In this document: piece after piece, positions 1-64,000 of the stretch
Layout: every line of letters begins with the position of its first letter
Position numbering within the stretch: the stretch's first letter is position 1
Assembly (NCBI GenBank): GCA_964519305.1
Contig: CAZFHY010000016.1
Location: forward strand, 42,592 to 106,591
Length of the DNA: 64,000 nucleotides
Source of the DNA: Candidatus Undinarchaeota archaeon
Lineage (GTDB): Archaea; SpSt-1190; JASMDC01
Direction: 5' to 3'
Notes under the pieces: generated by a model
The model's input: only the letters and a program-made list of their open reading frames with translations
What the model was told of the DNA's origin: nothing
Databases searched by the model: none
Program-made: the position numbers and the translations under genes

Positions 1-1
1 G

Positions 2-88
2 CACGAGGCGGGCGATCCTCTGGGTGCCCGGTACATGACCTGGACCGGCGCTCTGTACCTTGATCTGGTGGACGATATCGGGGCCTAG
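2..88 (+). CDS. 3' end of an upstream gene, possibly an (alpha/alpha)6 glycoside hydrolase (GH63/trehalase-like); partial
   Basis: Frame 2 reads HEAGDPLGARYMTWTGALYLDLVDDIGA-stop, resembling the C-terminal G.PLG...WTAALYL motif of these hydrolases; only 28 codons are visible. Confidence 0.4.
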   Translation, partial: HEAGDPLGARYMTWTGALYLDLVDDIGA

Positions 89-156
89 GTCCGTCGTTCG
101 CCCCAAAACCTAGATATTTAAACCGCCTTCCGGGCGCCAGCTCCTCCGGTGAGAGC

Positions 157-681
157 ATGGACGATATCTACCTCACGCATGACCTTCGCGATTACATGGA
201 CTGCAACGACCTCGACCGCATCGAGTCCGTGGAGGACCTTCATACCCACAACTATGCCTTCGTCCTGAAACGGGAGGACGACACCCACTACACCGTCATC
301 GACATGCGCGACGTGGACCTCTACGACGAACTGGCCGTATCCACGGGCAACATCTACCGGGTCGAGCTCGACCAGGAGACCGAGGAGCATACCTTCTCCC
401 ACGACCGGGTGCGCATCACAAAGAAGGTGGAGCTCGAGCGTACCGAGGTCTCCCCCGGACGGTCCCGTGTCAAGACCTCCAGCTACTCCTACTCCATCAA
501 CGACAAGCATCACATCGAGGTGATGAACGGCAACACCCTCAAGACACACGAGTACTGGGGTGTTGAGCGGGGGACGCCGCTCGTGCGGGCCTACACGCGC
601 TACAAGCCTTTCATGCAGCGGTCCGAGGAGCTGAGCGAGATCGCCCACAAGCGCCGGATGCGTGTGTGGCGCGAGGACTGA
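157..681 (+). CDS. hypothetical protein
   Basis: 174-aa ORF with typical GC3-rich codons; TATTTAAA box upstream (~115-122). Confidence 0.8.
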   Translation: MDDIYLTHDLRDYMDCNDLDRIESVEDLHTHNYAFVLKREDDTHYTVIDMRDVDLYDELAVSTGNIYRVELDQETEEHTFSHDRVRITKKVELERTEVSPGRSRVKTSSYSYSINDKHHIEVMNGNTLKTHEYWGVERGTPLVRAYTRYKPFMQRSEELSEIAHKRRMRVWRED

Positions 682-707
682 GCGCTCTCTCAGGGCTCGG
701 GGAAACG

Positions 708-714
708 TTTATAA
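708..714 (+). promoter_or_regulatory. TATA box of the Tes-like radical SAM gene (probably leaderless)
   Basis: TTTATAA ends 23 nt before the ATG at 738. Confidence 0.6.
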
Positions 715-737
715 CCCCTCATAGACTTCGCCGTCGC

Positions 738-2093
738 ATGCCTGGGACCGTGCTCCGCGAGACGCAAGGCTTCTGTCCCACGTGCATGAAGGACCTTCCC
801 GTACAGATAATCGAGGAGGACGGCAAGGTCTATCAGGTAAAAGAGTGTCCCGAGCATGGCGAGGCCAAGGGACTGCTCTCCCGTGATGCCACCTACTACA
901 AGGAGCTATCCGACTACTACTTCCCCATCCTCTTCCCTGAAGGCCGTGAGGGGCCCAAACGCATCCTCAACTACTACAACTACTACATGACCCTGCGCTG
1001 CAACCTCAACTGTCCCATCTGTCTCACGGACGCCAACGCGCCCAAGCGGGAGCCCACCCTGGACGAGATCGAGAGGACCATCAAGGACTTCAAGAACTTC
1101 AAGATCGGTATGTGGGGCGGCGAGCCGACGATGCGCGACGACCTGATGAACGTCATCAGGATCATCCGTCGCACGGGCAACATCCCGGCCCTATACACGA
1201 ACGGAATCAAGCTCAAGGACCCCCACTACCTCGACGGTCTCCTGAAGGCCGGGCTCGAGGTGGTCCACATGCAGTTCGACGGGTACGACGACGAGGGAGC
1301 TCTCGTGCTCAGGGGCGCGCCGATGGCCGACAACAGGCGGAAGGCCATGGACGTCCTCGAGGAGGCGGGCGTGCCCACCGTGCTCGAGACGACCCACGTC
1401 CGCGACGTGAACCTCGACCAGGTGGGTGACATATTCGAGGAGGCGGTCAAGCGGCCGAACGTGCGCGCGGTGCTGTTCAAGTCCTATTCGTACCTGGGCA
1501 AGGCGGGCGTCGACGTGGACCTCAAGGTCGCGCCCGAGGACCTCATGGACGTGCTCATCGAGCGCTTCGACGGACGGTTCTCCAGACAGGAGATCCTTGA
1601 TTTCCAACGCGCGCTCATCGCCTTCTACGACATCCTACGTATGCACAGGTGCCTGTTCAACCACTACTACCTGGTGCTGCGGGACACTGATGCCAAGGAC
1701 GGGTACCGCACGGTGGGAGAGCTCATCGACCTCGCGGCCATCCAGCCCGCGCTCGAGGCGTACAAGGACCGTCATGTCAAGGGCAGTTCGCTGGCCGCAC
1801 CGCTCCTGGTATTGTCCATGCTCCCCCATCTGCTCCGACCGCGGGCATGGCCGTTGCTCCGTGACGCGATCTCGACCACGCTCCACCGGCTGGTGTACGG
1901 CGAGCGGTTCACGGGCGCTACCATGTCCACACGCTCCCTGATCCTGGCCTTCGGCTCGGTGTGCGATCCGTACACCTATGACGCCCAGGCCTCCAAGTTC
2001 TGCATCGGTGGGGAGATCACCGTGGACGACGGCACGTTCCCCACGCTGTGGGCCAGCAACTTCCACCGCGAGCGCGATCTGCGGACCGAATGA
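738..2093 (+). CDS. radical SAM protein, tetraether synthase (Tes/GDGT-MAS, MJ0619)-like family
   Basis: N-terminal FCPTC...EEDGKVYQVKECPEHG metal domain, CNLNCPIC radical SAM motif, GGEPT, C-terminal DPYTYD....FC; start moved to ATG 738 from TATA spacing. Confidence 0.8.
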   Translation: MPGTVLRETQGFCPTCMKDLPVQIIEEDGKVYQVKECPEHGEAKGLLSRDATYYKELSDYYFPILFPEGREGPKRILNYYNYYMTLRCNLNCPICLTDANAPKREPTLDEIERTIKDFKNFKIGMWGGEPTMRDDLMNVIRIIRRTGNIPALYTNGIKLKDPHYLDGLLKAGLEVVHMQFDGYDDEGALVLRGAPMADNRRKAMDVLEEAGVPTVLETTHVRDVNLDQVGDIFEEAVKRPNVRAVLFKSYSYLGKAGVDVDLKVAPEDLMDVLIERFDGRFSRQEILDFQRALIAFYDILRMHRCLFNHYYLVLRDTDAKDGYRTVGELIDLAAIQPALEAYKDRHVKGSSLAAPLLVLSMLPHLLRPRAWPLLRDAISTTLHRLVYGERFTGATMSTRSLILAFGSVCDPYTYDAQASKFCIGGEITVDDGTFPTLWASNFHRERDLRTE

Positions 2094-2164
2094 CGGTACG
2101 AAAGTGGGCGCACCCCAAGTCTAGACTTAAAAGGTACTTCCCGGGCCGGGCGGGTCATCACGAG

Positions 2165-2704
2165 ATGATTATCATGTACGGACTAGAGGAAGATATCCAG
2201 GAGGCCGTCGCAGGCCTCGAGGAGAGCCAGCAGATGACCGTGGGCCTTGCCCTTGCCAATGTCATGATGGAGACCCAGGAGGCCATCCAGGGATACGTGG
2301 AGGGCGGCGAGTTCGAGGACAAGTACGGCAACATCCATGAGCCGGACATCGACACACGCATCGACGTCCTCATGGACACGGTAGCGTACGGTCTCACGGC
2401 CTTCCAGAGCGCCTACGATGGTCGCGACGAGCTGGCCCTGCTGGGAGACAAGCGTGATACGATCCGCGACCAGCTTTCCACCAGCATCGAGCTGACCTAC
2501 AAGCTCGCTGCAGCCTCGGACCTGTTCGGGGACTACATCCAGGAGAAGCTGGGCGACCTGCCCGACGACACTCCCAAGGATGAGGTCATCGCCAGGGCCA
2601 AGTCGACCATGGGCGACTTCGTGGACAGGCTCGGCGGCATGGACGAGATCAAGCAGCCGCTGGAGCAGTTGATGGAGCTCTACCTGCGGATGATCGATCA
2701 GTAA
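2165..2704 (+). CDS. hypothetical acidic helical protein
   Basis: Coding-like ORF; CTTAAAA box at ~2126; start 2165 or 2174. Confidence 0.75.
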   Translation: MIIMYGLEEDIQEAVAGLEESQQMTVGLALANVMMETQEAIQGYVEGGEFEDKYGNIHEPDIDTRIDVLMDTVAYGLTAFQSAYDGRDELALLGDKRDTIRDQLSTSIELTYKLAAASDLFGDYIQEKLGDLPDDTPKDEVIARAKSTMGDFVDRLGGMDEIKQPLEQLMELYLRMIDQ

Positions 2705-2711
2705 GACAACT

Positions 2712-4163
2712 TCACGGCCCGCCGAGAAGCCACCGCTTCAGCTTCAGCTCGAGCGGTGCGTCCAGGAACATGTTGCGCACCCGTGCCCGGGCGACGGGCG
2801 AGTAGATGCGCGCCAGCGCCTGCAGCTGGGGCGAGTCCAGGTCGTGTCGGTACTTCCTGTCCAGGAATAGCGAGTAGAAGTACAGTGATTCGAGCCGTCT
2901 GCGCTTCTCCTCGTCGAGCCACGGGACGTTGAGCTTGCTCCACTCGAAATCGGCCCATTTCTCGAGTTCACCGGGCGGTTCGAACCCGGCCTCCACCGCC
3001 TCGTCGAAAAGGGCGGTACCGGGGTACGGTGTGAAGCAGTAGAGCGGGGCAACCTCGGCCTGCGGGTTCTCGTCGAGGAGGCGGAACACCAGGTCGATGG
3101 TTGCCTGGACCTCCTTGTCGGTCTCCCCTGGGAATCCGAGGATGAAGTTGTATGTGGGGATGATCTCGGTGTCGGCCAGAAGCTCGTTGGCCTTGAGCAC
3201 CTTGTCGACGGTGATGGCCTTGCCGATCGCCTTGAGCACACGGTCAGAACCGGACTCCACCCCGATGTACATGCGTCTGCACCCGGCGTTCTGCATGAGA
3301 CCGAGGTTACCCTCGCCCATGGCGAGCACGGACGTCGCATGCGTGCCCGGGACCTCCCAGGTGACATCGTTACCGGCATCCACCAGCCCCCGTGCTATGG
3401 CACGGGCGCGTGACATGTCCACGAAGAAGTTGTCATCAGCGAGCCATAGGTTCTCGGCGCCAAAGCGTTCGCTCATCGAAGCGAACACGTCAAGGACCCT
3501 TTCAGCGCTCTGACCACGCCACTTGGACCCGTTGTAGCAGGGGTTCACGCAGAACCTGCACGTGTGAGGGCATCCACGTGATGTCTGGACCACAAGTGTG
3601 CGTCTACCGTCGTACGTCTGGACGTACTCCTCGATATCGATCAGGTGGTACGGGAGGTCGGGCTGGGAGTCGAGGTCCACGAACGGCGCGGGCTTGGTGC
3701 GCACCGTGCGCTCGCCCTTCCTGAACGCGATACCGTCGATCCCGCTCAGGTCACGCCCCTTGGCCAGAGCGTAGATGAGCCGGGGGAACGTCTCGTCCCC
3801 GTCCCCTATGACCACCACGTCGGCGAGACCGCTGGCCAGCGTCTGGTCGGGTAGGAGGCTTGCATGCACGCCACCCCACACGATGGGCACATCACTAAGC
3901 TCGCGTACCATACTTGCCGCTTTCACGGCCGACCTGAGCTGGCTCCCGGTGATGGACGTGATGCCCACGCACACGGGCTCGGTGGCAAGGATTGTCTCCA
4001 GTCGTCCGCGCCAGTTATCGTCCACCCGCATATCGATGATGCGTACCGAATGCGTCCCCACGAGCCGGCTCGCGGCGGTCAGGAGGGCGAGGGGGAGCAT
4101 GGGGCGCTGGACGGTCTCGGAGTACCCGCCGGCCTTTGGCTGGACGAGGATTATGTCCGCCAT
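2712..4163 (-). CDS. B12-binding domain radical SAM protein (class B methyltransferase-like)
   Basis: N-terminal cobalamin-binding-type domain (PLALL..., VWGGVHAS, GDGDETF), SRGCPHTCRFC, DDNF, IGVESGS, TPYPGT. Confidence 0.9.
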   Translation of the reverse strand: MADIILVQPKAGGYSETVQRPMLPLALLTAASRLVGTHSVRIIDMRVDDNWRGRLETILATEPVCVGITSITGSQLRSAVKAASMVRELSDVPIVWGGVHASLLPDQTLASGLADVVVIGDGDETFPRLIYALAKGRDLSGIDGIAFRKGERTVRTKPAPFVDLDSQPDLPYHLIDIEEYVQTYDGRRTLVVQTSRGCPHTCRFCVNPCYNGSKWRGQSAERVLDVFASMSERFGAENLWLADDNFFVDMSRARAIARGLVDAGNDVTWEVPGTHATSVLAMGEGNLGLMQNAGCRRMYIGVESGSDRVLKAIGKAITVDKVLKANELLADTEIIPTYNFILGFPGETDKEVQATIDLVFRLLDENPQAEVAPLYCFTPYPGTALFDEAVEAGFEPPGELEKWADFEWSKLNVPWLDEEKRRRLESLYFYSLFLDRKYRHDLDSPQLQALARIYSPVARARVRNMFLDAPLELKLKRWLLGGP

Positions 4164-4164
4164 C

Positions 4165-5847
4165 TCACTCGGCCCCCCTTGCGAGGAACGGTCCCAGTGC
4201 GAGATGTTCGAGCCCCGCGCGAACGAACCCGCGCACGGCGTCCTCCGGTGACGACACGATGGGCTCCTCGTGCATGTTGAACGATGTATTGAGGACCGTC
4301 GGGATACCCGTGGCCTTGAAATATGTGCTGATCACGCGATGGTAGGACGGCGATACGTCGGAATGGACGAGCTGGGGGCGTGCCGTCCCGTCCACGTGGA
4401 CCACGCCAGGACAGGTCTCTCTCATCCACTCGGTACAGTCGAATGTGATGGTCATGAACCGGGCGGCGTCCTCGGCACCATCCATCCCCTCATAGCACTT
4501 GTGCGCCTCTTCCGCCAGTGTCGACGGGGCGAACGGCATGAACTCGCTGCGCTGCAGCTTCTCGTTGAGCCAGTCGTTCACCGAGGTATCGCCCGCCGAG
4601 TAGAGGATGCTGCGGTTCCCGAGCGCGCGGGGCCCGTACTCCATCCGCCCCGTGTACCGGGCGACGACCCGTTCGTCGGCAAGCAGGAGCCCCACCATCT
4701 TGTCGATGTCGCGCTCACGCTTGTACTCGAGCTTGGCCTCCTTGAGCGCCCGCTCCATCTCATCGTCCCCGTACCGTGGACCGAGGTACGCGGCCTTCAT
4801 GGTCTTGGTGGATTTTCCCTTGCAGGCGAACGATGCGGCCGCACCGAAACCAAGCCCTCCGTCGCCCATGTGCGGGTGGACGAAGACCGATTCGACAGAG
4901 TCGAGCTCGTGGAGACGCTGATTGAGCTTGACGTTAGCGAACAGACCGCCCGCAAGAGCAAGGTGCGGAAGATCACGTCGTCGGACCCAGTCGGAGACGA
5001 ATACGCACACGCACTCCTCGAGCACCTTCTGCACGGCGGCGGCCACGTCGGCCCGGTCCGTCCTCTGGAACAGTTCGAACAGGTCCGGACGGGAACGCTT
5101 GAGATTGTTGATCACGTTGAACTGGCCGTCCCTGTACGAGAGCACCTCGCGCATCTCGCTCAGGACCGTTGCAGGATTGCCCTTTGCTGCAAGCCCGACG
5201 ACCTTTCCCTCATGTCGACCAGGCCGGAACTTCAGTAGCTCGGTGAACTCGGAGTAGTAGCCCCCGACGCCGTGACCGGCATCAGCTGCATGTATGCGCT
5301 CGAGATGGCCTCCGGACCCGACTGACACGCTGACGGACAGACCGTCGCCCATGTGGTCCATGGTGACCACCAGGACCTCGTCACGACCGCAGGTGTGGTA
5401 AGCGGCCGCGGCATGGGCCGCATGATGGTCGACCACGTCCAGCGGAGCGTGGATGTCGAGCCCTGCGAGCCTGCGACGTATGACGGCAGCGGCACCGGCC
5501 CCCTCGATGGAGCGGATGCCCGGGAGCTTGGTCGAGAGCACCTGATAGTTGCGGTAGAGGTCCATGGTAAGACCGAAGGCGGACAGGTCCTTCCGCTGCG
5601 CCTTGTAGGTCCGTTGGGAGAGCCGGAGCGGGAGCGACGGGGTCAGGTGCGACGCGAGCACAGCGCGACGAACGTCCCCGGGAGCTAGTTCGGCGATGCT
5701 CAGGCATTCGAGGATAGAATTGCGCGGGAACCCGGTCTGGAACTTCTCACGTGTAAGGCGTTCCTCGTTGCACGCAGCGACGACCTTGCCGTCGACGAAC
5801 ACGGCGGCCCCGGAATCGTGGCCATCGCATACCCCGAGCACCGCCAT
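4165..5847 (-). CDS. carbamoyltransferase, NodU/CmcH family
   Basis: GHDSGAA, EERLTREK, DHHAAHAA, EGKVVGLA, GGLFANVKLN, GRMEYGPRALGNRSIL, VVHVDGTARPQ, LNTSFNMHEEPIV. Confidence 0.95.
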   Translation of the reverse strand: MAVLGVCDGHDSGAAVFVDGKVVAACNEERLTREKFQTGFPRNSILECLSIAELAPGDVRRAVLASHLTPSLPLRLSQRTYKAQRKDLSAFGLTMDLYRNYQVLSTKLPGIRSIEGAGAAAVIRRRLAGLDIHAPLDVVDHHAAHAAAAYHTCGRDEVLVVTMDHMGDGLSVSVSVGSGGHLERIHAADAGHGVGGYYSEFTELLKFRPGRHEGKVVGLAAKGNPATVLSEMREVLSYRDGQFNVINNLKRSRPDLFELFQRTDRADVAAAVQKVLEECVCVFVSDWVRRRDLPHLALAGGLFANVKLNQRLHELDSVESVFVHPHMGDGGLGFGAAASFACKGKSTKTMKAAYLGPRYGDDEMERALKEAKLEYKRERDIDKMVGLLLADERVVARYTGRMEYGPRALGNRSILYSAGDTSVNDWLNEKLQRSEFMPFAPSTLAEEAHKCYEGMDGAEDAARFMTITFDCTEWMRETCPGVVHVDGTARPQLVHSDVSPSYHRVISTYFKATGIPTVLNTSFNMHEEPIVSSPEDAVRGFVRAGLEHLALGPFLARGAE

Positions 5848-5900
5848 CGCTTCAGAGCCCTGCGTGGTTTTTTAAATAGCTTATGGCGGGCGTTCCCGGC

Positions 5901-6599
5901 TCAGAATGGGTAGCCGCGCTCTTCCATACCCTCGCGGAGCCGGTCGACGTAGTCGCCTGCCTTCTCGATGCGGTAGCCGGTGGGACCGCCGGTTGTAGCG
6001 GAGCCCGCTTCCTTGGCCATATCATCGAGCATGTTGTCCAGCGACTCTTCGGATGGTTTGGGCACAGAGTAATCGTTCTTCTGCCTGTCGGCCTTGCGCT
6101 CCCGGTACCCGTTGACCTCGGACTTGATCCCTCTGTAGAGTTCCTTTGCGTCCGTGATGCTCACGGGGGTCCCGATGGCGTAGTGGGCCAGTCCGGTCTG
6201 GGCCGCCTCGCTGAATAGGGCGTCCACGGTCTCGTGGGCCACCTCACGGGTCCCCTCGAGTCCGAACTCCTCTGCGGCCTCCTTCTTGCCATGGCCCTTC
6301 TTGAAGGTGTTGGTGATGTACCGCATCCCCATCTTGACAGGGACCTTGGCACCAGCGGCCGCGATGAACGAGGTCGTGCCGTGTGCGATGGCATCAGCGT
6401 AGGTCTGGAAAACAGGCATGTGCGTGGCCATGTAATCCTCGCACCCGGTGCCGTTAAGAATGGTACGTGCGCCGACATAGGCCCCGATACCGGCACCTAC
6501 GGTACCGATAGCGTTGTAGAGGTCCTCGTGCTTCTGGTAATGATCAACTACCTTATCCTTGATGGCACCATAAGCCCCAGGGATTCTCTCAAAGACCAT
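5901..6599 (-). CDS. hypothetical protein
   Basis: Coding-like ORF with Gly/Ala-rich hydrophobic segments; TATA-like box at ~6634-6641. Confidence 0.7.
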   Translation of the reverse strand: MVFERIPGAYGAIKDKVVDHYQKHEDLYNAIGTVGAGIGAYVGARTILNGTGCEDYMATHMPVFQTYADAIAHGTTSFIAAAGAKVPVKMGMRYITNTFKKGHGKKEAAEEFGLEGTREVAHETVDALFSEAAQTGLAHYAIGTPVSITDAKELYRGIKSEVNGYRERKADRQKNDYSVPKPSEESLDNMLDDMAKEAGSATTGGPTGYRIEKAGDYVDRLREGMEERGYPF

Positions 6600-6666
6600 G
6601 TCACGCACCTATCTATACATAATGCGATATGCCTTTATATAGTTTACCACGGGGTAGTGGTAACAA

Positions 6667-8055
6667 CTAATGTCCGGGCCATCCCAGGGCCAGGGCGGCC
6701 TCGGCTGCTGTAAGGGCCCGGCGGGGACTGGTGAGGAACGTAGGGAGATGTTCGAGCACCTTGCCCGGCCGGAAGTAGAACCGGCGGACAGCGTCGCGGC
6801 GTGCCGCTTCGACCTCCTCCGGGGAGATCCCGTCCATGGACACGACGGGCTCTTTGAAGAAGCAGAAATCAGACCAGTCACTGGATAGGAGGTGTTCGGA
6901 GCACTGGGGGAAGCTGGCAGTCCCGGGGAACGGGACGAACACGCCGAAGTACGCATAGTCCGGGTCGAGCTCCAGTGCGAGATCGGTCGTGCGTTGAGCG
7001 GACTCAGGGGTCTCTCCGGGAAGGCCGTAGATGAAGAAACCCTTGGACCTGATCCCTGAACCGCGCAGATTACGGAACGCCTGACGGAGCTGGTCAACTG
7101 TCACTCCTTTACCGATTGTGTCGAGCACGCGCTGGTCACCTGATTCCACGCCGACCTGGACCTCGACACATCCTGCATCGTGCATGGCAGAGAGGGTATC
7201 ACTATCGAGGCGGTCGGCACGCGCGAGGCATGCCCAGCGCAGACCGAGACCGGAGTCGCGGATACGACGACACAGGGCGCGGGTCCGGGCCGTGTCGAGG
7301 GTGAACGTGTCGTCGAAGAAGAACACGAAGCCCACACCTTCCCGGGATAGGAGGCGGAGCTCGTCCATCACCGAATCAACGGAGCGGTACCTTACCCTGC
7401 GTCCGAATGTAAGTGACGTGGCACAGAACGTGCACTTGTGAGGGCAGCCCCGGGACGTCATCACCGAGGCATAGGGCTCGTCCTCGCCAGGATAGGCGAA
7501 CGAGTAGGCATCACGGGGGAACAGGTGTCGGGCTGGGAACGGGAGCCTGTCCAGTGGATCGATCAGGGCACGGGGAGCGGTCGGGACCGCACGATGGCCG
7601 CGTAACACGGCGAGCCCCGGTATGCTCTCGGGACGGACATCGCCCGCAGCCCAGCGGGATATATCCAAAACGGTGTCCTCGGCCTCGCCGATCACGCATG
7701 CGTCGACGTGTGGAAGAATGTCTTCGGGCCGTGCGGTTGGATGTGGTCCGCCGCAAACGCGGATGGCGTCCGGGAGACGTTCGGCGACCCGGTCGAATAG
7801 CCCTTGCACCCATGGGACCAGCGGTGTCGGGCAGGTAGCGCCGACAACGTTAGGAGCGAGCGTCTCGAGACGGGCGACCACCTGGTCCATGGACAGGTCG
7901 TTGCCCATGGCATCAACGATGTGGACCTCGTGCCCCCGTGCCTGGAGAACAGCGGCGATGTACGCGAGCCCGAGGGGCATCTCCCCGTAGTCGGTCCGCG
8001 ACACAGGGCCGAAGACCTCCCTGTAGGAAGGGTGCACTAGCGCCCATCGCACCAT
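6667..8055 (-). CDS. B12-binding domain radical SAM protein
   Basis: MPLGLAYIAA, GGPHPT, GEAE, TSRGCPHKCTFC, DDTF, GVESGD, PFPGT. Confidence 0.9.
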   Translation of the reverse strand: MVRWALVHPSYREVFGPVSRTDYGEMPLGLAYIAAVLQARGHEVHIVDAMGNDLSMDQVVARLETLAPNVVGATCPTPLVPWVQGLFDRVAERLPDAIRVCGGPHPTARPEDILPHVDACVIGEAEDTVLDISRWAAGDVRPESIPGLAVLRGHRAVPTAPRALIDPLDRLPFPARHLFPRDAYSFAYPGEDEPYASVMTSRGCPHKCTFCATSLTFGRRVRYRSVDSVMDELRLLSREGVGFVFFFDDTFTLDTARTRALCRRIRDSGLGLRWACLARADRLDSDTLSAMHDAGCVEVQVGVESGDQRVLDTIGKGVTVDQLRQAFRNLRGSGIRSKGFFIYGLPGETPESAQRTTDLALELDPDYAYFGVFVPFPGTASFPQCSEHLLSSDWSDFCFFKEPVVSMDGISPEEVEAARRDAVRRFYFRPGKVLEHLPTFLTSPRRALTAAEAALALGWPGH

Positions 8056-8086
8056 TACCGGTACAAGGCGCTGCAGGTTTAAATAA

Positions 8087-9706
8087 TCAGCGAGAGCGGT
8101 AGATGAAGTACCGGTCCTCGCCGCACCTCTTCACCGTCGTCACGGACGATACGTCACGCCCGAAGAGGACGTTCGGGACCACAGACAAGATATCCTCACG
8201 CGTCCCCTGCTCGCCCGGAGCCAGTATCCGCAGGTCAGGCTCGTCCTTCTTCTCCTGGTCCATCAGCGTCGCGACGATGACGGCCGGACCGGTCCCGACG
8301 GGCCCCTGTACGTCCAGTCCCGAACCTTCGAACCCTCTGGTCTGATAGTCGGAAGGATCGAGCGCTGTGTAGAACGCTGCATGGACGGGACCCTCGTGTA
8401 CGTTGCGAGTGAGCACGACCAGCTCATCCGTCCGTGCAGAAGAGACGGCAGTGGTGATGGCCTCTCCAAGCCCGGCGCGCCAGTTGTAGAGCGAGACCTC
8501 CTCGCAGGGATACTCGATCAGGTAGCTGTGCATCTCGACCGCGGCCGAGAGGACGATACCGAGGCAGAGGATGGCGATGATGGACCGGTCCTTGCGTGCG
8601 AGAGCGAGCCCCCGGGCGGCAAGGATGTGCACGAGCGGTAGGACGACGATCAACCTCTGATGGCTTGTGACCTGGTCGGTGAGCGACGCAGGCAGCGGCG
8701 CGAGAAGTAACCAGACGATGAGGAGCGCCGCCTCTGGAGAGCGTCGGCGGACGCGGACGGTCGCCCAGATGCCCGCGAGCGCAAGGAGCGCATGCACGGG
8801 GAGGAGAGCTCGATGGAACGGAGGGATGCCCATCGCATCGCTGTCCACCTGTCTAAAGAGCGGTCCCGAGAGGGTATAGTGGAGGTAGTTACGTGCCGCG
8901 CCCGCAACTGAGAGCAGGTGACCGGGGAGCCCGGAAAGGCCCGGATAGGTGCGCACGAGGTTGTCACGCGCCTGCGGTCCGAACACGGATACCTGCCAGA
9001 ACCGTGCTTCCGCGGCCCCGGGCTCGGATACCTGGAACAGGAACGAGGGTAGGACGAGGAGTGTGAAGACGATCACGGCGGGCGCCAGCGCGCGGGACCG
9101 GGCGATCCTTCTTCGATAAGGCCACAGGACCGTGGCGACGAGGAACGGTGCGACGACCTTGCCCACGGCATAGGCGTAGAACAGGAGCGCCGCCGGTACC
9201 GCAGCGTATACGAGATGACGGCTCTTCCGCTTCACGAGATAGAGGTGGTAGAGCATCGTCGTCAGCAGGAACGGTACGACGATGGCGTCCGGTGACGACC
9301 GGGACAGATGGATGTGCATCGGACTGAGAGCGAGGAATAGAGCTACGACGTCCGCCGGCCATGTGCCCCAGACAACTGCCACGAAGGCGTAGGCGGAGGC
9401 GATGCCGAGCATACCGTACATCACGCCCGCGAGCCGGACGGCGTTCTCGCCCAGTCCGGTCGCCATCACGAATGGGACCACTGAGTAGACGGTGAGCGCC
9501 GGTTTATAGTCGCCCCAAGAGCGGAATAGAAGTGGATAGGTGACGCCGTGCGAGTCCTTCCCGGTCAGCAGCACCGAGTACGCGTCGTACCCCTCGTACA
9601 CGTGATCATAGTTGAACCCCGGTGGGACCGCGTCGAGCCAGGCGGTGCGCAGGATGGCGGCCACGATGAGAATGGCCAGCACACGCGCCCGGGGCGGGAG
9701 CCTCAT
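8087..9706 (-). CDS. GT-C fold glycosyltransferase (GT39/ArnT-like, multi-pass membrane)
   Basis: PPGFNYD..GYDAYSVLLTGKD.HG...PLLF...GDYKP motif followed by many TM helices. Confidence 0.85.
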   Translation of the reverse strand: MRLPPRARVLAILIVAAILRTAWLDAVPPGFNYDHVYEGYDAYSVLLTGKDSHGVTYPLLFRSWGDYKPALTVYSVVPFVMATGLGENAVRLAGVMYGMLGIASAYAFVAVVWGTWPADVVALFLALSPMHIHLSRSSPDAIVVPFLLTTMLYHLYLVKRKSRHLVYAAVPAALLFYAYAVGKVVAPFLVATVLWPYRRRIARSRALAPAVIVFTLLVLPSFLFQVSEPGAAEARFWQVSVFGPQARDNLVRTYPGLSGLPGHLLSVAGAARNYLHYTLSGPLFRQVDSDAMGIPPFHRALLPVHALLALAGIWATVRVRRRSPEAALLIVWLLLAPLPASLTDQVTSHQRLIVVLPLVHILAARGLALARKDRSIIAILCLGIVLSAAVEMHSYLIEYPCEEVSLYNWRAGLGEAITTAVSSARTDELVVLTRNVHEGPVHAAFYTALDPSDYQTRGFEGSGLDVQGPVGTGPAVIVATLMDQEKKDEPDLRILAPGEQGTREDILSVVPNVLFGRDVSSVTTVKRCGEDRYFIYRSR

Positions 9707-9818
9707 GACGTGAGGTGCGCGCTCAACACATAAAAAGGCCATGTCGGCGCCTCGGCCTCACGGTCCCGGCCCACCCGAGCGTAACTTTATATAGGAAACG
9801 AACCGCCCACGGGGAGCA

Positions 9819-10865
9819 ATGGGCTACGCCAACCCCAAGGTTCAACAGATTCACGACCAGACCGTGATGTTCGCACGGTCGGTCTATTCGGTCTTCATCC
9901 TCGGGTTGATGACCCAGCTCATGGCAACGTCACGCGGTCTTGCCGACGCACTCTACATGGGCTTCACCTACATGCGCTGGCTGGACGACATCTGCGACGA
10001 GTCGCCCATGCCCATGGAGGAGAAGCTCGCCCTCCTCGAGGAGAACATCTCCCGGCTCCGGCGCTGGAAGACCGAGGACCTCGACGAGGTCGGCCTCTTC
10101 ACCCTTCGCGTCGAGGAACGGTGCGCGTACTTCTTCGTGAAGGACTCGATCCAGGTGCTGAAGGCGCGTGGCATGAGGGACAAGCGTATCGACGAGTATC
10201 TGGAGAACTTCTTCGAGATGATCACGTCCATCGAGGTGGACACCAAGAACCACGGGCGGATCATCCCCTCCAAGGAGTTCTACGAGCACGTCTACTACAA
10301 GCGCGCTGGCGTCGGGTTCATGACCTCGCCCTACCTCACGCTCAACGAACCCTCGGACAACCTCATCAAGGCCTTCGAGTACTTCGGCTACCTCTGGCAG
10401 GTCAACAACGACAACATCGGTATCGCCAAGGACCTGAACTGCGACATGTACAACATCACCAAGGAGGAGGTCGAGAAGCACAACATCGACTTCGACAGCT
10501 TCCGGGGGGACTACAACCAGCTGGTCCTGTACCTCGGTCGCGAGACCACCTTCTTCGAGGACCGGGTCAACCTCCTCAAGCGCTGGGGCACCATCGTGAA
10601 AGATAACATCGGCGATCTGCCCTTCTTCCAGCGGGTCCTCGCGCGACGCGCGGTGAACCTCATGACGCCCGACGACTTCAAGCCGGGATCGACCCACTAC
10701 GATCTGCTGATCGCCATCTACTCGTTCAACAAGGACAAGTACCAATACATGGCCTGGATATCCACCATATTCATGCCCGAGTGGTTCGAGCTGTTCCTGC
10801 TACGTCACGTGATAGGGGTCGGGCCGGCCAGTACTACCGCCACCGACGCGGTCACCACGGCCTGA
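9819..10865 (+). CDS. squalene/phytoene synthase-like (head-to-head isoprenoid synthase fold) protein
   Basis: RWLDDICDE (DDxxD), YYKRAGVGFM (cf. YCYxVAGxVG), GYLWQVNN...KDL (cf. GxALQLTNILRD..ED); TTTATATA box at ~9786-9793. Confidence 0.7.
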   Translation: MGYANPKVQQIHDQTVMFARSVYSVFILGLMTQLMATSRGLADALYMGFTYMRWLDDICDESPMPMEEKLALLEENISRLRRWKTEDLDEVGLFTLRVEERCAYFFVKDSIQVLKARGMRDKRIDEYLENFFEMITSIEVDTKNHGRIIPSKEFYEHVYYKRAGVGFMTSPYLTLNEPSDNLIKAFEYFGYLWQVNNDNIGIAKDLNCDMYNITKEEVEKHNIDFDSFRGDYNQLVLYLGRETTFFEDRVNLLKRWGTIVKDNIGDLPFFQRVLARRAVNLMTPDDFKPGSTHYDLLIAIYSFNKDKYQYMAWISTIFMPEWFELFLLRHVIGVGPASTTATDAVTTA

Positions 10866-10872
10866 GCGGTCC

Positions 10873-11532
10873 CTACCGGGGACGGCCCATCCACTTGCCC
10901 GGGAACCTGGCAGCACGCAACAGCTGCACGTGCACCCGGGTGACGAGGGATATCTCGCTGCCCCCTGCGTGGACGCGACCCTTCCGCAGGTGCTCGAGCA
11001 CATCATCGACGCTATCCGCCGACGGGACCTCGGTCCATCCCGCTCCCACCTGGGCCGTGACATGTGCATCGCTCCCGCCGGTGCCCATGAGACCGAGCCG
11101 GTGCGCATTGGTCCGGGCCTCATGGTTGCTCCCGGGGAACAGCGAGGCGTTGAACACCTCGAGCCCGTCAAGGGGTAGCTTTTCAACGAGCGTGCCCAGG
11201 CCGTGCTTGTTGCGGAGGATGCCGGTGAACGGGTGCGGGGCGACGGCCACGCCGCCCTGGTCATGGATCGACTCGATGACCTCTTCTGGTGTTCCCGAGG
11301 GGACACTGGTGACACCGTAGGCGAGGATCTCTCCGACGTGGGTCATGACCTCGACACCGGGGATAATGAGACAAGGACCGTTCACGGGCCGCTTATGGGC
11401 CGCCAGCGTGCCATGGTCGGTGATGGCGATGCCGGCGAGCCCGTGGGCAACAGCAGCGCGGAGTAGGGCGCGTGGATCGTCGACGCCGTCACGGCTGTGA
11501 CAGGAGTGGGTATGGAGATCGAGCCGTGGCAT
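10873..11532 (-). CDS. PHP-domain phosphoesterase
   Basis: DLHTHS, ITDH, PGVEV, PHPF, GGSDAH motifs. Confidence 0.9.
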   Translation of the reverse strand: MPRLDLHTHSCHSRDGVDDPRALLRAAVAHGLAGIAITDHGTLAAHKRPVNGPCLIIPGVEVMTHVGEILAYGVTSVPSGTPEEVIESIHDQGGVAVAPHPFTGILRNKHGLGTLVEKLPLDGLEVFNASLFPGSNHEARTNAHRLGLMGTGGSDAHVTAQVGAGWTEVPSADSVDDVLEHLRKGRVHAGGSEISLVTRVHVQLLRAARFPGKWMGRPR

Positions 11533-11568
11533 CCCGGTGTTGGGGATGTTGCGTCGAGGTTAAATACC

Positions 11569-12081
11569 CTACGTCCAGGAGCTGATGGCCTCTTCCATAT
11601 GGTCGATATAGGAACTGATCTCCTCCGCTACGAAGGAGTTGTCGACCATGTCCAGACGATCGCCACAGTCCGGGCAGCTGAACTCCATCTCGAACGCGTT
11701 CTCGAACGCTACACGAGTGCATCCAGTATCACACGTGAACATGTTCTCATGCGTCTCGTTCATCAGCTTCTCCCGTAGCATGTTGATGGTCTGACGCCGT
11801 CTCTCCACCAGGATATGTGACAGCTTGGACTCGTTCAGGCTCCAGATATACATGAGCTTCTCGGTCTTTTCGCACTTCCGCTTCTCGAAGCCCACTACGT
11901 TCTTGTCGTACAGCCGATAGAGAATGCCCCTTGCCTTGTTCCAGGACAGTCCCATGACCTGTGCCAGATTGAAATCCGAGATCTCGCCTTTGGTCCGTAG
12001 GATCCGTACTACGTCCAAGGCCTTCAGCCCTCCGATTCCCGTCAGCACCTCTACCAGCATTGGATCAGCAAATATCTCCAT
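11569..12081 (-). CDS. tfe: transcription initiation factor E alpha (TFE)
   Basis: wHTH (RGILYRLYD...YIW) plus Zn ribbon (FTC...FENAFEMEFSCPDCG); GGAGGG RBS. Confidence 0.92.
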   Translation of the reverse strand: MEIFADPMLVEVLTGIGGLKALDVVRILRTKGEISDFNLAQVMGLSWNKARGILYRLYDKNVVGFEKRKCEKTEKLMYIWSLNESKLSHILVERRRQTINMLREKLMNETHENMFTCDTGCTRVAFENAFEMEFSCPDCGDRLDMVDNSFVAEEISSYIDHMEEAISSWT

Positions 12082-12173
12082 ATTAAACCCTCCGTCACTA
12101 CTCTCCAGTTGTACATACTATTGTTGGAAGTTGTATATAAAGGTTTCGTTTATTTACCATTCCAGAGTAGTAA

Positions 12174-13547
12174 CTACTTCCGAAGGATCCCCTTGCCAGC
12201 AAGGATACCGGTCGCAGCGGCCCCGACGATGCCTCTTGACACACCTGCACCGTCGCCGGCAACGAACATCCCCTTGAGGGATGTTTCCATGGACGGGCCG
12301 ACCTTCATGCGCATGGCGTGGAACTTGACCTCCGGTGCGTAGAGCAGGGTAGCGTCCGAGGCCACGCCCGGTACGGTGTGGTCGAGCATGTCGAGCCCCT
12401 CCGTGATCCCGGTCACGATGCGGCTGGGCAGGGCCATGGAGATGTCGCCCGGTGTCACCGAGTGGAGCGTGGGCCGCACGTAGCTGCGTTCGATCCGGCT
12501 CGTGCTGGAGCGGCGTCCCTTGCGCAGGTCGCCCAGGCGCTGGAGGATGGGCTTACCCCCGCCGATGGTGGAGGCGAGCTTGGCGATAGAGCTGCCGTAG
12601 GCGATGGTGTTCTCCATAGGTTCTGTGAGCCCTATGCGGGTGAGGAAGGCGAAGTTGGTGTTCTGCGAGTGACGGCCGCGCATGGAATGACCGTTGACGA
12701 GCACGAAGTCGTCATGGCGCTCTTCCACGACGTACCCTCCGGGACACGTGCAGAACGTACGCACGAAGTCGTCGTACGTACCGGTGCGGATGTGGAACTT
12801 AGGGTCCCAGTTGATCTCGGTGACGTCGTGCATGATGACCTCGGGCACCTCGACACGTACGCCAACGTCGATGGGATTGTAGGTGACGTCGATACCGAGC
12901 GTACGGGCCTGGTTGTCCAGCCATTTGGCGCCCACGCGTCCGGTGGCTATTAGGAGGTTATCGCACTTGATGGTCGAACCGTCGATCTTGATGCCCTTCA
13001 CGCGCCCCTTATCAGCGACGATGTCAGATGCCTCGTTCTTGAGCAGGAAGTCGATCCCGTCGGCCTTGAGCTCGTTCATGAGGTTGGTTATGACCGAGGG
13101 CAGGTGGTCCGAACCGATGTGACGCTGCTTGATGGGGATGAACCTGATGCCGTTCTTTGCCGCGTGCTTGGCGAGCCGGCGGGTGGCGGCCTTGTCGAAG
13201 CTGAGCTCGTCGGGCGCACCGTGGCGGATGAAGACCTTGTCCACCTCGTCGATGAGGCCGTAAGCCTCCTCGTCGGTCTTTGTGAACTCGGTGAGGTCGC
13301 CCCCGATACGGGGGTCGAGATTGAGCTTCCCGTCGGAGAACAGCCCTGATCCGCCGACCCCGTACATGAGGTCGCAGGAATTACAGTTGTGGCAGAAGCC
13401 CTTGTCGACCTCCGGGCAGTGGCGTTTGTTGGGTTCCTTACCCCTGTCGACGACCAGTATCTTGAGGCCTTTTCCGGCAAGGGTGTGAGCGGCCAGAAGT
13501 CCGCCAGGACCGGCACCCACTATCACCACGTCATATGAGCGTGTCAC
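12174..13547 (-). CDS. NAD(P)/FAD-dependent oxidoreductase (uncharacterised archaeal FAD dehydrogenase family)
   Basis: GAGPGG, GVGGSGLFSDGKL, RTFCTCPGG, LLYAPEVKF, AGDGAGVSRGI; GTG start at 13547 inferred from TATA spacing. Confidence 0.9.
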   Translation of the reverse strand: MTRSYDVVIVGAGPGGLLAAHTLAGKGLKILVVDRGKEPNKRHCPEVDKGFCHNCNSCDLMYGVGGSGLFSDGKLNLDPRIGGDLTEFTKTDEEAYGLIDEVDKVFIRHGAPDELSFDKAATRRLAKHAAKNGIRFIPIKQRHIGSDHLPSVITNLMNELKADGIDFLLKNEASDIVADKGRVKGIKIDGSTIKCDNLLIATGRVGAKWLDNQARTLGIDVTYNPIDVGVRVEVPEVIMHDVTEINWDPKFHIRTGTYDDFVRTFCTCPGGYVVEERHDDFVLVNGHSMRGRHSQNTNFAFLTRIGLTEPMENTIAYGSSIAKLASTIGGGKPILQRLGDLRKGRRSSTSRIERSYVRPTLHSVTPGDISMALPSRIVTGITEGLDMLDHTVPGVASDATLLYAPEVKFHAMRMKVGPSMETSLKGMFVAGDGAGVSRGIVGAAATGILAGKGILRK

Positions 13548-13649
13548 GGGCCTTCCGTCCCCTCTAAACATTTATTAATGTGCCGGGGACGGCACCGGCC
13601 TTCCGCACCCCGCAGAAAGGTTTAAGACCGTTGGCCCCGAGGCCCTTGG

Positions 13650-13928
13650 ATGACGAAGTCGGGACCTCGGTTCCTGCTCGTTCTGGTGGGAGCGACGGCG
13701 ATGCTGTACGCTCTCGACCGGATCACCGGGATGGACCCGGCGTTCTACCAGAGCGTGCTGTTCCTGTTCGTCCTGACGGCGTCGTCGGCGTACATATTCC
13801 TTGGAGGCGAACGTGATGAAGGAGAAGACGAAGGTACTACTGATCATCTGCGACGGGCTGGGCGGACGTCCGGTGGAGGCACTGGGGGGTCTGACCCCTC
13901 TGGAGGTCGCACGGACGCCGAACCTTGA
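13650..13928 (+). CDS. possible small membrane protein overlapping the apgM 5' end
   Basis: ATG ~25 nt after TTTAA (13621); two hydrophobic helices; tail overlaps apgM. Confidence 0.4.
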   Translation: MTKSGPRFLLVLVGATAMLYALDRITGMDPAFYQSVLFLFVLTASSAYIFLGGERDEGEDEGTTDHLRRAGRTSGGGTGGSDPSGGRTDAEP

Positions 13929-15045
13929 CCGGTTGGCGGCCAACGGTATCAGCGGTCTGATGGACACCATCCGTCCCGGCGTGGTGCCGGGCAGCGACGT
14001 GGCCCATCTGGCCATCCTCGGGTACGATCCTTACGAGGTCTACACGGGGCGCGGGCCGTTCGAGGCAGCCGGAGTGGGCATCGAGCTCAAGGCCGGTGAC
14101 ATAGCGTTCCGCTGCAACTTCGGTTCCGTGGACGATGCCGGGACCGTGACCGACCGACGCGCGGGAAGGATCAAGGACGCCTCGCCGTTCGATGACGTGC
14201 TCGGCGCAATAGAGCTCGACGGTGCAACGCTGCAGTTCAAGGCGGGCACCGAGCACCGGGGAGCGTTGGTGCTCAGGGGCGAAGGTCTTTCTGCGGCCGT
14301 GGGCCCGCTCGATCCAAAGAAGGAGGGCAAGCCGCTCAAGGAGTGCAAACCACTGGACGACACTCCCGAGGCCGCCAGGACGGCCAACATCCTCAACCAG
14401 TTCTCGGACAAGGCGCGCGAGGCGCTCGGGGCCCATCCTCTCAATGAACAGCGTCTTGCCGAGGGCAAGCTGCCCGCCAACGCGCTGCTCATCCGCGGCG
14501 CGGGTGTCGTACCGCACATCCCCGACTTCGAGGAGCGGTTCGAGCTCAAGGCGGCCTGTATCTCGGGCGCTGCCTTCTATGCCGGTATCGCCCGGTCCAT
14601 GGGCATGGACATCGTGAAGGTCAAGGGTGCCACCGGCGGGCTGGACACGGACGTGAGCGTCAAGATAGATGGGGCCTGCAAGCTTCTGGTCAAGGGCTAC
14701 GACCTGGTGTTCGTGCACGTCAAGGCGACCGACAACCTCGGCCACGACGGGAAGGCCGTCGAGAAGGCGGAGATGATCGAACGCATCGACGACGCGCTGG
14801 ACGAAATGCCCCCCGAGGGGACGCTCATCGTACTGACCGGCGACCACTCGACGCCGTGCGAGATGCGCGACCACTCGGCCGATCCCGTACCCATCGTCAT
14901 GAGCGGTCCGGGTGTGCGCCCCGACGCGGTGGACTCGTTCGGGGAGAGGCCTGCAATGGCAGGCGGTCTGGGCCGTCTCAGAGGCATCGAGGTGATACCC
15001 ACCATCCTGGGCATTACCGGACGTGCCAAGAAGTACGGTGCCTGA
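13816..15045 (+). CDS. apgM: 2,3-bisphosphoglycerate-independent phosphoglycerate mutase (archaeal type)
   Basis: DGLGG, TPLEVARTPNLD, PGSDVAHL, YTGRGPFEAAG, DNLGHDG, GDHSTP, HSADPVP; GGAGG RBS. Confidence 0.95.
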   Translation: MKEKTKVLLIICDGLGGRPVEALGGLTPLEVARTPNLDRLAANGISGLMDTIRPGVVPGSDVAHLAILGYDPYEVYTGRGPFEAAGVGIELKAGDIAFRCNFGSVDDAGTVTDRRAGRIKDASPFDDVLGAIELDGATLQFKAGTEHRGALVLRGEGLSAAVGPLDPKKEGKPLKECKPLDDTPEAARTANILNQFSDKAREALGAHPLNEQRLAEGKLPANALLIRGAGVVPHIPDFEERFELKAACISGAAFYAGIARSMGMDIVKVKGATGGLDTDVSVKIDGACKLLVKGYDLVFVHVKATDNLGHDGKAVEKAEMIERIDDALDEMPPEGTLIVLTGDHSTPCEMRDHSADPVPIVMSGPGVRPDAVDSFGERPAMAGGLGRLRGIEVIPTILGITGRAKKYGA

Positions 15046-15056
15046 GGCGAGAACGC

Positions 15057-15956
15057 GTGCGTATCCTCTACCTCTCCGACATACACGGCAACCTCCTCCT
15101 CCTGCGTCGCGCGCTTGCGATCGCGCAGGAGAAGAAGGCCGACCTGGTGGTGCTCGGCGGCGACCTGTGCTGCCGGCTCGACCTCCACATAGTCGTGTCC
15201 GAGGGGGACGCGCACGTGCACTTCGACGAGGAGCTGGAGGACGGCGAGGATATCGAGGACCCGCAGGAGGTGGAGAGGTCCCTTTGGGAGCAGGGCATAC
15301 CATGCATGGTGGTCGATGTGGAGGAGCTCGAGGCCTTGCAGGAGGAGCTTGCTGATCCCGAACTGGGGGCCGGTTTCTACGACGGGCTCCAGATGCAATC
15401 ACTGCAATTGGTGGCCGACGCGATCAATGCATCGCCCGTACCCGTCGTGTGCATACCCGGTAACGATGATCCCGAAGGCACGGACGCCATGCTCAAGAAG
15501 CTGAAGGTGACCAGCCTCCACGGCCGTACCAAGCGCGTGAAGGGATACACCTTCGTCGGTTTCGGAGGTATCAATTTCACACCATTGCGGACCACCAACC
15601 TCGAGTTCGAGGAGCTGGAGCTGAGAGAACAGATCGTCAAGACGTCGAAGAAGGCCAAGCCGCCTGTCGTGCTCGTCGTCCACGCACCGCCGCTGAACAC
15701 CAACCTCGACGAGGTGCCCTCGGGCAGGCACGTTGGGAGCTCGGGAGTGCGGGACGCGATCAAGGACGTGAAGCCCGTGCTCTCCCTGCACGGCCATATC
15801 CACGAATCGGTTGGGATGGACCGTATAGGTCCGACGATGTGCGTGAACACCGGCAGTTTCTACGAGGACGACCTGCTCTCGGCCGCCGTTATCGAGCTTT
15901 CGGGCAAGGACGTGAGCGTCAAGTTCCTGTCGGAGGAATGCGAGCCCGGGAAATGA
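15057..15956 (+). CDS. metallophosphoesterase (calcineurin-like)
   Basis: SDIHG, GGDL, PGNDD, HAPP, HGHIHE; GTG start just after apgM. Confidence 0.9.
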   Translation: MRILYLSDIHGNLLLLRRALAIAQEKKADLVVLGGDLCCRLDLHIVVSEGDAHVHFDEELEDGEDIEDPQEVERSLWEQGIPCMVVDVEELEALQEELADPELGAGFYDGLQMQSLQLVADAINASPVPVVCIPGNDDPEGTDAMLKKLKVTSLHGRTKRVKGYTFVGFGGINFTPLRTTNLEFEELELREQIVKTSKKAKPPVVLVVHAPPLNTNLDEVPSGRHVGSSGVRDAIKDVKPVLSLHGHIHESVGMDRIGPTMCVNTGSFYEDDLLSAAVIELSGKDVSVKFLSEECEPGK

Positions 15957-16021
15957 GCCTTCCGGCCGGCAATCCCAAGCTTATTTAAAAGAACAACCTC
16001 TTTTGGTTGGAGGGAGTAGGT

Positions 16022-16741
16022 ATGTCAGGTAGCGTCATCATCATCGACCGGTGCGGGGACATCTCGCTGACCTCGTCCGAGCCTGGGGGCATCTCTGTCA
16101 TGGTCGAGGCCCTCCAGAGCAGGGATATCGAGGTCCGTATCTTCCGGGACAGGGAGTTCATCCAGACCGACCTCGACTGCGACTGCGTGTTCATCGCTTA
16201 TCCCACGGCGTCCTTCACCGAGACCGAGATAACCGCGCTCCACCGCTACGTCAACGCCGGTGGCGGTCTCTTCCTCATCGGCGAGTGGGGGAACACATCG
16301 AACAACACCAGCATCCTCAACTCTATCGCGGAAAAGTACTCTGTCGCCTTCAATCCCGACCGCATCTGCGATCCGCAGTACTTCATCCGGGACGGTTTCC
16401 AGTCCAAGATCTACGATGTGAAGGTATTCAACCTGCGCCAGCACCCCATCACCCGCGGTGTGCGCGAGTTCCGCATCGTGGCCGCATGCTCTCTCAACGC
16501 CCCGTACGACAACGTCATCGCGTGGGCTTCCAAGGCCTCTTTCGGCGACCTCGACTTCGACTCGGAGCAGGACGCCTACGAGGCCGGACAGTACCTGCCC
16601 GTAATGGCCACCGTTGAGTACGGCCGGGGGCGTGTGGCGTTCATCGGCGACCTGTCGTTCATGTCCAACCAGCACATCCTGAACATGAACAATGGTCAGT
16701 TGCTCATGAACATCATCCTCTTCCTCATGAAGAAGCTCTAG
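16022..16741 (+). CDS. DUF4350/GATase-like (class I glutamine amidotransferase-like fold) protein
   Basis: FTETEITALHRYVNAGGGLFLIGE, HPITRGV, GRGRVAFIGD...N...N.QLLMN. Confidence 0.75.
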   Translation: MSGSVIIIDRCGDISLTSSEPGGISVMVEALQSRDIEVRIFRDREFIQTDLDCDCVFIAYPTASFTETEITALHRYVNAGGGLFLIGEWGNTSNNTSILNSIAEKYSVAFNPDRICDPQYFIRDGFQSKIYDVKVFNLRQHPITRGVREFRIVAACSLNAPYDNVIAWASKASFGDLDFDSEQDAYEAGQYLPVMATVEYGRGRVAFIGDLSFMSNQHILNMNNGQLLMNIILFLMKKL

Positions 16742-16751
16742 GCTGGCCGGG

Positions 16752-17477
16752 ATGGAGCTCCTCCTCCTTGGCACGGGCAACGCTTTCACTCCACAGGGCA
16801 GACTGTGGTCGGGAGCGCTCCTCGACGGCCGTCTCCTCCTCGACTGCCCGGCCACCACGCTCCCCCGCCTGCGCGAGCACGGAATAGATCCCTGTTGCAT
16901 AGATGGCGTCGTTCTATCGCATGGGCACTTCGACCATATCGCCGGCCTGCCCTTCCTGCTCCTCGAGTACCGCTTCCGGACGCCGCGGGACGGGCCGCTG
17001 ACAGTGGCCTGCCATCCGGGGACCTGGGCCGCGGTACAACGCCTCATCGAGCTCTCGTATCCCGGTACGTTCCCTCCCGACTTGCTGGAGGGGCTGTTGC
17101 TGCATCATCCGGGAAAGGAGGGTGCAGTTGCGGGCATCGATTTCCATCGCATGCCGGTCCACCACACGTCGCATCTGCCCTGCTGTGGCTACCGTCTGTC
17201 GTGCGGTCCGACGACGCTCGCCTATACGGGGGATACAGGCCCCGGACCCGAGCTCGACGCCCTTCTTGACGGTGCGGACGTGGCGCTCATCGAGGTGGGC
17301 GAGCGCGAACCGGTGGGCGGGCACTGCTGCCCGGCGACCATCCGGGAGCTGGCCGGTCGTTTCGGGAGCTGCCGCTTCCTGCTCACCCACGTGCACGAGG
17401 ACGATGGTGCTCTGACCTCGCTGGAGGACCTGTCAAACGTCCACCTGCTCAGTGACGGGGAGCGTGTGCAGCTCTAG
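16752..17477 (+). CDS. MBL-fold metallohydrolase, RNase Z/BN-like
   Basis: LLGTG, SHGHFDHIAG, YTGDT, LLTH. Confidence 0.85.
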   Translation: MELLLLGTGNAFTPQGRLWSGALLDGRLLLDCPATTLPRLREHGIDPCCIDGVVLSHGHFDHIAGLPFLLLEYRFRTPRDGPLTVACHPGTWAAVQRLIELSYPGTFPPDLLEGLLLHHPGKEGAVAGIDFHRMPVHHTSHLPCCGYRLSCGPTTLAYTGDTGPGPELDALLDGADVALIEVGEREPVGGHCCPATIRELAGRFGSCRFLLTHVHEDDGALTSLEDLSNVHLLSDGERVQL

Positions 17478-18811
17478 AACTTACCTGCCACCAGGTCGGC
17501 GGCGATCTTGCTCGCGCGTGAGGCCAGTTCTGCAGAGATCGTCCCATCTTCCACGGCCGCGCTCAGCTGCTCCTCGTTGACTATCTTGCGCTCACCTTCT
17601 TTCTCCACGACAGCGATGCCGAAGCTCACGTAGGACACGCCCTGCGGCCTGAGCTCGATGGGCGTACAGATAGTATGGTTGCGGAACGTCTCGTTCCCCT
17701 CCGGATCGAAGTAGATGGTGGGGAACGTCCATGCACCCTGTTGGATCTCCACTAGGGCAAGGTCGCCCACGTGGGTCGGGCCCATGAGCATGAGGTCGGT
17801 ACCGTCGAACGAGCGCACGTCGACCTCCCACGCCCGGCGCTTGCCGGTGACGGTCAGCTCCTCGATCTCGATAGTGGCCCCCGGACGCAGCTTCTGCAGC
17901 GCACGGCGGAGTATGGCGGAAGCACCCCGCTCACCCTTCTCGCCCAGCTCCTCGATGACCTCGATGGCGAACCCCGCCTCGGGTCCGAGAGAGGACAGGA
18001 AGTGGTGGTGCGGTATGGTGGGCGTCGAGACCGCACGCAGCTCGTCCAGACCCTCCATGGCCTCATAGGGGAAGAGCACCTTGAGGAAGTCGTGGGGCGA
18101 GTACAGCAGACCCACCTCGTCGTCGCCTTCCATGAGCTGCTCGAGCCGCTCGAGGATCTCCCGCTTCTCGATGACCTCTTTCTCCAGCGTCTTCACGTTG
18201 GCGTTCTGTGCCTCGATCTTCCAGTGGATGCCCCAGCTCACGGGCCGGAGTGTCTCTCCCAGCTGGATGAGCACGTCGGACCGCTCGGGGTCCATGCCAT
18301 CGGCCGCGGTGACGTCCGTCACCGATGAGAACACGAGGTGCCGGGACGGGACCGATATGGTCTGGCTGACGATGGGACGCAGCGGTGGACGCGGGACGTC
18401 AACGACCTGTATGATGGGCCGGTCGCCCTGCTCGAAGGACTGGTGTGTGAACTTGAACGGGAGGTAGCCTTCGCACACGTCCAGGTCCACGATAGCGCCC
18501 TCGTTGAGAAGATGGAGCACCTCGCCCCGGTAGATGTTGCCGATCTCGACGTAGTCGGTAGGGACGAGCGCACCGAGCCGGTCACGGATCGCGTTCGCGA
18601 CCGCGTCCCGCTCCGGACCCACCACGGACACACCGCGGTGGCTGGGAAGATGATGTACTATGTTATCGCCCGGGCTCTCGGCCCCACCGGTCACGGGCGC
18701 GAACCCGGCATCGGTGAGTAGCCTAGTCAGCGGCGTCGAAAAGGCGCCGCTGAGCCTGACCCGCGGGACGTTCTTCCCTTTGTTCTTCGTCTTCCCTTTG
18801 CTCGGGCTCAT
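17474..18811 (-). CDS. FAU-1-like RNA-binding protein/ribonuclease (RNase E/G N-terminal-like plus DUF402-like)
   Basis: VRLSGAFSTPLTRLL (cf. VRGIYSTALTKLL), S1 domain, WGIHW, PTIPHHH, ICTPIEL; start probably ATG 18811. Confidence 0.7.
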   Translation of the reverse strand: MSPSKGKTKNKGKNVPRVRLSGAFSTPLTRLLTDAGFAPVTGGAESPGDNIVHHLPSHRGVSVVGPERDAVANAIRDRLGALVPTDYVEIGNIYRGEVLHLLNEGAIVDLDVCEGYLPFKFTHQSFEQGDRPIIQVVDVPRPPLRPIVSQTISVPSRHLVFSSVTDVTAADGMDPERSDVLIQLGETLRPVSWGIHWKIEAQNANVKTLEKEVIEKREILERLEQLMEGDDEVGLLYSPHDFLKVLFPYEAMEGLDELRAVSTPTIPHHHFLSSLGPEAGFAIEVIEELGEKGERGASAILRRALQKLRPGATIEIEELTVTGKRRAWEVDVRSFDGTDLMLMGPTHVGDLALVEIQQGAWTFPTIYFDPEGNETFRNHTICTPIELRPQGVSYVSFGIAVVEKEGERKIVNEEQLSAAVEDGTISAELASRASKIAADLVAGKF

Positions 18812-19322
18812 GATGCATTTCCTCCCTTGTCCGTTCCTCGTGGCCCCCACTGACCTGGCGCCGCCCTTCGGCGGTGAGCTCCAGGTAATCGCCGTCCCAG
18901 CGGAGACGGTGTGAGCGGACGAGGACCTCGACGAGACGTCTTGCCTGGAACGCCTCGCCCACGACCCGGTTCTCGACCAGGAATCCCGCGGCCATGTCGC
19001 CGCGCACCCTCTTGGCCTGCTGGAACGCCTCCAGCGCCCGGACCATCCTGTCGGGCCGTCGTCGTCCGGCACCCAGCTCTTCTACGACCTGCTCGATATG
19101 CTTGTCCTCCTCCTCCACCTTCAGGCTGAGGGCCCTGAAGGACGGGCGGAGCTTGAGCACGATTAGGTCGGATAGGTCCTGGATGAAGGTCTCCAGATGT
19201 AGCGCGCGCCGTTCCCGCGACGAGAGCGCCCTGTCGAGCGCATCCGCGGCGGAGCGGAGCATACGGTCCTCGCGTTCCTGCTCTGAAAGGTCTCCGTCCA
19301 GCACGATGCCCCTCGGGAGCAT
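18723..19322 (-). CDS. hypothetical protein
   Basis: Coding-like ORF with a possible C-terminal wHTH (YLELTAEGR); overlaps the next gene by ~90 nt. Confidence 0.55.
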   Translation of the reverse strand: MLPRGIVLDGDLSEQEREDRMLRSAADALDRALSSRERRALHLETFIQDLSDLIVLKLRPSFRALSLKVEEEDKHIEQVVEELGAGRRRPDRMVRALEAFQQAKRVRGDMAAGFLVENRVVGEAFQARRLVEVLVRSHRLRWDGDYLELTAEGRRQVSGGHEERTREEMHHEPEQREDEEQREERPAGQAQRRLFDAAD

Positions 19323-19377
19323 GGCGTGAGAGGATATAAAAAGCTATCCCCACACCCCACGCCCACGGGTGTCCGTT

Positions 19378-21660
19378 ATGCCAGACGACGCGATCGAACT
19401 ACGGGTTGGAGAGATCCCAACGACCATGCAGCAGGACGTGGGGAGGGGGATAGTCCGCCTCGACACGAACACCATGGGCACGCTGGGGATCAGCCCCGGG
19501 GCCGTCGTGGAGATCGAGGGCAAGCGGACGACCGCCGCCATCGCGGACCGCGCCTACCCCAGCGACGTCGGTATGCGCATCGTCCGGATGGACGGTCTCA
19601 CCCGGCGTAACGCAGGCACCACCATCGGCGACACCATCACGGTACGTGCGGCCGAGTTCAACGAAGCGGACCACATCAGCATCGCGCCCGCCCAGGAAGG
19701 CGTCACCGTGCGCATGCCCGGCGAGGTCGTGGCAAAGACGCTCATCGGCCGGTCCGCCGTCAAGGGCGACGTCATCGAGCTGCGCTCGCTGGCCGCTCCG
19801 CACCCGTCCCATCCTTTCGACGAGTTCTACGAGTTCCTCTCCGACGAGCTGGCGTTCGGCAGGCTCGGCATGGGCCAGTCACGCTTCATGGTCGTTAGCA
19901 CGGCGCCCAAGGGCGTTGTGCGCATCACCGAGTCCACCAAGATCGAGGTGCTCCCCGAGGCCGCTGAGGTCGAGAGCGAGCGCATCCCCGAGGTTACCTA
20001 CGAGGACATCGGCGGCCTATCCACGGAAGTGCGCCGGGTCCGCGAGATGATCGAGCTCCCGCTCAAGCATCCCGAGCTCTTCGAGCGCCTGGGCATCGAT
20101 CCGCCCACGGGCGTGCTCCTGTACGGCCCTCCGGGCACCGGAAAGACCCTGCTCGCCAAGGCCGTGGCCAACGAGTCCAACGCCAACTTCGTGTCCATCA
20201 ACGGTCCCGAGATCATGTCCAAGTACGTGGGCGAGGCCGAGAAACGGCTCCGCGAGCTGTTCGAGGAGGCGCAGAAGAACGCGCCCTCCATCATCTTCAT
20301 CGACGAGATCGACGCCATCGCGCCCAAGCGCGAGGACGTGGTCGGCGGCGTGGAGGGCCGAGTGGTGGCCCAGATGCTGGCCTCCATGGACGGTATCAAC
20401 TCCCGCGGCCAGGTCATCGTAATCGCGGCCACCAACCGCGAGACCGCCATGGACCCTGCGCTCCGCCGCGGGGGCCGGTTCGACCGCGAGATCGAGATCG
20501 GTGTCCCCGATCGCAAGGGCCGGAAAGAGGTCCTGCAGATCCACACCCGCAACATGCCGCTCGCCGAGGACGTTAGCCTCGACGAGATCGCCAACACCGC
20601 ACACGGCTTTGTCGGCAGCGACCTCCAGGGACTGTGCAAGGAAGCGGCCATGAGCGCTCTGCGACGTATCCTCCCGGAGATCAACATCGACGACGACGAG
20701 CGACTGCCCCGCGAGGTGCTGGAGAAGCTCATCGTCAACCGGCAGGACTACGTCGAAGGCCTCAAGGTCGTCCGTCCGTCCGCCATGCGCGAGGTACTGG
20801 TCGAGGTACCGAACATCACGTGGGGCGACATCGGCGGCTGCGACGATATCAAACAGGAGCTGGTCGAGGCCGTGGAATGGCCGCTGAAGAACAAGGCGGC
20901 GTTCGACCGTCTGGGCATCAGGCCCCCCACGGGCATCCTCCTCTACGGTCCTCCGGGCACGGGAAAGACCCTGCTAGCAAAGGCCGTCTCCAACGAGAGC
21001 GAGGCCAACTTCATCCTGGTCAAGGGCCCCGAGGTGCTTTCCAAGTGGCTCGGTGAGTCCGAGAAGGCCATCCGCGAGATCTTCCGCAAGGCGCGCCAGG
21101 TGGCGCCCACGGTCGTGTTCTTCGACGAGCTCGACGCCATCGCATCATCGCGCGGCCAGGAGGGCTCGCACAAGGCAGAAGAACGCGTGGTCAACCAGAT
21201 GCTCACCGAGATCGACGGACTGGAGGACCTCCAGGACGTCGTGATCATCGGCGCGACCAACCGCCCCGATATCATCGACCGCGGTCTCATGCGCGCGGGC
21301 CGGTTCGACCGCCACATCCTCGTTGGCGCTCCCGACGAGGCCGCCCGTCTCGAGATCCTGAAGGTGCACACCAAGGGCATGCCGCTGGCCAAGGACGTCG
21401 ACCTCAAGAAGCTGGCGAAAGAGACCGAGAACTGCGTGGGCAGCGACCTCGAGTCCATCTGTCGCGAGGCCGCGATCTTTGCGCTCCGCAAGGACATGGA
21501 GGCCAAGGAGGTCAAATTGGCCCAGTTCGAGGAGGCCCGCGAGAAGGTGCACCCCTCCCTCACAAAGGAGGTCAAGAAGTTCTACGAGCTCGTGCAGAAG
21601 GCGCTCGCTGCTCCACAGATCAAGGAAGAGCCAGCAGACGACCTCTTCTACATGCGGTGA
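19378..21660 (+). CDS. cdc48: CDC48/VAT (p97) AAA+ ATPase
   Basis: N domain ([10 protein letters not shown]), two AAA modules with [26 protein letters not shown]; C-terminal hydrophobic-Y-x tail (FYMR). Confidence 0.97.
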
Positions 21661-21671
21661 GGTAGTCGGCC

Positions 21672-22367
21672 GTGACGCGCCTGACGGTGCTGTACGACAA
21701 CCGGGTAGCTCCCGGTGTATCTGACACGCTCCGCTGCGGGTGGGGCTTTTCCTGCCTGGCCGAGGAGTCCAGCGGGAAGGTGCTCTTCGACGCCGGGTTC
21801 GACGGAGGCATCCTGCTCGAGAACATGGCGACGCTCGGTATAGAGCCCCGGTCCGTCGACGCCGTGGTGCTGTCGCACACCCACTGGGACCATCTGGGCG
21901 GCCTGGCCCGGTTCCTCGAGTCCCGGGGGGATGTACCGCTGTACGTTCCCGAGGGCATCCCGCGCCATCTGCGCATCGAGCTTTCTAACCGCGCCGACGT
22001 GACGGTGACCGGGACGGAGGACGGCAGCAGGGTGGTTCCGGGCATCCGCACGACAGCTTCTATCGGGGACAAGCTGAAGGAGCAGGCGCTCGTGGTGGAC
22101 GCCGGTAGCGGTGTGCTGGTGGTCACCGGCTGCTGTCATCCCGGGCTAGGTCCGACACTCGAGGCGGCGTCGCTCCACGGCCGCGTCAGGGGTATACTGG
22201 GCGGGCTGCACGAGGCGAAGGGGCCGGAGCAGCTTTCCGGTCTGTCACTGGTAGCACCGTGCCATTGCACGAAGGAACCGGACCGGTTCCCGGAGCTGTT
22301 CCCACGGGCATACCAGCAGGTGGGCGTGGGGAGCGTCGTTGCGGTGGAGACCGCGCCCGGCCGGTGA
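21672..22367 (+). CDS. MBL-fold metallohydrolase (COG1237-like)
   Basis: LYDN, WGFSCL, LSHTHWDHLGGL, TGCCHPG, GGLH, PCHCT. Confidence 0.88.
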   Translation: MTRLTVLYDNRVAPGVSDTLRCGWGFSCLAEESSGKVLFDAGFDGGILLENMATLGIEPRSVDAVVLSHTHWDHLGGLARFLESRGDVPLYVPEGIPRHLRIELSNRADVTVTGTEDGSRVVPGIRTTASIGDKLKEQALVVDAGSGVLVVTGCCHPGLGPTLEAASLHGRVRGILGGLHEAKGPEQLSGLSLVAPCHCTKEPDRFPELFPRAYQQVGVGSVVAVETAPGR

Positions 22368-22392
22368 CCGGGACTGTATCCCGTCGATCGGC

Positions 22393-23094
22393 CTATGCCC
22401 GGCCGAACTGCTTGGGTTCCGTGGCCGATGCCGAGCTCGCCACGTGGATGTACTCCTGCTCCTGGTACTCCGTGAGCGGTACGGCACCGACCGCGAACAT
22501 CCAGGTGATCGGGTCCATCGTCACCGGGTCCGCGTCATCGACGAATAAGTTCAGCTCGCCGCCCGCCCTCAGCACCTGGGCGTTGAGCTTCTTATCGTCG
22601 GTGTGGAAGGCCTTGTAGTATCGCCCCGCAACGGGATCGTAGTCGTAGACGGTGAACGACACCTCCATGTCGGTGTTGGACATGCTCGTTTGGAGCAGGC
22701 CGACGATCTGGTTCTTGTTATCGGTGGATACCAGGGTGGAGAACTGGAGCGGGTCGGTGTACCCTCCACCCCAGTACATGTCCGCGCCGACACCGATCAC
22801 CTTGATGGGCTGACCGGTCGTGGGATCGGCGACGGTGAGGTCCGACCTCATCTGCTGGCCCGCGATCTTGAGGGAGTTGACGTGGAACACCGTGCCCTGG
22901 TAGCCTTGATCGAAGTTGAAGACCTGTTCCATGTCACAGGTGTACATGTACTCCACGTTCGCAGGTGGTGCCTTCGCTTCCTCTCCGGGCGCGGCCGGGC
23001 TCAGGTACCCGCTGTTGATCACGATAGCGACAACGACGAGGCATACAGCCACCAGCGCGTACTTGGCATGTTCATCCATTCCCACGGTAATCAT
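22393..23094 (-). CDS. PPAN-leader protein with a beta-rich domain, putative contractile-system tube (Hcp/IglC-like) protein
   Basis: TM helix + N + linker + PPAN, then FNF.Q...NSLKIAG...DP...WGGG.TDPLQFS.LVS..NK...YDYDP...YYK.F; start 23094 or 23079. Confidence 0.6.
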   Translation of the reverse strand: MITVGMDEHAKYALVAVCLVVVAIVINSGYLSPAAPGEEAKAPPANVEYMYTCDMEQVFNFDQGYQGTVFHVNSLKIAGQQMRSDLTVADPTTGQPIKVIGVGADMYWGGGYTDPLQFSTLVSTDNKNQIVGLLQTSMSNTDMEVSFTVYDYDPVAGRYYKAFHTDDKKLNAQVLRAGGELNLFVDDADPVTMDPITWMFAVGAVPLTEYQEQEYIHVASSASATEPKQFGRA

Positions 23095-23195
23095 CTCACG
23101 CCGACCGCTCGTGGTCAACACATAAAAAACCGACCTCATCCCGCACCGTCCGTCCGGCGAGGTCGGGAGTTCCGTGAACGTTGAACGGGGGCCCC

Positions 23196-23223
23196 AAAAG
23201 GCCTCGGAATGAGGTCTTTTTTT
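23196..23223 (+). terminator. hairpin followed by a T-tract (terminator-like)
   Basis: AAAAGGCCTC-GGAAT-GAGGTCTTTT-TTT: 10-bp stem with one G-U pair. Confidence 0.4.
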
Positions 23224-23269
23224 CATCCAGCACCTATTTATGGCAGCCACACCATGACTTACCGTACGT

Positions 23270-23995
23270 ATGGTCGACACCAGATACGTACTGGCTGCGG
23301 TCGGGCTCCTTATCCTCGGTGCTATCCTCTCCATCAACTGCACGACCGGAGTGGACGTCGCAGCGATCGGGAGCGACGACGCTAGCGTCGAGGTCATCGG
23401 CGGCAAGTACGAGCTGGAACTGTTCACAGCAGAGATAGGTCACGGCCCTGCTGCACGCGAGATCACACGGATGCGGTACACAGTGGGCAACCGCACCATC
23501 GTCCCCGACCAGACGCTCCCGCGCTCCATGCGCCCCGGCCTCGACTGGCTGCAGAGGAACACGCTGGAGGGCGACTATGTCCTTGCCTGGTGGGACTACG
23601 GTCATGCAATCCGCGCCTACGGCGAACGCGAGCCGGTGATCGATGCGCCCTCGAAGGAGCTTATGCCGCTGACGGTGTCCAAGTACATCGGGATGTCCGC
23701 GGACGACATTATCTGCCCCGACTGTGCGCCCCACGCGCTCGTCCGGGACGTGGCAAAAGCCCTGCTCACCGACGATCCCGCCGTTACTAGAAAGATCATG
23801 AAGTCCCACGGTGCACGGTACCTGTACATACACGCCGATGACGCCACCAAGGCGGACGCTTTCTTCATCGCAGCAGGACGTGAGCCGGGGCAGGTGAAGG
23901 GGACGGTCCTGGGCAAGGCGTTCGTCGGATCACGGCTCGACGGGTACTGGCTGGTGTACTCGGACGCCACGGTGCACATCTACGAGATCGCGTGA
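23270..23995 (+). CDS. stand-alone AglB/STT3 C-terminal globular domain with an N-terminal signal/anchor
   Basis: LDWLQRNT...VLAWWDYGHAI...R, DVAKALLTDD, GARYLY; lacks the multi-TM OST domain. Confidence 0.75.
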   Translation: MVDTRYVLAAVGLLILGAILSINCTTGVDVAAIGSDDASVEVIGGKYELELFTAEIGHGPAAREITRMRYTVGNRTIVPDQTLPRSMRPGLDWLQRNTLEGDYVLAWWDYGHAIRAYGEREPVIDAPSKELMPLTVSKYIGMSADDIICPDCAPHALVRDVAKALLTDDPAVTRKIMKSHGARYLYIHADDATKADAFFIAAGREPGQVKGTVLGKAFVGSRLDGYWLVYSDATVHIYEIA

Positions 23996-23999
23996 GCGC

Positions 24000-24368
24000 C
24001 TACGGCGGCTTTCTCATCTTTTCCCACTCAATATCATCGGTCCGGTATCCTGCCAGCCAGATTCTCTCTAATAGGTCCGCTCTTTCCGCGCTCGTAAGCT
24101 CCTGGCTCGACTCGGCCCAGTCCATCAGGTTATCCAGTTGGAACAGGAAATCATCCCTTTCTTTTTCAGTGAACCCCCACCCAACCTTATTACGCAACGT
24201 CATCTCGATGTATTGTAATTGCTGAATGTTCTCGAACTTGGTCCAGCTGTTCGCCGGAGGTGCCTGTTCCTGGTCCCGTGTACCCAGGCTCTTGAGGACG
24301 AGCACGTTGGACGCGAGCGACAGCACGGTGAGCACGAGGACGGTGCGGAGAAGGGTCCGGTCGTTCAT
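24000..24368 (-). CDS. PPAN-leader small secreted/anchored protein 1
   Basis: MNDRTLLRTVLVLTVLSLASNVLVLKSL...APPANS plus an ~80-aa helical cargo. Confidence 0.85.
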   Translation of the reverse strand: MNDRTLLRTVLVLTVLSLASNVLVLKSLGTRDQEQAPPANSWTKFENIQQLQYIEMTLRNKVGWGFTEKERDDFLFQLDNLMDWAESSQELTSAERADLLERIWLAGYRTDDIEWEKMRKPP

Positions 24369-24405
24369 GATGTGTGTGCGAGCGTTCGGTTTTTTATGTG
24401 CGATG
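24246..24405 (-). repeat. promoter+leader cassette, copy 1
   Basis: 160-bp ungapped match to 24662-24821; hand alignment gives 20 mismatches (~87% identity). Confidence 0.9.
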
Positions 24406-24436
24406 CCGGCGGGGTCCGCGTCTACCGCCGCTACCG

Positions 24437-24784
24437 TCAGCTGTTCGCTTCCACGACCGTGCTCAGGTTATCGATTATCGATCGCAGCTGGACCTTTTCC
24501 ACTTCATTGAGCTGTTTACTCGAGATGATCCTTTCTTTCAGGTCGTTCAGTTGGTCCAGGATATCATCCCTGTCGCCCTCGCTGATGTTCCCGTTGGAGA
24601 TCAGCTGCTGCACACTGGACTTGATCTGCAGTATTTCGCGGAAGAAGGCTGCTGACGCGGCGCTGTTCGCCGGTGGCGCTATCTCCTGCTCCTGCGTGCC
24701 CAGGCTCTTGAGGACTAGCACGTTGGACGCGAGCGACAGCACTGCGAGCACGAGGACTGCGTGGAGAAGGGATCGGTCGTTCAT
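24437..24784 (-). CDS. PPAN-leader small secreted/anchored protein 2
   Basis: MNDRSLLHAVLVLAVLSLASNVLVLKSL...APPANS plus an amphipathic helical cargo. Confidence 0.85.
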   Translation of the reverse strand: MNDRSLLHAVLVLAVLSLASNVLVLKSLGTQEQEIAPPANSAASAAFFREILQIKSSVQQLISNGNISEGDRDDILDQLNDLKERIISSKQLNEVEKVQLRSIIDNLSTVVEANS

Positions 24785-24821
24785 GGTGTGTGTGCGAGCG
24801 TTCTGTTTTTTATGTGCGATG
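24662..24821 (-). repeat. promoter+leader cassette, copy 2
   Basis: Matches copy 1; includes the upstream CACATAAAAAA box. Confidence 0.9.
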
Positions 24822-24827
24822 TCAGGA

Positions 24828-25235
24828 TCAGCCCCGGAACCCCAGACCCCTGAGGAGGTCCCTGAGCTCCCAGATCACGGCCTTCACGTCCTCCTTCGAA
24901 CGCTGGTCCATGACGAGCTCCCTCAGTTTGCGGGCGGTCTGGTCTAATTCGAGATGTACGGGCGATCTCGGAAGGTTATCGAGACGGTTCTCGAACTCGA
25001 ACACCTCCATCAGGACCTCGTCGGTCCCGTTGTTGGTGAGGAGCATTCCCTCGTCGACCATGACCTCGATCTTGAACAGCATCCTCTCCAGATCTCCCAC
25101 CATGTAGGGGAGGTAGTTCGCCGGCGGCGTCAATGCATCCTCGGAGGCCCTCAGGTCCTTGAGTACGAGCACGTTGGTCGCGAGCGACAGCACGGCGAGC
25201 ACGAGGACGGCGCGAAGAAGGGAGCGGTCGTTCAT
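24828..25235 (-). CDS. PPAN-leader small secreted/anchored protein 3
   Basis: MNDRSLLRAVLVLAVLSLATNVLVLKDL...TPPANY plus a helical cargo. Confidence 0.85.
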   Translation of the reverse strand: MNDRSLLRAVLVLAVLSLATNVLVLKDLRASEDALTPPANYLPYMVGDLERMLFKIEVMVDEGMLLTNNGTDEVLMEVFEFENRLDNLPRSPVHLELDQTARKLRELVMDQRSKEDVKAVIWELRDLLRGLGFRG

Positions 25236-25266
25236 GGTGCGGGTGTGGGCGGTACCCTTTTTATGT
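25116..25266 (-). repeat. promoter+leader cassette, copy 3 (more diverged)
   Basis: Shares gttcgccgg, agcacgttgg, gcgagcgacagcac, cggtcgttcat and ttttatgt with copies 1 and 2. Confidence 0.75.
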
Positions 25267-25331
25267 CCGACACCCCCGGGGAAGGCTTAAATACCCGGGT
25301 CCGGCGCGCGGTCTGTCAGGACGGAGTTCAC

Positions 25332-25805
25332 ATGGGATACTGCGCACTTACCGAGTACGGCGGCGAGGCCGTCAACATGATCCACGGCGACGGTTACGCC
25401 GAGTTCACCATGGACGCAGGCAAGTTCCTTGGCCTGTTCGGCAAGGGCATGGACGAGCAGGAGATCAACAAGGGCTACCGTTCGGCCGAGTTCGCCCTCG
25501 AGCTGGCCAACAAGGACCTGGGCCTCGACCTCGAGGTCGGTCACGACGAGCGCAATCCCATCTACATGAACTTCAAGTTCGAGCCCGCCGATCCCCCGGA
25601 CGACCACTACATCCACACGGTCGCCAAGGGTACTATCCAGTACGAGCGCGGCGGTACCTTCAGCTCTGACAAGGTGAACGTGTCGGTCGAGTTCCGGCGC
25701 TCCAAGATGGACGAGGTGGCGTTCCACGACCTTGCGGCAGCGCTGGAGGACCGCGGGTTCGAGAACACCACCACCCCCATCTGGGTGTACGGCAGCTTCT
25801 CGTAG
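25332..25805 (+). CDS. hypothetical protein
   Basis: Strongly GC3-biased ORF, GGAG RBS, TTAAATA box at ~25287. Confidence 0.8.
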   Translation: MGYCALTEYGGEAVNMIHGDGYAEFTMDAGKFLGLFGKGMDEQEINKGYRSAEFALELANKDLGLDLEVGHDERNPIYMNFKFEPADPPDDHYIHTVAKGTIQYERGGTFSSDKVNVSVEFRRSKMDEVAFHDLAAALEDRGFENTTTPIWVYGSFS

Positions 25806-25863
25806 TGACGCCCGCTCCGGTAACGAGTGGTTTTTTATTGATTAGAGCCCTTCTGCGGTAGCG

Positions 25864-26940
25864 GTGGAAGGGAAGAAGGAGCCAAAGACCGAGCCTGAGC
25901 CCGAGTCTAGGTCAAAGCCTGATGCTAAGCCCGTGCCCAAGCCCCCGCCCGTGCCCGAGCCTGAACCCGAGCCCGGGGAGGATGTAGCAGGGCCGGACCG
26001 ACCTCCGAAATGGAAGGAGGGCATGAGGAAGGGGTTCGTCATCGGGATCATTCTTTCACTGGTCTCCATCGGTGTCTTCGGCGAGAGCACGATACATCAT
26101 CATATCAATGATCCCATCTGTACCTACCTGGGTTTCATCTCTGACTGTGATACCTGGGTCGGGTCCTGTCCCAGTGATACTTGTAGGTACGTTCTAAAGC
26201 CCCTCCTGCTGATCATCGAGTTCGCCCTGGTCGGCGCATTCCTTGGCTGGGCCCTCTACGAATTGAGCAGCACCGTCCTCCCCTCCTGGAAGAAGGGCAT
26301 GGTCGTGTTCTTCGGGATCGGATGTGGCCTCTCGGTGTTCGATCCTCTCTACCTGTACTACCCGATCAAGAAGGTCATCGGTTACCTGGTCCTGTTCCCC
26401 GTCCTGGGAGCGTTCGTCGCCTGGCTCATTGAGAAGGAGTGGCGTCATGAAGCGAGCGATGTCACGGTGGGACCGGACTGGTTGAAGGGCCTCCTGCTCG
26501 GCATCGTTCTCGCCCTCGTGGCCACCATCGTTCTGTCCGAGACCCAGAATGACACCCATATCATGCAGGTACAGTTCACGCTCTATGTCCTCCCGAGCCC
26601 GCTGCTCTTCGCCTGCGCCAGCTGGCTCATCGGCAAGAAGTGGTACGACGGGGACCGGGGCGTTGTCGGTCAGGCGTTCTGGAAGAAGAGCCTGACGGCA
26701 GGTCTCGTGCTCGGTCTCCTTCTTGCGGTCATGCCCAGGGACAGCCTCTTGATCCTCGTCCTGCTGATGGATTCTCTGGTCTTCATACCATTCGCCATCA
26801 TCGGATGCGGCACGGGCATCCTCTGCTTCGGGCACGGGGCCGAAGCGATCGTGTTCTACCTCGCACCGTTCACGCTCCCCGTCGGATGCGCCATGATCGG
26901 CGCGTTCGCCGGCTGGGTGTTCGACAAGTGGTACACCTGA
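25864..26940 (+). CDS. multi-pass membrane protein with a Pro/Glu-rich N-terminus and repeated W-K/L-K-G/S two-helix units
   Basis: PEPE/PKP tract; units starting WKEG, WKKG, WLKG and WKKS. Confidence 0.75.
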   Translation: MEGKKEPKTEPEPESRSKPDAKPVPKPPPVPEPEPEPGEDVAGPDRPPKWKEGMRKGFVIGIILSLVSIGVFGESTIHHHINDPICTYLGFISDCDTWVGSCPSDTCRYVLKPLLLIIEFALVGAFLGWALYELSSTVLPSWKKGMVVFFGIGCGLSVFDPLYLYYPIKKVIGYLVLFPVLGAFVAWLIEKEWRHEASDVTVGPDWLKGLLLGIVLALVATIVLSETQNDTHIMQVQFTLYVLPSPLLFACASWLIGKKWYDGDRGVVGQAFWKKSLTAGLVLGLLLAVMPRDSLLILVLLMDSLVFIPFAIIGCGTGILCFGHGAEAIVFYLAPFTLPVGCAMIGAFAGWVFDKWYT

Positions 26941-27045
26941 CCGCGGAAGAGGATCACGGATTTTCTACGGATACCGGTGGTATCACCGGTCGAGCCACGT
27001 GCGCACCGCACGTGAGAACAGCCGCTTCCTCCTCGGTCCTTGCGC

Positions 27046-27639
27046 TCATGCAAGCTCCTCCAGATGACGTTGGTGCTCGCCGTACTCCTCAAGGACGGAC
27101 TTGATGAAGAGCGCGTCGTCGAAGGACGACCGCGCCCAGAGCACCTTGTGGTTGCGGGCGAGCGTCGCCCTGATCCTGATGGGCAGGTGGTTGATGATCG
27201 TCACCTCCACTTTTTTAGGGAGCTCGCCATATAAGCGCAGCAGCGCTTTCGTACCACTTTCGGATGAGGGCTCCTCCCGGAACAGGATGCCGATGTCGAC
27301 GTCCGAGCGCCAGATAGCGGTGCCGTCGGCATAAGAGCCAAACAGCACGATGGCCAGTACATCTGGGAACACCTCGTCCTCCTGAATGGCGCACACGCTC
27401 TTATCGATGATGCGCTTGATCGTCTGCCCGGACTTGAGCTCTAGCTCGTCAGGCGCAAGTTCCCTGCACGCCGCGATGAACCTGAACTTCGCCCGGATGT
27501 CCCGTGAGAGACGGTTTCGCTCCGACTGGGTGAGCGGGAGGCCAAGAAGCTGCCTGCGGACGATGGCGATCTCCCGGGCACCGAGGACCTTTCGGGCCTC
27601 GGGTAGCTCGAGGAGGCGTTCAAGTCTCATTATAACCAT
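27046..27639 (-). CDS. minimal nucleotidyltransferase (MntA-type antitoxin) with an N-terminal extension
   Basis: IVLFGSYADG....SDVDIGI motif. Confidence 0.85.
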   Translation of the reverse strand: MVIMRLERLLELPEARKVLGAREIAIVRRQLLGLPLTQSERNRLSRDIRAKFRFIAACRELAPDELELKSGQTIKRIIDKSVCAIQEDEVFPDVLAIVLFGSYADGTAIWRSDVDIGILFREEPSSESGTKALLRLYGELPKKVEVTIINHLPIRIRATLARNHKVLWARSSFDDALFIKSVLEEYGEHQRHLEELA

Positions 27640-27810
27640 TATTTAGGTTATTTTTCTATATATAGCTATCCCCGACGTATGGAGGAGGACCGTAGGACTA
27701 CCGCCGGTCGTCACTGAAGCATATAGTTCGGTACGGACACTTCTATCACTAGGTGATCATAAGGCGAATGTATATAACTACGGATATACTATGAATATTG
27801 AGGCATTTTT

Positions 27811-28062
27811 ATGACATCCGTTACGATCCGGTTCCATGGTGTGCAGGAGCAGATACTCGAGCGTATCCTGGAGAGCGGTATCGCGGAGACGAAGAGCGAG
27901 GCGATCCGGATGGCCGTGCTGAAGTTCGGCATGGATATGGGTCTCATATCGGACCTGACCGTGTTCCATACCATACAGGACGACTTGGAGTCCAGGAAGC
28001 AACCGATCCGGAGAGTGCTCGAGGATATCGAGCGGGTGAAGGATGAGACTACTGTTCGATAG
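27811..28062 (+). CDS. ribbon-helix-helix (CopG/VapB-like) antitoxin
   Basis: MTSVTIRF...ILERILESGIAETKSEAIRMAV. Confidence 0.75.
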   Translation: MTSVTIRFHGVQEQILERILESGIAETKSEAIRMAVLKFGMDMGLISDLTVFHTIQDDLESRKQPIRRVLEDIERVKDETTVR

Positions 28063-28096
28063 CTCTGTCAAGAGCGTGTATCCGAGCGATTACTGA
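28043..28096 (+). pseudogene. truncated PIN-domain (VapC) toxin remnant
   Basis: An ATG overlapping the antitoxin end reads MRLLFDSSVKSVYPSDY-stop; the start matches the PIN first strand (hhhD[ST][SN]). Confidence 0.5.
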
Positions 28097-28107
28097 GTAG
28101 AGCCGTT

Positions 28108-28593
28108 TCATCGCTTCCCGGCAAGTCGCCCCAGCTCGTCGCCGGTCAGCCGGTACACGGTCCACTCGTCCATGGCCTTGGCCCCGATCGCCTCGTAGAA
28201 GTCGATGGCAGGCTTGTTCCAGTCCAGCACCCACCACTCCAGCCGCCCGCACCCCCTATCCACGGCAAGGGCTGCAAGGTGTGCGAGCAGTTTCTTCCCG
28301 AAACCCTTCCCGCGGTGGGCAGGCCGGACGTACAGGTCCTCGATGTAGAGGCCGTGACGACCGAGGAACGTGGAGTAGTTATGGAAGAACAGGGCGTGCC
28401 CCACGGGCTTTCCGTCGAGCTCGGCGATGACGACCTCGGCCTCCTTGCGGTCGAAGATGGAAGCTTCGATGGCCTCTACGTCGGCAACGACCTCGTGAAG
28501 GAGCTTCTCGTACTCGGCCAGCTCCCGGATGAACCCGAGGATGGTCGCGGCGTCGGTCCGTACCGCAGGCCTGATGGTGAACCCGTCGTCCAT
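28108..28593 (-). CDS. GNAT N-acetyltransferase (diamine/spermidine acetyltransferase-like)
   Basis: IRELAEYEK, NYSTFLGRHGLYIEDLYVRPAHRGKGFG, VLDWNKPAIDFY. Confidence 0.92.
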   Translation of the reverse strand: MDDGFTIRPAVRTDAATILGFIRELAEYEKLLHEVVADVEAIEASIFDRKEAEVVIAELDGKPVGHALFFHNYSTFLGRHGLYIEDLYVRPAHRGKGFGKKLLAHLAALAVDRGCGRLEWWVLDWNKPAIDFYEAIGAKAMDEWTVYRLTGDELGRLAGKR

Positions 28594-28883
28594 GGTGTGA
28601 TGTGGGGATGTAATCAATAAGAAGTTACGGTCTTCGTTCGTTGCGCCCCTGAGCGCGTTCGGGGCGTCAGGTGGAGTTTGTGATTTCCTGCTTGGATTGG
28701 GTGGTGGGTTATGGATAATTTCTATTCAGCTATGTGTGAGCTAATGCTATTTAATTTCATAATATTCTTAAATGTAAATATATCTATACTCTTCATATTC
28801 AATAATGATGTGATTGGTTAAATTCGAAATTTATTAAAACAAGGTCTGGTCTGTTATTTCCTTACCCAAGGAAGGAAAGCAGG

Positions 28884-31412
28884 ATGTGCAAAATGAACAG
28901 AAGTAACTTCCTTTTAGAAGTCAGTCTTCTCGTAATAATCCTTTTTTATGCTCCTGTGATTGTCGGAGGTCTTGAGACATCGGAGTCAATCTCCACTAAC
29001 GGAGAAAACCAAAAGACTATATCATTGGACACATCTATCAACATATTATTCTCTCTTGAATGGGGGCGGGAAGGCAGGGACGATGGCGAATTCGATTTAC
29101 CCATAGATGTCGCAGTTGATAATGAAGGGAGAGTCTACATCGCAGATGCAGACAATGACCGGATTCAAGTGTTCGATAATGAGGGAAGGTTCATTACTAA
29201 ATGGGGTTCTCGGGGACGATCTCAAAGTGACTTATGGAATCCTCATAGTGTGGCTGTCGATAAGGATGGCAATGTCTATGTCGTAGACCAGATGAACGAA
29301 CATGTTAAGGTCTTTAATCCCGAGGGTGCCTTGGAAAAGGTATGGGATCATGTCGAAATGAGACCTATGTACGTTGCTGTCGGACAAAATGATAGAATAT
29401 ATGTAGTCGAATTCATTAGTCATAGGATTAGGGTCTTTTCCCCGGATGGTACATTATTGCAGACATGGAACCGTGGAAGAGGGGTGAGTCGGTTGACTTA
29501 TCCGCACGGGATTGCGGTTAATGGGAACGGTACTGCGTTTGTTGTTGATCGTAATGACCGTATTTTAGTATTCGATAAGAAAGGTAACTTCATAAGAGCA
29601 ATGGGCCAGCCTGGCTCTGAAGACGGCGAATTCGAGACTATCCTTGATATTGCATTAGATAATAATGGGAATCTCTTCTTGGTTGATAAAGGAAATAGTC
29701 GGATTCAGGTGTTGGATCAGAACGGTACTTTTCTCATGAAATGGGGTATTCTTGGGAGTGAAGAAGGTGAGTTCAATTATCCTTCTGGAATAGCGATTGA
29801 TAAGAATAACAATGTATACATAGCGGACAGGAAGAATTATCGTATCCAGAAGTTCATTCGAGTTAATACCGAGACCGATTGTTACACTGATAATGACTGT
29901 GCCCATGACAAGGAATGCATGAACGGAAGATGCATACCATTAGTCTGTGATGTCGATACGATAGCTTGTGATCACCAATGCATGAATCAAGAGGGTGGGC
30001 GCTGTTGTGATGGTGAGTGGCGTCATGATGTCGAGTGTTGTAGGAATGAGGAATGTAAAGGTGGCTTCTTATGCATCTCCAATACATGTATGAGGACTGG
30101 TTCTTTCTCACCAGAGGAAGCCAGTCCGTGGCTCCGGGATGTACTGGAGTTCAATCATTATGAGCTCTTACATGGCATCACAGATGGTTACGTCGCATTC
30201 TTACTTGCCCGCGAGCGTGATCAATCTCTTACCTATGGAAACAAGACTCGGATAATTATCCGTGTCGAACTGTTCAACGATGATCTCTTGTATCGGGTCA
30301 TTGGAGAGGTATATGGAACAAACAGTATGGCCTTCACTCGCCCAGACCTCATTATACTCAATGATGAATGGGGACATATCCAGCGGATTATTCGTATGAA
30401 CGACACAGTATTGACTCAGGAGCATGAATTGCGAATTGATAATACTACATCAGTGTCATCAGATGGATTACGGTTCTTACTGCATAGGCCAAAGAGAATA
30501 ACTTACGTAGAGAGCGTGGCGCCATATAGGATTATCAAGAATATTCCACTCGAATTCGAATCCTACTTCTGCTCAAGTTATGGTAATATGGTCGCGGTGG
30601 TGCCCTTCAACGAAAGACGCGTTGATGTCTACAACAACACAAATCATTCTATGATACTGTCCTCGCCGGAATTCAATGAGGGACTCACGTCAGTACTCGT
30701 CCACGACAATCGTGCATATGGTGGTACACAAAAGGGACGTCTTGTAGCATGGAACCTTACAAGCGAATCTGGGGAGCGGGTGATGTCGGGGCATACAGGC
30801 GCTCTACAGGCACTTGTAGCTGACGATCTTTACGTGTACTCTGGTGGGGTTGATGGTGTTATCATCGTCCGTGAAACCGACACGCTTTTCGGACGCTTCA
30901 GACTGCGGGGTCACGAGGCGCCAGTAAAAGGAATCATTCCCCTAGGCGAACGAATTCTTACATTCGATAACACTACAATACGATTGTGGGAGCGACCGCG
31001 ACGTCATAGCCCAACAGTCGTGACTCCGGCGATAAACATCACGCAAAGACCAATCCTGACCCCAAATGAGACTCTCGATCAGAATGTCACCGATGCCTTA
31101 TCTATTAACGACGTCACGAGTCACCCTATAGAACGAGAATCCGTTTGCGGTGATGGTATGTGTGGTGACAGTGAGAGCTCTGAAGCATGTTGTCAGGATT
31201 GCGGCTGTTCTCCCGGAATGAAGTGCGTCGATGATGTCTGTAGAACATCCTCGGTACCAATATGGATCACACCAGATCCCGATGAGGGTATCCATACTGA
31301 TTCGGAAGAATCCACTCACTCATCCGACCTAAGGCCCGCAGCGGGAACGATTAGTGTATTATTACTATTGGGAATTGTGGCAAGTTCGCAACTAATAATG
31401 AAGAAAGGATAG
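28884..31412 (+). CDS. secreted/surface NHL-repeat beta-propeller protein with Cys-rich modules, a WD40-like propeller and a C-terminal TM anchor
   Basis: Signal peptide; ~6 NHL repeats (P.DVAVD..G.VYIAD..N.RIQVF); Cys-rich blocks; GH...V..L repeats; CGDGMC; TM+KKG tail; AT-richer DNA. Confidence 0.88.
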   Translation: MCKMNRSNFLLEVSLLVIILFYAPVIVGGLETSESISTNGENQKTISLDTSINILFSLEWGREGRDDGEFDLPIDVAVDNEGRVYIADADNDRIQVFDNEGRFITKWGSRGRSQSDLWNPHSVAVDKDGNVYVVDQMNEHVKVFNPEGALEKVWDHVEMRPMYVAVGQNDRIYVVEFISHRIRVFSPDGTLLQTWNRGRGVSRLTYPHGIAVNGNGTAFVVDRNDRILVFDKKGNFIRAMGQPGSEDGEFETILDIALDNNGNLFLVDKGNSRIQVLDQNGTFLMKWGILGSEEGEFNYPSGIAIDKNNNVYIADRKNYRIQKFIRVNTETDCYTDNDCAHDKECMNGRCIPLVCDVDTIACDHQCMNQEGGRCCDGEWRHDVECCRNEECKGGFLCISNTCMRTGSFSPEEASPWLRDVLEFNHYELLHGITDGYVAFLLARERDQSLTYGNKTRIIIRVELFNDDLLYRVIGEVYGTNSMAFTRPDLIILNDEWGHIQRIIRMNDTVLTQEHELRIDNTTSVSSDGLRFLLHRPKRITYVESVAPYRIIKNIPLEFESYFCSSYGNMVAVVPFNERRVDVYNNTNHSMILSSPEFNEGLTSVLVHDNRAYGGTQKGRLVAWNLTSESGERVMSGHTGALQALVADDLYVYSGGVDGVIIVRETDTLFGRFRLRGHEAPVKGIIPLGERILTFDNTTIRLWERPRRHSPTVVTPAINITQRPILTPNETLDQNVTDALSINDVTSHPIERESVCGDGMCGDSESSEACCQDCGCSPGMKCVDDVCRTSSVPIWITPDPDEGIHTDSEESTHSSDLRPAAGTISVLLLLGIVASSQLIMKKG

Positions 31413-31519
31413 TGTAGTGGGAACTCCCTTGTACAAAAAGGATGTGTAGGATTGATACGTCTGCACTTCCGAACCCTCAGCAATCCTTATATACCGGCCA
31501 TCGTGCCGCACGCATCCTC

Positions 31520-32371
31520 ATGACGGTGAACGCTGGCGACCTGTCGTACGCCGACCTTATCGACAGTGCTGCTGACATGCTCACCGATATCGCGGACCAT
31601 AACACCAGCAACTACCGCGAGTCCCCGACAGAGTATGCACTTGACGCCGTGCTCCGGTACGACGACCTTCCCACGTACGACACCGTGCTGAAGAGCCGGC
31701 CTGCCATAACGTCGGTGGCGTCCAGCCTCTACCATATCAAAGAGGACCACATCGGTTTCGACGACGATATCGACCGCAACTTCTACAGGCGGGTATCACG
31801 GATAGGTGTGGACGTGTTCGGCAGGCACCGTGACCTCTACGTCAAGCAGTCATGGGAAGGGCTCCACAAGGAAGCGATCGGGCTCGAGCTGTCCAACCTC
31901 CTTACCGATACGAACACGAAGTACGTGATCACCGACGACATGCTCGTGACCGAAGAGATCCAGGGCGATCCCAGCTACGGACGTGCCGTGGACGTTTCCG
32001 ATCCGGGGTACGCGTACGAGTTCGGGAAATGGGAGGCCTTTGCCGAGCTGATGCACTTTTCCGACAGGCAGCCTGCCAACGTCCGCTGGGACGGGGAGCA
32101 CCTGAACGATATCGATTACGGGCAGTTCATGTCGTACACGTTCAAGCACAGCCTTCCCGAACCGGATCCTTCAATGTCAGGACACGTGCGGGCGGGCAGG
32201 GACGATGCACGACGGACGATCGTCGAGAACATCAACAAGCACAGTTACAGGGTGAAGAGCCTGTTCACGGCCATGGTCGAGGACTATCACAACGGCGAGA
32301 GGAAATTGTGCTTCGGGACACCCGAGAAACAGTTACGAAGGATAGCCGACACGCTGCGCGGGTGGAAGTAG
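31520..32371 (+). CDS. atypical kinase-like protein (HipA/PI3-PI4-kinase-like catalytic motifs)
   Basis: LYVK...KEAIG, FSDRQPANV (DRxxxN), DIDYG; CTTATATA box at ~31486. Confidence 0.6.
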   Translation: MTVNAGDLSYADLIDSAADMLTDIADHNTSNYRESPTEYALDAVLRYDDLPTYDTVLKSRPAITSVASSLYHIKEDHIGFDDDIDRNFYRRVSRIGVDVFGRHRDLYVKQSWEGLHKEAIGLELSNLLTDTNTKYVITDDMLVTEEIQGDPSYGRAVDVSDPGYAYEFGKWEAFAELMHFSDRQPANVRWDGEHLNDIDYGQFMSYTFKHSLPEPDPSMSGHVRAGRDDARRTIVENINKHSYRVKSLFTAMVEDYHNGERKLCFGTPEKQLRRIADTLRGWK

Positions 32372-32390
32372 GGACTTCGGGCCGGATGGC

Positions 32391-33437
32391 TCAACTGAGA
32401 CAGTCGCGGGGCCGTTCCCAGAACAGCCTGGTCGGTTCGCCGGTCCTGCACAGACCCTTCACGTTCGCAGGAGCCTCATCGATATCAATAGAGGACTCCT
32501 CATCCATAGAGGGGTCCATCTTGACCATGGGGCTCCCGGTCAGGCTCCCACGAACGTCGATGTCGGGGCAGGTGAACAGCTCGAGCCTATCGAAATCGAG
32601 GACCAGGGTGTCCATGGGATGGAGCAGTAACGGCCTGTTAGTAGTAGAGACCGATGAGATCACCACGTCACCGAGCACGTAGCTCATGAGCAGCTGTTCC
32701 GGGTCCTTTGCAGACACTACGTTGATGTACATCCTTTCGATCGTCTTCCCGGCCCCCGCCAGTTCGTAGAGGGGAAGCGTCGTCGAGTCGCTCAGCTTGG
32801 TGATGGTGAGCGGCCCGAACGCCATGGGGCAGGGGGGCGGGGTCGGCTCTGGTTTCTTGGTGGGTGCGGGGGCCACCCTGGTGATGGTGCCTTTGATGGT
32901 ACCGGTCCCCGTGCTCTCCTCGGGCACCTCGTTGAACTTGTAGGTCCCGTCCCATCCCCCGTTCGAGCTCGACCCCGACGTCGTCGTATGGGTCGTCCCC
33001 GACACTCCGGTGGTCAGCATGGTCGATCCCTGGGTATGCAGTCCTATCGTTCCCTCGAACATGAGGCCTGTAAGGTCGACCGACACGGACGGGCCCGCAT
33101 CGGGCGAGGAAAGCTCGGGCGGGGCCAGTGACAGGTCGACGGCGGCCGCCGCGATCCAGTTCCCGGACGTGGTGGACGTCCTGGTCGTCCTGTACGGGTG
33201 ATCGAAGAAGTACTTGGCAGTACCCTTGATCCCCTGTATGTGAACGTACACGGCCGAGGGCAGGGACCCCTTTACCGGAGCGAGCACCGCAGAGTTGTCC
33301 GGTGCGGTGTTAGCGGGTGGTGCATCTGGCGCCGTGGTGCTGTCCGCAGAGCGGGTCTCGTTGAGCACCAGGCCGTTGGACACCAGCGAGAGCGCGGCGA
33401 TGACAAGGACAATATGGAGGAGCGTGCGGTCGTTCAT
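32391..33437 (-). CDS. PPAN-leader Hcp/TssD-like tube protein with a large loop insertion
   Basis: Leader + PPANT; VYVHIQGIKG, NWI, PLTITKLSDSTTLPLYEL...GKTIE, YVLGDVVISSVS and DTLVLDFDRL match the Hcp consensus. Confidence 0.75.
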   Translation of the reverse strand: MNDRTLLHIVLVIAALSLVSNGLVLNETRSADSTTAPDAPPANTAPDNSAVLAPVKGSLPSAVYVHIQGIKGTAKYFFDHPYRTTRTSTTSGNWIAAAAVDLSLAPPELSSPDAGPSVSVDLTGLMFEGTIGLHTQGSTMLTTGVSGTTHTTTSGSSSNGGWDGTYKFNEVPEESTGTGTIKGTITRVAPAPTKKPEPTPPPCPMAFGPLTITKLSDSTTLPLYELAGAGKTIERMYINVVSAKDPEQLLMSYVLGDVVISSVSTTNRPLLLHPMDTLVLDFDRLELFTCPDIDVRGSLTGSPMVKMDPSMDEESSIDIDEAPANVKGLCRTGEPTRLFWERPRDCLS

Positions 33438-33562
33438 GATGCGTCACGACGGGGGGAAGGGATAAAAGCCTATTGACGAGCGTCGGCGCGTGGTCCTGAG
33501 CGCATCTGCCTATTTACCTGATACGCCCCTCGTGCTGGCCAGGACGTCGAGGGGACCGGCTC

Positions 33563-33913
33563 TCATGCTGTACGCTGGAGGATCTCACTGAAGTAACGAC
33601 ATGCACTCTTATCTTTTGGCGACGTGACACTTCCTAAGCATTTGCCTTGCCACTCGATCGACTTCGAGTAGCACGTCCTGTAACAACCGTTCACGTTCAT
33701 AATTTCATCGAACGTGGGCTCGGCGAACGTGTAGCTCCTCTGTAGTCTATTGCAGATCTTGTTGCACCCCGAGTCAAAAAGGGTGTTCGCGGGCGGGAGC
33801 ACGGGGTCCTCGGCAGCGACCGTGGTCTTCAGCTCCTTGAGCGTCAGGCCGTTGATGGCAAGCATCAGCAGGCAGAGCACGAGCACCACCCGGAGAAGCG
33901 TCTTATCGTTCAT
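33563..33913 (-). CDS. PPAN-leader Cys-rich small protein
   Basis: MNDKTLLRVVLVL...INGLTL...LPPANT; 6 Cys in the cargo (two CxxxC). Confidence 0.85.
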   Translation of the reverse strand: MNDKTLLRVVLVLCLLMLAINGLTLKELKTTVAAEDPVLPPANTLFDSGCNKICNRLQRSYTFAEPTFDEIMNVNGCYRTCYSKSIEWQGKCLGSVTSPKDKSACRYFSEILQRTA

Positions 33914-34059
33914 GGCCGGTACGTGCGATACGCATCGTTATAAAGGGATGTCAGGCCGTGCCGTGCCCATCTGATCCCTGGTCGAGCGTGTACCCGGTAT
34001 ATCCCGGCCTGCGCACCCCCGGTCATATACATAAAGGATAGTGCCCGGATCACCTGACC

Positions 34060-34371
34060 ATGGATGATCGCACGTTGATACGTTTCGCGCTGGTGATGAG
34101 CGTTCTCGCGCTCGTGGCGAACGGGATAGTAATGAACAGACAGATGACACTTGTTAGCACCCTTGATGATGCGAGCGTGCAGCCACCATTGAATGATGCT
34201 TGCGCTTCTTACGATGTAACTCAATGTTTGGCTACAGAAAGATACTGTGAATGGGACTCTAGTCAAAGGAAATGCTATGATCATGGATGCCACAGATACA
34301 GAGCCTTGAGCGCAGAATGCCGTTCTGCTGAAGGATGTTACACAAAGTGCTTTTGTGATGGAGCATCATAA
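34060..34371 (+). CDS. PP(L)N-leader Cys-rich small protein
   Basis: MDDRTLIRFALV...ANGIVM...QPPLND; 9 Cys in an ~57-aa cargo; CATAAAG box at ~34030. Confidence 0.85.
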   Translation: MDDRTLIRFALVMSVLALVANGIVMNRQMTLVSTLDDASVQPPLNDACASYDVTQCLATERYCEWDSSQRKCYDHGCHRYRALSAECRSAEGCYTKCFCDGAS

Positions 34372-34583
34372 CACCGGGACTGGTGACAAGACGGTCGGAT
34401 CGGTCCTCTTGGACTAGGAAAGCAGTTGTGGGGACATTGGTGTTCATTCCAGCAAAAGCCGGCAATATCCCCACAACAGGTCCGTTAGGACAATGGATGG
34501 CCGGACCTCACGAACGTATAAAGGTTCCGGCTCCCGGCCGGCGCACCCCACTTCCTGAACTATAAGGTACTTGACCCCGGAGA

Positions 34584-34886
34584 TCAGGTGAAGAGAAGGA
34601 GGTAGACCTTCTGCCGGTTCGAGAACGGTCTGTGACCCACGCTCTCGCTGGTCTCTCCCCGGAATTTTGAATGGCGACAATAACGTCTGCGTAGCTTGTC
34701 CTCGATCTCTTTGGACCTGTCGTTCGTACAATAATCCGTTAGTACTATGACCCTGTTGGCGCCTTCTTCTTTCTTTCGTTCTTCGGGCTTCTCGCCCCTG
34801 CCGATGTCAAAGCCCTTAACGCTCGCAGGTTTGATCTTGACCTCGATTATCCCTACACATTTTGCCAAAAGCAAGGTATTGTCCAT
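34584..34886 (-). CDS. hypothetical protein
   Basis: 100-aa ORF; TATAA-like box and GGGG upstream; atypical codon usage. Confidence 0.45.
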   Translation of the reverse strand: MDNTLLLAKCVGIIEVKIKPASVKGFDIGRGEKPEERKKEEGANRVIVLTDYCTNDRSKEIEDKLRRRYCRHSKFRGETSESVGHRPFSNRQKVYLLLFT

Positions 34887-35047
34887 TCGATCTGCTTCCC
34901 CCTTATACCTGGTCTTCCGTGAGCTGTATGGATTGTCTGTATCTCGCCATTGATATAGCTTGGCGATTGACGCCTCATGAGCTCTGCCGCGGACCGCTTT
35001 GCAGGGGGCCTCGTTCGTGTCCCTCTACGACACTCCAAGGACCATAT

Positions 35048-36154
35048 CTAGATGATCCGTGCCACCGCGGGGACGCGACGGATGGCGGCGCTCGATCCCC
35101 AACTGAGCATCAACGTTCCTGCGAACACCACAGCGGCCTTATGGACCGCGTGAAGGTCGGCTGCGAGCATACCGTACTGGAGCCAGGACGAGAACACGTA
35201 GTGGAAGATGTAGATACCGTAGGCGTTGTCGCTGAGACTGTCCATGATACTGGTCCGCTGTTGCGCGAACCGGAGGAAGGCCCCGATGACGCCGAACACG
35301 ACGGCCGCGCAGGAAACGGTGAACAGGAGATAGAACGGTTGGATGTTCACCCAGGCGATAATGCCCGCGAGCAGCCAGAGCCACCAGTATTTTGCGGGCG
35401 CGCTCTTGGACGTGAGCCAGGTGTCCTCAAGTCCGTAGGCACCCACCATGGTACCTGCAAGGAAGTACACCACGTAGAGAATGATACGACTGGTCTGGAA
35501 GTGGAAGGGACCGATGACCGTCCAATGGAACGCGCCGAAGACGGATGCCAGAGGGAGCCACGCGATGGTCGAGGCCAGGGTCAGGGTCCAGAAGAACGTC
35601 GTGGGACGGGCCATGATAAAGGCAGCCCGTGATCTGATGATATCGGCGGCGTGGGGCGCGAGCCGGTACAGTACGGCGGCAAGGACATTGAACGACAGCA
35701 GCACCCACAGGAACCAGAGGTGACCGTCCGTCCTGAAACCGGTCCTGGCCATGCCGGACCAGAACTCATAAAGACCGGCGCCCGGGCCGCGGGCTATCAG
35801 CTGCGCGGGGAATATGGCAAGGGGGATGAGCAATGGGACGCCGATGACGTACGGTATCCCGAGCCGGACGAGCCTGTCACGCAGGAACGACCGGGGCCCC
35901 TTGCGCTCGAGCGATCCCCACACGAACAGCCCCGAGACGAAGAACAGCAATGACATGAACCAGGTATCGTTGAACAATACTATCAGGTCGAAGCCGAGCC
36001 ACTGTCGATCGTCATCGACCGGGTTGGTGTTCGCCACAGGGTCCACGGAATTGAACTCCATGAACGTGGTGTACGCAAGCGTGGAGTGATGGAGGACGAC
36101 AAGGACTATTACGAACGCGCGAAGATAGTCGAAGGCCGGTATCCTTGATGTCAT
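35048..36154 (-). CDS. acyltransferase family 3 (OpgC/MdoC-like)
   Basis: DYLRAF....VVLHH, FMSLLFFVSG, DRLVRLGIP, GHLWFLWVL, YGIYIFH. Confidence 0.92.
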   Translation of the reverse strand: MTSRIPAFDYLRAFVIVLVVLHHSTLAYTTFMEFNSVDPVANTNPVDDDRQWLGFDLIVLFNDTWFMSLLFFVSGLFVWGSLERKGPRSFLRDRLVRLGIPYVIGVPLLIPLAIFPAQLIARGPGAGLYEFWSGMARTGFRTDGHLWFLWVLLSFNVLAAVLYRLAPHAADIIRSRAAFIMARPTTFFWTLTLASTIAWLPLASVFGAFHWTVIGPFHFQTSRIILYVVYFLAGTMVGAYGLEDTWLTSKSAPAKYWWLWLLAGIIAWVNIQPFYLLFTVSCAAVVFGVIGAFLRFAQQRTSIMDSLSDNAYGIYIFHYVFSSWLQYGMLAADLHAVHKAAVVFAGTLMLSWGSSAAIRRVPAVARII

Positions 36155-36184
36155 GTTCTCTTCACTCTCTTGCGGACCTCGGTC

Positions 36185-37111
36185 CTAATGGGCCACGGTC
36201 ACGACGACGTGTCCCTTCTTGTGCCCGTTCTCGACATACCTGTGGCCCTCTACGATCTGGTCCAGCGTATAGGTCCTGTCTATGACGGTCCGTATCTTAC
36301 CCGCCTCGACAAGCTCCTTGAGGAAGTCAAGGTCCTCGGTCTTTATGTCGTCGCCGGAATCCCAGTTGACGTTGAGATAGATGCCGGCCGGTCTGACAGC
36401 TTTCTTGGCTTGCGAGGACGAGAACTTGTCGACCGCGTCAAAGACCACATCGTAGGTCTCACCGCTCTTGGTGAAATCGTCCTTGGTGTAGTCGATGACC
36501 TTGTCGGCCCCAAGAGAGCTCACCATCTCCAGATTGGACGTGCTGCACACACCGGTGACCTCTGCCCCATAGTGCTTGGCGAGCTGTACCGCAAAGACAC
36601 CAACGCTGCCGGAAGCGCCATAGATCAGGACCTCCTGTCCGCTCTTGATGTCCGCCTTCTTGAGAACGTTCAATGCCGTGATCCCACCGGTAGCGACGCC
36701 GGCGGCTGCTTCCTCATAGGTCATGTTGGCAGGTTTCCGGACCAGCAGTCCGTCCTCGGGCATACATTTGTACTCGGCATGACCGCCAAAAGCTTCTTTG
36801 CCCGGGTATAGCATCGCAAGAACGCTGTCACCTTTCGCAAAACGTGTTACGTCCTTGCCCACTGCTTCGATATCCCCGGCGAGCTCCATCCCCAGTACGG
36901 GTCTCCTTGGTCCCAGGACGCCCAGGTACAGTCGCGCAAAGAGCCATTGCCAGCGGGGGACGTCGAACCTTCGCATCCTCGTATCCCCCACGTGCACCGT
37001 TGTCGCGACTATCCTGATGAGCACCTCATCGTCCTTGGGAACGGGTTTGGGGACCTCTTCGATCTTCACGACCTCGGGCGGTCCGTACCTTCTGTAGACG
37101 GCGGCTTTCAT
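36185..37111 (-). CDS. NAD(P)-dependent MDR oxidoreductase (quinone reductase/alcohol dehydrogenase-like)
   Basis: [37 protein letters not shown]. Confidence 0.92.
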
Positions 37112-37218
37112 GAGTCTCCTTCCTTGAATGGATGATCGTGTTTTTTAAGACTGTCCGAAAGCGTCATCTAACGGGCTCGGGCCCTGGCCGGCGGCGCGTC
37201 CTGCCCTCAGCCCCGCCG

Positions 37219-38760
37219 TCACTGCTCCACGGCCATGAAGTGGCCGCCCCTGCGCGAGTCGCCGGCGCCGGTGCGTCCCGTGGTCATGTGGACGCCGCCG
37301 AACCAGCGGTCGATACGGTCCCACTCGTTGACCTCGAACTTCCCCTTCAACTTCCCGACAGTGGCCGCGGGGAAGCCGGCCTCCATATTGAGGATACCGC
37401 CCTCGTAGTGCGCCCGGGGCGACTCCACGGACGTCGGTGCGTCCAGGCCGAACAGACCGTGGTTGAGCGACACCTGCACGATGGCGGTGATGATCCTGCT
37501 CGACCCACCGGTCCCCAGCACGCCGATGACCTCACCGTCAGAGAGCATCATCGACGGCGACATGGAAGAGGGCAGCCTTTTACCGACCGGGTTCGCCTGG
37601 CAGCCGTCGGGGTTCAGGTCGCTCTCGCCCAGCATGTTGTTGTAGAGCACGCCGGTGCCGGGGATGGTGTAGCCCGTGCTCTCGCCGCTGGTGGTCGTCA
37701 GCGACACGGCGTTGCCCTTGGCGTCGGTCACCGAGATCTGGGTTGTGTTGCCTGCCGACCGGGGCGGTTCGACGATCTTGGAAGTACCGGTAAAGCGGTC
37801 AAGGCACACTTCCGAGAGCACTTCTTCGGCAAGGTGCTTGTCGTGGACGTGGCCGTCCATCACCTCGCTGCGCATGGCGTCGGTGGCGGCCTGGCTCTGT
37901 GCGAGCAGCTCGATGTACTCCGGTGTTGCCGGGTCCATTCCCGAAAGACCGTTGCGCTCCATGAGCTTGAGCAGGAAGGCGATCCGAAGCCCGCCGATGG
38001 ACGGGGGGGGCGTGGTGATGAGGTCGAAGCCCATGCACGATATCTCAAGGGGACTGCGCTCGATGGTCCGGTAGTGGTCGAGGTCGGCCGCTGTGATGAG
38101 GCCGGGTGCCTCCTCCATGTGCTTGAGGATGGGTGCGTAGAACTCGGTGGCAAGCGTCTCTCTCCAGTCTCCGGGACCGAACTTCGAAAGCAGACGTGCC
38201 AGCAGGGGGTTGGTGAGCAGCTCGCCCAGCTTCACGGTCTCTCCGTTACGGAAGAAGATCTTGCGGGCCTCTGCGCCAAGGCCCAGGAGGTCACGGAACA
38301 GGTAGAGGCATCTGGCCTGGAACGGTGTGATCACAACGCCCTCGCGCGCGACGCGTATCGCGGGCGCAAGGACGTCGTTCAACGGGAGCGTGCCCAGCTC
38401 CTCGTGGATGTGCAGGATGCCCGGGAGCACGCCCGGGAGCGCAGCTGATCCCATACCGACCAGATACGTCTCCAGCGCACCCTCGTAGTCGACCACGACC
38501 TCCTCGAACCCGGAGAATTCCAGCTCGTCAAGACCAAGGCCGGGCATGTCGGGGAAGAAGTCGAAGACACGGTTGCGGCCGCTCTCCCCCTCGTGCACGA
38601 CGGCAAGACCTCCCCCGCCAAGACTGGTGAGGCCTGGCTCGGTGACACAGCTCACAGCGCTAGCTGCAAGTGCCGCGTCGACGGCGGTCCCTCCCTTGCG
38701 CAGCAGGCTCGCTCCCGCTTCGGAGGTGACCGGATGCCCCGAGCTGATGACGCCCCGCAT
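37219..38760 (-). CDS. ggt: gamma-glutamyltransferase family protein
   Basis: GGTAVDA, SLGGGG, TPPPSIGG, NTTQISVTD (catalytic Thr), SSMSP, LGTGGSSRI. Confidence 0.9.
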   Translation of the reverse strand: MRGVISSGHPVTSEAGASLLRKGGTAVDAALAASAVSCVTEPGLTSLGGGGLAVVHEGESGRNRVFDFFPDMPGLGLDELEFSGFEEVVVDYEGALETYLVGMGSAALPGVLPGILHIHEELGTLPLNDVLAPAIRVAREGVVITPFQARCLYLFRDLLGLGAEARKIFFRNGETVKLGELLTNPLLARLLSKFGPGDWRETLATEFYAPILKHMEEAPGLITAADLDHYRTIERSPLEISCMGFDLITTPPPSIGGLRIAFLLKLMERNGLSGMDPATPEYIELLAQSQAATDAMRSEVMDGHVHDKHLAEEVLSEVCLDRFTGTSKIVEPPRSAGNTTQISVTDAKGNAVSLTTTSGESTGYTIPGTGVLYNNMLGESDLNPDGCQANPVGKRLPSSMSPSMMLSDGEVIGVLGTGGSSRIITAIVQVSLNHGLFGLDAPTSVESPRAHYEGGILNMEAGFPAATVGKLKGKFEVNEWDRIDRWFGGVHMTTGRTGAGDSRRGGHFMAVEQ

Positions 38761-38886
38761 GGACCAGAGAAAGCCGGGGGGGTTTATAAGGATTGGGGGC
38801 AGGCGGTCGGACAGGGTTCCAGTGTCTTATCTGGAGCTTGCCTGGATCCTTCTTCCCCTGTTCGAGCGGGACCGCCCGCTTCGTAG

Positions 38887-39063
38887 CTACTCCTCTTCGT
38901 ACGTGATGAAAACGCGGAGCGTCCCGGTCGTGCCGATGTAATTGATCGACATGTTGACCAGGTTCTCCCGGCCGATCTTGTTGAGGAACTTCTCTGCCTC
39001 GGCAAGGGTCTTATCGTTCGAGCCAGGGAGTATACTGCCACCAAATCCGATAATCTTGATCAT
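38887..39063 (-). CDS. 58-aa hypothetical protein (below the ORF-track cutoff)
   Basis: MIKIIGFGGSILPGSNDKTLAEAEKFLNKIGRENLVNMSINYIGTTGTLRVFITYEEE; host-like codons. Confidence 0.7.
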   Translation of the reverse strand: MIKIIGFGGSILPGSNDKTLAEAEKFLNKIGRENLVNMSINYIGTTGTLRVFITYEEE

Positions 39064-39318
39064 GTTGCCACCGTTTTCAGATGAGATACCGCACAGTTAT
39101 ATGAACCTTATGATAAGGGTAGCCAAGACCGTTCCTGTTCTCAGTTAACATTGTTAAGTCGATAATGCGGAGAAAAGATTATCCGATCCGGCCGATATCC
39201 GCGTTACCAGGACCGTCTTTCACGCTCTGACGCGATCGATCATGACTTCTACGCGGACGTCCCCCCTTCCAACAATATTCAAATAACTGAACCTCCTACA
39301 ACTGCACTGGGAAGGTAA

Positions 39319-40206
39319 ATGGTGGACGATCTATCGGTTTTCAAGTCCGACGAGGGGAAGTCCGACTACCTGGCCGCCTACGACCGCACGCTGGATACAT
39401 GGCCCGTGCCCTACGAGTCACGGTTCATCGAGACCAGGTACGCGGACACGCACGTATTGATCTCCGGACCCGAGGACGGCGAGCCTCTGGTGCTCATGCA
39501 CGGCAAGGGGGGCTCGGCCACCATGTGGGTGTCCAATATCGTGGGTCTGTCCTGCGATTACAGGGTCTACTGCATCGACATGCTGGGCGACGTTGGGAAG
39601 ACCACGACGAAGGAGTTCTTCACCGACAGGGCCGGGTTCGCAGAGTGGCTCACAGAGGTCCTCGACGGGCTCGGGATCGACAAGGCCAACATGATGGGCC
39701 TCTCGATGGGCAGCTATCTTACCGCCTGCTACGCGCTGGAGCGGCCGGACCGACTGAAAAAGATCGTGCTGCTGGCCCCGGCGGCCACCTTCTCCCCCTT
39801 CAGCAGGGGGTTCACGCTCAAGGCGATTCTATCCAACGTGATCGGGTCCGATTATTTCATCAGGAAGTTCCTCCTGGCAATGAGCTCCACGGACAGCTAC
39901 TTCGACGGCGAGATGATGTCACAGATGGTCCTTGGTCTGAGGTACGACCGGTTCAGTATGAAGTGGGGTCTTCCGGAGATCATGCCCGACGAGGAGCTGG
40001 CGGCCATTGCGGTGCCCACCCTGCTCATGGTCGGCGAGAAAGAGTCGGTCAACCGGTTAGCCCCGACCCGGGTCATCGAGCGGGCCGAGAAGCTGGTCCC
40101 GGGCATACAGACCAGGCTCGTCCCCGACGCGGTCCATATGCTCAACGAGGAGGCGCCGGCGATGGTCGAGAACGTGGTGCTGGCGTTCCTCGCACAGGAC
40201 GAGTAG
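39319..40206 (+). CDS. alpha/beta hydrolase
   Basis: LVLMHG, GLSMG nucleophile elbow, PDAVHMLN. Confidence 0.92.
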   Translation: MVDDLSVFKSDEGKSDYLAAYDRTLDTWPVPYESRFIETRYADTHVLISGPEDGEPLVLMHGKGGSATMWVSNIVGLSCDYRVYCIDMLGDVGKTTTKEFFTDRAGFAEWLTEVLDGLGIDKANMMGLSMGSYLTACYALERPDRLKKIVLLAPAATFSPFSRGFTLKAILSNVIGSDYFIRKFLLAMSSTDSYFDGEMMSQMVLGLRYDRFSMKWGLPEIMPDEELAAIAVPTLLMVGEKESVNRLAPTRVIERAEKLVPGIQTRLVPDAVHMLNEEAPAMVENVVLAFLAQDE

Positions 40207-40266
40207 GTCTCTTTCTGCATTTAAAGTATGGATGCACTGGGACATGAGCTAGTAAAGGTGATCATC

Positions 40267-40701
40267 ATGCAGGAGACCAAGGAACAGAACAAGTCGATGG
40301 TGAAGCGCTACTTCCAGGCCTGGAACAACAGGGACTTCAAGGCCATGAGGGAGATGCTGGCACCCGACTATCAGTTCACGCTTCTCACCAACCCTCCCAA
40401 CACCATCTCCCGTGAGAAGATGCTGGGGTTCGCGCAGAGCATGACCCTGGGCATCCCCGACCTGAAGGTGAACATCCACCAGATGGTGGCCGAGGGCGAC
40501 ACTGTGGTGGTCAGGTCCACGCTCACCGGCACCCATGAGGGCGATTTCCAGGGACAGCCGGCCACAGGTAATAGGATCGAGGTCTCATCCATGTTCACCT
40601 GCCGCGTCAAGAACGGCCGCATCGTGGACGAGAAGGAGATCGTGGACACTCTCGGCTTCTCAGAGCAGCTCAAGCCGAAAGAGGAACGGCCCGAAGTATA
40701 A
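40267..40701 (+). CDS. SnoaL-like ester cyclase (NTF2-like)
   Basis: PDLKVNIHQMVAEGDTVVVR...GTHEGDFQGQPATGNRI. Confidence 0.9.
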   Translation: MQETKEQNKSMVKRYFQAWNNRDFKAMREMLAPDYQFTLLTNPPNTISREKMLGFAQSMTLGIPDLKVNIHQMVAEGDTVVVRSTLTGTHEGDFQGQPATGNRIEVSSMFTCRVKNGRIVDEKEIVDTLGFSEQLKPKEERPEV

Positions 40702-40703
40702 GG

Positions 40704-41675
40704 TCACCCGGAGACCGTCAGGTCCTGGTACCGGCTGTGGTCCTCGGGCTGCACCTTGTTCCCCTCACCGTCCAGATGGAACACCCGCACGACGAACCCG
40801 AACTCTCCCGTGGGGGCCGTGCTCGGTGTGAGCCTGTAGGCCTGCACGGTCTTCGAGGCGCCCGGGTCCAGGGTGAAGGTGAGGTCCTTCTCCTCAAGGG
40901 TCCACCCCGAGTTCTTGGTTACGACCACGAGCCCCTTGTTGCGGAGGAAGAAACCTGTGAGCACGAACGTGCCCGCTTCCGTGCCGTAGTTGGTCACCGT
41001 GGCCGAGAGCGTCCCCGGGCCGTTCAGGGTGTACTCCGTGGGGCCCCAGGTGTCGATCCGGGCGTACGGCCCTTCCCTGGTGGTCGCCATGGTGTTCATG
41101 ACGTAGACCGCGACAAGGACGACCAGGATGAAGCCCCCGGCCACGAGCGGGTCCACGTAAAGCCCCTTCTTCTCGGGGGCGGGCGCCTTCACCGGTGTCT
41201 CCTTCACCTCCGCCTTCGGTGCGTGCACGGAGGGTCTGGCCTCGGGTGCCTTCTCGACCGGTGCCTCGACCTTCTCGGCTGTCGGTCCCTTCCCGGTAAG
41301 CTCTCCTAGTGCGCTGTGGTTGAGCACCACGAGGATGAGCCCCAGGGCGGCGAAGGTGCGGGCGAACTCACGAAGGTTACTGGTCCTCACGCTCAGAGGG
41401 CTGCCCAGGTCCTGCTCCTCGGCCGCAGCATTTGCCGCGTCGTAGTACAGGGCCCCGAGGATGCCCGGGACCAGCAGGAGCACACCGATGACGGCCAGCC
41501 CCCGTCGCAGCCGGGCGTTCTCTGCAGGAGGCCGCCCTAAAATGGCGCCCACGAGCATGAGCGGACCACCTATCACGTACCCCCGCGCACCTGCGACAGG
41601 GAACCAGAAGATGAACATCCCGATAAGGAGGATGACCACGCCCACGACAGCGCGGACGGCGTAGGTGAGGCCCAT
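40704..41675 (-). CDS. membrane protein with a C-terminal Ig-like domain
   Basis: Five TM segments, AP/EK-rich linker, SATVTNYG...TLDPGASKTV. Confidence 0.75.
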   Translation of the reverse strand: MGLTYAVRAVVGVVILLIGMFIFWFPVAGARGYVIGGPLMLVGAILGRPPAENARLRRGLAVIGVLLLVPGILGALYYDAANAAAEEQDLGSPLSVRTSNLREFARTFAALGLILVVLNHSALGELTGKGPTAEKVEAPVEKAPEARPSVHAPKAEVKETPVKAPAPEKKGLYVDPLVAGGFILVVLVAVYVMNTMATTREGPYARIDTWGPTEYTLNGPGTLSATVTNYGTEAGTFVLTGFFLRNKGLVVVTKNSGWTLEEKDLTFTLDPGASKTVQAYRLTPSTAPTGEFGFVVRVFHLDGEGNKVQPEDHSRYQDLTVSG

Positions 41676-41778
41676 GGCGGACGTGTGCCCGACAGATGAT
41701 AAAAAGGTTACATGCCGGGCTACGTGCCCCGTTCAGAGCGCTCACGCTGACCGGTAGGTCCTTATACGGACGTCCGCA

Positions 41779-43923
41779 CTACGCGATGACCATCGAGACC
41801 TTGTCCTTCATGGACTTCAGGGTCTCTCCGAGCTTCTTCTGGCGAACACGCAGTCGGATGACGTCCTTCTTGACGTCCTCGAGGTCCGCTGCTGCCGAGA
41901 TGGCGTCGCCCATGGAGAGCCGGATGCTCTCGTTCTCGGTCTTGACCACACGCATCTCCTTCTCGAACACTTCGAGGCGCCGCTCGACCTTGTGGACCAC
42001 GTCGTCCATGAGGTCGGTCCCGCTACCGAGCGTCTTCTGGAACGCGCCGATCTTCTTGGCCAGCTCCTCGCCGGTGTACAGCACCTTCTGCTGGAGGCGG
42101 AACAGGTCGTCGATGCGCTTGTCGTGCTCGTCGATGGTCTTGCCGATCTCGCGGGAGCGCAGTGAGCCCAGCTCCAGGTCGTTGCGGTTGGCCAGCTTGG
42201 TGACGTCGCCCAGCGCCTTGGTGAGGGTGGTCATCGCCTCCTCGGCACGGTCGATACGCTTGAGCTCGCGCTCGTTCTTCGAGATGCGGCTCTCCACGCC
42301 GGTCACGAGCCGGCCGACCTTCCGGGTCATGGTGACCACGTTCTGGAAGTCGGCGCGCAGGGGGTCGAGGTTCTCGACCTTGAGCTCGAGCTTGGTGACC
42401 CTGGGCGGTAATGCGTTGAGCCCCTTGAACTGGTCCAGGAGCTTGGAAGATATGGCGATGAGGTCCTTGATCTGTGTGCCGTGCTCGTTGAGGTCCTCGC
42501 GGATGGCGGCGGTCTCCAGGCTGGTGGCGGCCTTGGACATGAACTCCTTGACCCGCATGAGGTCCTTGGAGATGGGGTCGATACCGTCGTTCTTGACGTC
42601 CTCGATCCGGTTGAGGGCCTCTACCTGGTTCGACTTGGTGAGCACCTCGACCGAGTTGAGCCGGTCGGTCAGCACCTTGGTGGAGTCGCCCAGCTGGTCC
42701 TCGATACGGGACACGCGTCCGACCAGCACCTCGCTGGTCCGTGACCTCTCGTCCAGCTCGGTGAGCTTGGAATCGACGCCGGAGAAGCGGTCGTCCATGA
42801 TGGTGTTCATGGTGCCCATGCGCTCGCCAAGGCGGTTCTCGGCAGCGCTCATCCGGGCGTCCACGCGTTCTTCGAGGCGGTTGACGGAGTCGTCCACGTC
42901 CACGCCGAGCGAAGTCTCGAGCGCGGAGAGCTTGTCGCCCAGCGGTGAGATCTGGCTCTCCACCAGACCTTCCAGCCGGGTGAGGCGGGCCTCGAGGTCG
43001 GGCGTCGACTGGAGCTTCTTCTCCACGCCCTCGACCTTCTTGTTCAGGCCGCTGACCCAGGTCGAAAGCGGGTCGAGCTTGCCGTCCACACGCGATTCCA
43101 GGCGGGACATGGTCTTGTCGACATCGAGCGTGACCTTCTCCTTGATCATGGCCACGTCATCGCGGAGCGGGCTGACCTGCTTGTTCAGGCTGTCCTCCAG
43201 CGTGTCGACGCGCTTGGTGAGGTCGCTGAACGTGGCTGCCCGTTTCTCCAGAGCCTCCATACGCGCGCCGATGCGGGCGTCGATCCGTTCCTCGATGGAG
43301 CTCTGGGAGTGGGTGATTGCCTCGGGCACGAAGTCCTTGATGGACCCGGTGATCTCCTCGACGCGGGCGATCCGCTCCTCCAGGCCTTCCTGGACGTTGA
43401 CGATACGCTCACCCAGCCCCTCCTGGACCGTGTCGATGCGGCCCGAGATGGGCTGCAGCTGGTTGTTCACCAGCTTCTCCAATAGCGTGATGCGGTCGCG
43501 CACCGCTGCGATGGACTCCTGACCCTTCTCGATGGGCTCGAGCCGGGTGACGACCTTCTTCTCGACCTTGGCCGATGACTTGTAGATCTCGATCTCCAGC
43601 GACTCGCGGAGCGAACGCAGCTCGTCAGAGATGGCCTTGATGGCGCCCTCGTTCTCCTGCGACGTGCGGCCCATCCGCTCTTCGACGGCCAGATAGTCCT
43701 CGGTGGACTTGAGCCCTTCCTGTTCGATCTTGACGAACCGGCCCTCGAGGTTGTTGAAACGCTCCACGAGAGCGGACGTCTTGTCCCCCTCGCTCAGCGC
43801 TTTGAGCAGTACCTGTCGCTGTTGGTTGGAGAACGCCTCGATGGCCTGGATGGCCTTGGAGAATGCGTGCATCTTATCCTCGATGGACAGGATTCTTTTA
43901 TCGAGAGCAATATCAGGAACCAC
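41779..43923 (-). CDS. long coiled-coil protein with internal repeats
   Basis: Heptad-rich over ~700 aa; repeated Q[LVI][QS]P[IL] and (L)EER[IV]DAR segments; no ATPase motif seen. Confidence 0.85.
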   Translation of the reverse strand: MVPDIALDKRILSIEDKMHAFSKAIQAIEAFSNQQRQVLLKALSEGDKTSALVERFNNLEGRFVKIEQEGLKSTEDYLAVEERMGRTSQENEGAIKAISDELRSLRESLEIEIYKSSAKVEKKVVTRLEPIEKGQESIAAVRDRITLLEKLVNNQLQPISGRIDTVQEGLGERIVNVQEGLEERIARVEEITGSIKDFVPEAITHSQSSIEERIDARIGARMEALEKRAATFSDLTKRVDTLEDSLNKQVSPLRDDVAMIKEKVTLDVDKTMSRLESRVDGKLDPLSTWVSGLNKKVEGVEKKLQSTPDLEARLTRLEGLVESQISPLGDKLSALETSLGVDVDDSVNRLEERVDARMSAAENRLGERMGTMNTIMDDRFSGVDSKLTELDERSRTSEVLVGRVSRIEDQLGDSTKVLTDRLNSVEVLTKSNQVEALNRIEDVKNDGIDPISKDLMRVKEFMSKAATSLETAAIREDLNEHGTQIKDLIAISSKLLDQFKGLNALPPRVTKLELKVENLDPLRADFQNVVTMTRKVGRLVTGVESRISKNERELKRIDRAEEAMTTLTKALGDVTKLANRNDLELGSLRSREIGKTIDEHDKRIDDLFRLQQKVLYTGEELAKKIGAFQKTLGSGTDLMDDVVHKVERRLEVFEKEMRVVKTENESIRLSMGDAISAAADLEDVKKDVIRLRVRQKKLGETLKSMKDKVSMVIA

Positions 43924-43984
43924 AGCTCTAACCCATTGGAAGATACCTACTCTTCCTTTATAAAATGTTGGGCGCGGCCGCCGT

Positions 43985-46129
43985 TTACTCTCCCTGACCG
44001 GTGAAGTAGAACCGCTCTGCCCAGGGTTTGGGGAGCTGGGCGACGTCCCGGTGGCTCATGCCGCCTGCCCACATACCAGGCGCGACGGCCTTCTGGGCAC
44101 CTGCTGTGCTGTACAGCGACTCCATGAACGTGGCCCGTGCGCCCTGGTAGAGGAACGAGCGGTCCATGGCCGAGTAGAGACCCTCGTTGGGGTACTCGCT
44201 CAGGCTCTGCTGTTCCGCCTTCTCCTTGTAGTACTCGCCCGAGGCCTGGTCGTAGCCCCACTCCTTGGCCACACCGAGCTCGGACCCGTACTTGGCGTAG
44301 AAAGGCTCGGCACCCGCGGTGACCCAGTTGGCGAGCGTCTGCTCGGTGTCCTCGGTACCGCCCTCGCCGGGCTCGATCGTGATGACGGGCACGTCCTCGA
44401 TGATGCCCTTGCTCTTGGCCTCCTTGAGCTTCTTCTTGATGTCGTCCATGAGGCCGGGGTGCTTCTGGGTGATGGCATCGCCCCGCGAACCCATGGCCAC
44501 GTGCTGGTGAGCTGTCCCACCGTAGGCGTTCACGGGTCCACCAGAAACGTGGACGTTGAAGAGCGGAACGCCGGGGAGCTTTTCCCCGGTCTCGGGGTCG
44601 ACCTCCGGCTTCTGCAGCTCCTCCATGAACTTGACCGGGTCCTTTCCGGTGGACGCGTGGAGGATGTCGTAGGTCATCCCGATGACCTTCTCCGGGTTCT
44701 TGATGCCCTTGCGCTTGGCGATCGCCCAGATCTGCTTGAGCGCCTTCTTGAAGTGGATGGGCTGGGAGAAGTACGGCGAACCCAGCACACCGGTGGCGAG
44801 GTTCGTCATCTCCATGTTCTCGAGGCCGATCTTGGTCTCGCCCTCGTTGAGCACGGACTTGATGTCCTCGTCGTCCAGAAGGATCTCGAAGGACTTGGTG
44901 AGCGTGGTGAGGAACGTCTTCTCGGTAATGGGCTTGTACCGCGCGTCGAACCCTCGAAGGCCGGGGTTCCACTTGTTGGCCTGCTCGCGCAGGTGCTTGA
45001 GCCCGGTCTTGCCGTCTTTCAGCAGGTAGTCCTCGACGAGGTCGGGGGTGAGATGGAGCTGGTTCACGTCGACTCCCTGGTCGTTGGCGATCTGCTCCTT
45101 GATAGAGGCCAGCTGCTTGCCCACGGTGTCGACGACGTTGTTATCGCCGCCGGGACCACCGCCTCCGCCACCGCCGCCCGCGCCGCCACCGAGGAAGGGT
45201 GCAAAAGCACGTTCCGCGTACGGCCGCACGTGTGCCGGCGAGGCGTCCTGGTAGGGTCCCCGGTCCGACAGGGCGGAACGGAACCCGGCCTTGGCCAGCG
45301 CCGTGATCTCGGCCTTCTTCTCCTCCTCGGAGAGCTTGGGGTTCTCGGCGATCTTGGCCGACATGTGAACGAAATTGTTGAAGTGCTCCTGGGCTATGGC
45401 CATGGGGAGATGGTTCTCCTTGGCCTCTTTGTAGAACCCGAAGAGCTGGGTCATACCCTGCAGGAACTTCATGTACAGCTCGATGCCCGTAGAGTAGATG
45501 GCTGCATCGACCTCTGCGGCCCCCTTGCCGAAGGCCTGTTCCAGGGTCCGGCGCATGTGCGCCTTACGCCAGGCTTCCATCTGCTTGAAGTACTGTGGAG
45601 TGTACCAGCCCACCCGCTCGGCGGTCTCGTTGCGCTGGCTCATTTCCGCCTCGCCGCCGCCGTACCATGGCGCGCGGGTCTCGGGCGTGAAGAGAACGGT
45701 GTCGAAGAAGGCATTGCCGCCCTGCATGGTGGTGGGATGGACGGTGACCACGTTGGCCTTGATATCCCGGGCATATAGAAGGGTGTGTTTCAGCTCCCGG
45801 ATCGACTGCATTCTCTTGTTGGGCGTGGGCCAGGTAAGGTCCACCGATAGACCTGCGTGGACGGTGGCCTCGCCACCCATCTCCTCCACGATCTCGCGTA
45901 CCTGCTGGCGCTGCCAGATCGGGACGTCCTCTGCCTTGGTGTCCTCCGGACCCTTTCCGGTCCACCGGAACATGCCGATTTCGGCGTTGACGACGCCCGT
46001 CTCGAAGGTCTTGCGCAACCGGTCGAGGATCATACCTTCCTCGGTCTTCGGAGTGACCGACGCCGACGGCCTTGTCGGCAGGTCCTTCATCCAGTTCTTG
46101 GCACGCTTCTTCAGCTCTTCGAAGCCCAT
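43985..46129 (-). CDS. sugar phosphate isomerase/AP endonuclease 2-type TIM-barrel protein with a large helical insertion
   Basis: AEIG, TVHA, VTVHP, IGLEN, MTYDILHA, VHVS...HQH, ITIE metal motifs; poly-Gly tract. Confidence 0.75.
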   Translation of the reverse strand: MGFEELKKRAKNWMKDLPTRPSASVTPKTEEGMILDRLRKTFETGVVNAEIGMFRWTGKGPEDTKAEDVPIWQRQQVREIVEEMGGEATVHAGLSVDLTWPTPNKRMQSIRELKHTLLYARDIKANVVTVHPTTMQGGNAFFDTVLFTPETRAPWYGGGEAEMSQRNETAERVGWYTPQYFKQMEAWRKAHMRRTLEQAFGKGAAEVDAAIYSTGIELYMKFLQGMTQLFGFYKEAKENHLPMAIAQEHFNNFVHMSAKIAENPKLSEEEKKAEITALAKAGFRSALSDRGPYQDASPAHVRPYAERAFAPFLGGGAGGGGGGGGPGGDNNVVDTVGKQLASIKEQIANDQGVDVNQLHLTPDLVEDYLLKDGKTGLKHLREQANKWNPGLRGFDARYKPITEKTFLTTLTKSFEILLDDEDIKSVLNEGETKIGLENMEMTNLATGVLGSPYFSQPIHFKKALKQIWAIAKRKGIKNPEKVIGMTYDILHASTGKDPVKFMEELQKPEVDPETGEKLPGVPLFNVHVSGGPVNAYGGTAHQHVAMGSRGDAITQKHPGLMDDIKKKLKEAKSKGIIEDVPVITIEPGEGGTEDTEQTLANWVTAGAEPFYAKYGSELGVAKEWGYDQASGEYYKEKAEQQSLSEYPNEGLYSAMDRSFLYQGARATFMESLYSTAGAQKAVAPGMWAGGMSHRDVAQLPKPWAERFYFTGQGE

Positions 46130-46225
46130 CTGGGTTCACGTCCTTGTCTATCCGGTCCTTCTTATCCGTTCGTTCTGTTCTTTACAGTGGTACCTCCGCT
46201 AGATAAGGTTTGTGGTTCCTGGTCC

Positions 46226-47071
46226 TTAGACCGCCAGGTACTTGAAGACGCTCTCGTTGCGCATCTCGAAGTCGTGTCCACCGGACACCTGCGGGTTCTT
46301 CACGGGCTCCATCCACTTGAACGACTGGCTTTCTGTGTCGTACACGGGGGTGTATGGCTGGCGCTTGACGCGCACGCCGTCGTGGTAGTCGGAGTCCATG
46401 GCCGACCAGGACTTGCGGTCGGTGGGCCGGAGGTCCATATCCATCTCGGCGAAGTCGGCCGAGTAGCAGTTGATACCCTTCGCGACGGGCTCCCCCCAGG
46501 GGTTAAGGAGGTAAGACTCGCCTATACCGAGGTACACGCTCTGCTTGTCGCTGTCCTCGCTCACGGGCTGAGTGACCGTGACGAGGTCAAAGTAGTTGAC
46601 CTGGATCTTGGCGCCATCCGGCGTTTCCATTTCGATGACTATGTCATCGGCCTTGTCGAGTTCGTCATCCTTGAGGACGCGGCCCTTGTCGTCCAGGGCG
46701 TAGGCCCTGGCGTTCTTGGCCTCTACGTACTTGCCGTCCTTGTTAGGCATGACAAAGTGACCGTTCTCTGCGACGTACTTGATACCGACCCCGTCCTTGG
46801 TGCCGGCGTAAAGGTTAGCGGTGACGTTACCCTCTAGGTAATCCTTGGGCTCGGCCCCGAAAAGGGCAGAGTAGGCGTTGTCCTTGTAGACGTCGTAGAC
46901 GTTGCGAAGGAGAGAGAGAGGGCCACGGTAAATGGACTTCTGGATGTCGTTTGTAATAGGATCTGACCCCCCCCGCTCGCGGTCCATCTCCGCGCGGTAC
47001 GAGTCAACCCATCCATCAAGGCCATCCATCATAATTTGTAACCCCCGTTCGTCACCAGACGATAGTAACAT
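46226..47071 (-). CDS. hypothetical protein
   Basis: Coding-like ORF; TATATAAAG box ~20 nt upstream. Confidence 0.75.
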   Translation of the reverse strand: MLLSSGDERGLQIMMDGLDGWVDSYRAEMDRERGGSDPITNDIQKSIYRGPLSLLRNVYDVYKDNAYSALFGAEPKDYLEGNVTANLYAGTKDGVGIKYVAENGHFVMPNKDGKYVEAKNARAYALDDKGRVLKDDELDKADDIVIEMETPDGAKIQVNYFDLVTVTQPVSEDSDKQSVYLGIGESYLLNPWGEPVAKGINCYSADFAEMDMDLRPTDRKSWSAMDSDYHDGVRVKRQPYTPVYDTESQSFKWMEPVKNPQVSGGHDFEMRNESVFKYLAV

Positions 47072-47174
47072 AGTGTCGTTTGTTCTTTATATAGTTTTCC
47101 TATTAACCCCCTTTTCGAACCAATCTAGTTATAATCTTCGCACCGATAAATACCTTTCCCATGGGTGGTATCGC

Positions 47175-47411
47175 ATGAAGCTGGACGGATTTCTCGAATC
47201 TCGTATCAACGACCTCGGCCCGGATGATGTAGTTGAGATCATTGTGATCGTGCAGGGGGACCTGAGTATGGACGAGATAAGGCCTGCACTCTCCGAGTAC
47301 GACGTCGTGGAGGAGTACCCCTTCAGCCGCTCGTTCCTTATTCGGGCCAACCGTGCAGCTATCCGTGCTCTCGAGGGCAAGGATTTCGTGGAGGCCATCA
47401 ACGAGGCGTGA
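47175..47411 (+). CDS. small protein resembling a subtilase propeptide/I9 inhibitor fold
   Basis: KLD..L...VEIIV...VVEEYPFSRSFLIRANRAAIRALEGKDFVEAI. Confidence 0.6.
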   Translation: MKLDGFLESRINDLGPDDVVEIIVIVQGDLSMDEIRPALSEYDVVEEYPFSRSFLIRANRAAIRALEGKDFVEAINEA

Positions 47412-47654
47412 CACTCTGTCACTCATTTCGTATCCTCTCATTATTCAGTTGCATTTAAAATTCGGAAGAATTGGCTGAATTGGGCTCTAAATCGGATGTG
47501 AACGGCGTATTAAGCTCTGGTTCTTTAAGGAGCGAGTCTAGATTTATAAACAACGAATCTCGCAGGCGAAGGACTTTTAAATCTAGGCTCTGACTAAGAT
47601 TTGCTACGAGGGGAAAGCAATTTCCCCCTCACCCCCAGCAAGGAAGGAAATACT

Positions 47655-47966
47655 ATGGCTAGAGAGGAGAAGGACGAATTATTGGGCCTCTTTTTCAAAA
47701 AGAAGGCTACAAAGATCTTTCTTTCGCTAAATGGAGGCGGTCCTCCCGTGCGCTACGTTCGTGCCATCTCGAAGTGCGCCGATACGGAGTACGCCCACAC
47801 GCTGCGCGTCCTTCAACGGTTCCGGGAAATGGGGCTGGCTAGCACCATCAAGCTGGGTCGGACCAGGCTCTACGAGCCTACCGAAAAGGGTGAAGAGGTC
47901 GCTGACCTTATCGATAGTGTCATCGAGACCGCGGACGACCACGCCGAGCACAAGCACCACAACTAG
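47655..47966 (+). CDS. winged helix-turn-helix transcriptional regulator
   Basis: YAHTLRVLQRFREMGLASTIKLGRTRLYEPTEKGEEVA; AGGAAGG RBS. Confidence 0.85.
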   Translation: MAREEKDELLGLFFKKKATKIFLSLNGGGPPVRYVRAISKCADTEYAHTLRVLQRFREMGLASTIKLGRTRLYEPTEKGEEVADLIDSVIETADDHAEHKHHN

Positions 47967-48027
47967 CACCGCGTTCGGCGACAACGTACCTCTACCGTGG
48001 CAGGATCACCGTTGTCGTTATACTGCA

Positions 48028-56662: not shown

Positions 56663-58003
56663 CTACAGTCCCTTCATTGCCCGCTCCATGTCGTCCACAG
56701 GATTGACCTTGACGGGTCCGGCGACCTCTTTGGTCGTTGAGAGCTGCTTCTGACCGATACCTGTGAACGTGAGCAGCACGCTATCGCCCTTGTCCACGGT
56801 CCCGTCGTCGATGGCACGACGCAGGCCTGCGAGGCCGGACGTGCCGGTCGGTGAGGCGAAGTGGCCAGTGGCCCGGGCGCCCAGCCGCCAGGCGTCCATG
56901 AGCTCGTCCTCGCACACGATCAGGGCCTTCCCGCCGGTGCGGTACATCCCCGCGATGAGCTCGGCGCCCTCGTAGGTCTCTACGTCCAGGATGCCGTGGG
57001 CCACGCTCTCGGGCTCTTCCTTGGCCTCCCAGGGCTTGAGGTACTTCTCGCGGTGGTCGCACACCATGCACGTCACGTCCTTGATGGTCTTCGGAGCGGT
57101 CTCCATCACACGCTGGTAGGCGAGACGGAGCGGGTAGCAGGCCTCGGTCTGGACCGTGTGGAACGCGGGCACCGACTCCTTCGGGAGCAGGCCCAGCGCG
57201 ATCGCGTCGTCGTAGGCGTTGAGGAACGCGTTTGCCAACAGACCGCCGCCCACCTGGACGAAGGCGTGGTCGAACCCGCGCCAGCCGGACTGCTCCATGG
57301 CCTCGAGGAACATCACCTTACCACCCTCCGCGACACCGAAGTTGTCGGGTCCCGCGCATGCGAGCGGGACGGCGCCCCGGCGGACGGCCTCCTTGAACAT
57401 GTAGTAGGACGGGTCCCCGGCGACCCGCTCGTCCCAGGAGACGCTGTACACTTCCGACCCCCGCATGGTCAGCGGTGCGGTGCGTTCCTGGTCGGCCGAG
57501 CCCAGGAGGAACACCTTGATGGGCAGGCCGAAGAGGTTGGCCACGTACGACGCTGCATCGCCGGCGTTGCCGCAGGAGTAGTTGGCGAACACGATGGGCC
57601 TGGTGTCGCCGTTGCGTCGGCGGACCTGGGCCGTGTAGTTGGCGGCCGGGACGAGGTGATAGGGTTTGTGTGAGCCCGTCACGTAGTACATGGGGTACTT
57701 GATGAACACCTCGACGCCAAGCTGCTGGGAGAGCTTCTTTGCGTGCTCGAACGGTGTGGGGCCGAAGTTAGGGGCCACCAACGGCTCGTCGGGGAACACG
57801 GGCATGAGCTCTTTGTACACCTGGAACGAGTCGGTCGAGTGATGGCGCCGCCGGTCGATGATGTCGCGGGTGAGGGCGATGCGCTCGTAGTCGAAGGCGC
57901 AGCGCAGCTTCTCGCTGTTGTCACCGGTGTACCGCTCGGAGGTGGCGGGGTAGCGTTCGCCGGTGCGTGTGTTCTCGATGGTGAAGAGGGCGTCCTCGGC
58001 CAT
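56663..58003 (-). CDS. threonine synthase-like PLP-dependent enzyme (fold type II)
   Basis: GPTPF, TGSHK (PLP Lys), SCGNA, QVGGGLL, TFTG. Confidence 0.8.
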   Translation of the reverse strand: MAEDALFTIENTRTGERYPATSERYTGDNSEKLRCAFDYERIALTRDIIDRRRHHSTDSFQVYKELMPVFPDEPLVAPNFGPTPFEHAKKLSQQLGVEVFIKYPMYYVTGSHKPYHLVPAANYTAQVRRRNGDTRPIVFANYSCGNAGDAASYVANLFGLPIKVFLLGSADQERTAPLTMRGSEVYSVSWDERVAGDPSYYMFKEAVRRGAVPLACAGPDNFGVAEGGKVMFLEAMEQSGWRGFDHAFVQVGGGLLANAFLNAYDDAIALGLLPKESVPAFHTVQTEACYPLRLAYQRVMETAPKTIKDVTCMVCDHREKYLKPWEAKEEPESVAHGILDVETYEGAELIAGMYRTGGKALIVCEDELMDAWRLGARATGHFASPTGTSGLAGLRRAIDDGTVDKGDSVLLTFTGIGQKQLSTTKEVAGPVKVNPVDDMERAMKGL

Positions 58004-58157
58004 GGCGTTCTCCACCAATGCCGCTTTTTTTATTCCTGACGGAGAGGATGGCCGGAGGCGTCACCACTCGGCGATGACGTGCGAACGGAAGGTTTATATA
58101 CGGCCTGAGGTGCTCCGTTTTACCGGCGAGAGTACCGTGGTATACCATCTCGAGACC

Positions 58158-59891
58158 ATGGAATTAACCCTGGACAAACTCGACTGGGCAGAGGACCTGC
58201 ACGTCGACCAGAGTTATATCGACCTCATGCGGGCCAGCGGAGGGCAATCCTCGGACGTGCACTTCCACGTCGTGTACAAGAACGACGGGCCCAGGTCGGA
58301 TCCGGAGGTGATCGGGTACCTCACCACCCTCAGCGACAAGGAAGGTAAGGAGTCGCTGAGCCTCTATCGCGGTGCCGAGGGCACCGAGGAGTACGGCAAG
58401 ACCGGCTCCCGCATCTCCGTCGTGGACGGGGACAAGGTGTTCCTCTACGACCGTGGAGAGAGTACCAATCCAGTTTCATCTTTCAAGACCGGTTCAGGTT
58501 CTGTTTACCTGCCGGATCCCTCCGCCGAGCTGGCGGGGGAGCTCTACCAGATCGATCACGAGGAGAAGGACACCACCCGGACACTGAGCCAGGAGCTCAG
58601 TGAGCTGGGTGCCGACGCGGGCTACCGGGACGCCCTCGCGTCGTTCTACGGCATCGAGGGCGATACCGCCCTCATGCGTCTGGACAAGGAAAAGGGCAAG
58701 CTGTTCGACTGCTGGCCCGAGTACATGGACCTGATGAAGAACGACAAGGAGTACCGGATGCTCAACATGGGCAACTACGTCGGCGGGTTCGCCGAGGGCG
58801 TGCTGGAGGGCGGGCTCACAGGTCTCATCTTCGAGCAGGGTGCTCTCTACAAGATGGCCGGGTTCACCGGTATCATGGCCAAGTTCTCGCCCAAGGTCCT
58901 GAAAATGATCTCCGCTCCTATCTGGGGCAAGAAGGTGGACGACGCCTCCGAAGGGACCGAGTCCCTGGAGAAGCTGCGGAAGGTGGAGCGGTACCGCGAG
59001 GCGCTGTTCTCCAACGCTCACGCCGCAGCGCTCGTGGCCATCCAGCCGCAGATCCTAGGCCCGATAGCCAGTGTCACGCCCGGAGGGGCAGCAGTAGCCT
59101 TCGGCGGTATATTCCTCGCAGAAGAGCTCACCGGCGGTATCAAGGACGCTGGCGGTCACAAGACCTCAGTAGCCATCCGCCGCGAGATCCTCTCCAAGTA
59201 CGAGGATCAGGGCTACGACAAGAGGCTCTTCGAGCTCATCGGCCTGGAGGAGGCCATCGAGGGCGGCGTCCACATGGCCGGCTTCGGCGTGGGGCTCGCA
59301 GCCTCCATCATGGCCAAGGGGACCGTGTTCCCGTTATCGCTCGCTGCCATGGGCATGTACTTCGTGGGCAAGACCATGTGGACCTGCTACTCGCACAAGT
59401 CTGACACGCGGCTCGATATAATGTCGGAGGAGTTCATCCACACCGCCGACGGGCTCAAGTTCGACAACGGCTACGTCCTCGACTTCGCCTCCTACAGTAC
59501 CGAAGAGGGCTTCGCGCCCATGGACAAGGAGGTGCGCATCGGTCACCAGCCTGAGCTGGGAGGCTCGTACGCCACCCTCGACGGTATCGAGGGCGACTGG
59601 GGCGTCATCATCAAGGAGCCCGAGACCGTGACCGACGAAGGTATCCGGTACAAGGAGAAGTTCTGGAACAAGAGCTTCATGCCCAAGCTCACCGGGAACC
59701 GCACCGTCAAGGAGAAGTGGGACATAAACAAGGACATCCTCATCTCCCGGGCCGGTGGCGCGGACGACCTCGGCTACATGGAGATGGACGACGGGACCGT
59801 GGTGTTCGGCACCGAGGGCTTCCGCAAGGCAGTCGAGGAGAAGGGCGTGCCCACCTACCGGGAGCAGCTCGAGGAAGAACTGGCCAAGTAG
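58158..59891 (+). CDS. hypothetical protein with a central hydrophobic Gly/Ala-rich region
   Basis: GC3-rich ORF; TTTATATA box at ~58093. Confidence 0.8.
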   Translation: MELTLDKLDWAEDLHVDQSYIDLMRASGGQSSDVHFHVVYKNDGPRSDPEVIGYLTTLSDKEGKESLSLYRGAEGTEEYGKTGSRISVVDGDKVFLYDRGESTNPVSSFKTGSGSVYLPDPSAELAGELYQIDHEEKDTTRTLSQELSELGADAGYRDALASFYGIEGDTALMRLDKEKGKLFDCWPEYMDLMKNDKEYRMLNMGNYVGGFAEGVLEGGLTGLIFEQGALYKMAGFTGIMAKFSPKVLKMISAPIWGKKVDDASEGTESLEKLRKVERYREALFSNAHAAALVAIQPQILGPIASVTPGGAAVAFGGIFLAEELTGGIKDAGGHKTSVAIRREILSKYEDQGYDKRLFELIGLEEAIEGGVHMAGFGVGLAASIMAKGTVFPLSLAAMGMYFVGKTMWTCYSHKSDTRLDIMSEEFIHTADGLKFDNGYVLDFASYSTEEGFAPMDKEVRIGHQPELGGSYATLDGIEGDWGVIIKEPETVTDEGIRYKEKFWNKSFMPKLTGNRTVKEKWDINKDILISRAGGADDLGYMEMDDGTVVFGTEGFRKAVEEKGVPTYREQLEEELAK

Positions 59892-59949
59892 CATCCACGA
59901 ACGCTCGCGCTAGTGCAGAAATCCTTAATCCAATACGAAGAGCGTCGCG

Positions 59950-61257
59950 CTACTGGTCGGGGACCATGTCCATGACGTCGCGGTGCCCGTAGCTGAAATC
60001 GAACGACCTACCTGAGCAGTATCCGAGCTTGCCGTCGATATGCTCGATGCGACCGAGGTCGTCGAAGGCGAACTTGAACGAGCTAGCTGAGCAGTATCCG
60101 AGCTTGCCCTGCATCTCTACGGTCCCGTCCTGCTCGTCGTAGTCGAACGTGAACTTGCTACCGCTGCAGTAACCGAGCTTGCCCTGCACTTCAACGACCC
60201 GGTCCTTGTCGTCGTGTGTGAGCTCGAACCCGTTGCCTGAGCAGTATCCGAGCTTGCCCTTGAGACCAGCGACCCGGCCGTCCGCGTCCTGCTCGAACTT
60301 GAACGAACTGCCCGAACAGTATCCGATCTTGCCCTTGAGCTCGTTGGGCATCCGCTCGTCACCGTCGTACGTGAACTTGAACGAGCTGCCTGAGCAGTAT
60401 CCGAGCTTGCCCTTCAGCTCAACGAGCCTATCCTGGTCGTCGTACTTGAACTTGAACCTGTTCCCGCTGCAGTAACCGAGCTTGCCCCGCAGCTCCACGA
60501 GCCGGTCCTCGTCGTCGTAGTGGAACGTGAACTTGTTATCGCTGCAGTAGGCGAGCTTGCCCTTGAGCTTGGCGAGCTTGCCCTTCTCGTTGTACTTGAA
60601 CGTGAACCTGCTACTGCTACAGTAGCCGAGCTTGCCATCGAGTGTGGCCATGAAGCCTTCAGGGAGCTCGTCGGCGCCCTTCTGGGTGAGACGTACATGA
60701 TCTTCGCCCAGCGGTAGCCAGCCCTTGTGCTGGAAGGACAGGGACTCGATCTTGCTGTCGACGATGTGGTACGCGGAGTCGAGCTCCTCGACGGCCGCCT
60801 GCTTGGCGTTGCTGAGCGACTCGAGCGTAGTATGCGAGCTTTCCAGTGCCGTGTACTGGTCAGCGAAGAGCTCCTTGACGAGGGGGATGTGGTGGCGCCA
60901 GCGGGACATATCGTGCTCGACACCGCTCAGTTCGGCCGCAGCATCGTCGTACTCGGCCTGTGCTGTACTCCGCCTTCCCTCGAGGCGTTCGGCCTCGGCC
61001 TTCTGGGTGGCCAGATCGGTAGTGAGCTCCTGATAGCTGTCGGCGGACATGTTCTCTGCGAAACCCTCATCGATGAGGTGCTTCATGGTCGCAGTGTCAA
61101 CATCGTCACGGGCGCCGGTGAGATAGCGGAGCGACTCGAGCTCCTCTTCGGAAAGACCTGAGCCCTCCTTGTAGGTGGCAAGACCGAAGAGGTCGGTGAT
61201 GACACCGAAGAGCAGGAGGTTCTTTCCCGGTGAGGAGTTCTCGCCGTCGTCGTTCAT
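59950..61257 (-). CDS. coiled-coil plus tandem 25-aa GKLGYCS repeat protein
   Basis: Nine repeats of hxGKLGYCSxxxFxFxYDxxxRhxx in the C-terminal half; TTTTATA box upstream. Confidence 0.85.
   Translation of the reverse strand: MNDDGENSSPGKNLLLFGVITDLFGLATYKEGSGLSEEELESLRYLTGARDDVDTATMKHLIDEGFAENMSADSYQELTTDLATQKAEAERLEGRRSTAQAEYDDAAAELSGVEHDMSRWRHHIPLVKELFADQYTALESSHTTLESLSNAKQAAVEELDSAYHIVDSKIESLSFQHKGWLPLGEDHVRLTQKGADELPEGFMATLDGKLGYCSSSRFTFKYNEKGKLAKLKGKLAYCSDNKFTFHYDDEDRLVELRGKLGYCSGNRFKFKYDDQDRLVELKGKLGYCSGSSFKFTYDGDERMPNELKGKIGYCSGSSFKFEQDADGRVAGLKGKLGYCSGNGFELTHDDKDRVVEVQGKLGYCSGSKFTFDYDEQDGTVEMQGKLGYCSASSFKFAFDDLGRIEHIDGKLGYCSGRSFDFSYGHRDVMDMVPDQ
59985..60645 (-). repeat. ~75-bp coding tandem repeat x9
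   Basis: Recurrent gcagta(t/a)ccgagcttgcc at ~75-bp period. Confidence 0.85.
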
Positions 61258-61366
61258 GAGAATCGTCGGCCCGGGAGCCGGTATATAAAACTAACGGATG
61301 GAACCCGGCCGCAGGTGGACAAATGGTTATAAACGGGCGCCCCTGCCCCCAGCCACAACAGAGAGG

Positions 61367-61870
61367 ATGATGATCATGGAAGAGCTCGAAGAGATCCACT
61401 ATGCACATATCACCTACGACGTCCACTCCGACATCGTGCACGTCGTCCGCGAGATCGGAGGCGATTACCGGCAGGTCATCGACTTCCCACAGCGCGGGGA
61501 GGAGAGCGGGTTCGGAGAGTACCTCGAGGACCTGGCCGACGCCTCCGGGGCTGAGATCGATGTGGACCACTACCATGACCAGTGGGGTGCGAGCCGTCTC
61601 ACCGGAGAAGGTGAGAAGGAAGGGTACACGATAGATCTCAAGGGCACGCACGACCAGATCAAGGAGTTCGTGGAGTCGGTCGGCCTGGACGGCTACGGTA
61701 TGCCTTCCGACGCGGCCATCATCGCTAACTGGTGGCACCCGGTCAGGAGCTTCCGCGGGTTCGGTGATGTCATGCACGGTATCATCAGCCTCAAGGCCGA
61801 GATCGATGAGTATACCAAGGATGAGGTCCTCGAGGACGGCACCCGCGTGCGCACGGTCACCTATGAGTAG
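61367..61870 (+). CDS. hypothetical acidic protein
   Basis: TTATAAA box at ~61327, GAGAGG RBS. Confidence 0.75.
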   Translation: MMIMEELEEIHYAHITYDVHSDIVHVVREIGGDYRQVIDFPQRGEESGFGEYLEDLADASGAEIDVDHYHDQWGASRLTGEGEKEGYTIDLKGTHDQIKEFVESVGLDGYGMPSDAAIIANWWHPVRSFRGFGDVMHGIISLKAEIDEYTKDEVLEDGTRVRTVTYE

Positions 61871-61928
61871 GCCTCTGGTGATGGGACGACCGTCAATATT
61901 ACCTTTGATGTCGAACGCTAACGGGCCC

Positions 61929-62576
61929 ATGTCGAAAGACAGTCCGTTCACCACGGAAAGGGGCGGTGTCGACTGCCCCTACGAGGTGTTCCTGAAGCCT
62001 CACGAGACCGCCCGCATCCTTCCAGAGGCGCTCCCCGAGCGGACATCCCTTCGGGCGGACCTGGAACGGGCGATGGTCTATGTGAATGGCCGTATCACCT
62101 ATGTGAGCGACCTCGACAATTTCGGGAAGAAGGATTACTGGCAGTACCCCCGCGAGACCCTCGAGTCGGGGAAGGGCGACTGTGAGGACATGGCCCTACT
62201 GCTCGCCTCGCTCCTGATGGAGGCGGGGATCGACGACGTCCGGGTAGTTGTCGGTAACTACGAGCATGAACCGCATGCCTGGGTAGAGGTCAGGGGCAGA
62301 AGGGCGACATACATCCTCGACAGTGCCTTTGGTAAGATGTACACGGCACCCATGGGCAGCTACGTCCCCCACTGCTACGTCGATATGGAGGGCAGTACCA
62401 GCGCGTTCAGGAAGATGAAGGTCGTGAAGATCAATCCGAACGTCGCCCGGGCGTTCCTGATGCTACTTATCGCTCTAGGTATATGGATTTTCATCCAGGG
62501 CTCGTTCTTCAATGGCTTCATACTCATCGGTTTCTCGTCCCTCGTCCTGTACCAGCTCGGGACGGCAACAGAGTAG
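61929..62576 (+). CDS. transglutaminase-like cysteine peptidase with C-terminal TM helices
   Basis: YVSD...DYWQYPRETL...GDCEDMA, HAWV, ILD triad. Confidence 0.85.
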   Translation: MSKDSPFTTERGGVDCPYEVFLKPHETARILPEALPERTSLRADLERAMVYVNGRITYVSDLDNFGKKDYWQYPRETLESGKGDCEDMALLLASLLMEAGIDDVRVVVGNYEHEPHAWVEVRGRRATYILDSAFGKMYTAPMGSYVPHCYVDMEGSTSAFRKMKVVKINPNVARAFLMLLIALGIWIFIQGSFFNGFILIGFSSLVLYQLGTATE

Positions 62577-62583
62577 AACGGAC

Positions 62584-62955
62584 CTACATGTCAAGTATCC
62601 GGGAGATGGTCTCGACGAGGACGGCGGGCTTGACCGGTTTCTCCAGGAACTCAACGGCCGCCGCGTTCTGCTTCTTGCTTGACTGGATCGCCTTGTCGAG
62701 GTAGTACTTGACGTTGATGCCCGTGTCCTCCGACGCAGCGCTGGCGAAAACGATAGGTATGTCCTTGTACGAACGATGACGTCGCATCTCGTTGAACACC
62801 TTGAGCCCACCCTTCTTGGGCATCATCAGGTCCAGGATGACGAGGTCCGGCGTCTCCTTCCCGAGGATCTTGAGGCCGGCCTGGCCGTCCTCGGCCATGA
62901 CGACATCCACATCGAGCTTCTTGAGCACCGCCTTGAGAAGTGTCTTATCGTCCAT
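62584..62955 (-). CDS. single-domain response regulator (REC), lacking the first beta-strand
   Basis: PDLVILDLMMPKKGG, IPIVFASA, FLEKPV. Confidence 0.85.
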   Translation of the reverse strand: MDDKTLLKAVLKKLDVDVVMAEDGQAGLKILGKETPDLVILDLMMPKKGGLKVFNEMRRHRSYKDIPIVFASAASEDTGINVKYYLDKAIQSSKKQNAAAVEFLEKPVKPAVLVETISRILDM

Positions 62956-63011
62956 GACCCGTCCTTCCCGGCACTAGTAATAAAAATACATCTCCCTGCC
63001 CCGGACCGCCC

Positions 63012-63152
63012 TCATGGTGCAGTGACTGCCTTGTCCATGAACTTCGTCTTGAACGCCTCGTACAGGTCCGGGAAGTATTCCACAGCGACGTAGATGACCG
63101 CGGTCAGGAACGCGATGATGATGAGCTTCTTGATCAATCCTCCGAGGCCCAT
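63012..63152 (-). CDS. 46-aa single-TM protein (below the ORF-track cutoff)
   Basis: MGLGGLIKKLIIIAFLTAVIYVAVEYFPDLYEAFKTKFMDKAVTAP; host-like codons. Confidence 0.65.
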   Translation of the reverse strand: MGLGGLIKKLIIIAFLTAVIYVAVEYFPDLYEAFKTKFMDKAVTAP

Positions 63153-63193
63153 GGATAGAGGTTACGTGCGCTGATCGGTTATGAAGCTTACCG

Positions 63194-64000
63194 TTACCGG
63201 GCGTGCTTGCGGTTGTTCTTCTGGATCTCTCGTGACAGCTTGCTGACCTTCTTCCAGAACGGATTGCGCTTGTTACTGAACCGTTTCTCGGACTTGGTGA
63301 TGTTGTGGTCGATCTCCTTCTTCAGCTTGTGATAGCTGTCGAGCCGCTCCTGCGGGACCGTACCTTCTTCCACCGCCGCAAGGACCGTGCACCCCGGTTC
63401 TGACGTGTGCGTGCAGTCCCTGAACCTGCATCCTTCAGCCAGCATGTCTATGTCCGGGAACGCGCTCCTCAGGCCTTCTCCCGTGCACAGGAGCTGCACT
63501 TCACGCAGACCTGGTGTGTCGATGACGATCGCACCGTTGGGCAGGAGCATGAGGTTCTTGGACGTCGTCGTGTGTCGCCCCCTACCGTCATGGTCGCTCA
63601 CCGATGATGTCCGTATCCGGTCCTCGCCCAGCAGGCGGTTGATGATGGTCGATTTACCAACGCCAGATGATCCCAGGAGTACGTATGTCCTTCCAGGGAC
63701 GAACAGCTCTCTGATAGGATCGATACCGCTGTCGTCCAGTGCGCTTATCGCGAACACCAGGACATCTCCGAACAGGTCCCTGATGCTGGCGAGCACACCC
63801 TCGAGGTCCTTGCACAGGTCCGCCTTGTTCAGGACGATGACGAAGACGGCCCCGCTCTCACTTGCCAGGGTGACATATCGCTCGATCCTCCGGATGTTGA
63901 AGTCCTGGTCGAGGCCGTTCACTATGAGGATAGTGTCGATATTGGCCGCGATTACCTGTTGATCTGATCTTTTTCCTGCGACTTTCCTTGAGAACGTACT
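63194..64000 (-). CDS. rsgA: ribosome small subunit-dependent GTPase A (5' end beyond the window)
   Basis: QVIAANID, RRIERY, LNKADL, GSSGVGKST, GRGRHTTT, IDTPGLRE, CRFRDCTHTSEPGC. Confidence 0.95.
   Translation of the reverse strand, partial: STFSRKVAGKRSDQQVIAANIDTILIVNGLDQDFNIRRIERYVTLASESGAVFVIVLNKADLCKDLEGVLASIRDLFGDVLVFAISALDDSGIDPIRELFVPGRTYVLLGSSGVGKSTIINRLLGEDRIRTSSVSDHDGRGRHTTTSKNLMLLPNGAIVIDTPGLREVQLLCTGEGLRSAFPDIDMLAEGCRFRDCTHTSEPGCTVLAAVEEGTVPQERLDSYHKLKKEIDHNITKSEKRFSNKRNPFWKKVSKLSREIQKNNRKHAR

Follow-up and report, generated by a model that had tools for sequence, protein, structure and literature searches.

Three direct repeats in the 64,000-nt stretch of DNA analysed here (the window), which comes from an uncultured marine archaeon, correspond to the core promoters of three tandem minus-strand genes, A, B and C, together with their first 40 codons. 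The reading that we favour, with modest confidence, is that these genes are tandem duplicates encoding membrane-anchored, legumain-released helical proteins of a single exported leader family. The features of the trio are listed below.

24000..24368, minus strand: gene A, 122 aa, leader (codons 1-40) plus predicted helical cargo (ORF list; leader HMM E 1.1e-19)
24437..24784, minus strand: gene B, 115 aa, leader plus predicted three-helix cargo (ORF list; AF2 model)
24828..25235, minus strand: gene C, 135 aa, leader plus predicted four-helix-bundle cargo (ORF list; AF2 model)
24249..24260, minus strand: PPAN codons of A (residues 37-40; proposed cut after Asn40; alignments)
24665..24676, minus strand: PPAN codons of B (alignments)
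25116..25127, minus strand: PPAN codons of C (alignments)
24390..24397, minus strand: TATA-like box of A, ATAAAAAA (sequence)
24806..24813, minus strand: TATA-like box of B (sequence)
25257..25264, minus strand: TATA-like box of C, ATAAAAAG (sequence)

Three genes with a common promoter and leader

A repeat search returned one family with three direct 160-nt copies, at 24246-24405, 24662-24821 (88%) and 25113-25272 (75%), spaced 416 and 451 nt apart. Exact identities for the three pairs were 140/160, 120/160 and 121/160. The first-pass annotation had arrived at the first of these figures by hand, from an ungapped alignment of 24246-24405 with 24662-24821, and its count was exact on recount; the third copy that it had placed near ~25116-25266 was located at 25113-25272. 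The similarity within 24000-25266 is far above chance, which confirms the earlier observation. In minus-strand orientation, each copy begins about 37 nt upstream of the ATG and extends through codon 41.

The boundaries of the similarity were followed in 10-nt bins. Between A and B, identity was 8-10/10 across -40 to +100, fell to 5/10 at +101-110, within the linker, rose again to 9/10 over +111-120, where the PPAN codons lie, and was 1-5/10 past them. The claim that identity ends right after PPANS therefore holds for this drop, but not for the whole gene, as a second A-B island follows about 90 nt further on. This island is offset by one codon, reads AGGGATGAT.TCCTG..CCAACTG at the DNA level and has a local score of 25, compared with 9.4+-1.3 for shuffled sequence (0/1000 shuffles reached it).

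Each copy carries its own A/T box, either ATAAAAAA or ATAAAAAG, which occupies -29 to -22 relative to the ATG, and the 37 nt upstream of the ATG are identical at 35/37 positions between A and B. The spacer between C and B is 43 nt long and is all promoter. The genome contains 15 copies of CACATAAAAA, most of them 20-35 nt ahead of an ATG, a distribution that marks it as a general promoter type of this organism. No Shine-Dalgarno-like run was found in the 21-nt spacer between box and ATG of any copy. The typical distance between TATA box and start in archaea is well established, and given this usual spacing, the position of the TATA-like boxes suggests that A, B and C would be transcribed as leaderless mRNAs.

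In the trio the leader consists of M-N-D-R-x-L-L, a TM helix, a floppy linker and P-P-A-N. The N-termini conform to MNDR[ST]LL[RH].VLVL.VLSLA[ST]NVLVLK, followed by a 10-residue variable linker and then PPAN, which occupies residues 37-40 in all three proteins; the leader HMM matched them with E values from 1e-17 to 1e-19.

Homology among the cargos was examined separately from that of the leaders. The cargos of A and B are clearly related (Smith-Waterman z 8.4, reached by 0/2000 shuffles). C is tied in through P0021, an outside ortholog of C with 60% identity, which the A cargo matched with z 7.3 (BLASTP E 3e-5). Direct comparisons of the A-C and B-C cargos were not significant, as 1496/2000 and 476/2000 shuffles, respectively, reached the observed score. 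BLASTP with the cargos alone gave no match among A, B and C at E<=10, an HMM of A+B found P0021 at an E of only 0.086, and an HMM of C+P0021 found neither A nor B. AF2 models of B and C share one plan, namely a TM helix, a linker ending in PPAN and a helical bundle from residue 41. For B (mean pLDDT 72) the helices span residues 3-29, 41-64, 69-88 and 94-113, with pLDDT<50 at 29-40; for C (mean pLDDT 78) they span 3-32, 41-61, 68-85, 92-109 and 114-133, with a floppy stretch at 33-40. In both models the only residues of low confidence are those that connect the TM helix to the bundle, and PPAN is among them. A Foldseek search of the C model against the PDB returned only generic helical bundles (best E 0.038). 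From these alignments and models we conclude that the three cargos probably form one diverged helical-bundle family, firmly so for A and B and more weakly for C. Our guess is that they are surface or secreted interaction proteins.

The leader family and a candidate protease

The leader is found well beyond the trio. In this assembly of 3.63 Mb and 42 contigs, the leader HMM identified 29 ORFs, spread over 10 contigs, and a profile search recovered the same 29; seven of them lie in the window, when the divergent gene at 22393-23079 with its TM helix and PPAN is counted in. Among 1.84 billion representatives, the profile matched 61, of which 42 were not from this genome. In the family as a whole, the module starts with M-[ND]-D-R-x-L-L and continues with a TM helix, which contains a conserved Asn; a short, floppy linker then leads to the invariant P-x-N. 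The P-x-N is present in 29/29 leaders of this genome and in 41/42 outside ones (70/71), at a distance from the initial Met to the Asn of 36-51 residues across the family and of 38-49 in the 29. In these 71 leaders P2 is mostly Ala and P1' is variable. In 21 aligned leaders P38 and N40 are invariant and N21 nearly so. Window members of the family outside the trio include the following.

22393..23079, minus strand: a fourth nearby gene, 228 aa, divergent TM helix then PPAN (within 22340-23139, an 800-bp segment lacking in the same-genus genome G001)
32391..33437, minus strand: family member, 348 aa, leader plus Hcp-like domain (leader HMM; PF05638 E 3.5e-9, 37.5 bits)
33563..33913, minus strand: family member, 116 aa, leader plus Cys-rich cargo (leader HMM)
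34060..34371, plus strand: family member, 103 aa, leader (PPLN) plus Cys-rich cargo (leader HMM)

The proteins carried by this leader are mostly unrelated to one another (7/406 cargo pairs homologous at E<1e-3), and small, Cys-rich ones are common. The leader matches no Pfam or NCBIfam model, and none scored above its cut-off for the cargos of A, B or C. Among the 35 leader proteins scanned (23 from this genome and 12 from outside), two reached a Pfam cut-off, one Hcp-like and one CarboxypepD_reg-like. The cargo of the gene at 22393-23079 resembles the outside leader proteins P0008 and P0013.

Within the phylum, the leader was present in one of the 17 genomes examined, namely this one. Searches by leader pattern gave 69 matches in metagenome contigs and 7 in genome contigs, with none confirmed in either set, and word-based homolog searches outside this genome found P0003 and P0021 alone. 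Both appear to lie on a single 78.9-kb outside contig. The distribution is best explained by a lineage-restricted leader family with about 30 proteins in this genome, which are probably exported.

The Asn of the leader is invariant and the residue after it variable, a pattern that suggests an Asn-specific protease, and the genome encodes a candidate. Contig C6 carries the gene for a 697-aa protein with an N-terminal TM segment, a Peripla_BP_6 domain (34-318) and a Peptidase_C13 domain (444-677); the C13 match to PF01650 scored 172.4 bits against a cut-off of 22.8. Aligned with human legumain 4aw9 (E 3e-36), the archaeal protein conserves the catalytic His148 and Cys189 and all four S1 residues, Arg44, His45, Ser216 and Asp231. 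These four are named as the basis of the Asn specificity of legumain in the available portion of PMC4357240. A complex prediction with the C13 domain and residues 24-70 of B gave no answer (score 0.00). The legumain gene and the trio are on different contigs. Three leader-only mini-ORFs and a TM...APANSW gene flank the legumain gene.

This neighborhood (L061 ~7600-14070, corresponding to C6 ~15600-22070) has no counterpart in G001. It also encodes an NHL protein with a pilin signal and, directly upstream of the legumain, a 389-aa double-Cache (dCache) protein; the mini-ORFs are 42-47 aa long, and the TM...APANSW protein has 117 aa with thrombospondin-type repeats.

A second genome places the two elements close together. 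An ANME-1 MAG encodes a legumain that is 62% identical and has the same TM-PBP-C13 architecture, and 1.4 kb away lies a leader-like gene, MEDKKLLY...APMN (profile E 1.2e-5). At this locus (L056 4645-8681) the legumain is followed by a stand-alone periplasmic-binding protein and then by the leader-like gene of 154 aa. A distant Prevotella genome with a C13 protein showed no leader-like gene.

The same-genus genome G001 serves as a natural experiment, as it is without both the ~30 candidate substrates and the candidate protease. This genome is 98% complete, and the genes flanking the trio are 78-91% identical to it at the nucleotide level. The leader family gave 0 matches in G001 (best E 0.67), and the best C13 match there reached only 30.7 bits. 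At the trio itself the difference is a clean indel of 1,266 bp. The blastn matches of window 23140-23998 and 25265-25809 meet at position 6617 of L060, where window positions 23998 and 25265 are next to each other in G001.

23999..25264, no strand: segment lacking in G001, exactly three promoter-plus-gene units (blastn; junction by eye)

No target-site duplication was seen at the trio indel. Further gaps in G001, at 22340-23139 and 28446-34416, bear the remaining leader genes of the window; the flanks of the 22340-23139 indel are identical at 14/37 positions. The segment 28446-34416, without a match in G001, is probably acquired DNA. Within it, 28884-31412 (plus strand) encodes an 842-aa NHL-repeat-like protein with a GC3 of 0.44, compared with a genome mean of 0.74. 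Next to the trio, 23270-23995 (plus strand) encodes a 241-aa single-TM protein that has the AglB/STT3 WWDYG core motif alone (PF21436 E 1.9e-6), without the multi-TM domain; this gene is kept in G001 at 78.5% nucleotide identity.

Based on these observations, the following mechanism can be proposed. The leader helix would insert with its N-terminus inside and its C-terminus outside, so that a bundle of three or four helices would be tethered on the cell exterior. The membrane-anchored legumain, acting extracellularly, would then cut after the invariant Asn, the putative processing site, and the cut would free the cargo, whose first predicted helix begins at residue 41. Since the motif is C-terminal to the anchor, the cargo would be the leaving group, so that release rather than transfer is to be expected.

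There are points against this mechanism. The joint absence of legumain and leaders concerns one genome pair and the gene neighborhood two genomes, and a protease that reads P-x-N alone leaves the conserved helix residues D3, R4 and N21 unexplained. In vivo sites of mouse legumain show no preference for Pro at P3 in the available portion of PMC10862022. A complex prediction with the C13 domain and residues 24-70 of B gave no answer (score 0.00).

A wider proposal, which we regard as possible rather than probable, is that MDDRxLL-TM-PxN is a new archaeal N-terminal sorting signal. A ligand-sensing membrane legumain would free about 30 unrelated proteins, the modules would have spread by recombination, and substrates and protease would be gained and lost as accessory DNA within the genus.

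The leader could instead be an uncleaved signal-anchor that holds its cargo as a type II tether, with P-x-N as a hinge or as a site for recognition without proteolysis, for example in a modification or by an envelope partner. A hydrophobic stretch of ~22-28 residues is enough for a stable TM helix, conserved polar residues within it (N21) suggest helix-helix contacts, and the adjoining gene at 23270-23995 has the AglB/STT3 motif. However, in most members the invariant Asn is outside an N-x-S/T sequon, the residues next to it varying widely, and an invariant P1-like Asn before a variable residue is in keeping with a cleavage site. The mini-ORFs that consist of little more than the leader, stopping 1-6 residues past PPAN, are hard to see as tethers, and the legumain is co-absent with the leaders and a neighbor of leader genes. 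We consider this permanent tethering unlikely.

Two conventional readings of the leader are very improbable, namely a Sec signal processed by signal peptidase I and a class III signal of the pilin type processed by a prepilin peptidase. The few charged residues at the N-terminus and the hydrophobic run behind them would suit both, and pilin-like proteins are encoded in this genome (for example an L051 ORF beginning ...RRAQAAMEFLMSYGW), but their signal looks different from the leader. The hydrophobic run is not preceded by [KR]-[GA], the leaders reading D-R-[STNK]-L-L at that point. In an alignment read by eye, this run is 22+ residues long, compared with an h-region of 7-15 residues in Sec signals, and no consistent A-x-A, with small residues at -3 and -1, was seen after it; the residue before Asn21 was A, V, I or L. 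Neither signal explains an invariant P-x-N located 8-20 residues past the helix.

Probable tandem duplication versus cassette exchange

The first-pass annotation proposed that a constant expression and export module is recombined onto variable C-termini, as in polymorphic toxin or antigenic-variation systems. In this reading, promoter and leader would recombine together as one cassette that moves from cargo to cargo, and gene conversion or site-directed exchange would keep its copies alike. Part of the proposal stands, since each copy in the trio has its own TATA-like box and leader and the same leader precedes unrelated cargos genome-wide; active recombination within the trio was not borne out. 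We rate cassette exchange as quite unlikely, and the evidence on both sides is given below.

Codon sharing at identical leader residues is high in the trio, at 21/23 for A-B, 19/22 for A-C and 18/24 for B-C compared with a family background of 0.50, and the 35/37 upstream identity of A and B points the same way. Substitution rates between A and B were lower in the leader (dN 0.10, dS 0.36) than in the cargo core (dN 0.53, dS 0.5-0.9), and a cargo range for dS of 0.5-1.06 gives the same order. Whole-cargo global alignments gave dS values of 1.06-1.72, which uncertain alignment inflates, and a reliably aligned 32-codon core was used instead. In that core, 9/12 identical residues share codons (including rare AGG, GAT and CAA), against 26/33 in the leader, so that codon sharing is not peculiar to the leader. 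A Fisher test of 21/23 against 10/20 (p 0.005) was discarded, since the alignment behind half of the 'identical' cargo residues was unreliable. The lower dS of the leader accords with the cassette reading; the overall pattern of dN and dS, with the dip in the linker and the recovery at PPAN, fits selection on functional parts.

Near-identical upstream and leader DNA ahead of unrelated cargos is a family-wide feature and also speaks for exchange. Eight dispersed members (on contigs C8, C16, C17, C26 and C40) have 40-60 nt of upstream DNA in common while their cargos are unrelated. The shared element, GGATGCGCTCGGGACCACGCGCC...GGCTTTTATCCC, gave local scores of 19-41 against a null of 7.4+-1.5, with one copy in the window at 33438-33500. 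Between C8_3277 and C40_1943 the upstream score was 38 against the same null (7.4+-1.5), and C16_74982 and C40_1525 share 16/18 leader codons. The element could be the site of a common regulator or a co-duplicated promoter. Unrelated cargos behind one leader, with upstream DNA in common, indicate that the module has been joined to different cargos over evolutionary time.

In the trio, several observations stand against shuffling. Silent or promoterless cassettes are absent, as A, B and C are each complete with their own ATG and TATA-like box. Conservation of the leader tracks its functional parts, high in the helix, low in the linker and high at PPAN, and does not form a uniform conversion tract. 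The C leader differs from that of its outside ortholog P0021 at 6/41 residues (by eye), fewer than the 14 that separate it from A and the 11 from B. In a low-depth relative contig, cargo C was identical at 146/166 positions, similar to its flank at 132/151. Pfam and NCBIfam searches of A, B, C and their neighbors revealed no toxin domain or immunity-like partner, and the spacers of 43 and 68 nt in the trio hold no ORF and hence no immunity gene.

Cargo swapping, which the first-pass annotation had suggested looking for among strains or reads, was sought in four metagenome runs from two studies. No joints to alternative cargos and no differences at the locus were found in these data, which consist of contigs only and in some cases perhaps come from the source sample. 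With complete genes, homologous cargos, no toxin or immunity domains and no variants in the four runs, the likeness to a polymorphic toxin or antigenic-variation system was not upheld.

The composition of the cargos was also examined. They had been described as visibly AT-richer than the leaders, and raw GC is indeed 0.44-0.56 at 24000-24249 compared with 0.59-0.66 in the leader; codon usage, however, is unbroken across the border. GC3 of the A, B and C cargos is 0.66, 0.75 and 0.85, inside the 5-95% range of the genome (0.60-0.85). Because GC3 is normal, the AT-richness reflects the amino acids encoded, the difference lying in the first and second codon positions. A foreign origin of the cargo DNA was considered and set aside in view of these GC3 values. 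Diverged full-length paralogs without a break in codon usage, the pattern that the first-pass annotation had itself set against its proposal, are largely what we found.

Tandem duplication followed by divergence best accounts for these data. Identity falls sharply at PPAN most probably because a strongly constrained targeting and processing module there borders on a fast-diverging cargo, not because of a recent recombination junction, although with so few sites some gene conversion of promoter and leader may have taken place in the trio. More generally, a homology edge at a leader-cargo border is by itself no sign of cassette recombination, as unequal constraint on a tandem family explains it.

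Relation to known processing and sorting systems

The closest parallel on the protease side is with the legumains or vacuolar processing enzymes (MEROPS C13), by which plants and animals mature pro-proteins at Asn. The archaeal enzyme has the catalytic His and Cys and the S1 pocket in common with them, and in both systems the substrates, predicted ones in the archaeal case, have an N-terminal pro-region that ends in an invariant Asn. It differs in being membrane-anchored and fused to a periplasmic-binding domain, and its candidate substrates, for which cleavage is predicted, share one dedicated TM leader. A literature search returned, in the portions of the sources available, nothing on prokaryotic legumains or on such a leader. 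If the favoured reading is correct, it would be the first case of a prokaryote maturing proteins through a dedicated leader and an asparaginyl endopeptidase.

On the substrate side, LPXTG/sortase, PGF-CTERM/archaeosortase and PEP-CTERM/exosortase are tripartite C-terminal sorting systems composed of a motif, a TM helix and a charged end. Like the archaeal leader, these signals serve many unrelated cargos per genome with one dedicated enzyme. The leader is their mirror image at the N-terminus, would be read by a different enzyme family and would lead to release instead of transfer. It would thus be an N-terminal counterpart of the sortase and archaeosortase signals, and the secretome of an uncultured lineage could be read from sequence.

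Polymorphic toxin and antigenic-variation loci have in common with the trio a conserved 5' module ahead of variable 3' parts and an arrangement in tandem copies. The trio differs from them in having homologous cargos and neither silent cassettes, toxins, immunity genes nor variants among runs.

Prochlorosin-type RiPP precursors combine one conserved leader with many variable Cys-rich cores. The archaeal family similarly has one leader (in ~30 genes here) and many small Cys-rich cargos. Its leader contains a TM helix, unlike that of prochlorosins, no modification enzyme was identified for the family, and the proteins reach 348 aa, with folded domains (Hcp-like, CarboxypepD_reg) among the cargos. 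The leader-family cargo at 32391-33437 is a match to the T6SS Hcp domain (PF05638) in an archaeon.
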